Source: Hyphomicrobiales bacterium
GTDB taxonomy: Bacteria > Pseudomonadota > Alphaproteobacteria > Rhizobiales > Rhizobiaceae
Assembly (NCBI GenBank): GCA_003577315.1
Contig: QEVK01000004.1
Span: forward strand, 21,446 to 53,445
Length of the DNA stretch: 32,000 bases
Direction of reading: 5' to 3'
Shown here in pieces: positions 1-32,000 of the stretch. The position numbers and the translations under genes were made by a program. The notes below the pieces were generated by a model. That model was not told where the DNA came from. It worked only from the letters and a program-made list of their open reading frames with translations, and did no database searches. Within the stretch, counting starts at the first letter, position 1. Each line of letters starts with the position of its first letter.

Positions 1-86
1 GGCGCGAGGTGCGGGCGGCGATCAGCAATGCGTTCGCCTTCGGCGGCACCAACGCCACCGTCGCGGTCAGGGCCTGGCGCCCCTGA
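1..86 (+). CDS. 3' end of a beta-ketoacyl-ACP synthase-family gene (partial; start lies outside the window)
   Basis: Frame 3 reads REVRAAISNAFAFGGTNATVAVRAWRP*, with stop TGA at 84-86. The SNxFxFGGTNA tail is the typical C-terminus of KAS I/II-type condensing enzymes. Confidence 0.55.
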   Translation, partial: REVRAAISNAFAFGGTNATVAVRAWRP

Positions 87-229
87 GGGCGGCGACGGCC
101 GCGCCGCTGCCTTCGCGCCGGTGCGGCGTTTCGCGCCGACCGGCTTGCGGCCGGCGGCAGGATCGCTATCTGTGGGTCGTGCCATCCCCTGCCGCCGCCC
201 GGCGGCATCTTCCCGACGAGAGGCTTTCC

Positions 230-934
230 ATGACCGATCTTTCGAGCTTTGCGGTGACGACGCGCTGGCCGGCCACGCAGCCGGGCAAGCTCCAGCTCTA
301 TTCCTTCCCGACGCCGAACGGCGTCAAGGTCTCGATCGCGCTGGAGGAGCTCGGCCTCCCCTACGAGGCGCACACGGTCGACATCGGCAAGAACGAGACC
401 TGGACCGAGCCGTTCCTGTCGTTGAACCCCAACGGCAAGATCCCGGCCATCGTCGACCCCAACGGGCCGGGCGGCAAGCCGCTGGCGCTGTTCGAGTCGG
501 GCGCGATCCTGCTCTACCTCGCCGAGAAGACCGGCCGCCTGCTGCCGGCCGACCCCGCCCTGCGCTACGAGACGATCCAGTTCGTGTTCTTCCAGATGGC
601 GGCGATCGGGCCGATGTTCGGCCAGCTCGGCTTCTTCCACAAATTCGCCGGCAGGGAGATCGAGGACAAGCGGCCGTTGCAGCGCTATGCCGGCGAATCC
701 AGGCGCCTGCTCGGCGTCCTCGAGGGCCGGCTCGCCGGCCGGCAGTGGATGATGGGCGACGACTACACCATCGCCGACATCGCCATCTTCCCGTGGGTGC
801 GCACGCTGGGCGACTTCTACGAGGCGGGCGAGCTGGTCGGCCTCGACGGCTTCCCCGCCGTCAACGCCTGGCTCGGGCGCTGCCTGGCGCGGCCGGCGAG
901 CCAGACCGGGCTCAACGTGCCGCCGCGCCCGTGA
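230..934 (+). CDS. Glutathione S-transferase, Nu-class (YfcG/YghU-like)
   Basis: The 179-934 ORF is trimmed to the ATG at 230 (MTDLSSF...). The thioredoxin-like N-domain shows FPTPNGVKVSIALEELGLPYE, NPNGKIPAIVD and ESGAILLYLAEK. The upstream 17 codons are Arg/Pro-rich and look non-coding. Confidence 0.85.
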   Translation: MTDLSSFAVTTRWPATQPGKLQLYSFPTPNGVKVSIALEELGLPYEAHTVDIGKNETWTEPFLSLNPNGKIPAIVDPNGPGGKPLALFESGAILLYLAEKTGRLLPADPALRYETIQFVFFQMAAIGPMFGQLGFFHKFAGREIEDKRPLQRYAGESRRLLGVLEGRLAGRQWMMGDDYTIADIAIFPWVRTLGDFYEAGELVGLDGFPAVNAWLGRCLARPASQTGLNVPPRP

Positions 935-1757
935 CCGCCTCCATGACCGCCTTGCGCCGCGACCATGCGAAGGCGCACAGGAAGGAAATCGTCATCAGCA
1001 CCACGATGGTCGGCGCCGGCGCGCTGTCGATGAAGAACGACAGGTAGACGCCGAGGAACGAGCAGGTGGCGGCGACCGCGACCGCCGCCGCCAGCATCGC
1101 CTCGAAGCGCCGGGTCACCAGGAAGGCCGTGGCGCCCGGCGCGATCAGCATGGCGACGGCGAGGATGATGCCGGCCGCCTTGAGCGCCCCGACGATGGCG
1201 AGCGACAGCACCGCGAGCAGCCCGTAGTGATAGAGGCGCACCGGCAGGCCGATGGCGCGGGCATGGGTGGCGTCGAAGGCGCAGACCAGCAGGTCGCGGC
1301 GCATGAGCCCGACGAAGGCGACCACGATCCCCGCGATCAGCGCCGTCTCGGCGACGTCGGCCCAGGTCAGGCCGAGGATGTCGCCGAACAGGATGTGGTC
1401 GAGGTGCAGCTCGGTCTCGATGAACGAGAACAGCACGATGCCGAGCCCGAACATGCCGGAGAAGACCACGCCCATCACCGTGTCCTGCTTCACGCGGCTG
1501 TGCTCCTTGAGGTAGCCGGTCAGGAGCGCGCAGCCCATGCCGGCGGCGAAGGCGCCGGCCGCCAGCGGCAGGCCGGCGGCATAGGCCAGCACCACGCCCG
1601 GCAGCACGGCGTGGCTGATGGCGTCGCCCATCAGCGACCAGCCCTTGAGGATCAGGAAGGACGAGATCAGCCCCATCGGCAGCGCCACCAGCAGCGCGGC
1701 CGCGAAGGCCTGCTGCATGAACGGAAACTGGAAGGGGGCGAGCAGCGCCTCGATCAT
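912..1757 (-). CDS. sitD: Mn2+/Fe2+ ABC transporter permease (SitD/MntD type)
   Basis: This is the C-terminal 281 aa of the 912-2699 ORF, starting [18 protein letters not shown]. It is a polytopic ABC-3 family permease. Its start ATG (1755-1757) overlaps the sitC stop as ATGA. Confidence 0.88.
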   Translation of the reverse strand: MIEALLAPFQFPFMQQAFAAALLVALPMGLISSFLILKGWSLMGDAISHAVLPGVVLAYAAGLPLAAGAFAAGMGCALLTGYLKEHSRVKQDTVMGVVFSGMFGLGIVLFSFIETELHLDHILFGDILGLTWADVAETALIAGIVVAFVGLMRRDLLVCAFDATHARAIGLPVRLYHYGLLAVLSLAIVGALKAAGIILAVAMLIAPGATAFLVTRRFEAMLAAAVAVAATCSFLGVYLSFFIDSAPAPTIVVLMTISFLCAFAWSRRKAVMEAVTGAAAR

Positions 1758-2611
1758 CGCGCGCCCTCCAGCGCGGCGCGGGCGCGCCGGCGCGCGGCGA
1801 TGAGCCCGTGCTTCGGCGCGAGCAGGAAGGCGGCGAGGAAGATCAGCGTCTGCAGGACGACGATGATGCCGCCGGTGGCGCCGTCGATGTAGTAGCTCGC
1901 CCAGGCGCCCACGAAGCTGGTCGCCGTGCCGATGGCAACGCTGATGACGATCAGCCGGCCGAAGCGGTCGGTCAGCAGATAGGCGGTGGCGCCGGGGGTG
2001 ACGACCATGGCGATGACCAGGAAGGCGCCGACGGTCTGGAGCGCGGCGACCGTGGAGGCCGACAGGAGCGTGAAGAAGACGACGCGCAGAAGGCCGGGTC
2101 TGAGGCCGATCGAGCGGGCATGGGCCTCGTCGAAGAAGGTGGCCATGAAGTCCTTCCATTTCAGCGTCAGCACCGCCAGCGACACGCCGGCGATGACGAC
2201 GAGCTGGAGCGTGTCGGCCGGGGTGACGGCGAGGATGTTGCCGAGCACGATGGTCTGGATGTTGACCGAGGCCGGCGACAGCGAGACCATGAACAGGCCG
2301 AGGCCGAAGAACGAGGTGAAGATCAGGCCGATGACGGCGTCCTCCTTCAGCCGCGTCTGGCGGGTGAGGAACAGCATGGCGCCGGCGGCGAGCCCGCCCG
2401 AGAAGAAGGCGCCGAAGGCGAAGGGCAGGCCCAGCATGTAGGCCCCGGCCACGCCCGGCACGATGGCGTGCGACAGCGCGTCGCCGATCAGCGACCAGCC
2501 CTTGAGCATCAGATAGGCCGACAGGAAGGCGCAGACCGCGCCCACCAGCGCCGACACCCACATGGCGTTGACCATGTAGCCGTAGGAGAAGGGCTCGAGG
2601 AGGACGCTCAT
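1754..2611 (-). CDS. sitC: Mn2+/Fe2+ ABC transporter permease (SitC/MntC type)
   Basis: The 285-aa ORF begins [18 protein letters not shown] and continues [18 protein letters not shown], an ABC-3 permease paralogous to the downstream gene. It has ATGA overlaps at both ends. Confidence 0.9.
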
Positions 2612-3561
2612 CGCTCCGCCCTCTCCTGCCGGGCGGTCTCCCGCTCGCCGTCGGCCGCCGGCGCGGCCGGGCCGGCGGTGGATCGCGCCTGGTCGCCATA
2701 GAGCACGAAAGGCCGCTCGTCGTCGGAAAGCACGGTGATGGCGCGGCCGTCCTCGTCCTCGTGCAGGTCGGGGCCGGCGAGCACGAAATGGCGCAGCGCC
2801 CCGCCGAAGGCCCGCTCCAGATTGGCGCGGGTGAACACCTCGTGGGTGGGACCGTGGGCGAGCACGGTGCGGTCGAGCAGGATCGCCCGGTCGCAGAACT
2901 CCGGCACGGAGCCGAGATTGTGGGTGGAGACCAGCATCACCCGGCCCTCGTCGCGCAGCGTCTTCAAAAGCGCGATGATCGCCTCCTCGGTCGTCACGTC
3001 GACGCCGGTGAACGGCTCATCGAGCAGGATGACCTCGCCCTCCTGCGCCAGCGCGCGGGCGAGGAAGACGCGCTTCTTCTGCCCGCCGGAAAGCTCGCCG
3101 ATCTGGCGCTTTCGGTAGGCTTCCATGCCGACGCGCTCCAGCGCCTCGCCGACGCTCGCGCGGTCGCGGGCGGAGGGGATGCGCAGGAAGTTCATGTGGC
3201 CGTAGCGGCCCATCATCACCACGTCCTCGACCAGGATCGGGAAGCTCCAGTCCACCTCCTCGGCCTGCGGCACATAGGCGACGGCGTTGCGCTTCAGCGC
3301 GCGGCCGGCCGGCTCGCCGACGATCGAGACCGAGCCCGCGCTGAGCGGCACGAAGCCCATGATCGCCTTGAACAGCGTCGACTTGCCGGAGCCGTTGACG
3401 CCGACGAGCGCGGCGATGGTGCCGCGCGGTATCGAGAAGCTGGCGCCGGTCAGCGCGACGTGGCCGTTGGCGTAGGCGACGGCCACGTCGCGCACGTCGA
3501 GGCCGGCGCTTGCGGCGCCGGCCGCCGGGGGATGATGCTGCGTCCCCGTCGCGCCGGTCAT
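2608..3561 (-). CDS. sitB: Mn2+/Fe2+ ABC transporter ATPase (SitB/MntB type)
   Basis: The 2608-4209 ORF is trimmed to MTGATGT (ATG complement at 3559-3561). It carries Walker [10 protein letters not shown], signature LSGGQKKR and Walker [12 protein letters not shown]. Its start overlaps the sitA stop as ATGA. Confidence 0.9.
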
Positions 3562-4445
3562 TGCGACAGTCCCTCGGCGATGGTCTCGGCCGTCACCCTG
3601 ATGAGGTCGAGATAGGTCGGCACCGGGCCGTCGGGGCCGGACAGCGAATCGACGTAGAGCACGCCGCCGTAACGCGCGCCGGTCTCGCGCGCCACCTGCA
3701 TGGCCGGGTCGGGCGAAACCGTGCTTTCGCTGAAGATGGCGGGGATGGAATGCTCGCGCATGGCGTCGATGACCTTGCGAATCTGCTGCGGCGTGCCCTG
3801 GCTGTCGGCGTTGATCGGCCACAGGTAAAGTTCGTTGAGACCGAAGTCGCGCGCAAGATAGGAAAACGCGCCCTCGCTGGTGACGAGCCAGCGCCTTTCC
3901 TGCGGGATGGCGGACAGCCTCTCGCGGATCGGCCCGGCCACGGCCTCGATCTCGGCGGCATAGGCCTCGGCGTTGGCGGCGTAGGTCGCCGCGTTGTCCG
4001 GGTCGTGCTCGGAAAGGGCGGCGCGGATGTTGTCGACATAGACCAGCACGTCGGAGGGCGACATCCAGGCATGCGGGTTGGGCTTGCCGGTATAGGGGCC
4101 CTCGCGGATGCCCATCGGCTCGACGCCCTCGCTGACGACCACGCCGGAGACGCCCTCGAGGTTGCGGAAGAAGCGCTCGAACCACTGCTCGAGGTTCAGC
4201 CCGTTCCACAGGATCAGGTCGGCGTCCTGCGCCTTGAGCATGTCGCCGGGCGTCGGCTGGTAGTTGTGGATCTCGGCGTCGGGCCTGGTGATCGATTCCA
4301 CCTCGGCCGCCTCGCCGGCGACGTTGCGGGCGATGTCGGCGATGACGGTGAAGGTGGTGACGACCTTGAGCTTCTGCGCCTGCGCGGCGGCGGGAAGGGC
4401 GGCGAGACAGAAGACGACGGCGGCTAGGACGGCTCTGGCGGGCAT
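3558..4445 (-). CDS. sitA: Periplasmic Mn2+/Fe2+ binding protein, cluster A-I SBP (SitA/MntA type)
   Basis: The 295-aa ORF has signal peptide [23 protein letters not shown], followed by [25 protein letters not shown] and NPHAWMSP, which are hallmarks of the ZnuA/PsaA/SitA fold. Confidence 0.9.
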
Positions 4446-4518
4446 GAAGGCGGGCTCGATCTCGAAGGGTTGGGAGGCGATGTCATCCCTACATAGGCCG
4501 TGTCCGGCCCTTCGTCAA

Positions 4519-4540
4519 TGCAATTGCAAATCGTTTGCAA
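4519..4540. promoter_or_regulatory. Candidate Mur/Fur operator in the sitA promoter
   Basis: The sequence is TGCAATTGCAAATCGTTTGCAA. It contains a perfect 7-3-7 inverted repeat TTGCAAA-TCG-TTTGCAA (4524-4540) overlapping a second palindrome TGCAATTGCA (4519-4528). It lies about 80-95 bp upstream of the sitA start, in the 362-bp sitA/mur divergent region. Confidence 0.55.
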
Positions 4541-4807
4541 AAAACACGTTCAAGGAACGCCCGGGAGAGGGTTTTCGCAGGCGTCGGCGGCGGGCGGACG
4601 ATGGCGGCGAATGGCGGCAGCGGACCGGAACGGGGTTGAAGATGGCGCGCGGGCGGAAGGGCCCGGCGGCGCGATATGCGACGCAACAGGCGGCGCAGCA
4701 GGCGGCGTTGCGCGGCGCTCCGGCGCGCCGCGGCGCGGGCGAAGGGTCGCGGCGCGGCGGCGGCATCTTGCTTTGCATCGCGCCGGCGCCTGACGCATAG
4801 TCCGGCC

Positions 4808-5239
4808 ATGGACCACGCGGCGAATCCCCATCCCGACTACGAGACGGCCCTGCGCGAGGCCGGCGTGCGCATCACGCGGCCGCGCCGCATCATCCTCGGC
4901 ATCCTGTCGCAGGCCGGCGACCACCCGGACGCCATGGAGATATTCCGCCGCGCCGTCGCCGTCGACCCCGGCATCTCGCTGTCGACGGTCTACCGCACCA
5001 TGAAGCTGCTCGAAGGCATCGGCGCCATCCACCGCCACGCCTTCGAGGGCGGGCCGTCGCGCTTCGAGCCGGCGGCGGGCGACCATCACGACCATCTGAT
5101 CGACATCGAGACCGGCGACGTCATCGAGTTCCAGTCCGACCGCATCGAACGGCTCCAGGACGAGATCGCCCGCGCGCTCGGCTACGAGATCGTCCACCAC
5201 CGGCTCGAGCTCTACGGCCGCAAGCGGCGCAAGCAATAG
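4808..5239 (+). CDS. mur: Fur-family metalloregulator, most like the rhizobial manganese uptake regulator Mur
   Basis: The 4676-5239 ORF is trimmed to the ATG at 4808 ([12 protein letters not shown]...). It shows the winged helix [13 protein letters not shown]...[14 protein letters not shown] and the metal site [16 protein letters not shown]...HHRLELYG. It lacks CxxC pairs, as in alphaproteobacterial Mur. It sits divergent to sitABCD. Confidence 0.75.
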
Positions 5240-5391
5240 GCGGCGCCCGCCGATGGTCTTCGCGCCCGCAAGACAAGTCGTTGTGCACTGCATCAGGTAT
5301 GGCTGCCATGCGAAGGCGCCGCTTGTCTTGGCCGGGCCGGCTGTTCATCATCGCCTCTTCTTGACACCTGCCACCTGAAGCGGAAGCGTTC

Positions 5392-6825
5392 ATGACCAAA
5401 GCGGAAATCGGGTTGATCGGCCTCGGCGTCATGGGTTCGGGCCTTGCCCTCAACATCGCCGAGAAGGGCTACCCGGTCGCCGTCTACAACCGCACATCGG
5501 CGCGCACCGGCGCCTTCTTCGGCAGCGCGGGCGAGTTGCGCGGCAACATCGTGCCCTGCGCCTCGCTCAGGGAGCTGGTCGCCCAGATCAGGCCGCCGCG
5601 GCCGGTCCTGCTGATGGTGCAGGCCGGCAAGGCCGTCGACGAGCAGATCAGGGGCCTGCGCGAGTTCCTCGCCGAGGGCGACATGATCGTCGACGGCGGC
5701 AACGCCAATTTCCGCGACACCATGCGCCGCTTCGACGAGCTGGAGGGCTCGGGCATCACCTTCATCGGCATGGGCGTGTCGGGCGGCGCGGTGGGCGCGC
5801 GCCACGGCCCCTCGATCATGGTCGGCGGCAGCCGCGAAGCCTGGCGCCGCGTCGAGCCGATCCTGACCGCCATCGCCGCCCGCTATCGCGGCGAGCCGTG
5901 CAGCGCCTGGCTGGGCGAGGGCGGGGCCGGCCACTTCGTCAAGACCATCCACAACGGCATCGAATATGCCGACATGCAGATGATCGCCGAGATCTACGGC
6001 ATCCTGCGCGACGGCTTTACCATGCCGGCCGCGGCGATCGGCGCGCTGTTCGCGAAATGGAACGGCGGCCCGCTCGACTCCTACCTGGTCGAGATCACGG
6101 CCGAGGTGCTCGCCACCGCCGATCCGAAGAGCGGCAAGCCGCTGGTCGACATGATCCTCGACCGCGCCGGCCAGAAGGGCACCGGCCGCTGGGCGGCGAT
6201 CGAGGCGCAGATGATGGGCGTGCCGGCCACCGCCATCGAGGCGGCGGTGGCCGCGCGCAGCCTCTCGGCCGAGAAGGGGCTGCGCGGCCGCGCGGCCGCC
6301 GCCTATGGCGGCAGGGCGGCGCCGGCCGCCGGCCCGCCGGACGACGCCTTCATCGACGATCTGGAGATGGCGCTGTTCGCCGGCAAGATCGCCGCCTACG
6401 CCCAGGGCTTCACGGTGATGGAGGAGGCGTCCTGCGAGTTCCGCTGGGACCTGCCCATGGCGACCATCGCCCGCATCTGGCGCGCCGGCTGCATCATCCG
6501 CTCGCAGTTCCTCGACGCGCTGGCGCGGGCCCGCGACACCGACCCCGACGCCGAGCACCTGCTGCTCACCCGCGACTTCGCGGCGATGATGGGCAAGGCG
6601 CATCCGTCGCTGCGCCGCGTCGTGGCGCATGCCGCGCTTGCCGGCCTGCCGGTGCCGGCGCTGTCGGCCGCGCTCGGCTATTTCGACGCCTTCCGCCAGG
6701 CGCGCGGCACCGCCAACCTGATCCAGGCCCAGCGCGACTTCTTCGGCGCCCACGGCTTCGAGCGCGTCGACGGCGAGGGGCTGCATCACGGCCCCTGGAC
6801 GCCGCAGGAGCAGGCGCAGGGATAG
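5392..6825 (+). CDS. gnd: 6-phosphogluconate dehydrogenase, decarboxylating
   Basis: The 477-aa ORF has the N-terminal Rossmann motif IGLIGLGVMGSGLALNIAEKGYPVAVYNRT, then GNANFRDT, GMGVSGG and HFVKTIHNGIEYADMQ. Confidence 0.93.
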   Translation: MTKAEIGLIGLGVMGSGLALNIAEKGYPVAVYNRTSARTGAFFGSAGELRGNIVPCASLRELVAQIRPPRPVLLMVQAGKAVDEQIRGLREFLAEGDMIVDGGNANFRDTMRRFDELEGSGITFIGMGVSGGAVGARHGPSIMVGGSREAWRRVEPILTAIAARYRGEPCSAWLGEGGAGHFVKTIHNGIEYADMQMIAEIYGILRDGFTMPAAAIGALFAKWNGGPLDSYLVEITAEVLATADPKSGKPLVDMILDRAGQKGTGRWAAIEAQMMGVPATAIEAAVAARSLSAEKGLRGRAAAAYGGRAAPAAGPPDDAFIDDLEMALFAGKIAAYAQGFTVMEEASCEFRWDLPMATIARIWRAGCIIRSQFLDALARARDTDPDAEHLLLTRDFAAMMGKAHPSLRRVVAHAALAGLPVPALSAALGYFDAFRQARGTANLIQAQRDFFGAHGFERVDGEGLHHGPWTPQEQAQG

Positions 6826-6838
6826 GGCATCGGACCTG

Positions 6839-6935
6839 GAGCAACGTGCATCCTGACGGATGCGCAATGTTGCTCTATCCTTTTGTTTGCGCATCGGATC
6901 TATCCGAAAAGTGCATACGCTTTTCGGTCCGATGC
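6839..6935. repeat. Intergenic hairpin-mosaic element between the convergent gnd and protease genes
   Basis: Hairpin 1 pairs GAGCAAC (6839-6845) with GTTGCTC (6869-6875), and has a nested GCATC/GATGC stem. Hairpin 2 pairs GCATCGGA (6891-6898) and CCGAAAAG (6904-6911) with CTTTTCGG (6920-6927) and TCCGATGC (6928-6935). A GCATC(C/G)GAC core occurs four times between 6827 and 6957. Confidence 0.5.
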
Positions 6936-7042
6936 TCTAAAATGCCGCATCCGACGGGACGCACGTCGCTGCCGTAGCCGCGTCCGGGGACGAAGGCTCG
7001 CACCCGGCGCGCCGTCGCGCCCGGGCGAAGCGGCCGCGCGGA

Positions 7043-8068
7043 TCAGTTGCCGGTCTTCCCGGCGATCCAGTCGCGATAGTTGGCCAGCCGCGTATAGACG
7101 CCGTAGGCGTTGGCGTGGCCGCAGGCGGCGTCGGCGTCCATCGGGCCCTCGCCCCAGCTCACGATGCCGACCTGCACCGGCCCGCCGTCCCTGACGGCGA
7201 AGAGCGGGCCGCCGCTGTCGCCGTTGCAGGCGTCGCGCGCGCCGTCCGCCAGGCCGGCGCAGATCATGTTGCCGGTCAGCGGGTCGCGCATCGTCGCCGC
7301 GATCGCCGTGGTGGCGTTGCTGACGGCCTCGTCCGAATAGCGCATGCGCCCGGCATAGGCCTGAAGGATATGGCCGAGGTCGCGGGCGTAGATCTCCTTG
7401 ATGCCGGCGTTGCAGGCGTCGTTGGCGGTCAGCTCGATCTCGGCCTCCATCAGGTTGGTCGGGAAGTAGCCGTTCTCCATCAGGCCCCAGCCGATGACGG
7501 TGACCGCGCCGTCCTCGATGTCGCCGTCGGTCATGGCGATCGCCGGCGCGTCGGCCTCCTCGGCCAGCCGCAGCAGGCCGATGTCGTTGTCGAGCGTCGA
7601 TTCGCTGTAGCCGGGATGGACGATCACCTCGGCGACGGCGTGGCGCCTGCCCTCGTCGAGCGCGGTGGCGCCGACCAGCGCGGTCACGACCTCCGGCGGG
7701 ATCGCCTCGCCATATTCGACCAGGCAGTGCGCGGCCGTCAGCACCCAGCCGGGCGCGATCAGGCTGCCGCCGCAGAACTGGGCGTCGAACTGCGACTGCG
7801 GGCTGTCGTCGAGCGCGTTCGAGGAAAGCAGCGCCACCTGGAACGGATAGGCGCCCTTGGTCGCCTCGCGGCCGTTGAAGATGCGGTCGTCGCCGGGGCC
7901 GGCCTTGGCGCGCGCGGCCGGCACGCGCGACATCGGCGAGGTTTCCGCCCGTGGCGTCGCGCCGGCCGGCGCGGGGTCGCCCTTGAGCGGCTGGGCGCCG
8001 GCGAAGGCCGACACGCCGGTGAAAAGCGCGCAGGCGGCGATGGTGCTGACTGTTGCGAGTGCCTTCAA
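7043..8068 (-). CDS. Secreted trypsin-like serine protease (peptidase S1A)
   Basis: The 341-aa ORF has signal peptide MKALATVSTIAACALFTGVSAFAGA. The triad motifs are LTAAHCL, DNDIGLLRL and DACNGDSGGPLF, and the Asp six residues before the Ser suggests Arg/Lys specificity. The start codon is TTG (complement of 8066-8068), with AGGAGG 5 nt upstream. Confidence 0.88.
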   Translation of the reverse strand: MKALATVSTIAACALFTGVSAFAGAQPLKGDPAPAGATPRAETSPMSRVPAARAKAGPGDDRIFNGREATKGAYPFQVALLSSNALDDSPQSQFDAQFCGGSLIAPGWVLTAAHCLVEYGEAIPPEVVTALVGATALDEGRRHAVAEVIVHPGYSESTLDNDIGLLRLAEEADAPAIAMTDGDIEDGAVTVIGWGLMENGYFPTNLMEAEIELTANDACNAGIKEIYARDLGHILQAYAGRMRYSDEAVSNATTAIAATMRDPLTGNMICAGLADGARDACNGDSGGPLFAVRDGGPVQVGIVSWGEGPMDADAACGHANAYGVYTRLANYRDWIAGKTGN

Positions 8069-8125
8069 AATGTCCTCCTGAGACGGGTCGATCCGGGCCG
8101 CGATGCGGCCGCAAGCAGGCCATGT

Positions 8126-8172
8126 GTCATGTCCGGCGTCATGCCTACGTCATCCAAGCCCTGAAGATGACG
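8126..8172. promoter_or_regulatory. GTCAT repeat array in the divergent protease promoter region
   Basis: GTCATG occurs at 8126 and 8138 and GTCATC at 8149, giving 12- and 11-bp spacing. The inverted copy GATGAC lies at 8166-8171. CGTCATC-N11-GATGACG therefore forms a 7-bp inverted repeat (8148-8172). Confidence 0.3.
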
Positions 8173-8317
8173 GTACGGAAGCGATTTGTCCGGCGCAATG
8201 TTGGAATATTTGCGGCGATGTGCGAGGCTTCGCCGCGCTCGCCGGAGGGGAGAGCGGCAATGCGCGGCTGGCGGGGCGGAGGACGGGGATTTCCGGCCAT
8301 CATGATCTCGACATCTT

Positions 8318-8347
8318 TTGCGTCTTGTTTCCGGTGCTTGCTTAACT
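8318..8347 (+). promoter_or_regulatory. Candidate sigma70-type promoter for the 8364 protease gene
   Basis: TTGCGT (8318-8323), an 18-bp spacer and TTAACT (8342-8347), followed by RBS GGGAGAG and the ATG at 8364. This is pattern match only. Confidence 0.25.
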
Positions 8348-8363
8348 TTGGGAGAGTCCCGCA

Positions 8364-9398
8364 ATGAAGTATACCCACAAGAGTTTCCTTGTTTCCGTCG
8401 CGCTCGCCGGCGCGATGTGGTCCGGCGCCGCGCTGGCGCAGTCGAGCTTCGGCGGCAGCGGCGAGACGCCCCGCGCCGTGCCGGGCGGGCCGGAACTGTC
8501 CGACCGCGGCGTCGCCGTAACCCCGCCCAAGGTCGACCTCGACGAGGTCGGGCGCGACCTCGACCTCGATCCCGAGAAGCTGAAGGAAAGCTACGGCACC
8601 GTCAGCCGCTCGCGCGGCGGCGAGGAAAAGCGCGAGGGCCCGAGCGAGGACGTGCTGCGCTCGCTCGACGGCGCCTTCAATCCCAACGCCGATCCGGCCT
8701 TCTCCGAGTCGGGCGACCGCCAGGTCTTCGGCGCCGACGACCGCGTGCAGGTCACCGATTCGTCCAACTATCCGTTCCGCGCCTTCGGCCTGCTCCAGGC
8801 CGAGACCAAGGACGGCTTCTCCAACTGCTCGGCGACGCTGATCGGCCCGCGCACCCTGCTCACCGCCGCGCACTGCCTCTACGACCACGACCAGGGCTGG
8901 TACGACAACTTCGTCTTCGCGCCGGGCCTGGTGTCGATGGACAACGCGCCCTTCGGCGTATGGGAGTACGAGACCGCCTACATCTTCGAGGGCTACATCA
9001 CCAACTATCAGGGCTACTACGGCTCGGTCGTGCCGTGGGACATCGCCGTCGTCATCCTCCAGCAGCCGATCGGCGACTATCTCGGCTGGCTCGGCTACGG
9101 CCACGACCCGCAGCTCGGCGACTTCCACGCCAACATCATCGGCTATCCCGGCGACAAGCCGGCCGGCACCATGTGGCGCGCCAATTGCGACGTCTCGCGC
9201 CAGGCCGTGCAGGAGCAGTACTTCCAGTACCACTGCGACACCTATGCCGGCACCAGCGGCGGCTCGGTCTACAAGTACGATCCGCAGAGCCAGGAGCGCA
9301 CCATCCTCGGCGTCAACGTGGCCGAAAGCGCGAACGCCAACACGGCCGTGCGCATGAACCAGACCTACTTCAACTGGGTCAAGGGCCTGGTGAAGTAG
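8364..9398 (+). CDS. Secreted serine protease, S1B / glutamyl-endopeptidase (V8)-like trypsin fold
   Basis: The 344-aa ORF has signal peptide MKYTHKSFLVSVALAGAMWSGAALAQS and an acidic, Gly-rich pro-region. It then reads RVQVTDSSNYPFRAFGLL, with triad motifs LLTAAHCLYD, WDIAVVIL and DTYAGTSGGSVY. Confidence 0.85.
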   Translation: MKYTHKSFLVSVALAGAMWSGAALAQSSFGGSGETPRAVPGGPELSDRGVAVTPPKVDLDEVGRDLDLDPEKLKESYGTVSRSRGGEEKREGPSEDVLRSLDGAFNPNADPAFSESGDRQVFGADDRVQVTDSSNYPFRAFGLLQAETKDGFSNCSATLIGPRTLLTAAHCLYDHDQGWYDNFVFAPGLVSMDNAPFGVWEYETAYIFEGYITNYQGYYGSVVPWDIAVVILQQPIGDYLGWLGYGHDPQLGDFHANIIGYPGDKPAGTMWRANCDVSRQAVQEQYFQYHCDTYAGTSGGSVYKYDPQSQERTILGVNVAESANANTAVRMNQTYFNWVKGLVK

Positions 9399-9424
9399 CA
9401 GGGGCCGCGCAGGCACGATCTCGC

Positions 9425-9457
9425 AAAAGCCCGCGGCCCTCCCGTCGCGGGCTTTTT
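9425..9457 (+). terminator. Rho-independent terminator after the S1B protease gene
   Basis: AAAAGCCCGCG (9425-9435), loop GCCCTCCCGT, then CGCGGGCTTTT plus T (9446-9457). It starts 27 bp after the stop codon. Confidence 0.75.
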
Positions 9458-9607
9458 CGTCCGCCTTGCGCGCCGGCGCGCGCCGCTTTAACGTCCCTTC
9501 CCATGGGGCAGGCCTCCCGAAGGCGGGGACCGCTGTCACGGCGAAGGCCTGCGGAGGAAAGCTGAGGCGCAACGCGCCTCGGAGGGTGCGGGAGGCATGG
9601 AAATCCG

Positions 9608-11434
9608 ATGGTTCGTTCCCGTCTGAGGCGCGGCGTGGCCGCGGCCGCGCTTGCCGGCGCGGTGTTGGCGATGCCCGTGACGCCTGGCGCGGCGGCCGAC
9701 GAGACCGGCGCCTGGTCGCGGCGCGTGCAGGTGGTCTACGACGCCGCCACCGGCTCGGTCGTGCGCGCCGCGCTGCGCGCCTGGGACTTCGAGCCCGCCG
9801 GCAACCTGGAATTCGTCTTCGAGCCCGATCCCGGCTCCGGCTTCGACCCGGCCGCCAACGGCGGCGCGATCACCGGGCGCGGCAAGCTCACCTGGCGGGT
9901 GCGCGGCTCGGCCTCCTACGACCGCCGCACCGTCCACTCCACCTATGTCGGCGCGCTCGCCGAGGGCCGGCCGCACGGGCAGGGCCGGCTGGAGCGCCGC
10001 AGCGGCGAGGTGCTGGAGGGCGAATGGGCCGCCGGCCGCCTCCACGGCAAGGGCGTGCGCATCGACGCCGACGGCACCCGCACCGAGGCGGTCTTCGTCG
10101 CCGGCCGCGCCGAGGGGCCGGGGCGGCAGACCACGCCGGACGGCACGATCTACGAGGGCGGCTTCCGCAACGGCCTGCGCCACGGCGAGGCGACGGTGCG
10201 CCTGCCGGGCGGCACCGCCTATGCCTCGCGCTGGCGGGCGGGCGTGGAGATTTCCAGCGCGCGACCGAACGCCATGGCCGACGCCATGGTCGGCGGGCTC
10301 TTGCGCGCGCAGGGCGGGGGCGGCGACGCCGGCAAGGTCGAGCTGTCGGTCTCCGTCGACCAGCGCATCACCCGGCAGGCCGACATGCAGTACGAGGATG
10401 CCGTGTTCGACGACCGCATCGAGATCTATCCGTCCGACCGGGCGATGGTCGAGGCGTGGCTCGGCGAGGCGACGATCTCGCCCGACAGCTACGGCGCCAC
10501 CTTCGGCTTCGTCGACTGGGAGGAGTCGCCGGCCTATCTGCAAGTCGGGCTGAAGACCACCGACGGCTCGCGCGTGCGCCTCGAGGCGCTCCAGCTCCAG
10601 GTCGAGGACAGCCAGGTCTACCGCAAGCCGTTCCTGTCGGTCATCGAGCATCGCGGCTGCGTCGCCTTCCGGCCGGACTTCAGCCTCGCCAACACCGGCT
10701 GGGGACCGGCGCATGACGGGCGGTTGTCGGTGGAGTTCTTCGACATCGACGGCAGCGGCCGCGCCAGCCGCGCCTTCGACGTCGCCGTCGGCGATTTCGA
10801 CGCCGGCGTCGACGTGTCGCTGCGCGCGGTGCTGGAGGAGGCCGGCGTCGACACGCGGGCGCTGGAGCGGGCGCGCTTCACCTGCGCCTCCGAGCAGGAG
10901 CTGCCGGCGTGCCGGCAACGGGCGATCGGCTCGCTGGAGTTCGGCGAGATCCGCGACCTTCTCTCCGGCGGCCCCGACATATCGGTCGGCGTGCGCGGCA
11001 CCTTCTCCTATGGCTGGGCCGACGACCGCGGCAATTCCTACGAGGCGAGCGAGCCGTTCGAGGCGTCGCTCCAGCTCGGCGCCATCGAGACCGAGACCAT
11101 GGTGGCCGAGCACGGCGCCGGCTGGGGCGACCCGCCCGCCGCCCTGCGCTACCAGGAGATCCGCCTGCCTTCGGACGAGCGGGACTATGTCGTCGACCTG
11201 ACCATGCGCGGCAACAGGAACGTCAGCGACGTTACGGCGCGGCTCAAGGTCTACGCGCAGGAAAGCTCGATCCACCGCTTCCGCGCCGTGGCGAGCTTCG
11301 CCGACGGCAGCATGCGCCAGACCAAGCCGGTGATGTTCTATCACGTGCGCCCGCGCGAGCCGGCCCATGTCCCGGCGGAGCCGGAGGCGGAGTGCTATCT
11401 CGACGACGCCGTCTTCGCGTCGCCGCGGGAATGA
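9608..11434 (+). CDS. Secreted MORN-repeat protein with a large uncharacterised C-terminal region
   Basis: The 608-aa ORF has signal peptide MVRSRLRRGVAAAALAGAVLAMPVTPGAAA. Four to five MORN-like units (YxGxhxxGxxHGxG) span residues about 88-214 (nt about 9869-10249): YVGALAEGRPHGQG, LEGEWAAGRLHGKG, AVFVAGRAEGPG and YEGGFRNGLRHGEA. I could not assign residues about 220-608 to any family. Confidence 0.75.
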   Translation: MVRSRLRRGVAAAALAGAVLAMPVTPGAAADETGAWSRRVQVVYDAATGSVVRAALRAWDFEPAGNLEFVFEPDPGSGFDPAANGGAITGRGKLTWRVRGSASYDRRTVHSTYVGALAEGRPHGQGRLERRSGEVLEGEWAAGRLHGKGVRIDADGTRTEAVFVAGRAEGPGRQTTPDGTIYEGGFRNGLRHGEATVRLPGGTAYASRWRAGVEISSARPNAMADAMVGGLLRAQGGGGDAGKVELSVSVDQRITRQADMQYEDAVFDDRIEIYPSDRAMVEAWLGEATISPDSYGATFGFVDWEESPAYLQVGLKTTDGSRVRLEALQLQVEDSQVYRKPFLSVIEHRGCVAFRPDFSLANTGWGPAHDGRLSVEFFDIDGSGRASRAFDVAVGDFDAGVDVSLRAVLEEAGVDTRALERARFTCASEQELPACRQRAIGSLEFGEIRDLLSGGPDISVGVRGTFSYGWADDRGNSYEASEPFEASLQLGAIETETMVAEHGAGWGDPPAALRYQEIRLPSDERDYVVDLTMRGNRNVSDVTARLKVYAQESSIHRFRAVASFADGSMRQTKPVMFYHVRPREPAHVPAEPEAECYLDDAVFASPRE

Positions 11435-11786
11435 ACAGCCGGAGCGATTCCAGTCCTGCAACCAAGCGGAAGCGCTTGAAGCCGCATAAAAGCGGCTGAA
11501 GCAAACGGACGGAGCGGCAGCCCGGGCCTGTCCGGGCGTCCGCCGCTCCAGGGCGGCGCGGCGGAAAAGCGGCGTCGCGACGGCCGGCGGCGGCCGGAGG
11601 CCCGCCCGGAAGCTTCACGGCGAAGGCCGCGCATCGAAGACGTCGTATCGGGATTTCGCTCCGGCATCCCGTTCGGGCCGCGGGCGGCCGTCATCCTTCT
11701 TTCCGGTCCATCCAGGCTCGCTGCGGGCTTCCCGCAGGCCTCCTGCGCAGGGGGCTTGCTTTCGCGTCGCGGATATGCCATTCCTG

Positions 11787-11800
11787 ACTGATCGATCAGT
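11787..11800. promoter_or_regulatory. Candidate TetR operator
   Basis: A perfect 14-bp palindrome ACTGATCGATCAGT lies 70 bp upstream of the tetR-family start at 11870. It extends to CTGACTGATCGATCAGTTAG with one mismatch. Confidence 0.4.
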
Positions 11801-11869
11801 TAGCGTATCGAGGCGAGGGTCGCCATCCGGCGAAGGCTCGATCCGTCCAGGTCGCAGGGAGGAATCGCA

Positions 11870-12565
11870 ATGGCGACGATCCGCGGCAAGCCGCGCGAGG
11901 ACGTGCCCGTGCAGGCGCGCGGCACCGCGCGCTTCGACATCATCCTCGACGCCGCCGAGCAGGTGTTCGGCACCGGCTATGCCGGCGCCAGCATGCGCGA
12001 GATCGCCGAGCGCGCGGGCGTCGCCCAGGCGCTGATCCACTACCATTTCGACACCAAGGAAAAGCTGTTCGAGGCGGTGATCGCGCGCCGCGCCAGCGAG
12101 ATCAACGGCCAGCGGGCCCAGATGCTCGACGCGCTGTTCGCCGGCGACGACGCCCCGCGCCTGGAGGAGGTGATCGAGGCGTTGTTCCGCCCGACCATCG
12201 CGGTCGACCACGACAACGCCAACAGCTTCTCGCGCATCCTCGTCTCCGCCGCCAACTCGGCGGAGGAGCGCGACCAGTTGCTGGTCCAGCGCTACTACGA
12301 CCCGATCGCGCTGAAGTTCATCGATGCCTTCATGGCGCTCACGCCGGGCCTCGCCCGCATGAACGCGGTGTGGGCCTACATGTTCGCCATCGGCGTCGGC
12401 ATGACGATGATGGCGACCACCGGCCGCCCGCTGCGCCTTTCCGGCGGCGAATGCGACGACCGCGACGTCGAGGCGATGCTGGCGCGCATCGTTCCCTTCA
12501 TCTGCGCCGGGGTGCGGGCGCTCGCCGACGGCGACCCCCACATCGGCCCCCGAAACGATCATTGA
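11870..12565 (+). CDS. TetR/AcrR-family transcriptional regulator
   Basis: The 231-aa ORF has the N-terminal HTH ILDAAEQVFGTGYAGASMREIAERAGVAQALIHYHFDTKEKLFEAVI. RBS AGGGAGGA lies upstream. Confidence 0.88.
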   Translation: MATIRGKPREDVPVQARGTARFDIILDAAEQVFGTGYAGASMREIAERAGVAQALIHYHFDTKEKLFEAVIARRASEINGQRAQMLDALFAGDDAPRLEEVIEALFRPTIAVDHDNANSFSRILVSAANSAEERDQLLVQRYYDPIALKFIDAFMALTPGLARMNAVWAYMFAIGVGMTMMATTGRPLRLSGGECDDRDVEAMLARIVPFICAGVRALADGDPHIGPRNDH

Positions 12566-12596
12566 CACGATCATTGCACAACCCAGGGAGGTAAGC

Positions 12597-13661
12597 ATGA
12601 CATTCAGAGCGACCATGACGGCGGCGTGCGCCCTGCTGGCGGGGGCGGTTGCCCTGCCGGCGCAGGCCGACGAGATCAACGTGACCGTGGTCAACGGCCA
12701 CCCGCCGGTGTTCCTGTGGGTGAAGCATCTCACCGAGACCTTCATCCCCACGGTCAACGCCAGGCTGGAGGGCACCGGCCACACCATCAGGTGGACCGAG
12801 GCCTATGGCGGCACGCTGGCCGCCGTCGGCGGCGAGCTGGAGGCGATCGAGGACGGGCTCGCCGAGGTCGGCGCGGTGCCGACCGTGTTCGAGCCGACGT
12901 CGCTGCCGCTGCAGAACGTGACCTACTACACGCCGTTCGGGACCTCCGACCCGCAGGTCGTCATCGACGCCGTCGACCGGCTGCACCAGGACGTGCCCGG
13001 CATGATCGAATCGTGGCAGAGCTACAACGCCGAATATCTCGGCGGCGGCTTCGCGCTCGACAACTATCTCCTGATGACCAACTTCCCGGTCGCCTCCGTC
13101 GACGACCTCTCCGGCCACAAGATCGGCGCGCCCGGCCCGGCGGTGAACTGGCTGGAGGGCACCGGCGCCGTCGGCGTCGCCGGCAACCTGACCACCTACT
13201 ACAACGACATCCAGACCGGCGTGTTCGACGGCACCATCGTCTTCCCGACGGCGGCGGCCCCGGCCAAGCTGCAGGAAGTCGCGCCGCACGTCCTGATCAC
13301 CGATTTCGGCGCCCAGTACGCCGGCTCGCTCGTCGCCAACAAGGAGTGGTACGACGCCCAGCCGGCCGAGGTGCAGGAGGCGCTGCGCGCCGGCGCGGCG
13401 GCCTACACCGCCGCCTACATCGCCGAGCAGAACGCGCGCGTCGAGGCGGCGCTGAAGCAGATGGAGGAGGGCGGGGCCAAGATCACGAAGCTCAGCCCCG
13501 AGGAGCGCGCCAGGTGGGCGGCGGCGCTGCCGCAGATCGCCGACACCTGGGCGAAGAACGCCGACGGGCAGGGCCTGCCCGGCTCGGACGTGCTGTCGGC
13601 CTATATCGGCCTCCTCAAGGAGGCCGGGGTCGAGCTGGCGCGCGACTGGTCGCAGCGCTGA
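12597..13661 (+). CDS. TRAP transporter substrate-binding protein (DctP family), atypical: lacks the conserved ligand-carboxylate Arg
   Basis: The 354-aa ORF has signal peptide MTFRATMTAACALLAGAVALPAQA. Its core LSGHKIGAPGPAVNWLEGTGAVGVAGNLTTYYNDIQTGVFDG aligns with the DctP motif LxGxKIRxP...ALQxGxxDG. It is followed by DctQ and DctM genes. Confidence 0.8.
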   Translation: MTFRATMTAACALLAGAVALPAQADEINVTVVNGHPPVFLWVKHLTETFIPTVNARLEGTGHTIRWTEAYGGTLAAVGGELEAIEDGLAEVGAVPTVFEPTSLPLQNVTYYTPFGTSDPQVVIDAVDRLHQDVPGMIESWQSYNAEYLGGGFALDNYLLMTNFPVASVDDLSGHKIGAPGPAVNWLEGTGAVGVAGNLTTYYNDIQTGVFDGTIVFPTAAAPAKLQEVAPHVLITDFGAQYAGSLVANKEWYDAQPAEVQEALRAGAAAYTAAYIAEQNARVEAALKQMEEGGAKITKLSPEERARWAAALPQIADTWAKNADGQGLPGSDVLSAYIGLLKEAGVELARDWSQR

Positions 13662-13669
13662 TCCCCGCC

Positions 13670-13695
13670 GGCTGCGGAGCGCCCCCTCCGCAGCC
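13670..13695 (+). promoter_or_regulatory. Intercistronic stem-loop between the SBP and DctQ genes
   Basis: GGCTGCGGAG (13670-13679), loop CGCCCC, then CTCCGCAGCC (13686-13695). This is a perfect 10-bp GC-rich stem with no U-tract, starting 9 bp after the SBP stop. Confidence 0.45.
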
Positions 13696-13743
13696 GCCCT
13701 CCCCCGTCCCCGAAACCCCCTCGGCGCAAAGGTCCGTCAAACC

Positions 13744-14322
13744 ATGCCGGAGAACGATGTCACCGGCCTGAAGAGCTTCGATGCCGTCTTCCGGCTCTTC
13801 GACCGCTTCACCGCCCTGATGAGCATCATCGGCACGCTCGCCATCCTGTTCATCATGTGCCTGATCACCGCCGACGTCGTCGGCCGCGCATTCCTCGGGC
13901 GCCCCATCCACGGCGTGCCCGAGATCGTGTCGATGCTGATCCTGAGCATCGTCTTCCTGCAGATCTCCAACACGCTCCTGCGCGGCAGGCTGACGCGCGC
14001 CGACGGCTTCCTGATGCTGGTGCGCGCGCGCTCGCCGCGGGCCGCCGGCGTGCTCGACGCCGTGATGCACCTGGCCGGCGTCGGCCTCGTCGGCGTTCTG
14101 GTGCACGCCTTCTACCCGCTGTTCCTGCGCAGCTGGGGCCGCAACGAGATGGTCGGCACCGTCGGGCAGTTCCTCGCCCCGATCTGGCCGACCTACCTGG
14201 TGGTGCTGGTCGGCTCGGCGGCGCTGTGCATCGCCTTTGCGCTGCGCGCCGCCGGCATCCTCATCGTCACCTTCTCGCCGGCCCCGGCCTCCTCCACGCG
14301 AGCGCGGGAGACGGCGCGATGA
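13744..14322 (+). CDS. TRAP transporter small permease (DctQ)
   Basis: The 192-aa ORF has four predicted TM segments (ALMSIIGTLAILFIMCLITADVVGRAFLGRPIHGVPEIVSMLILSIVFLQI...). It lies between the DctP and DctM genes, and its stop overlaps the DctM ATG as ATGA. Confidence 0.8.
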   Translation: MPENDVTGLKSFDAVFRLFDRFTALMSIIGTLAILFIMCLITADVVGRAFLGRPIHGVPEIVSMLILSIVFLQISNTLLRGRLTRADGFLMLVRARSPRAAGVLDAVMHLAGVGLVGVLVHAFYPLFLRSWGRNEMVGTVGQFLAPIWPTYLVVLVGSAALCIAFALRAAGILIVTFSPAPASSTRARETAR

Positions 14323-15635
14323 CCGGCTTCGAGATCGGCCTGTGGTCGCTCGGCGCGATCCTCGTCCTCATCTATACCGGCATGCACGTCGCCATCGCGC
14401 TGGCGCTGGTGTCGTTCTTCGGCATCTGGGTCCTGCGCGACAACCCCGAGCAGGCCGCGCGCATCCTGTCGCTGGCCGCGCGCGAGAGCATATCGTCCTA
14501 CCTGTTCGGCGTGGTGCCGCTGTTCGTGCTGATGGGGCTGGTGGTCAGCCGCGCCAATATCGGCCGCGACACCTTCGACGTCGCCAACCGCTTCCTCGGC
14601 CGGCTGCGCGGCGGGCTCGGCATCTCCACCGTCGGCGCCAACGCCATCTTCGCCTCCATCACCGGCATCTCCATCGCCTCGGCGGCCGTCTTCACCAAGA
14701 TCGCCGTGCCGGAGATGATGCGCGCCGGCCACACGGCCCGGTTCTCGACCGGCGTCGTCGTCGGCTCCTCGATCCTGGGCATGCTGCTTCCGCCCAGCCT
14801 GCTGATGATCCTCTACGGCATCCTCGCCGAGCAGTCGGTGGGGGCGCTGTTCATCGCCGGCATCGGGCCCGGCATCCTCGTCACCGTCATCTTCTGCGTC
14901 GGCATCTGGCTGATGGTGAAATACTGGAGCGACTTCACCGGCGTCGCCGCGCCGCAGGCCAGCTACGACACCGCCGGGCTGGCCGCCTGGGCCGACACCT
15001 TCGCCAAGCTGGCGCCCATCGTCGTGCTCGTCGGGCTGGTGCTGGGCGGGCTCTACGGCGGCATCTTCACGCCGACCGAGGCCGGCGCCATCGGCGCGCT
15101 GGGCGCCATCGTCATCGCCTTCCTCAAGCGCCGGCTTTCCGGCAGGGTGCTGTGGCAGGTCACCATCGAGACCGGCCACATCACCGCGGCGATCTGCTTC
15201 CTCATCATCGCCGCCACCATGTACAGCCGCATGCTGGCGCTGACCGGCCTGCCCGCCTTCCTCACCCAGTGGATCGTCGCCTTCGACGTCGGGGTCTACG
15301 GCTTCCTCGTCTTCTACATCGCCGTGCTGGTGCTGCTGGGCACCATCCTCGATTCCTCCTCCACCATGCTCATCACCGTGCCGCTGGCGCTGCCGATCGC
15401 CACCTCGCTCGGCATCGACCTGATCTGGTTCGGCATCATCACCGTGCTGGCGGTCGAGATCGGGCTGCTGACGCCGCCGATGGGGCTGTCGGTCTTCGTC
15501 GTCAAGGGATCGCTCGACGACCAGACCATCCCGCTGAAGGACGTCTTCATCGGCTCCGCGCCCTTCGCCGTGCTGATGCTGGTGGCGCTGTTCTTCATCG
15601 TCATGTTCCCGGGCATCGCGCTCGGGCTGCTCTAG
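14319..15635 (+). CDS. TRAP transporter large permease (DctM)
   Basis: This is 438 aa taken from the 13857-15635 ORF, starting MTGFEIGLWSLGAILVLIYTGMHVAIAL. It is polytopic and typical of DctM (GISTVGANAIFASITGISIASAA, LLTPPMGLSVFV). Confidence 0.9.
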   Translation: MTGFEIGLWSLGAILVLIYTGMHVAIALALVSFFGIWVLRDNPEQAARILSLAARESISSYLFGVVPLFVLMGLVVSRANIGRDTFDVANRFLGRLRGGLGISTVGANAIFASITGISIASAAVFTKIAVPEMMRAGHTARFSTGVVVGSSILGMLLPPSLLMILYGILAEQSVGALFIAGIGPGILVTVIFCVGIWLMVKYWSDFTGVAAPQASYDTAGLAAWADTFAKLAPIVVLVGLVLGGLYGGIFTPTEAGAIGALGAIVIAFLKRRLSGRVLWQVTIETGHITAAICFLIIAATMYSRMLALTGLPAFLTQWIVAFDVGVYGFLVFYIAVLVLLGTILDSSSTMLITVPLALPIATSLGIDLIWFGIITVLAVEIGLLTPPMGLSVFVVKGSLDDQTIPLKDVFIGSAPFAVLMLVALFFIVMFPGIALGLL

Positions 15636-15647
15636 GAAAGGACCCCC

Positions 15648-16424
15648 ATGGCCCGCCGCATCGTCGACCTGTCCGTCCCGCTCGAAACCGGGATCGCCTC
15701 CGACCCGCAGCCGATGCTGCCGCAGATCGCCTATCTCGACCACAAGGCCTCGGCCGTGCAGATGACTCAGTTCTTCCCCGGGCTGAAGGTGGAGCAGCTG
15801 CCGGGCGGCGAGGGCTGGGCGGTCGAGCAGCTCAACATCTCGACCCACAACGGCACCCATCTCGACGCGCCCTACCACTTCCACTCGACCATGAACGACG
15901 GCGAGCGGGCGATCACCATCGACGAGGTGCCGCTCGAATGGTGCATGGGCCCGGGCGTCAAGCTCGATTTCCGCCACCTCGACGACGGCTACGTCGTCAC
16001 GCCCGCCGACGTCGAGGCCGAGCTGAAGCGCATCGGGCACACGCTGAAGCCGCTCGACATCGTCGTCGTCAACACCAGCGCCGGCGCCGCCTATGGCCAG
16101 CCCGACTTCCTGAGCAGGGGCTGCGGCATGGGCCGCGACGCCACGCTCTACCTGCTCGATCGCGGGGTGCGCGTCACCGGCACCGACGCCTGGAGCTGGG
16201 ACGCGCCGTTCCTGCACACGGCGCGCCGCTTCGCCGAGACGGGCGACCCCTCCATCATCTGGGAGGGGCACCGCGCCGGCATGAAGACCGGCTACTGCCA
16301 CATCGAGAAGCTGTCGAACCTCGAGCAACTGCCCGCCACGGGCTACGAGATCGCCTGCTTCCCCTTCAAGATCAGGGGCGCGTCGGCAGGCTTCACCCGC
16401 GCCGTCGCCATCTTCAACGACTGA
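15648..16424 (+). CDS. Cyclase-family protein (kynurenine formamidase-like metal hydrolase, PF04199 type)
   Basis: The 258-aa ORF carries the signature HNGTHLDAPYHF (HxGTHxDxPxH) and a downstream GTDAWSWD. Confidence 0.8.
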   Translation: MARRIVDLSVPLETGIASDPQPMLPQIAYLDHKASAVQMTQFFPGLKVEQLPGGEGWAVEQLNISTHNGTHLDAPYHFHSTMNDGERAITIDEVPLEWCMGPGVKLDFRHLDDGYVVTPADVEAELKRIGHTLKPLDIVVVNTSAGAAYGQPDFLSRGCGMGRDATLYLLDRGVRVTGTDAWSWDAPFLHTARRFAETGDPSIIWEGHRAGMKTGYCHIEKLSNLEQLPATGYEIACFPFKIRGASAGFTRAVAIFND

Positions 16425-16456
16425 GCTTCAACGACCGACCAGGAGGACGAGGCGCC

Positions 16457-17395
16457 ATGGCCCGCAAAATGGACAAGATCATCATCACCTGCGCCGTGAC
16501 GGGCGGGGTGCATACGCCCACCATGTCGGACGCGCTGCCGGTGACGCCGGACGAGATCGCCAGCCAGTCGATCGAGGCCGCCGAGGCCGGCGCCTCGATC
16601 ATCCACCTGCACGCCCGCGACCCGCAGACCGGCCGGCCGACGCCGGACCCGGCGGTGTTCATGCAGTTCCTGCCGCGCATCAAGCAGGCGACCGACGCGG
16701 TGGTCAACATCACCACCGGCGGCGGCCTCGGCATGACGGTCGAGGAGCGGCTGGCGGCCGCGCTCGCCGCCGAGCCGGAGATGTGCTCGCTCAACATGGG
16801 CTCGATGAACTTCGCGCTCCACCCGATGGCCGGCAAGTACAAGGAGTGGAAGCACGACTGGGAGAAGCCGTTCCTGGAGGCCAGCGACGACTTCATCTTC
16901 CGCAACACCTTCCGCGACATCGCCCGCATCATCAAGCAGCTCGGCGACGGCTGCGGCACGAAGTTCGAGCACGAGTGCTACGACATCGGCCACCTCTACA
17001 ACCTCGCCCACTTCGTCGACGCCGGGCTGGTGAAGCCGCCCTTCCTGGTGCAGTCGATCTTCGGCATCCTCGGCGGCATCGGCGCGGAGATGGAGAACAT
17101 CATGTTCATGAAGCAGACGGCGGACCGGCTGTTCGGCGACGACTACGTCTGGTCGGTGCTGGCGGCCGGGCGCTACCAGATGCCGTTCGTGACCCAGGCG
17201 GCGATGCTGGGCGGCAACGTCCGCGTCGGGCTGGAGGATTCGCTCAACATCGGCAAGGGCAAGCTCGCCAGCTCCAACGCCGAGCAGGTGCGCAAGGTGC
17301 GGCGCATCCTCGAGGAGCTGGGCTACGAGATCGCCAGCCCCGCCGAGGCGCGCTCCGTGCTCGGCCTCAAGGGCGGCGACATGGTCAAGTTCTAG
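16457..17395 (+). CDS. BKACE-family beta-keto acid cleavage enzyme (DUF849; 3-keto-5-aminohexanoate cleavage enzyme-like)
   Basis: This is the C-terminal 312 aa of the 14237-17395 ORF, starting MARKMDKIIITCAVTGG. It shows IIHLHARDP (Zn His pair), VNITTGGG, NMGSMNF and NVRVGLEDS. Confidence 0.85.
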   Translation: MARKMDKIIITCAVTGGVHTPTMSDALPVTPDEIASQSIEAAEAGASIIHLHARDPQTGRPTPDPAVFMQFLPRIKQATDAVVNITTGGGLGMTVEERLAAALAAEPEMCSLNMGSMNFALHPMAGKYKEWKHDWEKPFLEASDDFIFRNTFRDIARIIKQLGDGCGTKFEHECYDIGHLYNLAHFVDAGLVKPPFLVQSIFGILGGIGAEMENIMFMKQTADRLFGDDYVWSVLAAGRYQMPFVTQAAMLGGNVRVGLEDSLNIGKGKLASSNAEQVRKVRRILEELGYEIASPAEARSVLGLKGGDMVKF

Positions 17396-17409
17396 GACGG
17401 GGCGCGAGG

Positions 17410-18423
17410 ATGCCGGCAAATCCCATCGACGGCTTCGAGGTCGATCCGGCCTCGATCCGCACCGTCGGCCGCGACCTGCAGCGGCCGGAATGCATCCTGG
17501 CCGAGCGCGACGGCTCGCTGTGGGCGGCCGACGCCCGCGGCGGGGTCGTCCACATCGCCCCGGACGGGTCGCAGCGCATCGTCACCCAGACGAGCGGCGC
17601 GGCCTTCGCCAACGCCACCGACGACGCCAGGCGCTTCACCGAGGGCACGCTGCCCAACGGGCTGGCCTTCGCCCGCAACGGCGACATCCTGATCTCCAAT
17701 TTCGGCACCGACCGGCTGGAGGTCATGAAGCGCACCGGCGAGACCGAGGTGCTTCACGACCGCATCGACGGAAGGCCCATCGGCAAGGTCAACTTCGTGC
17801 TGCGCGACAGCAGGGATCGCGTGTGGCTGACGGTGTCCACCACCATCCCGAACTGGATGCAGGCCATCAGCCCCGCCATCCGCGACGGCTTCGTGGCGGT
17901 CGCCGACGACAAGGGCCTGCGCATCGTCGCCGACGGCTTCCACTTCACCAACGAGATCAGGCTCGACGCGAAGGAGGAGTGGCTCTACGTCGTCGAGACC
18001 TGCGGCATGAGGGTGACGCGGCTGCGCGTCGGCGAGGACGGCTCGCTGTCGCAGCGCGAGACCTTCGGCCCCGAAAGCCACGGCGCCTTCATCGACGGCA
18101 TCGCCTTCGACGCCTTCGGCAACCTGTGGGGCACGCATGTGATGACGGACCGCATCTTCGCCATCACGCCGGACGGCGACCTGCGCATCCTGCTCGACGA
18201 CGACAGGGGCTCGCAGGCGGGCAAGGCGCTGATCGAGGCGTTCCACGCCGACCGCGCCACGCCGGAGCTGATGCTGACCTGCGGCGGCGCCATCGCGCCG
18301 TGGATGGCGAGCGTGACCTTCGGCGGGCCGGACCTGCGCAACCTCTATATCGGCAGCCTGCGCGGCACGACGATCCCCTGGTTCCGCGCGCCGGTGGCGG
18401 GCCTGCCGATGGCGCACTGGTAG
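17410..18423 (+). CDS. SMP-30/gluconolactonase/LRE-like beta-propeller protein (putative lactonase/hydrolase)
   Basis: This is 337 aa taken from the 16783-18423 ORF, starting MPANPIDGFEV. It shows PECILAERDGSLWAAD, PNGLAFARNGDILISNFG, TNEIRLDAKEEWLYVVET, DGIAFDAFGNLWGT and LYIGSL. Confidence 0.75.
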   Translation: MPANPIDGFEVDPASIRTVGRDLQRPECILAERDGSLWAADARGGVVHIAPDGSQRIVTQTSGAAFANATDDARRFTEGTLPNGLAFARNGDILISNFGTDRLEVMKRTGETEVLHDRIDGRPIGKVNFVLRDSRDRVWLTVSTTIPNWMQAISPAIRDGFVAVADDKGLRIVADGFHFTNEIRLDAKEEWLYVVETCGMRVTRLRVGEDGSLSQRETFGPESHGAFIDGIAFDAFGNLWGTHVMTDRIFAITPDGDLRILLDDDRGSQAGKALIEAFHADRATPELMLTCGGAIAPWMASVTFGGPDLRNLYIGSLRGTTIPWFRAPVAGLPMAHW

Positions 18424-18442
18424 GGCGGCCGCCGCGACGAGA

Positions 18443-18964
18443 TCATGCGCTGCGGCCCGGGTCGCGGGAGAACAGCGCCGCCGCCAGCGCCTCCGGCACG
18501 TCGCCTGCCCCGGCATGGCGCAGAAAGGCCGCGAGATTGGCCCGCGCCAGCTCCTGCGCGGGCCGGCGCGCAGGCTCCAGCGTTCCGGCCCAGCGATGCA
18601 GCATGGCCTGCTCGACCTGCTCGGCCTCCAGCTCGCGCCGCTTGATCTCCTCGCGCAGCCTCGCGCAACCCTCCTCCTCCATGAAAGGCTGCCGCTTCAT
18701 CCAGCTGCGGGCGGCGCGCAGCGGCAGGATGACGTTCTCGCGCCACGCCCCGATCAGGGCGTCGGCCCGCCCGATCGCCGGGCCGTCGGCCTCCACGCCG
18801 CGCTCGGCCCCCGCCCATAGCCAGAACATCAGCAGGTTCACGTCCACGCCATGGGCGTCCTGGAGCGCCAGGCAGGCCGGCGCCACGCCGGGCACCGCAT
18901 ATGTGCGAAGGCTGAAGCGCCACAGCGGATTGTGAAGGTCGAGCGCGTCCGCACGGTCGCTCAT
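18443..18964 (-). CDS. Conserved hypothetical protein, DUF2390/TIGR02444-like
   Basis: The 173-aa ORF begins MSDRADALDLHNPLWRFSLRTYAVPGVAPACLALQDAHGVDVNLLMFWLWAG. The N-terminal pattern matches my recollection of DUF2390 proteins. Coding looks real (ATG start, normal composition), but the family name is unverified. Confidence 0.5.
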   Translation of the reverse strand: MSDRADALDLHNPLWRFSLRTYAVPGVAPACLALQDAHGVDVNLLMFWLWAGAERGVEADGPAIGRADALIGAWRENVILPLRAARSWMKRQPFMEEEGCARLREEIKRRELEAEQVEQAMLHRWAGTLEPARRPAQELARANLAAFLRHAGAGDVPEALAAALFSRDPGRSA

Positions 18965-19061
18965 GCGCCGGCTCCGTTCCTCGCCGCGGCAGCGGCGGCC
19001 TCATATCGCGGCGGGCAGCCTCCGCCGCAGGCCGATGAATCCATTGCGCTTTCCCGAATCG

Positions 19062-19078
19062 CATAACCCATGGTTATG
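19062..19078. promoter_or_regulatory. Candidate operator upstream of the hydantoinase-like operon
   Basis: A perfect 7-3-7 inverted repeat CATAACC-CAT-GGTTATG lies 91 bp upstream of the ATG at 19169. It sits in the 204-bp divergent region between 18964 and 19169. Confidence 0.3.
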
Positions 19079-19168
19079 ACTCTGCCTCAAACCTGCATTG
19101 GAAGTAGCGGTTGCCTGCCACTATCGTCCCCTTCCTGTCTGCTCTAACAGAAGGGTCAGGGCCGTCGC

Positions 19169-20530
19169 ATGAGTGACTTCGATCTTGTTGTAACCGGCAG
19201 GGTGGTTTGCACAAGCCGGGTGATCGAAAGGGGCTTCGTTGCCGTTCGCGACGGAAAGGTCGTGATGGTCGGCGCCGGCGAGGGGCCGGCCGCGCGCGAC
19301 AGGCAGGATTTCGGCCCGGCCTATGTGCTGCCGGGCGCGATCGACGGGCAGGTGCATTCGCGCTCGCAGAAGGATGTCGAGGGGTTCGCCTGGTCGACGC
19401 GCGCGGCGGCGGCCGGCGGCGTCACCACCGTCGTCGACATGCCCTACGACGACGGCACCCTGATCTGCGACCGCGAGAGCTTCGAGGCCAAGAAGGAGAG
19501 CGCCGGCGAGGAGGCGCGGGTCGATTTCGCGCTCTACGCCACCATCCGCCCGTCCGAGGGCGCGGCGCGCATTGCCGAGCTCGCCGCGGCCGGCGCCAGC
19601 GCGTTCAAGTTCTCCACCTTCGACACGCATCCCGACCGCTTCCCCCGCATTCCCACGCCGCTGCTCTACGAGGCCTTCTGCGCCATCGCGCCGACCGGGC
19701 TCATGGGCGGCGTGCACAACGAGAACGACGAATGCGTGCGCCATTTCTCCGAAAAGGTGCGCGCGGCCGGGCTGGGCGACTATCGCGCCCACGGCATGAG
19801 CCGCCCGCCCGTGACCGAGACGCTGGCGATCGCCGAGGTCTACGAGATCGCGGCGGCCACGGGCTGCCCGGCGCACATCGTCCACTGCTCCGTCGGGCAC
19901 GGCTACGAGATGGCTGCCGCGTATCGGCAGCAGGGCGTGGACGCCACCGTCGAGGCCTGCATCCACTATCTCGTCCTCAGCGAGGAGGACGACGTGGCGC
20001 GCCTGGGCGGCAAGGCCAAGATCAACCCGCCGGTGCGCGTGCGCGCCGAGCGCGAGGCGCTGTGGAGCCATCTCGCCGCCGGCAACGTCACCATCGTCTC
20101 CACCGATCACGTGAGCTGGTCGGAGGACCGCAAGACCGACCCGGACATGCTGAAGAACGCCTCCGGCGTTCCGGGGCTCGAGGTCCTCTACACCCTGCTC
20201 GTCGACGGGCTCCTGGCGCGCGGCCTGCCGCTCACCCATGCGGCGCGGCTGCTGGCGGCGAACCCGGCCCGGCTGTTCCGTATGAGCCATGTCAAGGGCG
20301 CGCTGGAGCCGGGCTGCGATGCGGATATCGTCGTTCTCGGCCATCGTCCCTGCCGCTACGATGCCCGGGCCAGCGGGCACAACTTCGCCGGCTGGAGCCC
20401 CTACGAGGGCATGGAGCTGACGTGGCGGCCGGTCGCCACCTTCGTGCGCGGCCAACTCGTCTTCGACGGCCGCGACGTGCTGGCGCAACCCGGCGACGGC
20501 CGCTTCGTGCGGCCGCCCGAGCTGACGTGA
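19169..20530 (+). CDS. Cyclic amidohydrolase (allantoinase/hydantoinase/dihydroorotase-like) with a variant QxH first metal motif
   Basis: The 453-aa ORF has the beta-1 motif PGAIDGQVHS where HxH is expected. The remaining ligand positions are kept: GASAFKFS (carbamylated Lys position), GGVHNEN, AHIVHCS and IVSTDHVSW. Confidence 0.85.
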   Translation: MSDFDLVVTGRVVCTSRVIERGFVAVRDGKVVMVGAGEGPAARDRQDFGPAYVLPGAIDGQVHSRSQKDVEGFAWSTRAAAAGGVTTVVDMPYDDGTLICDRESFEAKKESAGEEARVDFALYATIRPSEGAARIAELAAAGASAFKFSTFDTHPDRFPRIPTPLLYEAFCAIAPTGLMGGVHNENDECVRHFSEKVRAAGLGDYRAHGMSRPPVTETLAIAEVYEIAAATGCPAHIVHCSVGHGYEMAAAYRQQGVDATVEACIHYLVLSEEDDVARLGGKAKINPPVRVRAEREALWSHLAAGNVTIVSTDHVSWSEDRKTDPDMLKNASGVPGLEVLYTLLVDGLLARGLPLTHAARLLAANPARLFRMSHVKGALEPGCDADIVVLGHRPCRYDARASGHNFAGWSPYEGMELTWRPVATFVRGQLVFDGRDVLAQPGDGRFVRPPELT

Positions 20531-20538
20531 GGACGAGG

Positions 20539-21852
20539 ATGCAGCGCGAAGCCGGCACCGCCCCGGTCCATCCCTCCAACCTGCCGGTCGACGGCGGGCG
20601 CATGTGGAGCGACCTGACGGCGCTGGCCTCCATCACCGAGCCGGACCGCCCGTGGACCCGCCGTTCGTTCACGCCGCGCTTCCTCGAAGGGCGCGCCTGG
20701 CTCGAGCGGCGGTTCCGGGAGGCGGGGCTTTCGACGCGCCTCGACGCGGCGGGCAACCTGATCGGCCGCCGCGAGGGGCGGGTTCCCGGCGCGCCGGCGA
20801 TCATGCTCGGCTCGCATTCCGACACCGTCCCCTCGGGCGGCCGCTTCGACGGCGTCGCCGGGGTGATCGCGGCGCTCGAGGTCGCCCGCGCGCTCGCGGC
20901 GGCCGGCACGGAGCTCGACCACCCGCTGGAGATCGTCGACTTCCTCGCCGAGGAGCCGAGCGAATACGGGCTTTCCTGCGTCGGCAGCCGGGGCATGGCC
21001 GGGGCGCTGGACGGCGGGCTGCTGGAGCTGACCGGGCCGGGCGGCGAGCGGCTCGACGCGGCCATCGACCGCGTCGGCGGCAACGTCGCCGCCCTGGCGC
21101 AGGCGCGGCGCGACGACGTCGCCGCCTTCCTCGAGCTGCACATCGAGCAGGGGCCCGTGCTTGAGGCGACCGGCACGGATGTCGGCATCGTCACCGCCAT
21201 CGTCGGCATCACGCGCCTCGAGATCGTCTTTTCCGGCCAGGCCGGCCATTCCGGCACGACGCCGATGGACCGCAGGCAGGACGCCGGCGTCGCCGGCGCG
21301 CGCGCGATGGTGTGGCTGCGCGACGAGGCGCGCGCGCTCGCCGCGGCCGGCGACGGCTATTTCGTCGCCACGGTCGGCATCGCCGAGGTCAGGCCCGGCG
21401 GCGCCAACGTGGTGCCGGGCGAGATGCGGCTCGTCGTCGACCTGCGCGGCGAGCGGCGCGGGACGATGGAGGATTTCCTGGCGCGGCTCGGCGCGGAAAT
21501 GGCGCGGATCGCCGGGGAGGAGGGCGCGCGCGTGTCGGTGGCGACCCTCTCCGACAGCCTGCCAGCCCATTGCGACGCGACGCTGCGCGCGGCGCTGGCG
21601 GCGAGCGCGCGCAGCCTCGGCGTCTCGTCGCTCGACATGGCCTCCGGCGCCGGTCACGACGCGGCGTTCCTCAGCCGCATCGCGCCCGCGGCGATGGTGT
21701 TCATCCCCTGCCGCGAGGGCAGGAGCCACTGTCCCGAGGAATGGACCGAGCCGGGTCAGCTTGCGGTCGGCGCCAGCGTCCTGCTTGAAGCGGTGCGCGC
21801 GCTCGACGCCCGTCTTTCCCGGCGGGACGCGCCAGGCGGAGAGGAAGCATGA
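20539..21852 (+). CDS. M20-family N-carbamoyl-L-amino-acid / ureido-acid amidohydrolase (AmaB/HyuC/AllC-like)
   Basis: This is 437 aa taken from the 19207-21852 ORF. It shows RRSFTPRFLEGRAWLERRFREAGL, DAAGNLIGRREG, IMLGSHSDTVPSGGRFDGVAGV, FLAEEPSEYG, ELHIEQGPVLE and SGAGHDA. The start could alternatively be the downstream Met of GGRMWSDL. Confidence 0.85.
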   Translation: MQREAGTAPVHPSNLPVDGGRMWSDLTALASITEPDRPWTRRSFTPRFLEGRAWLERRFREAGLSTRLDAAGNLIGRREGRVPGAPAIMLGSHSDTVPSGGRFDGVAGVIAALEVARALAAAGTELDHPLEIVDFLAEEPSEYGLSCVGSRGMAGALDGGLLELTGPGGERLDAAIDRVGGNVAALAQARRDDVAAFLELHIEQGPVLEATGTDVGIVTAIVGITRLEIVFSGQAGHSGTTPMDRRQDAGVAGARAMVWLRDEARALAAAGDGYFVATVGIAEVRPGGANVVPGEMRLVVDLRGERRGTMEDFLARLGAEMARIAGEEGARVSVATLSDSLPAHCDATLRAALAASARSLGVSSLDMASGAGHDAAFLSRIAPAAMVFIPCREGRSHCPEEWTEPGQLAVGASVLLEAVRALDARLSRRDAPGGEEA

Positions 21853-23261
21853 AGGAGGGGCAGGACATGGCGGGCACGGCGCCGTCGCGAAAGGACGAAT
21901 GGACATTCCGGGCCTATCTCGCCGAGCTCGACCGCCGCGGCGAGCTGGCCACCGTCGCCGCGCCGGTGCATGAGGACCCGTTCGGCATCTCCGCCTGCCT
22001 CTCGGCGCTGCATCAGGGGCCGGCCCTGCACTTCACCCATCCCGGCCCGACCGGCCTCACCGTCGCCGGCAACCTGCTCAACTCCATCGACAGGGTGGGG
22101 CTCGGGCTCCGGCTCGACCGCGGCGCGCTGCCGGCGGCGATCGCCTCGGCCATCGGCCGGCCGCTCAGGCCGCGCGAGGTGGCGCGGGGCGCATGCCAGG
22201 AGGTGGAGATGGAGCCGGATCTCGGCCTGCTCCCCATCCCGCGCTTCTTCGAGCACGAGACCGGCCCCTACATCACCGCCGGCTGCATCGTGGCCCGCGA
22301 CAGCCGCACCGGCCTCGGCAACCTGTCCTATGCGCGGCTGAAGCCGCTCGGCCCCGACCGCGCGCTCGTCGGCATCGCGCCCAACCACCACCTGGCGGTG
22401 ATGGCGCGGGCCGCAGCCGCGCGCGGCGAGCGCCTGCCCATCGCCGTCACCGTCGGCAACCATCCCGTCGTCCTGGTGGCGGCCGCCCTCTACCTCAAGC
22501 TGGGCGAGGACGAGATGGAGGTCGCAGGCGCGCTGCAGGGCGCGCCGGTGGGCGTCGTGCGCTGCCGCACGAGCGACCTGCTGGTGCCGGCCGATTGCGA
22601 GGTGGTGATCGAGGGCGAGATCGAGGTCGGCGAGACCGTGGAGGAAGGCCCGGTCAGCGAGTATCACGGCATGTACGAGCGCTACGGCGCCGGCCACGTC
22701 GTCAGGATCACGGCGATCACCCGCCGCCGCGACGCCATCTTCCAGGTCATCGAGCCGGGCTTCCACATCGAGCACCTTTTGATCGGCGGCGTCGCCATCG
22801 CCGCCGGGCTCGAGCAGCACCTCAAGGGCTTCGTCCCCGCGGTGGAGCGCGTCTCCGTGCTCGACAGCGGCTGCGGCCGGCTGTCGGCGGTGGTGGTGCT
22901 TGGGCCGGACCGCAAGCCCGGCGACCCCGTCAAGGCGATCATGGGCGCGCTGTCGGCCGTCAACCTCATCAAGCAGGTCACGGTGGTCGACAACGACATC
23001 GACCCCTGGGACGAGTTCCAGGTGCAGTACGCCGTCGCCACCCGCATGCGCGCCGATCGCGACATCGTCGTCGTGCCCGGGGCGCGCACCGACCGCTCCG
23101 AGCCGATGAAGCTCGGCGGCACCATCGCCAAATACGGCTTCGACGCCACCAGGCACGCCGAGGATCGCGACGACTGGACGCCGGCCCGCGCGCCGGCGGA
23201 CGCCTACCGGGACGCGGCGCCGATCATCGACGCCATACGCGCCGGCAAGCGCAGGATCTGA
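21849..23261 (+). CDS. UbiD-family (prFMN-dependent) decarboxylase/carboxylase homologue
   Basis: The 470-aa ORF shows LAELDRRGELATV, GPYITAGCIVARDSRTGLGNLSYAR, PNHHLAV, GEDEMEVAGAL, EEGPVSEYHGMY and VTVVDNDIDPWD. The ATG at 21849 overlaps the upstream stop as ATGA. The alternative ATG at 21867 has a stronger SD (AGGAGG, 8-nt spacer). Confidence 0.85.
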   Translation: MKEGQDMAGTAPSRKDEWTFRAYLAELDRRGELATVAAPVHEDPFGISACLSALHQGPALHFTHPGPTGLTVAGNLLNSIDRVGLGLRLDRGALPAAIASAIGRPLRPREVARGACQEVEMEPDLGLLPIPRFFEHETGPYITAGCIVARDSRTGLGNLSYARLKPLGPDRALVGIAPNHHLAVMARAAAARGERLPIAVTVGNHPVVLVAAALYLKLGEDEMEVAGALQGAPVGVVRCRTSDLLVPADCEVVIEGEIEVGETVEEGPVSEYHGMYERYGAGHVVRITAITRRRDAIFQVIEPGFHIEHLLIGGVAIAAGLEQHLKGFVPAVERVSVLDSGCGRLSAVVVLGPDRKPGDPVKAIMGALSAVNLIKQVTVVDNDIDPWDEFQVQYAVATRMRADRDIVVVPGARTDRSEPMKLGGTIAKYGFDATRHAEDRDDWTPARAPADAYRDAAPIIDAIRAGKRRI

Positions 23262-23273
23262 CGAGGGAGCGAC

Positions 23274-24371
23274 ATGAGACGAATTCTGACAGCGAGCGAT
23301 GTCGAGGCCGCGGTGAAGGGCGGCGCGGTGTTCGCGGCGGGCGGCGGCGGCTGGGCCGATCACGGCCGCATGCTCGGCACCGCCGCCGTCAACGCCGGCA
23401 CGCCCGAGCTCGTCAGCATGGACGAGGTGCCGGACGACGCCTGGATCGCCACCGCCGCCGCCATCGGCGCTCCCGCCGGGACGACGCAGTGGCAGATGCT
23501 GGGCGTCGACTACGTCAAGGCGGTCGAATTGCTTCAGCAGGAGCTGGGCGAGCCGGTCTACGGCCTCATCATCGGCCAGAACGGCAAGTCGAGCACGCTC
23601 AACGCCTGGCTTCCCTCGGCGATCCTGGGCACGCGGGTCATCGACGCCGTCGGCGACATCCGCGCCCATCCCACCGGCGACATGGGCTCGCTCGGCCTCG
23701 CCAACAGCCCGGAACCGACGATCCAGACCGCGGTCGGCGGCAACCGCGCCAACGATTCCTACATCGAGCTGGTGATCCGCGGCGCCACAGCGAAGGTCTC
23801 GCCGGTGCTGCGCAAGGCCTCCGACATGTCCGGCGGCTTCATCGCCTCCTGCCGCAACCCGGTCCGCGCCTCCTATGTGCGCGAGCACGCCGCGCTCGGC
23901 GGCATCTCGATGGCGCTGGAGCTCGGCGCGCGCATCATCGCGGCGGAGCCGAAGGGCGGCCGCGCCGTCATCGACGCGATCTGCGACAGCCTCAAGGGCT
24001 CGATCGTCGCCTCGGGGCCGGTCGCGAGCAAGGCGGTGGCCTATACGCAGGAGGCCTTCGACATCGGCACCGTCACCGTCGGCCAGGGCGGCGGCGCCTG
24101 CACGCTGCACGTCATGAACGAGTACATGGCCGTCGACGGCGCCGGCGGCGAGCGCCTCGCCACCTATCCCGACGTCATCACGACGCTCGACGACGACGGC
24201 GTGCCGGTCAGCGTCGGCGAGGTGCGCGAGGGCATGCGCTTGCACGTCCTGCACGTTCCGCGCCACGTCATTCCGCTTTCGTCGAGCGTCAGGGATCCCA
24301 GTGTCTACCCGGTGGTGGAAAAGGCGCTTGGAATCGACATCGCGAGTCACGTTCTGGGGGTGAAGGCATGA
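23274..24371 (+). CDS. DUF917-family protein (PF06032-type; hydantoinase-associated family)
   Basis: The 365-aa ORF begins MRRILTASDVEAAVKGGAVFAAGGGGWADHGRMLG...PDDAWIATAAAIGAP. The N-terminal GGGG motif and overall length match my recollection of DUF917. Its stop overlaps the next ATG as ATGA. Confidence 0.65.
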   Translation: MRRILTASDVEAAVKGGAVFAAGGGGWADHGRMLGTAAVNAGTPELVSMDEVPDDAWIATAAAIGAPAGTTQWQMLGVDYVKAVELLQQELGEPVYGLIIGQNGKSSTLNAWLPSAILGTRVIDAVGDIRAHPTGDMGSLGLANSPEPTIQTAVGGNRANDSYIELVIRGATAKVSPVLRKASDMSGGFIASCRNPVRASYVREHAALGGISMALELGARIIAAEPKGGRAVIDAICDSLKGSIVASGPVASKAVAYTQEAFDIGTVTVGQGGGACTLHVMNEYMAVDGAGGERLATYPDVITTLDDDGVPVSVGEVREGMRLHVLHVPRHVIPLSSSVRDPSVYPVVEKALGIDIASHVLGVKA

Positions 24372-26023
24372 GCAAGGTCTTTTCGGTGACGGGAGGCACG
24401 GCGCTGCGCTGCAAGGGCTGGCGGCAGGAGGGCCTGCTGCGGCTTCTGGAGAACGTTCTCGCCGTCGGCGAGAACCCGTCGGAGCTGATCGTCTACGCCG
24501 CGCTCGGCAAGGCCGCCCGGGACTGGGCCTCGCACGACCGCATCGTCGAGACGCTCAGGACGATGGAGGAGGACGAGACGCTGATCGTCCAGTCCGGCAA
24601 GCCGATCGGCCTGATGAAGACCCATGCCGCCGCCCCCGTCGTCGTCATGGCCAACTGCAACATGGTCGGCCAGTGGGCGAAGGCCGAGAACTTCTACGAC
24701 TGGGAGAAGCGCGGCCTGATCTGCTGGGGCGGGCTGACCGCGGGCGACTGGCAGTATATCGGCTCGCAGGGCGTCATCCAGGGCACCTACGAGATCTTCA
24801 TGCGCATCGCCGAGCGCCATTTCGGCGGCAGCCTCTCCGGCCGCTTCGTCCTGACGGCGGGGCTCGGCGGCATGGGCGGCGCGCAGCCGCTGGCCGGCCG
24901 GCTGGCCGGCGCCGCCATCCTGTGCGTCGAGATCGACGAGGCGCGCATCCGCAAGCGGCTCGACATCGGCTTCCTCGACGCGGTCGCCCCCGACCTCGAC
25001 GCCGCGCTCGCCATGATCCGCGAGGCGCAGGCCGCGGGCCGGGCGCTGTCGGTGGGGCTTTGCGCCAACGCCGCCGACGTCTATCCCGAGATCGTGGCGC
25101 GCGGCATCGTGCCGGACGTCGTCACCGACCAGACCTCGGCGCACGATCTCCTCTACGGCTACATCCCCGCCGGCTACACGCTCGACCAGGTGCGCGCGAT
25201 GCGCGGCAGCGACCCCCAGGCGCTGATGGCGGCGAGCCGCGGCTCCATCGTGCGCCATGTCGGCGCCATGCTCGCCATGCGCAGGGCCGGCGCCGTGGCC
25301 TTCGACAACGGCAACCTCATCCGCACGCAGGCGAAGGAAGGCGGCGTCGCCGACGCCTTCGACATCCCGATCTTCACCGAGGCGTTCCTGCGGCCGCTCT
25401 TCGCCCGCGCCATCGGCCCGTTCCGCTGGATCGCGCTGTCCAACGACCCGGCCGACATCGCCGCGATCGACGATTTCATCCTCGAGCGCTTCCCCGACAA
25501 CCGCATCGTCACCAACTGGATCGGGCTGGCGCGCAAGCACGTCCCCTTCGAGGGGTTGCCGGCCCGCATCGCCTGGCTCGGGCATGGCGAGCGCACCGAG
25601 CTCGGCCTCGCCGTCAACCGCATGGTGCGCGAGGGCAGGCTCGCCGGCCCGGTCGCCTTCACCCGCGACCATCTCGACGCCGGCGCGATGGCGCATCCCA
25701 ACATCATGACCGAGCGCATGCGCGACGGGTCGGACGCCATCGCCGACTGGCCGTTGCTCAACGCCATGCTCAACTGCTCGTCGCAGGCGGACCTCGTGGC
25801 GATCCATTCCGGCGGCGGCGGCTATTCCGGCTACATGACGAGCGCCGGCGTCACGCTGGTGGCCGACGGCAGCGAGGCCGCCGACCGGCGGCTGCGGCTC
25901 ACGCTCGACAACGACACCGCGCTCGGCGTCATGCGCTACGCCGATGCCGGCTACGAGGAATCCTTCGAGGAGGTCGAGGCCAAGGGCCTCGGCTATTTCG
26001 ATCTTCGCCCGGCCAGGGGCTGA
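24368..26023 (+). CDS. Urocanate hydratase (HutU) family paralogue, divergent
   Basis: This is 551 aa taken from the 22193-26023 ORF. It shows LIVQSGKPIG, YIGSQGVIQGTYE, the NAD site TAGLGGMGGAQPLA, VTDQTSAHD, GPFRWIAL, GLPARIAWLG, RDHLDAG and MRDGSDAIADWPLLNA. Several canonical urocanase positions differ (see findings). Confidence 0.88.
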   Translation: MSKVFSVTGGTALRCKGWRQEGLLRLLENVLAVGENPSELIVYAALGKAARDWASHDRIVETLRTMEEDETLIVQSGKPIGLMKTHAAAPVVVMANCNMVGQWAKAENFYDWEKRGLICWGGLTAGDWQYIGSQGVIQGTYEIFMRIAERHFGGSLSGRFVLTAGLGGMGGAQPLAGRLAGAAILCVEIDEARIRKRLDIGFLDAVAPDLDAALAMIREAQAAGRALSVGLCANAADVYPEIVARGIVPDVVTDQTSAHDLLYGYIPAGYTLDQVRAMRGSDPQALMAASRGSIVRHVGAMLAMRRAGAVAFDNGNLIRTQAKEGGVADAFDIPIFTEAFLRPLFARAIGPFRWIALSNDPADIAAIDDFILERFPDNRIVTNWIGLARKHVPFEGLPARIAWLGHGERTELGLAVNRMVREGRLAGPVAFTRDHLDAGAMAHPNIMTERMRDGSDAIADWPLLNAMLNCSSQADLVAIHSGGGGYSGYMTSAGVTLVADGSEAADRRLRLTLDNDTALGVMRYADAGYEESFEEVEAKGLGYFDLRPARG

Positions 26024-26094
26024 AGCGGCGGCCGGGCGGGAGACCGCGGCCGCGCAGACCGTGAAATGAACAGGAAACAAGAGGGAACAGGCAA

Positions 26095-27129
26095 ATGAAC
26101 GTTTCAAGACTGCTTATCGCCGCGGCGACGACACTGTCGATCTCCGCATTCTCGTTCGCCGCGACCGCGCAGGAGAAGGTCACCTTGCGGGTGCACTCCT
26201 TCTCGAGCCCCGTCGCGCCCGAGGCCGTCCACATGGTCCTGCCCTTCATCGAGAAGGTGCGCGAGGAGTCCGGCGGCCGTCTCGAGCTGGAATTCTACCC
26301 GGGCATGCAGCTCGGCGGCCGCGCCAGCGACCTGATCCAGCAGCTCGAGGACGGCGTGGTCGATTTCGTGGTGACGATCCCCGGCGTGACGCCCGGCCGC
26401 TTCGCCGGCCTCGAGGGCATGGACATGCCCTTCACCAATGTCGGCACCTCGGCCGGCCAGACCGCGTCGCTGCTGGCCTTCGCCGACAAGTGGCTGCTGG
26501 ACAACGAGTTCGAGGGCATCAAGATCATCCACATGCACGCCACGGACGCCGGCGTGCTCCACACCACCAGGAAGAAGATCGACAACGCCGCCGCCATGCA
26601 GGGCCTGCGCATCCGCGCGCCGGGCCGCTATGTCGGCGAGGCCATCACCCTTCTCGGCGGCACCCCGGTCGGCCTCGCCCTCGGCGAGGTCTACGAGGCG
26701 CTGGAGCGCGGCCAGATCGACGGCATGGCCATCAACTGGGCGATCATGCCGTCCTACAAGTTCGAGGAGGTCACGAAGTTCAGCCTCGAGACGCCGCTCT
26801 ACCAGACGCCGATCATGGTGCTGATGCGCCAGGAATCCTACGACAACCTGCCGGACGACCTGAAGGCGGTGATCGACAACAACATCGGCATCGAGAAGTC
26901 GGTCGAGGTGGCGAAGAAGATCGACGAGCTGACGGTGCAGGCCAAGCAGGTGGTGAAGGACGCCGGCAACGAGATCTACGCGCTCGACGACGCCGAAAGG
27001 ACGCGCTGGATCGAGACCGCCACGCCGGTCTACAAGATCTGGATCGACGAGATGAACTCCAGGGGCCTGCCGGGTCAGGAGATGTTCGACGACATCCTCG
27101 CCATCACGGCCGCCAACGGCCGCGAATAG
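26095..27129 (+). CDS. TRAP transporter substrate-binding protein (DctP family), Arg-containing carboxylate type
   Basis: The 344-aa ORF has signal peptide MNVSRLLIAAATTLSISAFSFAATAQ. Its core MQGLRIRAPGRYVGEAITLLGGTPVGLALGEVYEALERGQIDG retains the KIR/RIR arginine. Confidence 0.85.
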   Translation: MNVSRLLIAAATTLSISAFSFAATAQEKVTLRVHSFSSPVAPEAVHMVLPFIEKVREESGGRLELEFYPGMQLGGRASDLIQQLEDGVVDFVVTIPGVTPGRFAGLEGMDMPFTNVGTSAGQTASLLAFADKWLLDNEFEGIKIIHMHATDAGVLHTTRKKIDNAAAMQGLRIRAPGRYVGEAITLLGGTPVGLALGEVYEALERGQIDGMAINWAIMPSYKFEEVTKFSLETPLYQTPIMVLMRQESYDNLPDDLKAVIDNNIGIEKSVEVAKKIDELTVQAKQVVKDAGNEIYALDDAERTRWIETATPVYKIWIDEMNSRGLPGQEMFDDILAITAANGRE

Positions 27130-27148
27130 GCAGGAAGCGGGCACTGCG

Positions 27149-27682
27149 ATGCGAGAAACCCGTCACGGGCGCCTGAAGCGCCTCCTGCTGCTCCCCTGCA
27201 AGGGAGCAGCCCTGTTCGGCGGCGTCTTCATGATCGCCGGCGTGCTCGTGGTCGTCGCGAGCGTCATGGGCGGCATCCTCGGCAAGCCGCTCCTGGGCGA
27301 TTCCGAGATCGTCGACAGGTTCATCGGGATCGCGATCTTCTGCTTCCTGCCCTACTGCCATCTGATGGGCGGGAACATCGTCATCGACTTCTTCGCCAAG
27401 CCGTTCCCGCAGGCCGTCCAGGACGGGCTGGACGTCGTCATGAACCTGCTGTTCGCCGCGCTCGCCGCCTTCATCTCGTGGCGGCTCATGGCGGGCGGCA
27501 TCACCACCTTCGAGCGCGGCCGCCAGAGCATGTTCCTGCAACTGCCGGAGTGGCCCGTCTATCTGGTCGCAAGCATCGTCACCGTCCTTTGGGTGCTCGT
27601 CATCCTCTTCGCGGCCTACGAGGCGTTCCTGCGCATGACCGGGAAGCTCGAGGCCGCGCGCGGGAGCACGGATTTCGGATAG
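27149..27682 (+). CDS. TRAP transporter small permease (DctQ)
   Basis: The 177-aa ORF has four TM segments and lies between DctP and DctM. The exact start is uncertain, because an internal Met at MIAGVLVV is also possible. Confidence 0.75.
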   Translation: MRETRHGRLKRLLLLPCKGAALFGGVFMIAGVLVVVASVMGGILGKPLLGDSEIVDRFIGIAIFCFLPYCHLMGGNIVIDFFAKPFPQAVQDGLDVVMNLLFAALAAFISWRLMAGGITTFERGRQSMFLQLPEWPVYLVASIVTVLWVLVILFAAYEAFLRMTGKLEAARGSTDFG

Positions 27683-27735
27683 GCGCGGGCGCCTCGCGTC
27701 CCGCACGCTCCTCGAAACGATTGGGGAAACAGAGA

Positions 27736-29052
27736 ATGGACAGGATCGAGATCGGCCTGTTGATGTTTGCGGCGTCGCTGGTGCTGATCGCGCTCAGGAT
27801 GACGGTCGCCGGCGCGATGCTGCTCGTGGGCGGGCTCGGCTATGCGGCGATCGTCGGCTGGTCGCCGCTGCTCAGCACCATGAAGACGATGACGTACTCG
27901 AAATTCTCGAGCTACTCGTTGTCGGTGCTGCCCTTCTTCCTGCTGATGGGAGAATTCGCGACCAAGGGCGGCATGAACAGCCGCCTGTTCCGCGCCGCGC
28001 GCGCATGGCTGGGCCACTGGCGCGGCGGCCTCGCCATGGCCACCATCGGCGGCTGCGCCTCCTTCGGCGCGGTCTGCGGCTCGTCCATCGCCACGGCCGC
28101 CACCATGTCGCAGGTGGCGCTGCCGGAGATGCGCAAGCTGGGCTATTCGCCGGCGCTCTCGACCGGAACGCTGGCGGCCGGCGGCACGCTCGGCATCCTC
28201 ATCCCGCCGTCGATCATCCTCGTCATCTACGCCATCTACACCGAGCAGTCGGTGGGGGCGCTGTTCGCGGCGGCGATCGTGCCGGGCATCATCGCCATCG
28301 TGCAGTACATGCTCGTCGTGGCGCTCTACAGCCGCTTCGTCAAGGGCGCGGCGCCGCGGCTGGAGAAGGCGAGCTGGCGCGAGCGCATCGAGGCGACGCT
28401 GGAGATCTGGCCGATCGGCATCGTCTTCGTGCTCATCGTCGCCGGCATCTATCGCGGCTGGTTCTCGCCCACCGAGGCGGCGGCCATCGGCGCCTTCGCC
28501 ACCCTGGTGCTCGCCGTCGTCCAGGGCGGCATGCGCTGGAAGGGCTTCATCGAGGCGGTGCTCTCGGCCGGCTCGCTGTCGGCGATGATGTTCCTCATCA
28601 TGCTGTCGGCCGAGCTCTTCGCCGCCGCGCTGGCGCTGTCCCAGCTTCCCAGCGAAATCTCGAAATGGGTGGTCGGCCTCGATTTCGGGCCCTACACGAT
28701 CCTGTTCTGCATCATCGTGATCTACCTGGTCCTGGGATGCTTCATGGAATCGCTGGCGATGGTGCTGCTGACGCTGCCGGTCTTCGTGCCGGTGATGCTG
28801 TCGCTCGATTTCGGCGTGCCGAGCAACGCGGTGCTGGTGTGGTTCGGCATACTGGTGCTGATGAGCGTCGAGATCGGCATGATAACGCCGCCCTTCGGCC
28901 TCAACCTGATCGTCATCAACTCGCTGGCCAAGGACATCCCGATGAAGGAGACCTATGTCGGCGTGCTGGGCTTCGTCGGCATGGACATCGTGCGCGTGAT
29001 GGCGGTGCTGTTCTTCCCCATACTTCCGCTGTGGCTGCCGGGCCTGATGTAG
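27736..29052 (+). CDS. TRAP transporter large permease (DctM)
   Basis: This is 438 aa taken from the 27478-29052 ORF, starting MDRIEIGLLMFAASLVLIAL. It shows LPFFLLMGEF, GGCASFGAVCGSSIATAATM and MITPPFGLNLIV. It is the same length as the DctM at 14319. Confidence 0.9.
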   Translation: MDRIEIGLLMFAASLVLIALRMTVAGAMLLVGGLGYAAIVGWSPLLSTMKTMTYSKFSSYSLSVLPFFLLMGEFATKGGMNSRLFRAARAWLGHWRGGLAMATIGGCASFGAVCGSSIATAATMSQVALPEMRKLGYSPALSTGTLAAGGTLGILIPPSIILVIYAIYTEQSVGALFAAAIVPGIIAIVQYMLVVALYSRFVKGAAPRLEKASWRERIEATLEIWPIGIVFVLIVAGIYRGWFSPTEAAAIGAFATLVLAVVQGGMRWKGFIEAVLSAGSLSAMMFLIMLSAELFAAALALSQLPSEISKWVVGLDFGPYTILFCIIVIYLVLGCFMESLAMVLLTLPVFVPVMLSLDFGVPSNAVLVWFGILVLMSVEIGMITPPFGLNLIVINSLAKDIPMKETYVGVLGFVGMDIVRVMAVLFFPILPLWLPGLM

Positions 29053-29074
29053 GGACGGCGACGCTTGCCGCACC

Positions 29075-29113
29075 CGCCCCCCGCTTCAGGCCTGCGCCCT
29101 GAGGCGGGGGGCG
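29075..29113. terminator. GC-rich hairpin at the convergent dctM / lysR junction (possible bidirectional terminator)
   Basis: CGCCCCCCGCTTCAGG (29075-29090), loop CCTGCGC, then CCTGAGGCGGGGGGCG (29098-29113). The 16-bp arms have one mismatch and no U-tract on either strand. The hairpin overlaps the last codons of the LysR gene. Confidence 0.4.
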
Positions 29114-30015
29114 AGCCTGTCCGCCTCGCACACTTCCCGCAGCGAATCGAGGAACTCGCCGGCCCGCTTCGTGAAGGGGTGGCGCTCGCGCGTGTGGGCA
29201 TAGATGCCGAAGCGCAGCGGCGGGTCGATCGGCCGCACCGAAACGGCCAGATAGGGCGCGGCGGCGGTGAACTCGTCGACGACGGCGCAGCCCGTCCCCG
29301 CCGCCACGATGTTGCGGGCGATGTAGTAGGTCTGGACCTGGACCGGCGGCGAGAAGGCGAGCCCGCTCTCCTCCATGGCGGCCTTGAGCTGCAGGCCCAG
29401 ATAGTGGGTGTCGTTGAGCCCGATCAGCCGCTTCGCGTCGATCTTCGCCAGCTTCATCGGCATGCCGTTCAGCGAGGGGCTCCTGCCGGGCGTGTCGATA
29501 TAGACCATCTCGCCGGTCGAGATCAGCTTCGAGACGATGCCCGGCGTCTCGCCGCCATATCCCTCGCTCGGCCCGAAGGAGAGGCCGACGTCGAACTCGC
29601 GGCCGAGCAGGCCGTCCATCATCTCCCGCTCGTGCCGCGTGGCGACCTCGATGAAGGTGCGCGGGCGCCGGCTGCGGAACAGGTGGATCGCGCGCGGCAC
29701 CACGCCCATGCCGAGGCTCGGCAGGCAGGCGATGCGCAGATGTATCTCCAGGCCCTCGCGCAGCACCGTCGCCGTATGGCGGGTGCGCTCGAGCGCCTCG
29801 TAGACGCGCTCTATGTCGAGGAAGAGCGTTTCGGCCTCGTCCGTCGCCAGGAGCCTGCCGCGCAGCCGGCGGAAGAGCTGGAAGCCCAGCTGCTGCTCGG
29901 CGTGCTTCAGGATCTTGCTGACCGCCGGCTGGGTGATCGAAAGGGCGGCGGCGGCGGCGCTGGTCGAGCCCGTGCGCCGGACGGCATGAAGAACTTCGAT
30001 ATGCCGCAAACGCAT
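29086..30015 (-). CDS. LysR-family transcriptional regulator
   Basis: This is 309 aa taken from the 29086-31413 ORF, starting MRLRHIEVLHAVRRTGSTSAAAAALSITQPAVSKILKHAEQQLGFQLFRR (LysR HTH), followed by a substrate-binding domain. The ATG is the complement of 30013-30015. Confidence 0.88.
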   Translation of the reverse strand: MRLRHIEVLHAVRRTGSTSAAAAALSITQPAVSKILKHAEQQLGFQLFRRLRGRLLATDEAETLFLDIERVYEALERTRHTATVLREGLEIHLRIACLPSLGMGVVPRAIHLFRSRRPRTFIEVATRHEREMMDGLLGREFDVGLSFGPSEGYGGETPGIVSKLISTGEMVYIDTPGRSPSLNGMPMKLAKIDAKRLIGLNDTHYLGLQLKAAMEESGLAFSPPVQVQTYYIARNIVAAGTGCAVVDEFTAAAPYLAVSVRPIDPPLRFGIYAHTRERHPFTKRAGEFLDSLREVCEADRLAPRLRAQA

Positions 30016-30195
30016 GGCGCGCAGCTCCCCGGCGGTATGTCGAGGCCGGACTATAGGGCCGGGGCCGGCGGTTGGGAACCTCGCCGACTTCGGTCTTCGT
30101 GATGGGCCGGTTCGGCAAATCCTATTTCCGCCGGCCGCGCGCACGCCGGATACTGACCGCCACTTCGGGTTCGTCGCCCCGGGAGGGCAGGCATC

Positions 30196-31392
30196 ATGAC
30201 CGCATCCGCGCGCGCGCCGCTCGACGGCGTCGTCGTCCTCGATTTCAGCCGCGTCCTGGCCGGCCCGTTCTGCTCGGCCCTGCTGGCGGATCTCGGGGCG
30301 GACGTCATCAAGGTCGAGCCGCCGCAGGGCGACGACCAGCGCTGGATGGGCGCGTTCAGGGACGGCATCAGCGTCAGCTTCGAGCTGATCAACCGCAGCA
30401 AGCGCTCGATCCGCCTCGACCTGAAGACCGAGGAGGGGCGAAAGATCGCCCTGGCGCTGGCCGGGCGCGCCGACGTGGTGATCGAGAACTTCCGCCCCGG
30501 CGTCGCCGAGCGCCTCGGCATCGGCTACGAGGCGCTGAAGGCGCGCAGGCCCGACATCGTCTACTGCTCGATCTCCGGCTTCGGCCAGGCGGGCCCGATG
30601 GCGCAGTTTCCCAGCTACGACGTCGTCGCGCAGGCGCTGTCGGGGATGATGAGCATCACCGGCATGCCCGACGGCGAGCCGGTGCTGGTCGGCGATTCGA
30701 TCGGCGACACGGTCTCCGGCCTCTACTGCGCGCTCGGCATAGCGCTCGCCCTGTTCCGCCGGGCGTCCACGGGCGGGGGCGCGCATATCGACATCGCCAT
30801 GTTCGACGCCCTGTTCAGCCTGCTGCCGACGGCGCTGGCCTCCTGGCAGGTGACGGGCGAGGCGCCGGGCAGGGCCGGCAACCAGCACCCGCTGTCGGCG
30901 CCCTTCGGGGCCTTCGCCGCCCGCGACGGCCTGTTCATGCTGGCGATCGCCAACAAGGCGCTGTTTTCCCGCTTCGCCGGGCTGATCGGCCGGCCGGAAC
31001 TCGCCGCCGACCCCCGGTTCGACAGCGACCCGGCGCGCCGGACCAACCGGGCGGCGCTTCGCGAAATCATCGAGGAATGGGCGCGCGACAGGAGCGCGGC
31101 CGCCGTGGTCGCGCTGCTCGGCGAGGCCGGCATTCCCGCCTCGACGATCTGGAACGTCGCCGAGGCGGCGGCGAGCGACCATGCGGCGAGCCGCAAGCTG
31201 ATGAGCGAGGTCGAGCATCCGCGTCTCGGCCGCCTGCGCCTGCCGGAGCAGCCGCTGCATTTCGCCGGTCTGGGGCGCGGCGCGGTCCGGCGCGCGCCCG
31301 ATCTCGGCGCCGACGGGGCCGACATACTCGGCCGCCTGCTCGGCATGGAGCCGGACGAGGTGCGCCGCCTCGTCGAGAGCGGCGCAATCTGA
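30196..31392 (+). CDS. Family III CoA-transferase (CaiB/BaiF/Frc type)
   Basis: The 398-aa ORF shows PLDGVVVLDFSRVLAGPFCSALLADLGADVIKVEPP, ENFRPGV, GFGQAGP and YDVVAQALSGMMSITG. RBS GGGAGGG lies upstream. Confidence 0.88.
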   Translation: MTASARAPLDGVVVLDFSRVLAGPFCSALLADLGADVIKVEPPQGDDQRWMGAFRDGISVSFELINRSKRSIRLDLKTEEGRKIALALAGRADVVIENFRPGVAERLGIGYEALKARRPDIVYCSISGFGQAGPMAQFPSYDVVAQALSGMMSITGMPDGEPVLVGDSIGDTVSGLYCALGIALALFRRASTGGGAHIDIAMFDALFSLLPTALASWQVTGEAPGRAGNQHPLSAPFGAFAARDGLFMLAIANKALFSRFAGLIGRPELAADPRFDSDPARRTNRAALREIIEEWARDRSAAAVVALLGEAGIPASTIWNVAEAAASDHAASRKLMSEVEHPRLGRLRLPEQPLHFAGLGRGAVRRAPDLGADGADILGRLLGMEPDEVRRLVESGAI

Positions 31393-31427
31393 GGCGCGCC
31401 TTCGGCCAGGCAAGGGGAGACAGTTCG

Positions 31428-32000
<573 letters not shown>

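Follow-up and report, generated by a model that had tools for sequence, protein, structure and literature searches.

The locus raises the question of which compound could be broken down by a gene block that combines an importer, a cyclase-family metal hydrolase, a BKACE and an SMP-30-like protein, when neither the block nor its surroundings encode a dehydrogenase, here and in relatives alike. For the block itself at this locus, a first-pass annotation had already stated this.

Organization and conservation of the gene block

The window, a stretch of 32,000 nucleotides from a Hyphomicrobiales bacterium, carries seven co-oriented plus-strand genes at 11870-18423, as defined by GC3 frame analysis and Pfam. 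The features are as follows.

11785-11802, no strand: putative TetR operator TGACTGATCGATCAGTTA, ~70 bp upstream of tetR
11870-12565, plus strand: TetR-family repressor, 231 aa (TetR_N 61 bits, TetR_C_30 85 bits)
12597-13661, plus strand: DctP-type TRAP solute-binding protein with signal peptide, 354 aa (PF03480 85 bits)
13744-14322, plus strand: TRAP small membrane subunit DctQ, 192 aa (PF04290)
14319-15635, plus strand: TRAP large membrane subunit DctM, 438 aa (PF06808 269 bits, TIGR00786 302 bits)
15648-16424, plus strand: cyclase-family metal hydrolase, 258 aa (PF04199 130 bits)
16457-17395, plus strand: BKACE of the triacetate/beta-ketohexanoate subgroup, 312 aa (PF05853 361 bits)
17410-18423, plus strand: SMP-30/SGL-family six-bladed beta-propeller, 337 aa (PF08450 70 bits)
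18443-18964, minus strand: convergent DUF2390/TIGR02444 gene, outside the module, marking its 3' boundary

In gene order the spacings are 31 bp, 82 bp, an ATGA overlap between dctQ and dctM, 12, 32 and 14 bp, which suggests that the seven genes are co-transcribed. All seven gene places and the exact same spacings had been given by the first-pass annotation, as had the convergent gene, which does not adjoin the block in relatives.

The block was found intact in seven relatives despite differing flanks and a shuffled enzyme order (two orders), in agreement with the earlier view of one functional gene block. At least 598 species genomes carry an orthologue of the cyclase (53-93% identity), with marine Rhodobacterales and plant-associated Hyphomicrobiales as hosts. 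The neighbourhoods of 113 loci of this cyclase subfamily contained Arg-less TRAP genes (35), TetR (24, as first gene of the block), BKACE (23), FAH-family genes (22), OsmC (18) and SMP-30 (14), and the commonest operon form was TetR-PQM-Cyc-(BKACE or FAH)-OsmC. SMP-30 is an optional member of the block, most related operons associating the cyclase with BKACE or FAH and with OsmC, without SMP-30. In about half of the 113 loci the cyclase has neither TRAP nor BKACE nor FAH in its vicinity, which counts against the reading developed below.

The perfect 14-bp palindrome reported earlier ahead of the genes is ACTGATCGATCAGT, at 11787-11800, and it forms the core of the putative operator. The window contains eight perfect 14-bp palindromes and ACTGATCGATCAGT is not rare in itself. 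Its significance comes from conservation, since TGACTGA-N4-TCAGTCA is also present ahead of the orthologous tetR gene in at least eight other genomes of different genera (loci L030, L091, L103, L107, L114, L115, L124 and L131).

The binding protein and the three enzymes

In the DctP protein, Gly177 occupies the position of the conserved carboxylate-binding Arg, as determined by alignment to PDB 4NAP. The motif is KIG here versus RIR in the other TRAP binding protein of the window, and all 34 cyclase-linked orthologues likewise lack Arg in this column, having G, A, S or N there. The transporter had rightly been called Arg-less, and its binding protein is proposed to take a small substrate without a carboxylate.

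The first-pass annotation counted the BKACE to a family most members of which have no assigned physiological substrate, and suggested placing it in a subgroup. This placement assigned it to the neutral-substrate triacetate/beta-ketohexanoate group, the neutral-substrate group reportedly being that of Bastard et al. in 2014. The protein passes NF053538, the NCBIfam equivalog for 3,5-dioxohexanoate (triacetate):acetyl-CoA transferase, with 542 bits for a cut-off of 430, and falls below the cut-off of the amino-keto-acid type Kce equivalog (234 bits versus 382). It is 78.8% identical to the BKACE of the canonical phloroglucinol-type cluster of Aminobacter pUSP2, and cyclase-linked BKACEs interleave with canonical-cluster BKACEs in a tree. 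At the sequence level it is an orthologue of TAL, which acts in the published pathway for phloroglucinol (PMC10470551). BKACE15 of Paracoccus denitrificans (PDB 8RIO/8RIP/9HNF) belongs to the same subgroup (E 3e-109), and comparison with 8RIO showed that the catalytic residues, namely the HxH and E zinc ligands and the equivalents of E171/R254, are common to both. What differs is the context of TRAP, cyclase and SMP-30 genes. No paper describing a TRAP-cyclase-BKACE-SMP-30 operon was found. The subgroup accepts 3,5-dioxohexanoate, beta-ketohexanoate and 5-hydroxy-beta-ketohexanoate (PMC11961710). Among 301 evenly sampled alphaproteobacterial genomes, the cyclase was present in 30, TAL-type BKACE in 57, both in 17 and the dihydrophloroglucinol cyclohydrolase (DPGC) in only 2. 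Of these 57 genomes, 40 have neither cyclase type, which implies that the BKACE subgroup also serves other beta-keto acids and that triacetate is not a certain substrate.

The cyclase carries the motifs HNGTHLDAPYH, GTDAWSWD and GYCHIEKL. It shares PF04199 and the metal motif HxGTHxDxPxH with isatin hydrolase (PDB 5NNA/5NNB), which is of similar length, and with KynB. However, identity to them is ~25% (E 3e-9), the arylformamidase equivalog is failed with 42 bits for a cut-off of 223, and the partners of the cyclase are beta-dicarbonyl-cleaving enzymes rather than tryptophan/indole catabolism genes. The family had been presented as one of amidases and formamidases, which does not hold as its sole activity since it includes DPGC, a proven C-C hydrolase of the phloroglucinol pathway (PMC10470551). 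The cyclase of the window is only 23-25% identical to DPGC types, has neither their WPY motif nor their insertion, and is assigned to a distinct subfamily of its own. Because this subfamily is no closer to the C-C hydrolase DPGC than to the amidases KynB and isatin hydrolase (~25% identity in each case), homology does not fix the bond cleaved, which may be a C-C, C-O or C-N acyl bond. The BKACE and FAH partners of the cyclase both have 1,3-dicarbonyl acids as substrates, the relatives of the FAH-family enzyme being hydrolases, decarboxylases or isomerases of diketo acids. BKACE and FAH may not be simple alternatives, as one operon (L092) contains both FAH and BKACE.

The AlphaFold2 model of the SMP-30-like protein (pLDDT 90.8) has as best PDB fold match the beta-propeller lactonase RPA3624 of Rhodopseudomonas palustris (PDB 8DJF/7RIS/7RIZ; Foldseek E 8e-18, TM 0.71/0.81), likewise an SGL-family six-bladed propeller, and the protein is a probable lactonase. 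Sequence identity is 19%, so that the substrate range of RPA3624 is not transferable. SMP-30 had been counted among three island enzymes; the gene and a lactonase-like fold are there, but it appears as an accessory rather than a core component.

Comparison with the phloroglucinol pathway

The closest published arrangement is the PGR-DPGC-TfD-TAL cluster for anaerobic/facultative degradation of phloroglucinol (Zhou et al. 2023, mBio, PMC10470551), the proteobacterial form of which is cyclase-cupin-SDR-3HCDH-BKACE. Both systems have a TAL-type BKACE as last enzyme, a cyclase-family metal hydrolase directly upstream of it, a TetR-type regulator and a dedicated transporter. In contrast, reductase, cupin and 3-hydroxyacid dehydrogenase are missing from the block and from the genome, the cyclase is of another subfamily, the transporter is an Arg-less TRAP instead of an MFS or ABC system, and the SMP-30 protein is an addition.

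A tblastn search of the genome with the PGR, DPGC, cupin and TfD proteins of two canonical clusters detected no orthologue. DPGC and cupin gave no match at all, the best matches of SDR (36-37%) and 3HCDH (35%) lay within an overall range of 31-37% identity versus 57-64% for true orthologues, and no NF004783-type dehydrogenase scored above cut-off. The source genome is 94% complete, leaving a small chance that canonical genes lie in unassembled DNA. An assigned BKACE subgroup with its pathway genes elsewhere had been named beforehand as contrary to the island hypothesis, and this situation does not apply because PGR, DPGC and TfD were not found anywhere in the genome. In the same way, DPGC is absent from eight of nine other block-bearing genomes. 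Two genomes, G020 and G150, have this block plus a canonical DPGC. In G150 no BKACE accompanies the PGR/DPGC/TfD cluster in the 20 kb examined, and the only TAL-type BKACE of the genome is located in the cyclase block, suggesting that both modules meet at triacetate.

A proposed redox-free route and its possible substrates

We somewhat favour the view that the block is a self-contained, TetR-repressed catabolic operon for a redox-free route in which hydrolysis precedes cleavage. The TRAP transporter would import a small carboxylate-free substrate, an acyl or cyclic 1,3-dicarbonyl compound, of which the cyclase would hydrolyse an acyl bond. In a cyclic 1,3-diketone this would be a C-C bond, in a beta-keto-lactone a C-O bond and in a beta-keto-amide a C-N bond. 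The cleavage would create the carboxylate and yield a beta-keto acid whose side chain is uncharged, most likely 3,5-dioxohexanoate or a close analogue. The BKACE would then transfer the acyl part to acetyl-CoA, giving acetoacetate and an acyl-CoA (acetoacetyl-CoA from triacetate), while SMP-30 may open a lactone form of the substrate or of an intermediate, or widen the substrate range. The sequence of ring or amide opening and beta-keto acid cleavage proposed earlier fits this scheme in its general logic, though its substrate and cleaved bond stay at the level of candidates.

A tentative form of this route starts from phloroglucinol or a close polyphenol fragment, imported by TRAP. Its triketo tautomer would be hydrolysed by the cyclase directly to triacetate, in a retro-Claisen reaction of the kind that DPGC carries out on dihydrophloroglucinol, and the BKACE would finish, SMP-30 re-opening the triacetic acid lactone made from triacetate. 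The TAL orthology of the BKACE and a hydrolase of the same family as DPGC (PMC10470551) argue for it, as does the junction at triacetate suggested by G150. The absent carboxylate Arg fits a neutral phenol, and the marine and plant-associated habitats of the hosts are rich in phlorotannin- or flavonoid-derived phloroglucinol. Moreover, FAH-family enzymes stand in for BKACE in sister operons, and animal FAH hydrolyses triacetate. Nevertheless, no precedent is known for hydrolysing an aromatic triol directly, the cyclase has only ~25% identity to DPGC, with neither the WPY motif nor the insertion, and in G020 and G150 the two systems would be redundant if both degraded phloroglucinol.

A beta-keto-lactone (4-hydroxy-2-pyrone) is a more doubtful substrate. 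Triacetic acid lactone, its 5,6-dihydro form or a related pyrone or tetronate would be opened by the cyclase and/or SMP-30 to triacetate or 5-hydroxy-3-oxohexanoate, both of which suit the BKACE subgroup. Such a compound lacks a carboxylate and would be processed without a redox step, and the fold of SMP-30 is closest to RPA3624, a broad-range lactonase. On the other hand, SMP-30 is missing from most related cyclase and BKACE operons, so the cyclase itself would have to be the lactonase, and we know of no such activity in its family. Nor are these pyrones known to be plentiful enough to account for the number of cyclase-bearing genomes, and no paper on bacterial catabolism of triacetic acid lactone was found.

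It is unlikely that the cyclase is an amidase, lactamase or formamidase freeing a 3-oxo acid for the BKACE from a beta-keto-amide, for example an N-(3-oxoacyl)-homoserine lactone with SMP-30 hydrolysing the lactone part, or from a ring-opened N-heterocycle. Among characterised members of the cyclase family, those most similar in length and architecture are amidases. The BKACE subgroup is confirmed to use beta-ketohexanoate, and an accessory lactonase would suit an acyl-homoserine lactone. Some cyclase loci adjoin xanthine-dehydrogenase-type molybdoenzymes (L050, L054 and L128) or formate dehydrogenase genes (five Rhodobacteraceae loci), a hint of N-heterocycle or formyl chemistry. However, the cyclase family has no known acyl-homoserine-lactone acylase, a TRAP importer would be odd for a freely diffusing signal molecule, and both equivalog scores point away from this chemistry, the BKACE being of the neutral-substrate rather than the amino-keto-acid type and the cyclase failing as an arylformamidase. 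Finally, a canonical phloroglucinol pathway with PGR and TfD elsewhere in the genome and the cyclase acting as DPGC, although the cyclase and TAL-type BKACE genes adjoin here as they do in published clusters, is highly improbable and largely refuted by the missing upstream orthologues and the divergent cyclase.

For the favoured hydrolyse-then-cleave operon, phloroglucinol-type and pyrone-type compounds are thus the leads for a substrate. As no redox step is required, the module would replace three enzymes of the known phloroglucinol route, the reductase, the cyclohydrolase and the dehydrogenase.

Operon layout and putative operator

Genes in the window, whose G+C is 70%, were called by GC3 frame analysis and Pfam searches. 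Both agree exactly with the seven co-oriented genes proposed by the first-pass annotation, at the same positions. The spacings that it had listed along the block (31 bp, 82 bp, an ATGA overlap, then 12, 32 and 14 bp) were found again, together with the convergent gene at the 3' end.

Genes of the block and its convergent neighbour (window positions)
11870-12565, +, TetR regulator, TetR-family Pfam matches
12597-13661, +, TRAP binding protein DctP, PF03480
13744-14322, +, TRAP subunit DctQ, PF04290
14319-15635, +, TRAP subunit DctM, PF06808
15648-16424, +, cyclase-family protein, PF04199, 130 bits
16457-17395, +, BKACE, PF05853, 361 bits
17410-18423, +, SGL/SMP-30 protein, PF08450, 70 bits
18443-18964, converging on the block, DUF2390 gene

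Consensus scans of 11400-19100 returned no promoter-like site. A single terminator-like match lies within the block (15570-15588), a count no higher than expected by chance. The perfect 14-bp palindrome noticed ahead of the block, ACTGATCGATCAGT, does start at 11787. With eight perfect 14-mer palindromes in the window, it was set aside as evidence by itself and only its conservation was taken into account. TGACTGA-N4-TCAGTCA is present upstream of orthologous tetR genes in at least eight other genomes from different genera, a recurrence that points to an operator. The extended palindrome is very likely the operator of TetR. Both the TetR_N helix-turn-helix and a conserved palindrome upstream are present, as would be expected of a repressor that has an operator of its own.

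The stretch immediately before the operon (7043-11434) contains two genes for trypsin-like serine proteases (7043-8068, -; 8364-9398, +) and then the gene of a 608-aa MORN-repeat protein (9608-11434). They are unrelated to the operon and missing from the flanks of its relatives. At 912-5239 (-), an operon for metal uptake of the ZnuABC/ABC-3 type, accompanied by a divergent Fur-family regulator, looks ordinary. Beyond the block, a second co-oriented catabolic cluster (19220-29052, +) encodes an amidohydrolase, an M20 peptidase, a UbiD-like decarboxylase, a DUF917/S-Me-THD-like protein, a urocanase-family protein and a complete TRAP transporter with an Arg-keeping binding protein. This cluster, in which the pairing of urocanase and UbiD is unusual, is followed by a divergent LysR regulator (29086-30015, -).

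A TAL-type BKACE, a distinct cyclase and the canonical pathway

The BKACE is a full-length domain protein (profile positions 1-274 of 274 in PF05853). It is not an orphan, as it scores 542 bits against NF053538 ('3,5-dioxohexanoate:acetyl-CoA acetone transferase'), above the cut-off of 430, and is thereby assigned to the TAL subgroup. NF053538 represents the TAL step of the Clostridium scatologenes phloroglucinol pathway (PMC10470551). Rival equivalogs are not reached, be it the lysine-fermentation Kce (234 vs 382 bits) or the 3-oxoadipate one (163 vs 350 bits). The closest solved structures are 3E02, 3E49, 3LOT and 8RIO, the last being Paracoccus BKACE15. The motifs IHLHAR, FEHECYD and NVRVGLED align with 8RIO, and the Zn ligands (HxH, E) and the equivalents of the catalytic E171/R254, residue roles described for BKACE15 (PMC11961710), are common to both enzymes.

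Identity reaches 78.8% with the BKACE of the canonical cluster on Aminobacter sp. MSH1 pUSP2, where IclR, cyclase, cupin, SDR and 3HCDH genes precede a BKACE located further on. It is 67% with that of Novosphingobium pentaromativorans pLA3, whose cluster is among those named in the 2023 phloroglucinol paper (PMC10470551). The BKACE is thus orthologous to that of a canonical phloroglucinol cluster, and TAL-type activity is predicted for it. In the BKACE tree, cyclase-linked copies are distributed over several clades and intermixed with canonical-cluster and other copies, which implies that BKACEs of this subgroup were recruited into the operon more than once.

In the canonical pathway, TAL is preceded by the reductase PGR (an SDR), the cyclohydrolase DPGC (a cyclase-family, Mn-dependent C-C hydrolase) and the dehydrogenase TfD (3HCDH-like) (PMC10470551). 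The genome itself (3.22 Mb, 94% complete), which contains one BKACE, was searched by tblastn with PGR, DPGC, cupin and TfD from the two reference clusters and gave generic matches only. Between these clusters, orthologues share 57-64% identity. No PGR orthologue was found, the SDR matches being 33-37% identical, with the best ones partial and at 35-37%, as against 64% for true orthologues, nor was a TfD orthologue, the 3HCDH matches being 28-35% identical. In the same way, no NF004783-type dehydrogenase of the genome exceeds the cut-off (best 117 vs 347 bits). The Aminobacter DPGC had no tblastn match in the genome, and the Novosphingobium DPGC gave weak ones only (25-30% identity), to its two non-DPGC cyclases. 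A canonical pathway with its genes scattered elsewhere in the genome was therefore rejected, as these searches of the 94% complete assembly gave no orthologue of PGR, DPGC, cupin or TfD. A DPGC-type gene was also missing from eight of nine other block-bearing genomes examined. The block itself lacks a redox enzyme, in line with the initial remark that the island encodes no dehydrogenase.

Other candidates for the missing partners were dismissed. The flanking genes of about 250 aa in relatives, considered as SDR dehydrogenases, encode ABC-transporter ATPases. The second cyclase of the genome (C17) and other alphaproteobacterial cyclases, considered as possible DPGC partners for the BKACE, resemble isatin hydrolase or KynB, and none adjoins a BKACE. 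At one locus of another genome (L056 of G169, 10777-11985), a 1.2-kb gap separates a PRK06129-type 3-hydroxyacyl dehydrogenase gene from the cyclase-BKACE pair. The idea that this gap hides a reductase was rejected, as it contains no ORF longer than 104 aa.

The cyclase of the block carries the HxGTHxDxPxH metal motif, and 20 orthologues show no variation at H67, H71, D73 and H77. It shares 23-25% identity with the DPGC-type cyclases of both reference clusters and, unlike DPGC as aligned in PMC10470551, has neither the WPY motif nor the C-terminal insertion. By all-against-all bit scores it is equidistant from DPGC-type, isatin-hydrolase-type and KynB-type proteins, and it fails the kynurenine formamidase equivalog TIGR03035 (41.9 vs a cut-off of 223 bits). 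Its orthologues are plentiful (53-93% identity), and subfamily members from Alphaproteobacteria, Mycobacteriaceae, Myxococcota and Verrucomicrobiota share 67-81% identity. A pattern scan with one genome per species confirmed at least 598 among the 600 stretches listed, and the taxa among these matches were Alphaproteobacteria, Mycobacteriaceae, Pseudonocardia, Myxococcota, Verrucomicrobiota and Desulfatiglandales. The cyclase represents a predicted metal hydrolase of a new subfamily.

Transporter, propeller and genomic neighbourhoods

The TRAP transporter possesses its three subunits, and a signal peptide precedes its binding protein. Where the carboxylate-clamping Arg would lie, DctP has Gly177, as expected from its earlier description as Arg-less, and G, A, S or N occupies this position in 34 of 34 cyclase-linked orthologues. 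Unlike the operon DctP, PDB 4NAP and the second TRAP binding protein of the window (26185-27129) keep the Arg. Judged from this residue, the importer fits a carboxylate-free substrate, in which case the carboxylate required by the BKACE must come from hydrolysis.

The SMP-30-like protein is modelled as a six-bladed propeller (AlphaFold2, 22 orthologues, pLDDT 90.8, pTM 0.90), and its PF08450 match was accompanied by only a generic family name in the ESM Atlas look-up. Among PDB structures the model comes closest to RPA3624, a broad-range beta-propeller lactonase (E 8e-18), with DFPase, xylonolactonase and SMP30 next. E27, N83, N181 and D229, which do not vary among 22 orthologues, lie in motifs resembling those of the family and form a candidate for its metal-binding E/N/N/D set. 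From this model, a lactonase is plausible, but most sister operons do without the protein.

All seven genes are kept in seven relatives, six of them congeneric and the other from the same family, with the enzymes in the order Cyc-SMP30-BKACE or Cyc-BKACE-SMP30. Their flanks are unrelated (ABC transporters, a deacetylase-like gene, a formamidase-like gene, an ion channel), and the block thus behaves as the conserved unit it had been taken for. Neighbours within four positions of the cyclase were then counted at 113 cyclase loci, with gene calls from our own GC3-based caller, which misses some short genes such as dctQ in a few loci.

Genes beside the cyclase (number of 113 loci)
TRAP DctM, 35
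TRAP DctP, 34
TRAP DctQ, 32
TetR, 24
BKACE, 23
FAH-family protein, 22
OsmC-like protein, 18
SMP-30, 14

The commonest arrangement is TetR-P-Q-M-Cyc-(BKACE or FAH)-OsmC, with SMP-30 in a minority of these operons. The FAH partner falls in the HpaG/FAHD1 group, whose enzymes are diketo-acid hydrolases, decarboxylases and isomerases. BKACE and FAH are alternative partners that both act on 1,3-dicarbonyl acids, and it is chiefly on this ground that the cyclase is proposed to produce such an acid.

Several observations caution against over-reading these associations. About half of the 113 loci have no TRAP, BKACE or FAH partner, one operon (L092) contains FAH and BKACE together, and at some loci the neighbours are molybdenum hydroxylases or formate dehydrogenase. 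Among 301 evenly sampled alphaproteobacterial genomes, the cyclase occurs in 30, a TAL-type BKACE in 57, both in 17 and a DPGC-type cyclase in only 2, and 40 genomes with the BKACE have neither cyclase type; these counts carry no statistical test because related genomes are not independent.

In five Rhodobacteraceae loci (L095, L097, L098, L106, L109), the cyclase directly follows NAD-dependent formate dehydrogenase genes (Nuo51-like, molybdopterin subunits), with TRAP genes inserted between the two in L106. This adjacency could reflect formate release by the cyclase, or else synteny kept by inheritance. At three other loci (L050, L054, L128), a MarR regulator and a molybdoenzyme of the xanthine dehydrogenase type (FAD subunit, 930-aa Fe-S/MoCo subunit) come after the cyclase, which suggests that in some genomes it takes part in pathways of N-heterocycle or aromatic hydroxylation. 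Finally, in L036 and L063 the cyclase is clustered with an FAD monooxygenase (FAD_binding_3) and a second FAH type having an N-terminal domain 2, along with an alpha/beta hydrolase in L036 and SMP-30 in L063; this is an aerobic, aromatic-style context.

In another genome (G150), a cluster of two DPGC genes, SDR, 3HCDH and cupin (L171, G150:C1:3202000-3221999, compared with L057) has no BKACE within the 20 kb examined. The only TAL-type BKACE of this genome lies 117 kb from the PGR/DPGC/TfD cluster, in a TRAP-cyclase-BKACE-OsmC operon. This split hints that the canonical and cyclase modules meet at one intermediate.

Candidate substrates and significance

The operon is real and non-trivial, a BKACE-terminated catabolic operon whose last step is common with the phloroglucinol pathway. 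Putatively under TetR control through a conserved operator, it combines an Arg-less TRAP importer with a TAL-type BKACE and a metal hydrolase that forms a new subfamily. In the proposed mechanism, the hydrolase would cleave an acyl bond of a carboxylate-free substrate to yield a neutral beta-keto acid, most likely triacetate (3,5-dioxohexanoate). The BKACE would convert this acid and acetyl-CoA into acetoacetate and an acyl-CoA, while SMP-30 would deal with a lactone form. The preferred candidate substrates are phloroglucinol-type cyclic triketones (C-C hydrolysis), ahead of 4-hydroxy-2-pyrones such as triacetic acid lactone (C-O hydrolysis) and, in third place, beta-keto-amides including 3-oxo-acyl-homoserine lactones (C-N hydrolysis).

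A more specific version, that the cyclase is a ring-cleaving hydrolase forming triacetate in one step from phloroglucinol or a comparable cyclic 1,3-dicarbonyl free of carboxylate, is unlikely. If true, the four-enzyme, NAD(P)H-cycling phloroglucinol pathway would give way to two enzymes plus an Arg-less TRAP importer. Marine and plant-associated bacteria would then have a widespread shortcut by which to mineralise polyphenol carbon without redox chemistry or oxygen.

BKACE-based catabolism has precedents, and the route from phloroglucinol to triacetate was worked out in 2023 (PMC10470551). No description of the operon was found in the literature on BKACE, phloroglucinol, TRAP and triacetic acid lactone catabolism, nor does it appear in the NetSyn BKACE context tables. 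Here the same terminal enzyme is joined to a different hydrolase subfamily, present in at least 598 species genomes, in a module with an unusual importer, a TRAP predicted to be unable to clamp a carboxylate. Automatic annotation will label the BKACE a phloroglucinol-pathway enzyme, though the other pathway genes were not found in the genome, and surveys of polyphenol degradation could thus over- or under-call the trait. Identification of the substrate would give functions to three large 'family protein' groups together and might uncover a redox-free ring-opening route.

Follow-up and report, generated by a model that had tools for sequence, protein, structure and literature searches.

A Hyphomicrobiales operon joining the ert trunk enzymes to a UbiD-family protein and a TRAP importer: a probable ergothionase-less variant of the ert pathway

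The closest described relative of the locus analyzed here is ergothioneine catabolism. The ertABCDE pathway was reportedly described in Burkholderia sp. HME13, and a five-step version is said to have been reconstituted from a Paenibacillus. Its first enzyme, ergothionase (ErtA), is a non-MIO trimethylammonia-lyase that turns ergothioneine into thiourocanate. In NCBIfam the pathway is represented by models NF058529, NF058530, NF058538 and NF058540. Step 2 is analogous in its chemistry to the urocanase step of the Hut pathway, and the hydratase of our locus is homologous to urocanase; yet the ert route opens the ring and reaches glutamate via hydantoin, whereas Hut proceeds via imidazolone. Three other systems are similar in part. 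HmfF and HmfG are a prFMN-dependent 2,5-furandicarboxylate decarboxylase and its flavin prenyltransferase. TarPQM is a TRAP transporter of Rhodopseudomonas palustris, and the CouP ABC system operates alongside TarPQM for hydroxycinnamate uptake (PMC3610893). In Cupriavidus sp. LA-1, a UbiD-family xanthine-8-carboxylate decarboxylase acts with UbiX in lumazine degradation (PMC12391406). This enzyme offers a parallel for a UbiD protein in an N-heterocycle cluster, taking a carboxylate off an imidazole-type ring carbon (PMC12391406), but its pathway and partner enzymes are different, and the likeness is one of described function.

We analyzed a 32-kb stretch of DNA from a Hyphomicrobiales bacterium (the window). 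Eight same-strand ORFs were verified between 19169 and 29052 (Table 1). Third-position GC is high in every one of them, as expected of real genes in DNA of 70% GC. Their junctions (in order, 8 bp, an ATGA overlap, 12 bp, a second ATGA overlap, 71, 19 and 53 bp) are close-set or overlapping and point to a single transcription unit; the eight genes are presumably co-transcribed. Pfam matches across the operon were Amidohydro_1, Peptidase_M20, UbiD (N-terminal, core and C-terminal), S-Me-THD/DUF917 (N and C), Urocanase (all three domains), DctP, DctQ and DctM. A first-pass annotation of the window had delimited the same eight-gene block with the same junctions, and ORF analysis, third-position GC and Pfam bear it out exactly. 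It had overlooked the DUF2390 gene on the divergent side, the LysR gene that converges on the operon, and a ubiX near by.

Table 1. Genes and sequence elements of the operon and its borders (window coordinates)
Feature	Coordinates	Strand	Basis or remark
DUF2390/TIGR02444 protein	18443..18964	-	Divergent from operon; TIGR02444 and Pfam DUF2390
Divergent promoter region with inverted repeat	18965..19168	.	Sequence reading
ErtD, hydantoin-5-propionate amidohydrolase	19169..20530	+	NF058538 equivalog
ErtE, N-carbamoyl-L-glutamate amidohydrolase, M20 family	20539..21852	+	NF058540
UbiD-family prFMN-dependent decarboxylase, HmfF-related clade	21849..23261	+	Pfam, TIGR00148, PDB match, synteny
Thiohydantoin desulfurase, DUF917/S-Me-THD-like, ErtC type	23274..24371	+	NF058529
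Thiourocanate hydratase, urocanase paralogue, ErtB type	24368..26023	+	NF058530
TRAP substrate-binding protein, DctP family, TarP-like clade	26095..27129	+	Pfam DctP, PDB matches
TRAP small membrane subunit DctQ	27149..27682	+	Pfam DctQ
TRAP large membrane subunit DctM	27736..29052	+	Pfam DctM, TIGR00786
GC-rich hairpin between dctM and LysR gene	29075..29113	.	16-nt arms
LysR-family regulator, convergent with operon	29086..30015	-	Translation; LysR models; HTH_1 and LysR_substrate on identical gene

Four genes encode the trunk of the ert pathway, steps 2 to 5, as judged against the curated NCBIfam equivalog cut-offs. ErtD scored 765 bits (cut-off 600), ErtE 589 (520), the thiohydantoin desulfurase 604 (440) and the thiourocanate hydratase 1023 (930). 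The S-methyl variant model gave the desulfurase just 278 bits, and the hutU model gave the hydratase 707. The best PDB match of the hydratase was 7NED, at 840 bits, compared with 577–636 for other full-length urocanase-family entries. On allantoinase models the first gene scored 283–290 bits, under their cut-offs (for TIGR03178, 283 versus 358), and ErtE scored 216 bits on the AllC model TIGR03176 (cut-off 598). Allantoin degradation (AllB/AllC) was rejected, as neither gene reaches equivalog level. The trunk genes are 70–80% identical to their counterparts in canonical clusters. Since all four equivalog cut-offs are passed, the trunk represents known chemistry, rather than Hut, allantoin degradation or an undescribed system. 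The first-pass annotation had suspected four of the five enzyme types of ergothioneine catabolism here, and all four exceed their cut-offs; in the comparison with HutU and AllB/AllC profiles, the ert models win. Its headline of a candidate undescribed catabolic system fails for this trunk, which is described and has curated models. It holds for what is new relative to the described ert pathway, namely the module of UbiD, UbiX and DUF2390 together with whatever substrate would enter by way of that module.

The front end of the locus is different from that of the ert pathway: ergothionase is missing, a TRAP importer of the aromatic-acid type replaces the MFS carrier, and the operon contains UbiD, with DUF2390 and ubiX nearby. 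No HAL-family or ergothionase (ErtA) gene is present in the window or in 7 kb beyond it. The earlier remark that an ammonia-lyase is missing is thus correct, and UbiD-type relatives also lack ergothionase. The same annotation had set the operon apart from histidine utilization; hutH, hutI, hutG, hutF and hutC are all absent from the window, and the hydratase scores best on the thiourocanate model.

This arrangement recurs. The order ErtD-ErtE-UbiD-desulfurase-hydratase-DctPQM is also found in Rhodoplanes and many Burkholderiales MAGs, with similar arrangements in Maritimibacter and Thalassospira. The eight-gene order is shared by Alpha- and Betaproteobacteria, so the conserved neighbourhood on which the first-pass annotation had staked its reading extends across two proteobacterial classes. 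Among 55 full-length genomic loci of the UbiD clade, 43 (78%) have a homologue of ErtD ≤10 kb away. As to co-occurrence of UbiD, DUF917 and the urocanase paralogue, a check also proposed at that stage, the UbiD clade is linked to the hydratase and desulfurase in 25–29% of loci, versus 78% for ErtD/ErtE. All sampled ErtD/ErtE partners of the clade exceed their cut-offs, except the ErtD-like hydantoinase of one operon (552 bits; ErtD cut-off 600). Several clusters combine UbiD, ErtD and ErtE without a urocanase homologue, and in some UbiD operons the partners are limited to a lyase, hydantoinase, racemase and carbamoylase. One operon comprises a non-MIO lyase, UbiD, an ErtD-like hydantoinase, an Asp/Glu-type (hydantoin) racemase and a CN-hydrolase carbamoylase; urocanase and DUF917 genes are both missing from it. 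At several loci a lyase gene adjoins or overlaps the UbiD gene.

We also collected 79 metagenomic loci using the desulfurase as seed. UbiD was present in 15 and a non-MIO ergothionase-type lyase in 30, with both in none (Fisher p ~3e-4, shared ancestry ignored). Like the gene set, the family assignments and the conserved synteny, this mutual exclusion is a direct observation. TRAP or CouP-like ABC transporters flank 8/8 well-flanked UbiD loci and 0/22 lyase loci. UbiD is absent from the canonical clusters of Burkholderia JSH-S8, Rhizobium SL42 and Paracoccus aminophilus, whose lyases lack the Ala-Ser-Gly MIO motif. The missing lyase, the binding protein of the aromatic-acid clade and the intact UbiD are conserved features, not accidents of one genome.

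The UbiD protein matches UbiD_N, UbiD and UbiD_C and scores 264 bits on TIGR00148 (cut-off 245). Its best PDB match is 6H6V (E 3e-59, ∼40% identity over 414 residues), which, with 6H6X, we take to be HmfF, a furandicarboxylate decarboxylase. In the PDB search it was nearer to the (hetero)aromatic-acid decarboxylases HmfF, UbiD and InD than to Fdc1. It shares with HmfF the domain architecture, a UbiX partner encoded near by, and the N-x-S-x-x-R, E-G-P-x-x-E and His motifs. In an alignment of 84 clade members, N158, S160, R163, H180, H181, E266 and E271 are invariant. Mapped onto Fdc1 and HmfF positions, these presumably correspond to the metal/prFMN-binding and Glu-Arg-Glu residues. By this comparison the enzyme is predicted to be catalytically intact, as had been supposed from the window alone. 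The same alignment revealed motifs of the clade's own, SEYHGMYE.YG and PG(F/Y)H.EH. H296, R304 and R331 are the HmfF residues binding the distal carboxylate; the counterpart of R304 is an invariant Ile in the clade, whereas the His and R331 are kept. No hmf genes lie near the window UbiD. With that context absent and R304 not kept, we regard the protein as a relative of HmfF only, and rejected its identification as HmfF itself. The ert context, the change of R304 to Ile and the clade's own motifs indicate that homologues annotated automatically as ‘2,5-furandicarboxylate decarboxylase’ are probably misnamed.

A search for ubiX, suggested by the first-pass annotation, was positive: none lies within the window itself, but a contig that overlaps the window by 7134 bp at 100% identity carries a ubiX gene (PF02441, 186 aa), placed 6.6 kb downstream of the operon. 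The DUF2390 gene scores 107 bits on TIGR02444 (cut-off 48). Its family recurs beside ErtD in UbiD-type clusters and elsewhere lies between or adjoining ubiX and ubiD. The AF2 model of the protein is all-alpha (pLDDT 92.6) and had no match in the PDB. From these gene neighbourhoods, we propose that it may be an accessory of the UbiD/UbiX (prFMN) system. We found no paper tying UbiD to the ergothioneine/thiourocanate pathway.

The importer has a complete set of P, Q and M subunits, with DctM at 298 bits on TIGR00786 (cut-off 268), and is a TRAP transporter of the TarP-like aromatic-acid clade. The best PDB matches of the binding protein were 5IM2, 5I5P, 5IGA, 7NR2 and 7NSW (E 1e-50 to 1e-59), which we take to be aromatic-acid/hydroxycinnamate binders of the TarP-related clade. 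The Arg of its LRIRAPG motif aligns with an Arg of the 5IM2 protein, so the carboxylate-binding Arg reported earlier is indeed kept, within the aromatic-acid clade, as in TarPQM. Unlike the related TarP-type proteins, to which it is ∼40% identical, it is predicted to bind an imidazole-thione acrylate, an anionic ligand, rather than a hydroxycinnamate. In other UbiD-type ert clusters the TRAP system is replaced by an ABC importer with Peripla_BP_6, presumably the Pfam family of CouP.

We are confident that the operon couples the known trunk to import of an anionic thio-imidazole acid. That it constitutes an ergothionase-less ert variant with an alternative front end, for uptake and breakdown of an anionic 2-thioimidazole acid, seems likely to us. 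The TarP-like system would import thiourocanate itself or another anionic 2-thioimidazole acid that closely resembles it. The hydratase would add water to give thiohydantoin-propionate, from which the DUF917 desulfurase would release H2S to yield hydantoin-5-propionate; ErtD would then open the hydantoin ring and ErtE free glutamate. The predicted end products of complete thiourocanate breakdown are L-glutamate, H2S, NH3 and CO2. In this variant ergothionase and the MFS carrier often found with it, which make up the standard front end, would give way to a binding-protein-dependent aromatic-acid transporter plus UbiD, the latter served by the ubiX downstream and probably also by the divergent DUF2390 protein.

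What UbiD does in the variant can be read from sequence only tentatively. By analogy with HmfF acting on furan-2,5-dicarboxylate, it might strip an extra carboxyl from an imported dicarboxylic imidazole-acrylate to give the hydratase substrate. Such a role as entry decarboxylase is possible, though we hold it with considerable doubt. No firmer is the broader suggestion that UbiD, UbiX and DUF2390 have replaced ergothionase as another, so far undescribed way into the thiourocanate/hydantoin-5-propionate trunk, in which the prFMN-dependent enzyme would turn an imported imidazole acid, perhaps a carboxylated thiourocanate or a 2-oxo analogue, into the substrate of the trunk. Against an entry role, thiourocanate has one carboxylate and glutamate is reached chemically without UbiD, and to our knowledge there is no natural carboxylated thiourocanate. 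The invariant Ile in place of R304, one of the distal-carboxylate residues of HmfF, also argues against it. Moreover, a role strictly upstream of the hydratase poorly explains the data, because linkage of UbiD to ErtD/ErtE is commoner and some operons lack the hydratase. If the suggestion were true, it would imply that an unrecognized 2-thioimidazole (or imidazolone) dicarboxylate occurs naturally in soils and waters; it would also add a new class of UbiD substrate and give DUF2390 its first function, that of an accessory to the prFMN system.

The four ert equivalogs would also suit an ordinary ergothioneine operon, with ergothionase encoded elsewhere, the TRAP system importing ergothioneine, and UbiD a passenger with an unrelated aromatic-acid substrate. 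A distant ergothionase gene is possible, since the sequence covered ∼39 kb of the source genome, and TRAP import of a zwitterion, ectoine, has precedent in TeaA (cited in PMC11668362). Yet UbiD is translationally coupled inside the operon, at a position kept in both proteobacterial classes. None of the 79 desulfurase-seeded loci has UbiD together with a non-MIO lyase, while the 30 with a lyase beside the same trunk are UbiD-less. The nearest solved relatives of the binding protein bind aromatic acids, not ectoine or betaine. We therefore consider this reading unlikely.

There is also little to favor a route parallel to the hydratase, in which UbiD would act as Fdc1 does on cinnamate and remove the carboxylate from the acrylic side chain, here that of thiourocanate or an analogue of urocanate. 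The vinyl-imidazole-thione would hydrate or tautomerize to a racemic 5-substituted (thio)hydantoin, to be processed by hydantoinase and carbamoylase. This would fit the adjacent or overlapping lyase and UbiD genes and the lyase–UbiD–hydantoinase–racemase–carbamoylase operon without urocanase or DUF917, and certain UbiD enzymes act on acrylic acids, according to PMC8379154. But UbiD would then rival the hydratase for the same substrate and destroy the carboxylate required for glutamate. The sampled ErtD/ErtE proteins, bar the single hydantoinase below its cut-off, pass models for propionate substrates, and the affinity of UbiD to HmfF, UbiD and InD over Fdc1 also speaks against it.

Still less probable is a non-decarboxylating UbiD, whose prFMN would serve as electrophile in a urocanase-like hydration of the 2-oxo analogue, or in cis-trans isomerization of photo-isomerized, imported thiourocanate. 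Urocanase uses NAD+ as electrophile, which is formally similar. Such an activity would give clusters of UbiD, ErtD and ErtE without a urocanase homologue a route to hydantoin-5-propionate that they otherwise lack, and the exclusion of ergothionase and the acrylate-type importers would fit a need arising from an environmental, imported substrate. However, we know of no UbiD-family enzyme that acts beyond (de)carboxylation, and the full decarboxylase catalytic set is conserved. Finally, a histidine-utilization or purine/allantoin operon with misleading paralogues is effectively refuted by the NCBIfam scores: the hydratase does clear the broad hutU cut-off (375 bits) and the superfamilies of allantoinase and allantoate amidohydrolase include the first two enzymes, but the specific ert models score far higher and above cut-off, allantoinase and AllC models do not reach their thresholds, hutH, hutI, hutG and hutC are missing from the window, and neither pathway has a place for a DUF917 desulfurase.

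The borders of the operon carry two sequence elements. The ‘perfect palindrome’ noted earlier at 19062–19078 (CATAACC-CAT-GGTTATG) is an inverted repeat with perfect 7-nt arms, though interrupted by a 3-nt spacer. It fits the T-N11-A pattern of LysR-type boxes and is possibly one; in the divergent promoter region, where it lies, no sigma-70 consensus match was found. Because the window contains 14 such 7-3-7 repeats and none of 16 related loci showed CATAACC-N3-GGTTATG ahead of ErtD, the repeat alone is weak evidence. At the other end, the hairpin lies where it had been placed, but its arms (29075–29090 and 29098–29113) form 15 of 16 pairs (94% complementary), not a full 16-bp stem, around a 7-nt loop. 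It has no T-tail, which is why a consensus terminator scan did not call it. It overlaps the stop codon of the LysR gene, lies between the convergent genes and is likely a bidirectional terminator. The LysR gene itself may regulate the operon or the CoA-transferase genes next along.

Operon products were scored against curated NCBIfam equivalog models for ergothioneine utilisation, and a product was counted when it scored above the model cut-off. Four did so: ErtD, hydantoin-5-propionate amidohydrolase (765 bits, cut-off 600); ErtE, N-carbamoyl-L-glutamate amidohydrolase (589 bits, cut-off 520); thiohydantoin desulfurase (604 bits, cut-off 440); and thiourocanate hydratase (1023 bits, cut-off 930). 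The hutU model gave the hydratase 707 bits, models for the S-methyl variants of hydratase and desulfurase scored lower still, and allantoinase and AllC models fell below cut-off for the operon products. On these scores, a Hut or allantoin operon was rejected. The first-pass annotation was right in proposing that, of the five enzyme types in the ergothioneine pathway, four are encoded here; the readings it had set against that proposal, AllB/AllC orthology and an ordinary HutU, are not supported by the scores. Among solved structures, the hydratase matched 7NED at 840 bits, versus 577–636 bits for other full-length urocanase-family entries. We take 7NED to be the Paenibacillus thiourocanate hydratase; the entry itself is labelled just 'urocanate hydratase'. 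The chemistry of this four-enzyme trunk (steps 2–5 of the ert pathway) is already known and annotation models exist, so the earlier description of the operon as an undescribed system does not hold for most of it.

All eight same-strand ORFs were found, each in a frame of high third-position GC (base composition of the window, 70% GC). The junctions reported earlier (8 bp, a 4-bp ATGA overlap, 12 bp, a second ATGA overlap, then 71, 19 and 53 bp) were confirmed. Pfam assigned the products, in order, to Amidohydro_1, Peptidase_M20, UbiD (three domains), S-Me-THD/DUF917 (two domains), Urocanase (three domains), DctP, DctQ and DctM. Every credible ORF in the window was annotated; beyond the operon and its flanking genes, the content includes a metal ABC system with a Fur-family regulator, gnd, a separate TetR/TRAP/BKACE/SMP-30 operon and a family-III CoA-transferase (see table). 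Rfam gave zero RNA family matches across the window. The palindrome noted upstream of the operon is indeed a perfect 7-3-7 inverted repeat (CATAACC-CAT-GGTTATG), compatible with a LysR T-N11-A box, but 14 such repeats occur across the window. A role as conserved operator was rejected, as the motif was not found 5' of ErtD in 16 related loci. The hairpin described 3' of the operon is also present, but with 15 of 16 positions paired, a 7-nt loop and no T-run.

Coordinates of features in the window and in related genomic or metagenomic loci (L handles; positions without a handle are in the window)
Feature	Position	Strand	Remark
Separate upstream operon	11870-18423	plus	includes TetR regulator
TRAP binding protein, upstream operon	12597-13661	plus	
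Fused TRAP QM permease, upstream operon	13857-15635	plus	
Cyclase/arylformamidase-like protein, upstream operon	15648-16424	plus	
BKACE/DUF849-like enzyme, upstream operon	~16457-17395	plus	translation reading only
SMP-30/gluconolactonase-like protein, upstream operon	~17410-18423	plus	translation reading only
DUF2390/TIGR02444 gene	18443-18964	minus	divergent from operon
Inverted repeat	19062-19078		
Eight-gene operon	19169-29052	plus	
LysR gene	29086-30015		convergent with operon; stop codon overlapped by downstream hairpin
Family-III CoA-transferase	30196-31392	plus	
CoA-transferase and two acyl-CoA dehydrogenases, continuing beyond window end	L089:5330-8864		
607-aa tandem LysR protein	L089:8818-11384		~33.7-36.3 kb in window coordinates, outside window
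CoA-transferase/dehydrogenase trio, Paracoccus aminophilus pAMI4	L085:4555-7901		
Compact lyase-UbiD operon	L093:8547-14460		
UbiD between two urocanate sets	L020:15916-19204		also L016, L021, L023
HAL gene set of UbiD-type cluster	L013:17393-21395		equivalents in L001-L003, L008, L010-L012, L015
DUF2390 elsewhere	L100:7001-7531		
DUF2390 elsewhere	L099:7001-7531		
DUF2390 elsewhere	L095:16068-16598		

No HAL-family lyase, other hut gene or ubiX was found among all credible ORFs of the 32-kb window. A metagenome contig (L089) that shares 7134 bp with the window at 100% identity reaches 7 kb past the window end, and there encodes two acyl-CoA dehydrogenases, a 607-aa tandem-double LysR and a 186-aa PF02441 flavoprotein, UbiX. 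This ubiX lies 6.6 kb beyond the operon, divergent from the 607-aa LysR gene. The lyase is absent from this 7-kb stretch as well. In the 607-aa protein, a complete LysR unit occurs twice, in tandem. Similarly over-long LysR proteins (440–623 aa) flank the UbiD-UbiX cluster of Allorhizobium ampelinum, the ErtD-ErtE-UbiD-UbiX cluster of Ensifer and the UbiD cluster of Thalassospira marina, which has no annotated UbiX. The CoA-transferase and the two dehydrogenases come after the convergent LysR gene, and the same trio directly adjoins the ert cluster of Paracoccus aminophilus pAMI4. Speculatively, it could oxidise a reduced side chain via CoA esters, for example converting 2-thio-imidazole-propionate to thiourocanate.

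The closest solved relative of the operon's UbiD is 6H6V/6H6X (E 3e-59, ∼40% identity), presumably HmfF, 2,5-furandicarboxylate decarboxylase; E. coli UbiD, indole-3-carboxylate decarboxylase, AroY, HudA and Fdc1 are less close. In an alignment of 84 clade members, an N-x-S-x-A-R motif, an H-H pair and an E-G-P-V-S-E motif are invariant; we assign them to metal/prFMN binding and to the Glu-Arg-Glu catalytic set. Further invariant motifs are particular to this clade, and the position of HmfF R304 is always Ile. Based on these conserved and clade-specific residues, the protein is predicted to be an active prFMN decarboxylase, related to HmfF yet distinct from it. Its homologues carry automatic names such as 'furandicarboxylate decarboxylase 1' and 'polyprenyl-hydroxybenzoate decarboxylase', which are probably incorrect. 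The best match in a collection of genomes from 185,579 species is 69–71% identical.

With UbiD as query and one genome per species, 80 loci were retrieved, and proteins of the window and of annotated relatives were mapped onto them. Three contexts recur. Type I (ErtD-ErtE-UbiD-desulfurase-hydratase-DctPQM) has the order of the window in Rhodoplanes tepidamans and in many Burkholderiaceae and Rubrivivax MAGs, with variants in Maritimibacter (rearranged) and Thalassospira marina (a different TRAP system). In most type I relatives three more genes come next, encoding a HAL-family protein with the Ala-Ser-Gly MIO motif intact, a FAD dehydrogenase resembling GlcD and an aminotransferase of aromatic type; these three are missing from the window and from four MAGs. 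Culturable carriers of this cluster or a related one are Rhodoplanes tepidamans DSM 9987, Alloyangia mangrovi, Mangrovicoccus algicola and Thalassospira marina CSC3H3. Type II (LysR / UbiD-UbiX-SBP5-ICL/PEP-mutase-like-ABC-DUF2390-ErtD-ErtE-HAL) occurs in Rhizobiaceae, Devosia and Martelella, for example on plasmid pAtS4e of A. ampelinum S4, and no hydratase or desulfurase was found nearby. Type III, ErtD-ErtE-UbiD-UbiX with or without an MFS carrier, is seen in Ensifer, Steroidobacteraceae, Paraburkholderia and Sphingomonas. Across the 55 loci of at least 18 kb, genes within 10 kb of UbiD included an ErtD homologue in 43, an ErtE homologue in 36, UbiX in 35, DUF2390 in 21, and hydratase or desulfurase in 14–16. 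ErtD-like and ErtE-like proteins sampled across types I–III all scored above the ErtD/ErtE cut-offs. Three further contexts came from a protein collection: ErtD-ErtE-desulfurase-hydratase-UbiD-ABC (Peripla_BP_6)-x-UbiX-DUF2390-second UbiD; TRAP / UbiD-urocanase homologue; and the compact lyase-UbiD operon of L093, described below.

The HAL of the UbiD-type clusters keeps the MIO motif and the Ser-His pair that characterise histidine ammonia-lyases, scores 537 bits against the hutH equivalog cut-off of 539, and has a ∼14-residue insertion; downstream of it lie the GlcD-like FAD dehydrogenase and an aminotransferase of the aromatic/aspartate type. This gene set suggests that the clusters may also be fed by a histidine analogue with a primary amine, perhaps 2-thiohistidine.

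For comparison, canonical ert clusters without UbiD are found in Burkholderia sp. JSH-S8, Rhizobium sp. SL42 and Paracoccus aminophilus pAMI4. That of JSH-S8 comprises desulfurase, hydratase, MFS carrier, lyase and porin genes; ErtD and ErtE are divergent there. Lyases of the canonical clusters lack the MIO motif (GSIGEA-D, GSIGCA-D), presumably an ergothionase trait, and share only 23–30% identity with the MIO-type HALs that accompany UbiD. To obtain a sample not seeded on UbiD, metagenome contigs were scanned with the desulfurase. This gave 80 loci, including the source contig (155 kb, 100% identical), which was left out. UbiD was called present at ≥40% identity. Among the 79 loci classified, 15 had UbiD only, 30 had a non-MIO lyase only, none had both and 34 had neither; for the 37 flanked by at least 5 kb on either side, the numbers were 8, 22, 0 and 7, respectively. 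Uncorrected for phylogeny, Fisher two-sided p values for this exclusion are 3e-4 (79 loci) and 2e-4 (37 loci). Transporters followed the same division in the well-flanked set: a TRAP or CouP-like Peripla_BP_6 ABC system was present at 8/8 UbiD loci and 0/22 lyase loci, and the Burkholderia-type MFS carrier occurred only alongside the lyase, as did the MIO-type HAL only alongside UbiD. In our interpretation, the shared trunk has two mutually exclusive entries. Entry A, for the betaine ergothioneine, is ergothionase, which an MFS carrier often accompanies; entry B is UbiD with an aryl-acrylate-type binding-protein importer, to which some clusters add a MIO-type HAL for a histidine analogue with a primary amine. 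The window holds a type-B cluster. The UbiD variant is widespread, and the exclusion pattern is clean.

The nearest solved relatives of the window's binding protein are 5IM2, 5I5P/5I7I, 5IGA/5IZZ and 7NR2/7NSW (E 1e-50 to 1e-59), which we take to be TRAP proteins of the TarP group, binding aromatic acids and hydroxycinnamates. The carboxylate-binding Arg is retained. Most likely, the operon takes up an anionic 2-thioimidazole acid. This supports the earlier suggestion that the importer suits an anionic acid rather than a betaine, and argues against betaine import. Rhodopseudomonas palustris has two known hydroxycinnamate importers, TarPQM (TRAP) and CouPSTU (ABC) (PMC3610893). The same two kinds of transporter go with UbiD in ert clusters.

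What UbiD contributes can be proposed only tentatively. Our preferred guess, which we hold with low confidence, is that it may be the entry enzyme of a pathway variant. The imported precursor would then be dicarboxylic, and UbiD would strip off its additional sp2-bound carboxylate, much as HmfF does with furan dicarboxylate. Another UbiD enzyme likewise decarboxylates xanthine-8-carboxylate (PMC12391406). Counting against the entry-enzyme reading are the loss of one HmfF distal-carboxylate Arg and the linkage pattern of the clade, which is strongest for ErtD/ErtE and includes clusters without a urocanase homologue. So does the lack of a compound: we know of no natural dicarboxylic precursor of the required kind. 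Alternatively, UbiD might decarboxylate the side chain to a vinyl compound, with spontaneous hydration then giving racemic hydantoin; it might act without decarboxylation, as an isomerase or hydratase; or ubiD might be a passenger gene. A substrate yielding hydantoin-5-propionate directly was rejected, because no carboxylated precursor was found that is chemically consistent with an sp2-bound carboxylate, and hydratase-less clusters are therefore not accounted for.

DUF2390 lies directly upstream of ErtD in type II and adjoins ubiX in Maritimibacter and Alloyangia. In independent contexts it separates ubiD from ubiX (Xanthobacter), comes right behind ubiX, or has ubiX on one side and a second ubiD on the other, and in one context the UbiX-DUF2390 pair nearly overlaps. 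Among three randomly sampled DUF2390 contexts, one had neither ubiX nor ubiD. The AF2 model is confident (pLDDT 92.6) and all-helical, and a Foldseek search with it against the PDB gave zero matches. Identity with the prFMN maturase PhdC was rejected, since PhdC belongs to the HpaC-like flavin reductases. DUF2390 may serve the prFMN system in an accessory role, which is a reasonable lead.

The environmental turnover of ergothioneine, an antioxidant of diet and microbes that has been studied widely, is generally assumed to follow one lyase-initiated pathway. A sizeable minority of clusters, 15/79 metagenomic loci and many genomes in two proteobacterial classes, is without the lyase and instead holds a conserved prFMN-dependent decarboxylase and aromatic-acid-type transporters. 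If UbiD is a true pathway enzyme, this would imply that sulfur-imidazole metabolites form a pool so far overlooked, or that thiourocanate shed by some microbes feeds others; it would also add a new substrate class for UbiD enzymes and assign a function to DUF2390. Database labels can be corrected too, both for the UbiD homologues auto-named furandicarboxylate or polyprenyl-hydroxybenzoate decarboxylases and for the hydratase, widely called plain urocanate hydratase. A full-text literature search, with key primary ert papers outside its scope, found nothing linking UbiD, UbiX or DUF2390 to ergothioneine, thiourocanate or hydantoin-propionate catabolism.

A compact operon (L093) encodes a non-MIO HAL-family lyase, whose gene overlaps the start of the next, a UbiD 59% identical to the window's, an ErtD-like hydantoinase (552 bits, under the 600 cut-off), an Asp/Glu-type (hydantoin) racemase and a CN-hydrolase carbamoylase. 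It is without a urocanase or DUF917 gene, and may represent a different, hydratase-free route from betaine to amino acid. In some alphaproteobacterial MAGs (L020 and equivalents), UbiD lies between a thiourocanate set (ErtD, ErtE, desulfurase and hydratase) and an S-methyl set, made up of an S-methyl thiourocanate hydratase (957 bits, cut-off 880) and a 36% identical DUF917 paralogue, with ubiX at the end. This cluster appears to serve two 2-substituted urocanates. Finally, contig L088 (ENA ERZ869903 NODE_949) matches the window at 99.9% identity from 21588 on and diverges upstream, inside ErtE, where an SBP_bac_1 ABC transporter replaces ErtD and most of ErtE; the breakpoint reflects either a rearrangement between strains or a chimeric assembly.

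Follow-up and report, generated by a model that had tools for sequence, protein, structure and literature searches.

Ergothioneine is a thiol-histidine antioxidant that is widespread in the diet and in the environment. Its bacterial catabolism reportedly proceeds in five steps (ErtA-E), as is said to have been set out by Muramatsu et al. and by Beliaeva, Leisinger and Seebeck in 2021, and the canonical pathway of the latter authors is reportedly complete without a decarboxylase. The five enzymes are a lyase, a hydratase, a desulfurase, a hydantoinase and a carbamoylase, and we know of neither a decarboxylase nor a prFMN enzyme in the described pathway. A variant for S-methyl-ergothioneine is known as well. 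Characterized UbiD enzymes are, to our knowledge, all (de)carboxylases, and HmfF, InD, UbiD, AroY and VdcC act on ring-bound carboxylates, not on acrylates. Lyase and UbiD genes are found together elsewhere: NCBIfam models cover the tyrosine ammonia-lyase and UbiD/UbiX set BagA/BagN/BagM (FevW/FevL/FevK) of bagremycin/ferroverdin biosynthesis. In this set and in an engineered HAL route the lyase makes an aryl-acrylate that the UbiD enzyme converts to a vinyl compound, and E. coli carrying HAL, Fdc and UbiX produces 4-vinylimidazole (PMC7225752). The pyrrole-2-carboxylate decarboxylase HudA (PA0254) has trace to weak activity on imidazole-4-carboxylate, and a covalent prFMN adduct forms at the imidazole C2 (PMC7976604).

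The window, that is, the whole stretch of 32,000 nucleotides analyzed here, carries a UbiD gene placed between ErtD-ErtE upstream and ErtC-ErtB-TRAP downstream (Table 1). The initial annotation had described a ureide/urocanase operon; the surrounding operon is instead the known ergothioneine (ert) catabolic set, neither hut nor ureide, and all four flanking ert enzymes score above the NCBIfam equivalog cut-offs. In comparison with the ErtA-E pathway, a TRAP importer stands in the cluster in place of a MIO-less ergothionase, which was not found in this genome. Solved relatives of the DctP component include the TRAP DctP entries 7nr2, 7nsw and 7nrr (E 4e-51 to 5e-50), whose ligands we take to be lignin-derived aromatic acids. 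The start of ErtB, whose reading frame was picked by GC3 plot, overlaps the stop of ErtC (ATGA), and a scan of the operon for promoters and terminators gave nothing above shuffled background. A CoA-transferase also follows the TRAP genes in related Burkholderiaceae clusters (L006, L011-L014). The probable acyl-CoA dehydrogenase stands where L006 has an acyl-CoA dehydrogenase pair, which matches the PimC/PimD models below their cut-offs.

Table 1. Features of the ert cluster around the UbiD gene (positions in the window).
Feature	Position	Strand	Evidence and remarks
DUF2390 / TIGR02444 protein, divergent from ErtD	18443..19000	-	Pfam DUF2390 104 bits; TIGR02444 107 bits
ErtD, hydantoin-5-propionate amidohydrolase	19169..20530	+	NF058538 765.3 bits, cut-off 600
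ErtE, N-carbamyl-L-glutamate amidohydrolase (M20)	20539..21852	+	NF058540 588.7 bits, cut-off 520; start 20539 or 20602
UbiD-family, prFMN-type (de)carboxylase	21849..23261	+	Pfam, TIGR00148, alignments, model; likely start 21867
ErtC, thiohydantoin desulfurase (DUF917 / S-Me-THD-like fold)	23274..24371	+	NF058529 604.3 bits, cut-off 440; Pfam S-Me-THD_N, S-Me-THD_C
ErtB, thiourocanate hydratase (urocanase family)	24368..26023	+	NF058530 1022.8 bits, cut-off 930
TRAP transporter	26095..29052	+	DctP 26095-27129, DctQ 27149-27682, DctM 27736-29052; Pfam DctP, DctQ, DctM
LysR-type regulator	29086..30012	-	Pfam HTH_1, LysR_substrate
Family III CoA-transferase	30196..31392	+	Pfam CoA_transf_3 416.6 bits
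Probable acyl-CoA dehydrogenase, 5' part	31428..32000, running to 32603 past the window	+	translation from genome contig

The stop-free UbiD reading frame encodes 470 amino acids that match UbiD_N (PF20695, E 7e-8), UbiD (PF01977, 9e-57) and UbiD_C (PF20696, 4e-21), all above the gathering scores, as well as TIGR00148 'UbiD family decarboxylase' (263.6 bits, cut-off 244.85). The product is none of the five described ert enzymes and matches no NCBIfam ert model; curated ert models exist, none of them for this UbiD. Nor did the literature that we searched, on UbiD together with ergothioneine, thiohydantoin, thiourocanate or ergothionase and on urocanate decarboxylase, describe this enzyme, in agreement with the initial annotation, which knew of none in the described hut, ert or hydantoin pathways. 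Its remarks on the start of the gene also hold. The first ATG (21849-21851) and the stop of the upstream carbamoylase (TGA, 21850-21852) share an ATGA, and in a Burkholderiaceae MAG (L006) ErtE and UbiD likewise overlap by 4 bp; translational coupling to ErtE is supported at both loci. A second in-frame ATG at 21867 follows an AAGGAGG Shine-Dalgarno sequence (21852-21858) at a spacing of 8 nt, and because homologues align only from residue 5-19 onward, this ATG is likelier than 21849 to be the true start.

The cofactor and catalytic motifs GNLSYAR (N158, R163), PNHHLAV (H180/H181), GEDEMEVAG (D221/E222) and EEGPVSEYHGMY (E266, E271) are present, align in HMMER alignments with their equivalents in PtHmfF (6h6v) and E. 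coli UbiD (5m1c), and are invariant at the named residues across 81 family members, which share 64 invariant columns. Our residue-level comparison covers these two proteins. The metal/prFMN-phosphate ligand positions N158, H180/H181 and D221/E222 are kept (N168/H191/E233 in AnFdc1, as we take it), and so is the Glu(Asp)-Arg-Glu network (presumably E277/R173/E282 in AnFdc1): R163 lies five residues past N158, and E266-G-P-V-S-E271 corresponds to EGPFGE in PtHmfF and EGPYGD in E. coli UbiD. Since all catalytic columns are invariant we rejected a degenerate or pseudo-UbiD, and the enzyme looks catalytically competent from its sequence, as had been proposed. Among PDB entries, an AlphaFold2 model (pLDDT 81, pTM 0.82) is closest to HmfF (Foldseek E 1e-36, TM 0.78-0.85) and matches the remaining solved UbiD structures at a TM of about 0.7, all at probability 1.00.

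HmfF is the best match by sequence too (E 3e-59), and by homology HmfF, InD, UbiD, AroY and VdcC are the nearest characterized relatives. However, at 36% identity to this nearest solved relative, the protein represents a distinct family. It shares with HmfF/HmfG (Pelotomaculum thermopropionicum 6H6V/6H6X; Cupriavidus basilensis HMF14) the three-domain UbiD architecture, the Asn/His/Glu metal-prFMN and Glu-Arg-Glu positions and the need of HmfF for a UbiX partner. Three PtHmfF residues, H296, R304 and R331, are in our understanding those proposed to hold the distal carboxylate. Two of them are retained as H309 and R344, but the R304 position is I317 in all 81 members, and about 20 further family-invariant positions differ as well (including F133, E137, A162, N179, N204, Y215, S270, H273, E277, Y279 and Q299), so that the pocket is not HmfF-like in detail. 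The neighbors differ too, being ErtD, ErtE, ErtC, ErtB, TRAP, a LysR regulator and a CoA-transferase, and Pfam and NCBIfam searches found no hmf cluster genes (HmfABCDE, HmfH; furoyl-CoA or HMF oxidase genes) among them. With this identity, this isoleucine and these neighbors, we do not regard the protein as an HmfF orthologue. The C. basilensis member was considered as a marker of a true hmf cluster and rejected; it is found in a LysR-UbiD-UbiX arrangement together with genes for an MFS transporter and a porin. The distance to the other described systems is larger. The product scores 105 bits against the BagN model (cut-off 1000), and the Bag and HAL modules are biosynthetic or engineered and use BagN-type or Fdc-type UbiDs, whereas the setting here is catabolic. 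HudA, like the enzyme in our reading, acts on a five-membered N-heteroaromatic acid, but it is a distant relative (E 2e-25) from the dimeric Fdc/HudA branch with another genomic context.

The initial annotation reported that the window holds no UbiX gene, which is literally true, but the partner is not missing from the genome. The window ends 3.7 kb short of a UbiX gene at C32:57132-57695 (NF004685 260 bits, cut-off 188; TIGR00421 239 bits), which lies about 12.4 kb downstream of where the UbiD gene stops. This UbiX is the genome's only one, with one further PF02441 match on contig C2. It is divergent from a fused double-LysR regulator that stands divergent from the UbiD gene itself in other genomes, and this regulator belongs to the UbiD system. 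In 19 of 80 species genomes UbiX is found no farther than 10 kb from the UbiD gene, and a DUF2390 gene adjoins or diverges from UbiX in 8 of the 10 loci where DUF2390 was found. The DUF2390 protein gave a confident model and no PDB match by Foldseek (best E 3.7).

The adjacency to DUF917 first noticed in this window recurs, as UbiD genes of the family adjoin DUF917/ert genes in dozens of genomes. Antisense open reading frame artefacts (clusters c14 and c16, '_2' tree rows) being left out, the family occurs within 10 kb of at least one ert-type gene in 56 of 80 species-level genomes, and of all four in 40 of the 80. The synteny spans alpha- and beta-proteobacteria and Verrucomicrobiota in several gene orders, and the neighbors come as thiourocanate sets (our own cluster; L024, hydratase 1006 bits), S-methyl-thiourocanate sets (L046, S-methyl hydratase 959 bits and S-methyl desulfurase 545 bits) or hydantoinase/carbamoylase variants. 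In Bradyrhizobium-type genomes UbiD relatives head the S-methyl-type operon. As in the Bag clusters, aromatic-lyase genes accompany the family: in two clades a MIO-less homologue and the UbiD gene share 4 bp, and HAL-type lyases are part of the UbiD clusters of type A genomes and, in L087, directly precede UbiD. The background against which this linkage stands is low: among 300 genomes drawn evenly from the class (counts out of 301), thiourocanate hydratase exceeded its cut-off in only three, two of which carry the UbiD family; with the family in 2 of 301 genomes, this even sample is too sparse for a phylogenetic profile.

Given the pairing with ert genes in more than 50 other species, the UbiD family is very likely a further, so far undescribed step of the ert pathway or a branch from it. 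We give roughly even credence to the view that it is a functional prFMN-dependent (de)carboxylase recruited as an accessory enzyme of ergothioneine/thio-imidazole catabolic clusters, probably decarboxylating a thiourocanate-type acid. An imidazole acid, acrylic or ring-bound, is the leading idea because ert enzymes, aromatic-lyase homologues and a TRAP binding protein of the hydroxycinnamate type lie in synteny with the family. What the analysis establishes is the family of the protein, its intact catalytic positions, a UbiX in the genome, the structure of the operon and the conserved synteny; the substrate class, the direction of the reaction and the physiological role we infer, decarboxylation being our best guess. 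Under this proposal UbiD would be co-transcribed with ErtD-ErtE upstream and ErtC-ErtB-TRAP downstream, and supplied by the single UbiX some 12 kb away. Its substrate would be an imidazole-type acid of the thiourocanate family, alpha,beta-unsaturated or heteroaromatic, from which it would remove CO2 non-oxidatively. This acid would enter the cell through the TRAP system or, in other genomes, be the product of the neighboring aromatic-lyase homologue. The canonical pathway would thereby gain a side branch or a feeder line. Against the proposal stand the canonical pathway, reportedly complete without a decarboxylase, the preference of the nearest characterized relatives for ring-bound carboxylates, and an actinobacterial clade of the family outside ert settings. 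Moreover, a vinyl-imidazole-thione product would have no evident way on to glutamate by ErtD/ErtE.

Simple decarboxylation of thiourocanate does not account for several genomic contexts of UbiD. The Alloyangia and Mangrovicoccus clusters read ErtD-ErtE-UbiD-TRAP-HAL, and across their whole genomes there is no thiohydantoin desulfurase above the cut-off, while the sole urocanase is HutU-like, with 50% identity to ErtB; in beta-proteobacterial MAGs UbiD lies next to a true thiourocanate hydratase (1006 bits) without a desulfurase. By its order lyase-UbiD-hydantoinase-racemase-carbamoylase, the type C cluster has UbiD in the place of ErtB and ErtC. Genomes with UbiD but without ErtB and/or ErtC suggest that the enzyme may replace pathway steps and not merely branch off. 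Together with the prFMN adduct that HudA forms at the imidazole C2 (PMC7976604), these cases speak for a prFMN reaction other than decarboxylation on a thio-imidazole, standing in for the hydratase and/or the desulfurase by electrophilic covalent hydration of the acrylate, as by NAD+ in urocanase, or by displacement of the C2 sulfur. We nonetheless consider this rather unlikely. ErtB and ErtC are both present in our window, which would make UbiD redundant; the carboxylate-handling Glu-Arg-Glu network is strictly conserved, and so far as we know the characterized UbiD enzymes are uniformly (de)carboxylases. Moreover, ErtB or ErtC could be hidden by incompleteness of the MAGs, and a TRZ/ATZ-like amidohydrolase of 500 aa, present in type D and clade-2 genomes, could be the desulfurase substitute there. 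As a universal ErtC substitute this amidohydrolase was rejected, since a search of type C and Alloyangia genomes at E <= 1e-40 did not recover it, and Mangrovicoccus has only a weak relative (34% identity).

Ring carboxylates are the substrates of the nearest characterized relatives, and with His309 and Arg344 retained, UbiD could instead be an HmfF-like decarboxylase of a ring-carboxylated heteroaromatic acid, such as 2-thioxoimidazole-4-carboxylate or imidazole-4-carboxylate. The acid would be produced when the side chain of (thio)urocanate or imidazole-propionate is shortened in a CoA-dependent manner, comparable to ferulate, whose side chain is cleaved before vanillate decarboxylase acts. 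In keeping with this, a CoA-transferase and a probable acyl-CoA dehydrogenase follow TRAP here, a CoA-transferase and a pair of acyl-CoA dehydrogenases do so in the Burkholderiaceae clusters, and CoA-transferase and enoyl-CoA hydratase genes lie near clade-2 UbiD. However, where lyase and UbiD form a two-gene cassette and overlap by 4 bp, enzymes to shorten the side chain have no place, a hydratase/lyase or thiolase is absent from the cluster in this window, and Ile317 and the other differing positions set the pocket apart from that of HmfF; we find this reading equally unlikely. Finally, UbiD might be a passenger in the ert operon and decarboxylate some aromatic or furan acid unrelated to it. 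Many homologues are labeled '2,5-furandicarboxylate decarboxylase 1' by JGI, and the C. basilensis and Actinomycetota members, the latter a clade whose pocket residues are unchanged, occur outside ert settings, accompanied only by UbiX, a regulator and a transporter. The breadth of the ert synteny, with its varied gene orders, argues against a passenger, as do the coupling to ErtE at two loci, the lack of hmf genes nearby and the low identity to HmfF, and we regard it as very improbable.

Both the UbiD enzyme kind and the ert pathway are known; the attachment of the one to the other is real and conserved. Only recently was the bacterial breakdown of ergothioneine reconstituted with five enzymes. 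That many proteobacterial versions carry a sixth, strictly conserved enzyme with a cofactor demand of its own suggests one of three things: the pathway as now described lacks something, a branch or feeder substrate has gone unrecognized, or there is an alternative that relies on prFMN. Hundreds of entries named 'furandicarboxylate decarboxylase' or 'polyprenyl-hydroxybenzoate decarboxylase' are probably misnamed. For UbiD enzymology, an imidazole or thio-imidazole acid would be added to the short list of natural substrates, and the known operon and the culturable carriers, for example Rhodoplanes tepidamans DSM 9987, Alloyangia mangrovi or a Bradyrhizobium strain, make the case a clean one to test. 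It is a long shot that the family performs a new prFMN reaction (hydration, desulfurization or cis/trans isomerization) on 2-thio- or 2-oxo-imidazole acrylates, or a decarboxylative bypass to a different hydantoin, that could replace hydratase and desulfurase. If true, this would amount to a second, prFMN-based route of ergothioneine/thiohistidine catabolism with its own helpers, namely a dedicated UbiX, DUF2390 and the fused double-LysR regulator.

The initial annotation had placed the UbiD gene in a ureide/urocanase operon, a label that gives way to a more specific one: by NCBIfam equivalog models the neighbours are enzymes of ergothioneine catabolism (ert). Since four of them match ert equivalogs, the operon corresponds to the known ert pathway, with the lyase missing and UbiD added. 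The G+C content of the window is 70%, and the GC3 frame plot and ORF list delineate a row of same-strand genes from 19169 to 29052. Two aromatic-lyase genes are present in the genome, both with the MIO motif, and no MIO-less ergothionase is among them. The DctP entries 7nr2, 7nsw and 7nrr (E ~1e-50), which are among the TRAP binding protein's closer relatives of solved structure, are binders of lignin-derived aromatic acids. Taken together, the missing ergothionase and these relatives fit uptake of thiourocanate-like acids, and the analogy would suggest import of an aryl-acrylate such as thiourocanate, the betaine ergothioneine being less likely. The CoA-transferase and probable acyl-CoA dehydrogenase beyond the TRAP genes, at whose place Burkholderiaceae clusters have a CoA-transferase and two acyl-CoA dehydrogenases, might, quite speculatively, re-oxidise a reduced side chain from thio-imidazole-propionate to thiourocanate.

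Features of the ert region and related loci (window coordinates unless a contig or locus is named; C32 carries the window, C1 and C3 belong to the same genome, L numbers are homologue loci in other genomes)
Feature	Coordinates	Strand	Remarks
Upstream block	12597-18423	same strand	second TRAP system, putative cyclase (PF04199), SMP-30/gluconolactonase-like gene, match to 3,5-dioxohexanoate:acetyl-CoA acetone transferase (BKACE family, 542 bits)
DUF2390/TIGR02444 gene	18443-19000	-	divergent from ErtD
ErtD, hydantoin-5-propionate amidohydrolase			765 bits vs cut-off 600 (NCBIfam equivalog)
ErtE, N-carbamyl-L-glutamate amidohydrolase			589 bits vs cut-off 520 (NCBIfam equivalog)
UbiD-family (de)carboxylase	21849-23261	+	470 residues; three UbiD Pfam domains; above TIGR00148 cut-off
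ErtC, thiohydantoin desulfurase (DUF917 gene)			604 bits vs cut-off 440 (NCBIfam equivalog)
ErtB, thiourocanate hydratase (the "urocanase")			1023 bits vs cut-off 930 (NCBIfam equivalog)
DctPQM TRAP transporter	26095-27129 (binding protein)		3' of ert genes
LysR gene		opposite	past TRAP genes
Family III CoA-transferase, then probable acyl-CoA dehydrogenase	30196-32000, continuing to 32603		dehydrogenase assigned by position
Fused double-LysR regulator	C32:55129-57144	-	~620 aa; divergent from UbiX
UbiX, flavin prenyltransferase	C32:57132-57695	+	NF004685 260 bits, TIGR00421 239 bits
HutH-HutU	C3:4720-8691
Second MIO-type lyase and third urocanase paralogue	C1:46219-54795
DUF2390 locus	L005:6775-7245
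MIO-less lyase homologue with UbiD	L100:8547-14460, L101:1677-4477

Elsewhere in the genome, the urocanase paralogue on C1 shows 46% identity to ErtB and reaches 623 bits against the thiourocanate model, under the cut-off; with its lyase it may form another modified-urocanate route. The block upstream of the DUF2390 gene seems unrelated to the ert genes.

The UbiD protein is apparently a competent prFMN decarboxylase scaffold. All four motifs that the initial annotation had quoted for it were found, and in HMMER alignments they coincide with those of the 2,5-furandicarboxylate decarboxylase PtHmfF (6h6v) and of E. coli UbiD (5m1c). An AlphaFold2 model built from 19 homologues (pLDDT 81) matches HmfF best in the PDB, with all other solved UbiDs ranking below. 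The ATG at 21849 does overlap the TGA of the preceding gene, and the alternative ATG at 21867 is indeed preceded by AAGGAGG with an 8-nt spacer. The latter is the likelier start, because homologue alignments begin only at residues 5-19 of the ORF; the upstream gene and UbiD are coupled whichever ATG is used.

A genome devoid of ubiX, a case the initial annotation had named as refuting its idea, is not what we found. A PF02441 search of the whole genome (94% complete) gave two matches, of which one, 3.7 kb past the window end, is a clear UbiX and the only one of the genome. It lies next to the fused double-LysR gene, the two occupying window coordinates of about 33684-36250, i.e. outside the window. 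Orthologues of this regulator are divergent from the UbiD gene at 25 other loci, in Bradyrhizobium-type clusters, and the protein probably regulates the prFMN part of the system. The second UbiD of the genome, on contig C18, is of the ubiquinone type (best match NF008175). Of the 10 other loci in which DUF2390/TIGR02444 was found, among them L005, L023, L025, L037, L038 and L074, 8 have it immediately next to UbiX or in divergent orientation to it. Its AF2 model is confident (pLDDT 89) and all-helical, and no PDB fold matched (best E 3.7); we regard the protein as a candidate prFMN-system helper, either maturase or chaperone.

The initial annotation had proposed checking whether UbiD and the DUF917 gene adjoin in other genomes, and linkage to ert-type genes did recur among 80 loci from as many species-representative genomes, scored by tblastn with the window proteins. 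A distance of 10 kb around the UbiD gene takes in at least one ert-type gene in 56 of the 80, all four in 40, and UbiX in 19. Among 301 evenly sampled genomes of the class, a true thiourocanate hydratase occurs in three and the UbiD family in two, both among those three. The database search returned hundreds of homologues (55-82% identity), named in their sources only as "UbiD family", "furandicarboxylate decarboxylase 1" or "polyprenyl-hydroxybenzoate decarboxylase". JGI labels many members "2,5-furandicarboxylate decarboxylase 1" or "4-hydroxy-3-polyprenylbenzoate decarboxylase"; with identity to HmfF at 36% and ert genes around, both names are probably mistaken. In the alignment, 64 columns are invariant throughout the clades. 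They take in all catalytic and cofactor residues, and at about 20 of them the family differs from PtHmfF (e.g. F133, E137, A162, N179, N204, Y215, S270, H273, E277, Y279, Q299 and I317, the last at the place of Arg304 in PtHmfF). We read this signature as the mark of a family that is not orthologous to HmfF and has one substrate type of its own.

By maximum-likelihood tree and gene-cluster maps the loci fall into several architectures. Type A, found in this window and in Burkholderiaceae MAGs, Maritimibacter and Rhodoplanes, runs ErtD-ErtE-UbiD-ErtC-ErtB-TRAP and ends either in a HAL-type (histidine ammonia-lyase) lyase with a GlcD-like FAD oxidase and TyrB-like transaminase, or in a CoA-transferase with two acyl-CoA dehydrogenases. 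Type A' is similar but lacks ErtC and ErtB: in Alloyangia mangrovi (L005/L018) and Mangrovicoccus algicola (L015), ErtD, ErtE, UbiD and TRAP accompany a HAL with MIO and the same oxidase and transaminase, and the whole genomes contain only a HutU-like urocanase, with no thiourocanate hydratase or thiohydantoin desulfurase above cut-off. About 30 Bradyrhizobium/Xanthobacteraceae genomes form Type B. Here ErtD-ErtE, in some cases together with ErtC-ErtB, precede the double-LysR gene, from which UbiD diverges; behind UbiD come a Liv-type ABC transporter, S-methyl-thiohydantoin desulfurase, GST, S-methyl-thiourocanate hydratase, and OCD or UbiX. Clade 2, from beta-proteobacterial MAGs, has UbiD adjoining a true thiourocanate hydratase, with a TRZ/ATZ-like amidohydrolase opposite, and no ErtC was found in these genomes. 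Type C, from Alphaproteobacteria and Verrucomicrobiota, has a 4-bp overlap between UbiD and a MIO-less lyase homologue; next come an ErtD-like hydantoinase (552 bits, slightly below cut-off), hydantoin racemase and CN-hydrolase. Type D (marine Rhodospirillaceae and others) has the same lyase-UbiD pair alone amid glycolytic genes, the orthologous hydantoinase-racemase-CN-hydrolase operon lying elsewhere in all five genomes tested.

At L100-L104, a very divergent MIO-less aromatic-lyase homologue (GAG replacing ASG; best PDB E 1e-17) shares a 4-bp overlap with UbiD. An operon in these genomes encodes an ADP-forming acyl-CoA synthetase, Rieske oxygenase, SDR and TRZ/ATZ-like amidohydrolase, along with an ErtD-like hydantoinase, hydantoin racemase and CN-hydrolase; the ensemble looks like an undescribed pathway variant.

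Our leading reading, which we hold to have an even chance of being correct, is that UbiD decarboxylates a thiourocanate-type acrylate. The substrate, thiourocanate or a close analogue, would be supplied by neighbouring lyases or by TRAP/ABC import, and the reaction would be a decarboxylation. What the comparison does show is that UbiD is linked, unusually strongly and time and again, with thio-imidazole catabolic genes and aromatic-lyase homologues. HAL, Fdc and UbiX in E. coli yield 4-vinylimidazole (PMC7225752), and the BagA/BagN/BagM set of NCBIfam models, a tyrosine ammonia-lyase with UbiD/UbiX, offers a precedent for lyase-UbiD pairing. A further precedent is HudA, with its slight turnover of imidazole-4-carboxylate and a covalent adduct between prFMN and imidazole (PMC7976604). 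Three rivals are retained: prFMN chemistry other than decarboxylation, a substrate with a ring carboxylate, and a passenger gene.

However, the described ert pathway needs no decarboxylase and the vinyl product would have no clear fate, two points against decarboxylation of thiourocanate. Homology also points to ring carboxylates, the rival substrate class. A further weakness lies in the contexts of Types A', C and D and of Clade 2, which suggest that UbiD can occupy the usual place of ErtB and/or ErtC.

In conclusion, the UbiD feature is real and conserved, and the role given to it here is a proposal drawn from sequence comparison. This kind of enzyme and the ert pathway are each already known; nothing in the searched literature describes the UbiD-ert combination, and UbiD is absent from the curated NCBIfam ert models. 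As far as could be found, the conserved combination, the distinct signature of the family, its dedicated neighbours UbiX and DUF2390, and the cluster variants without ErtB/ErtC are new.
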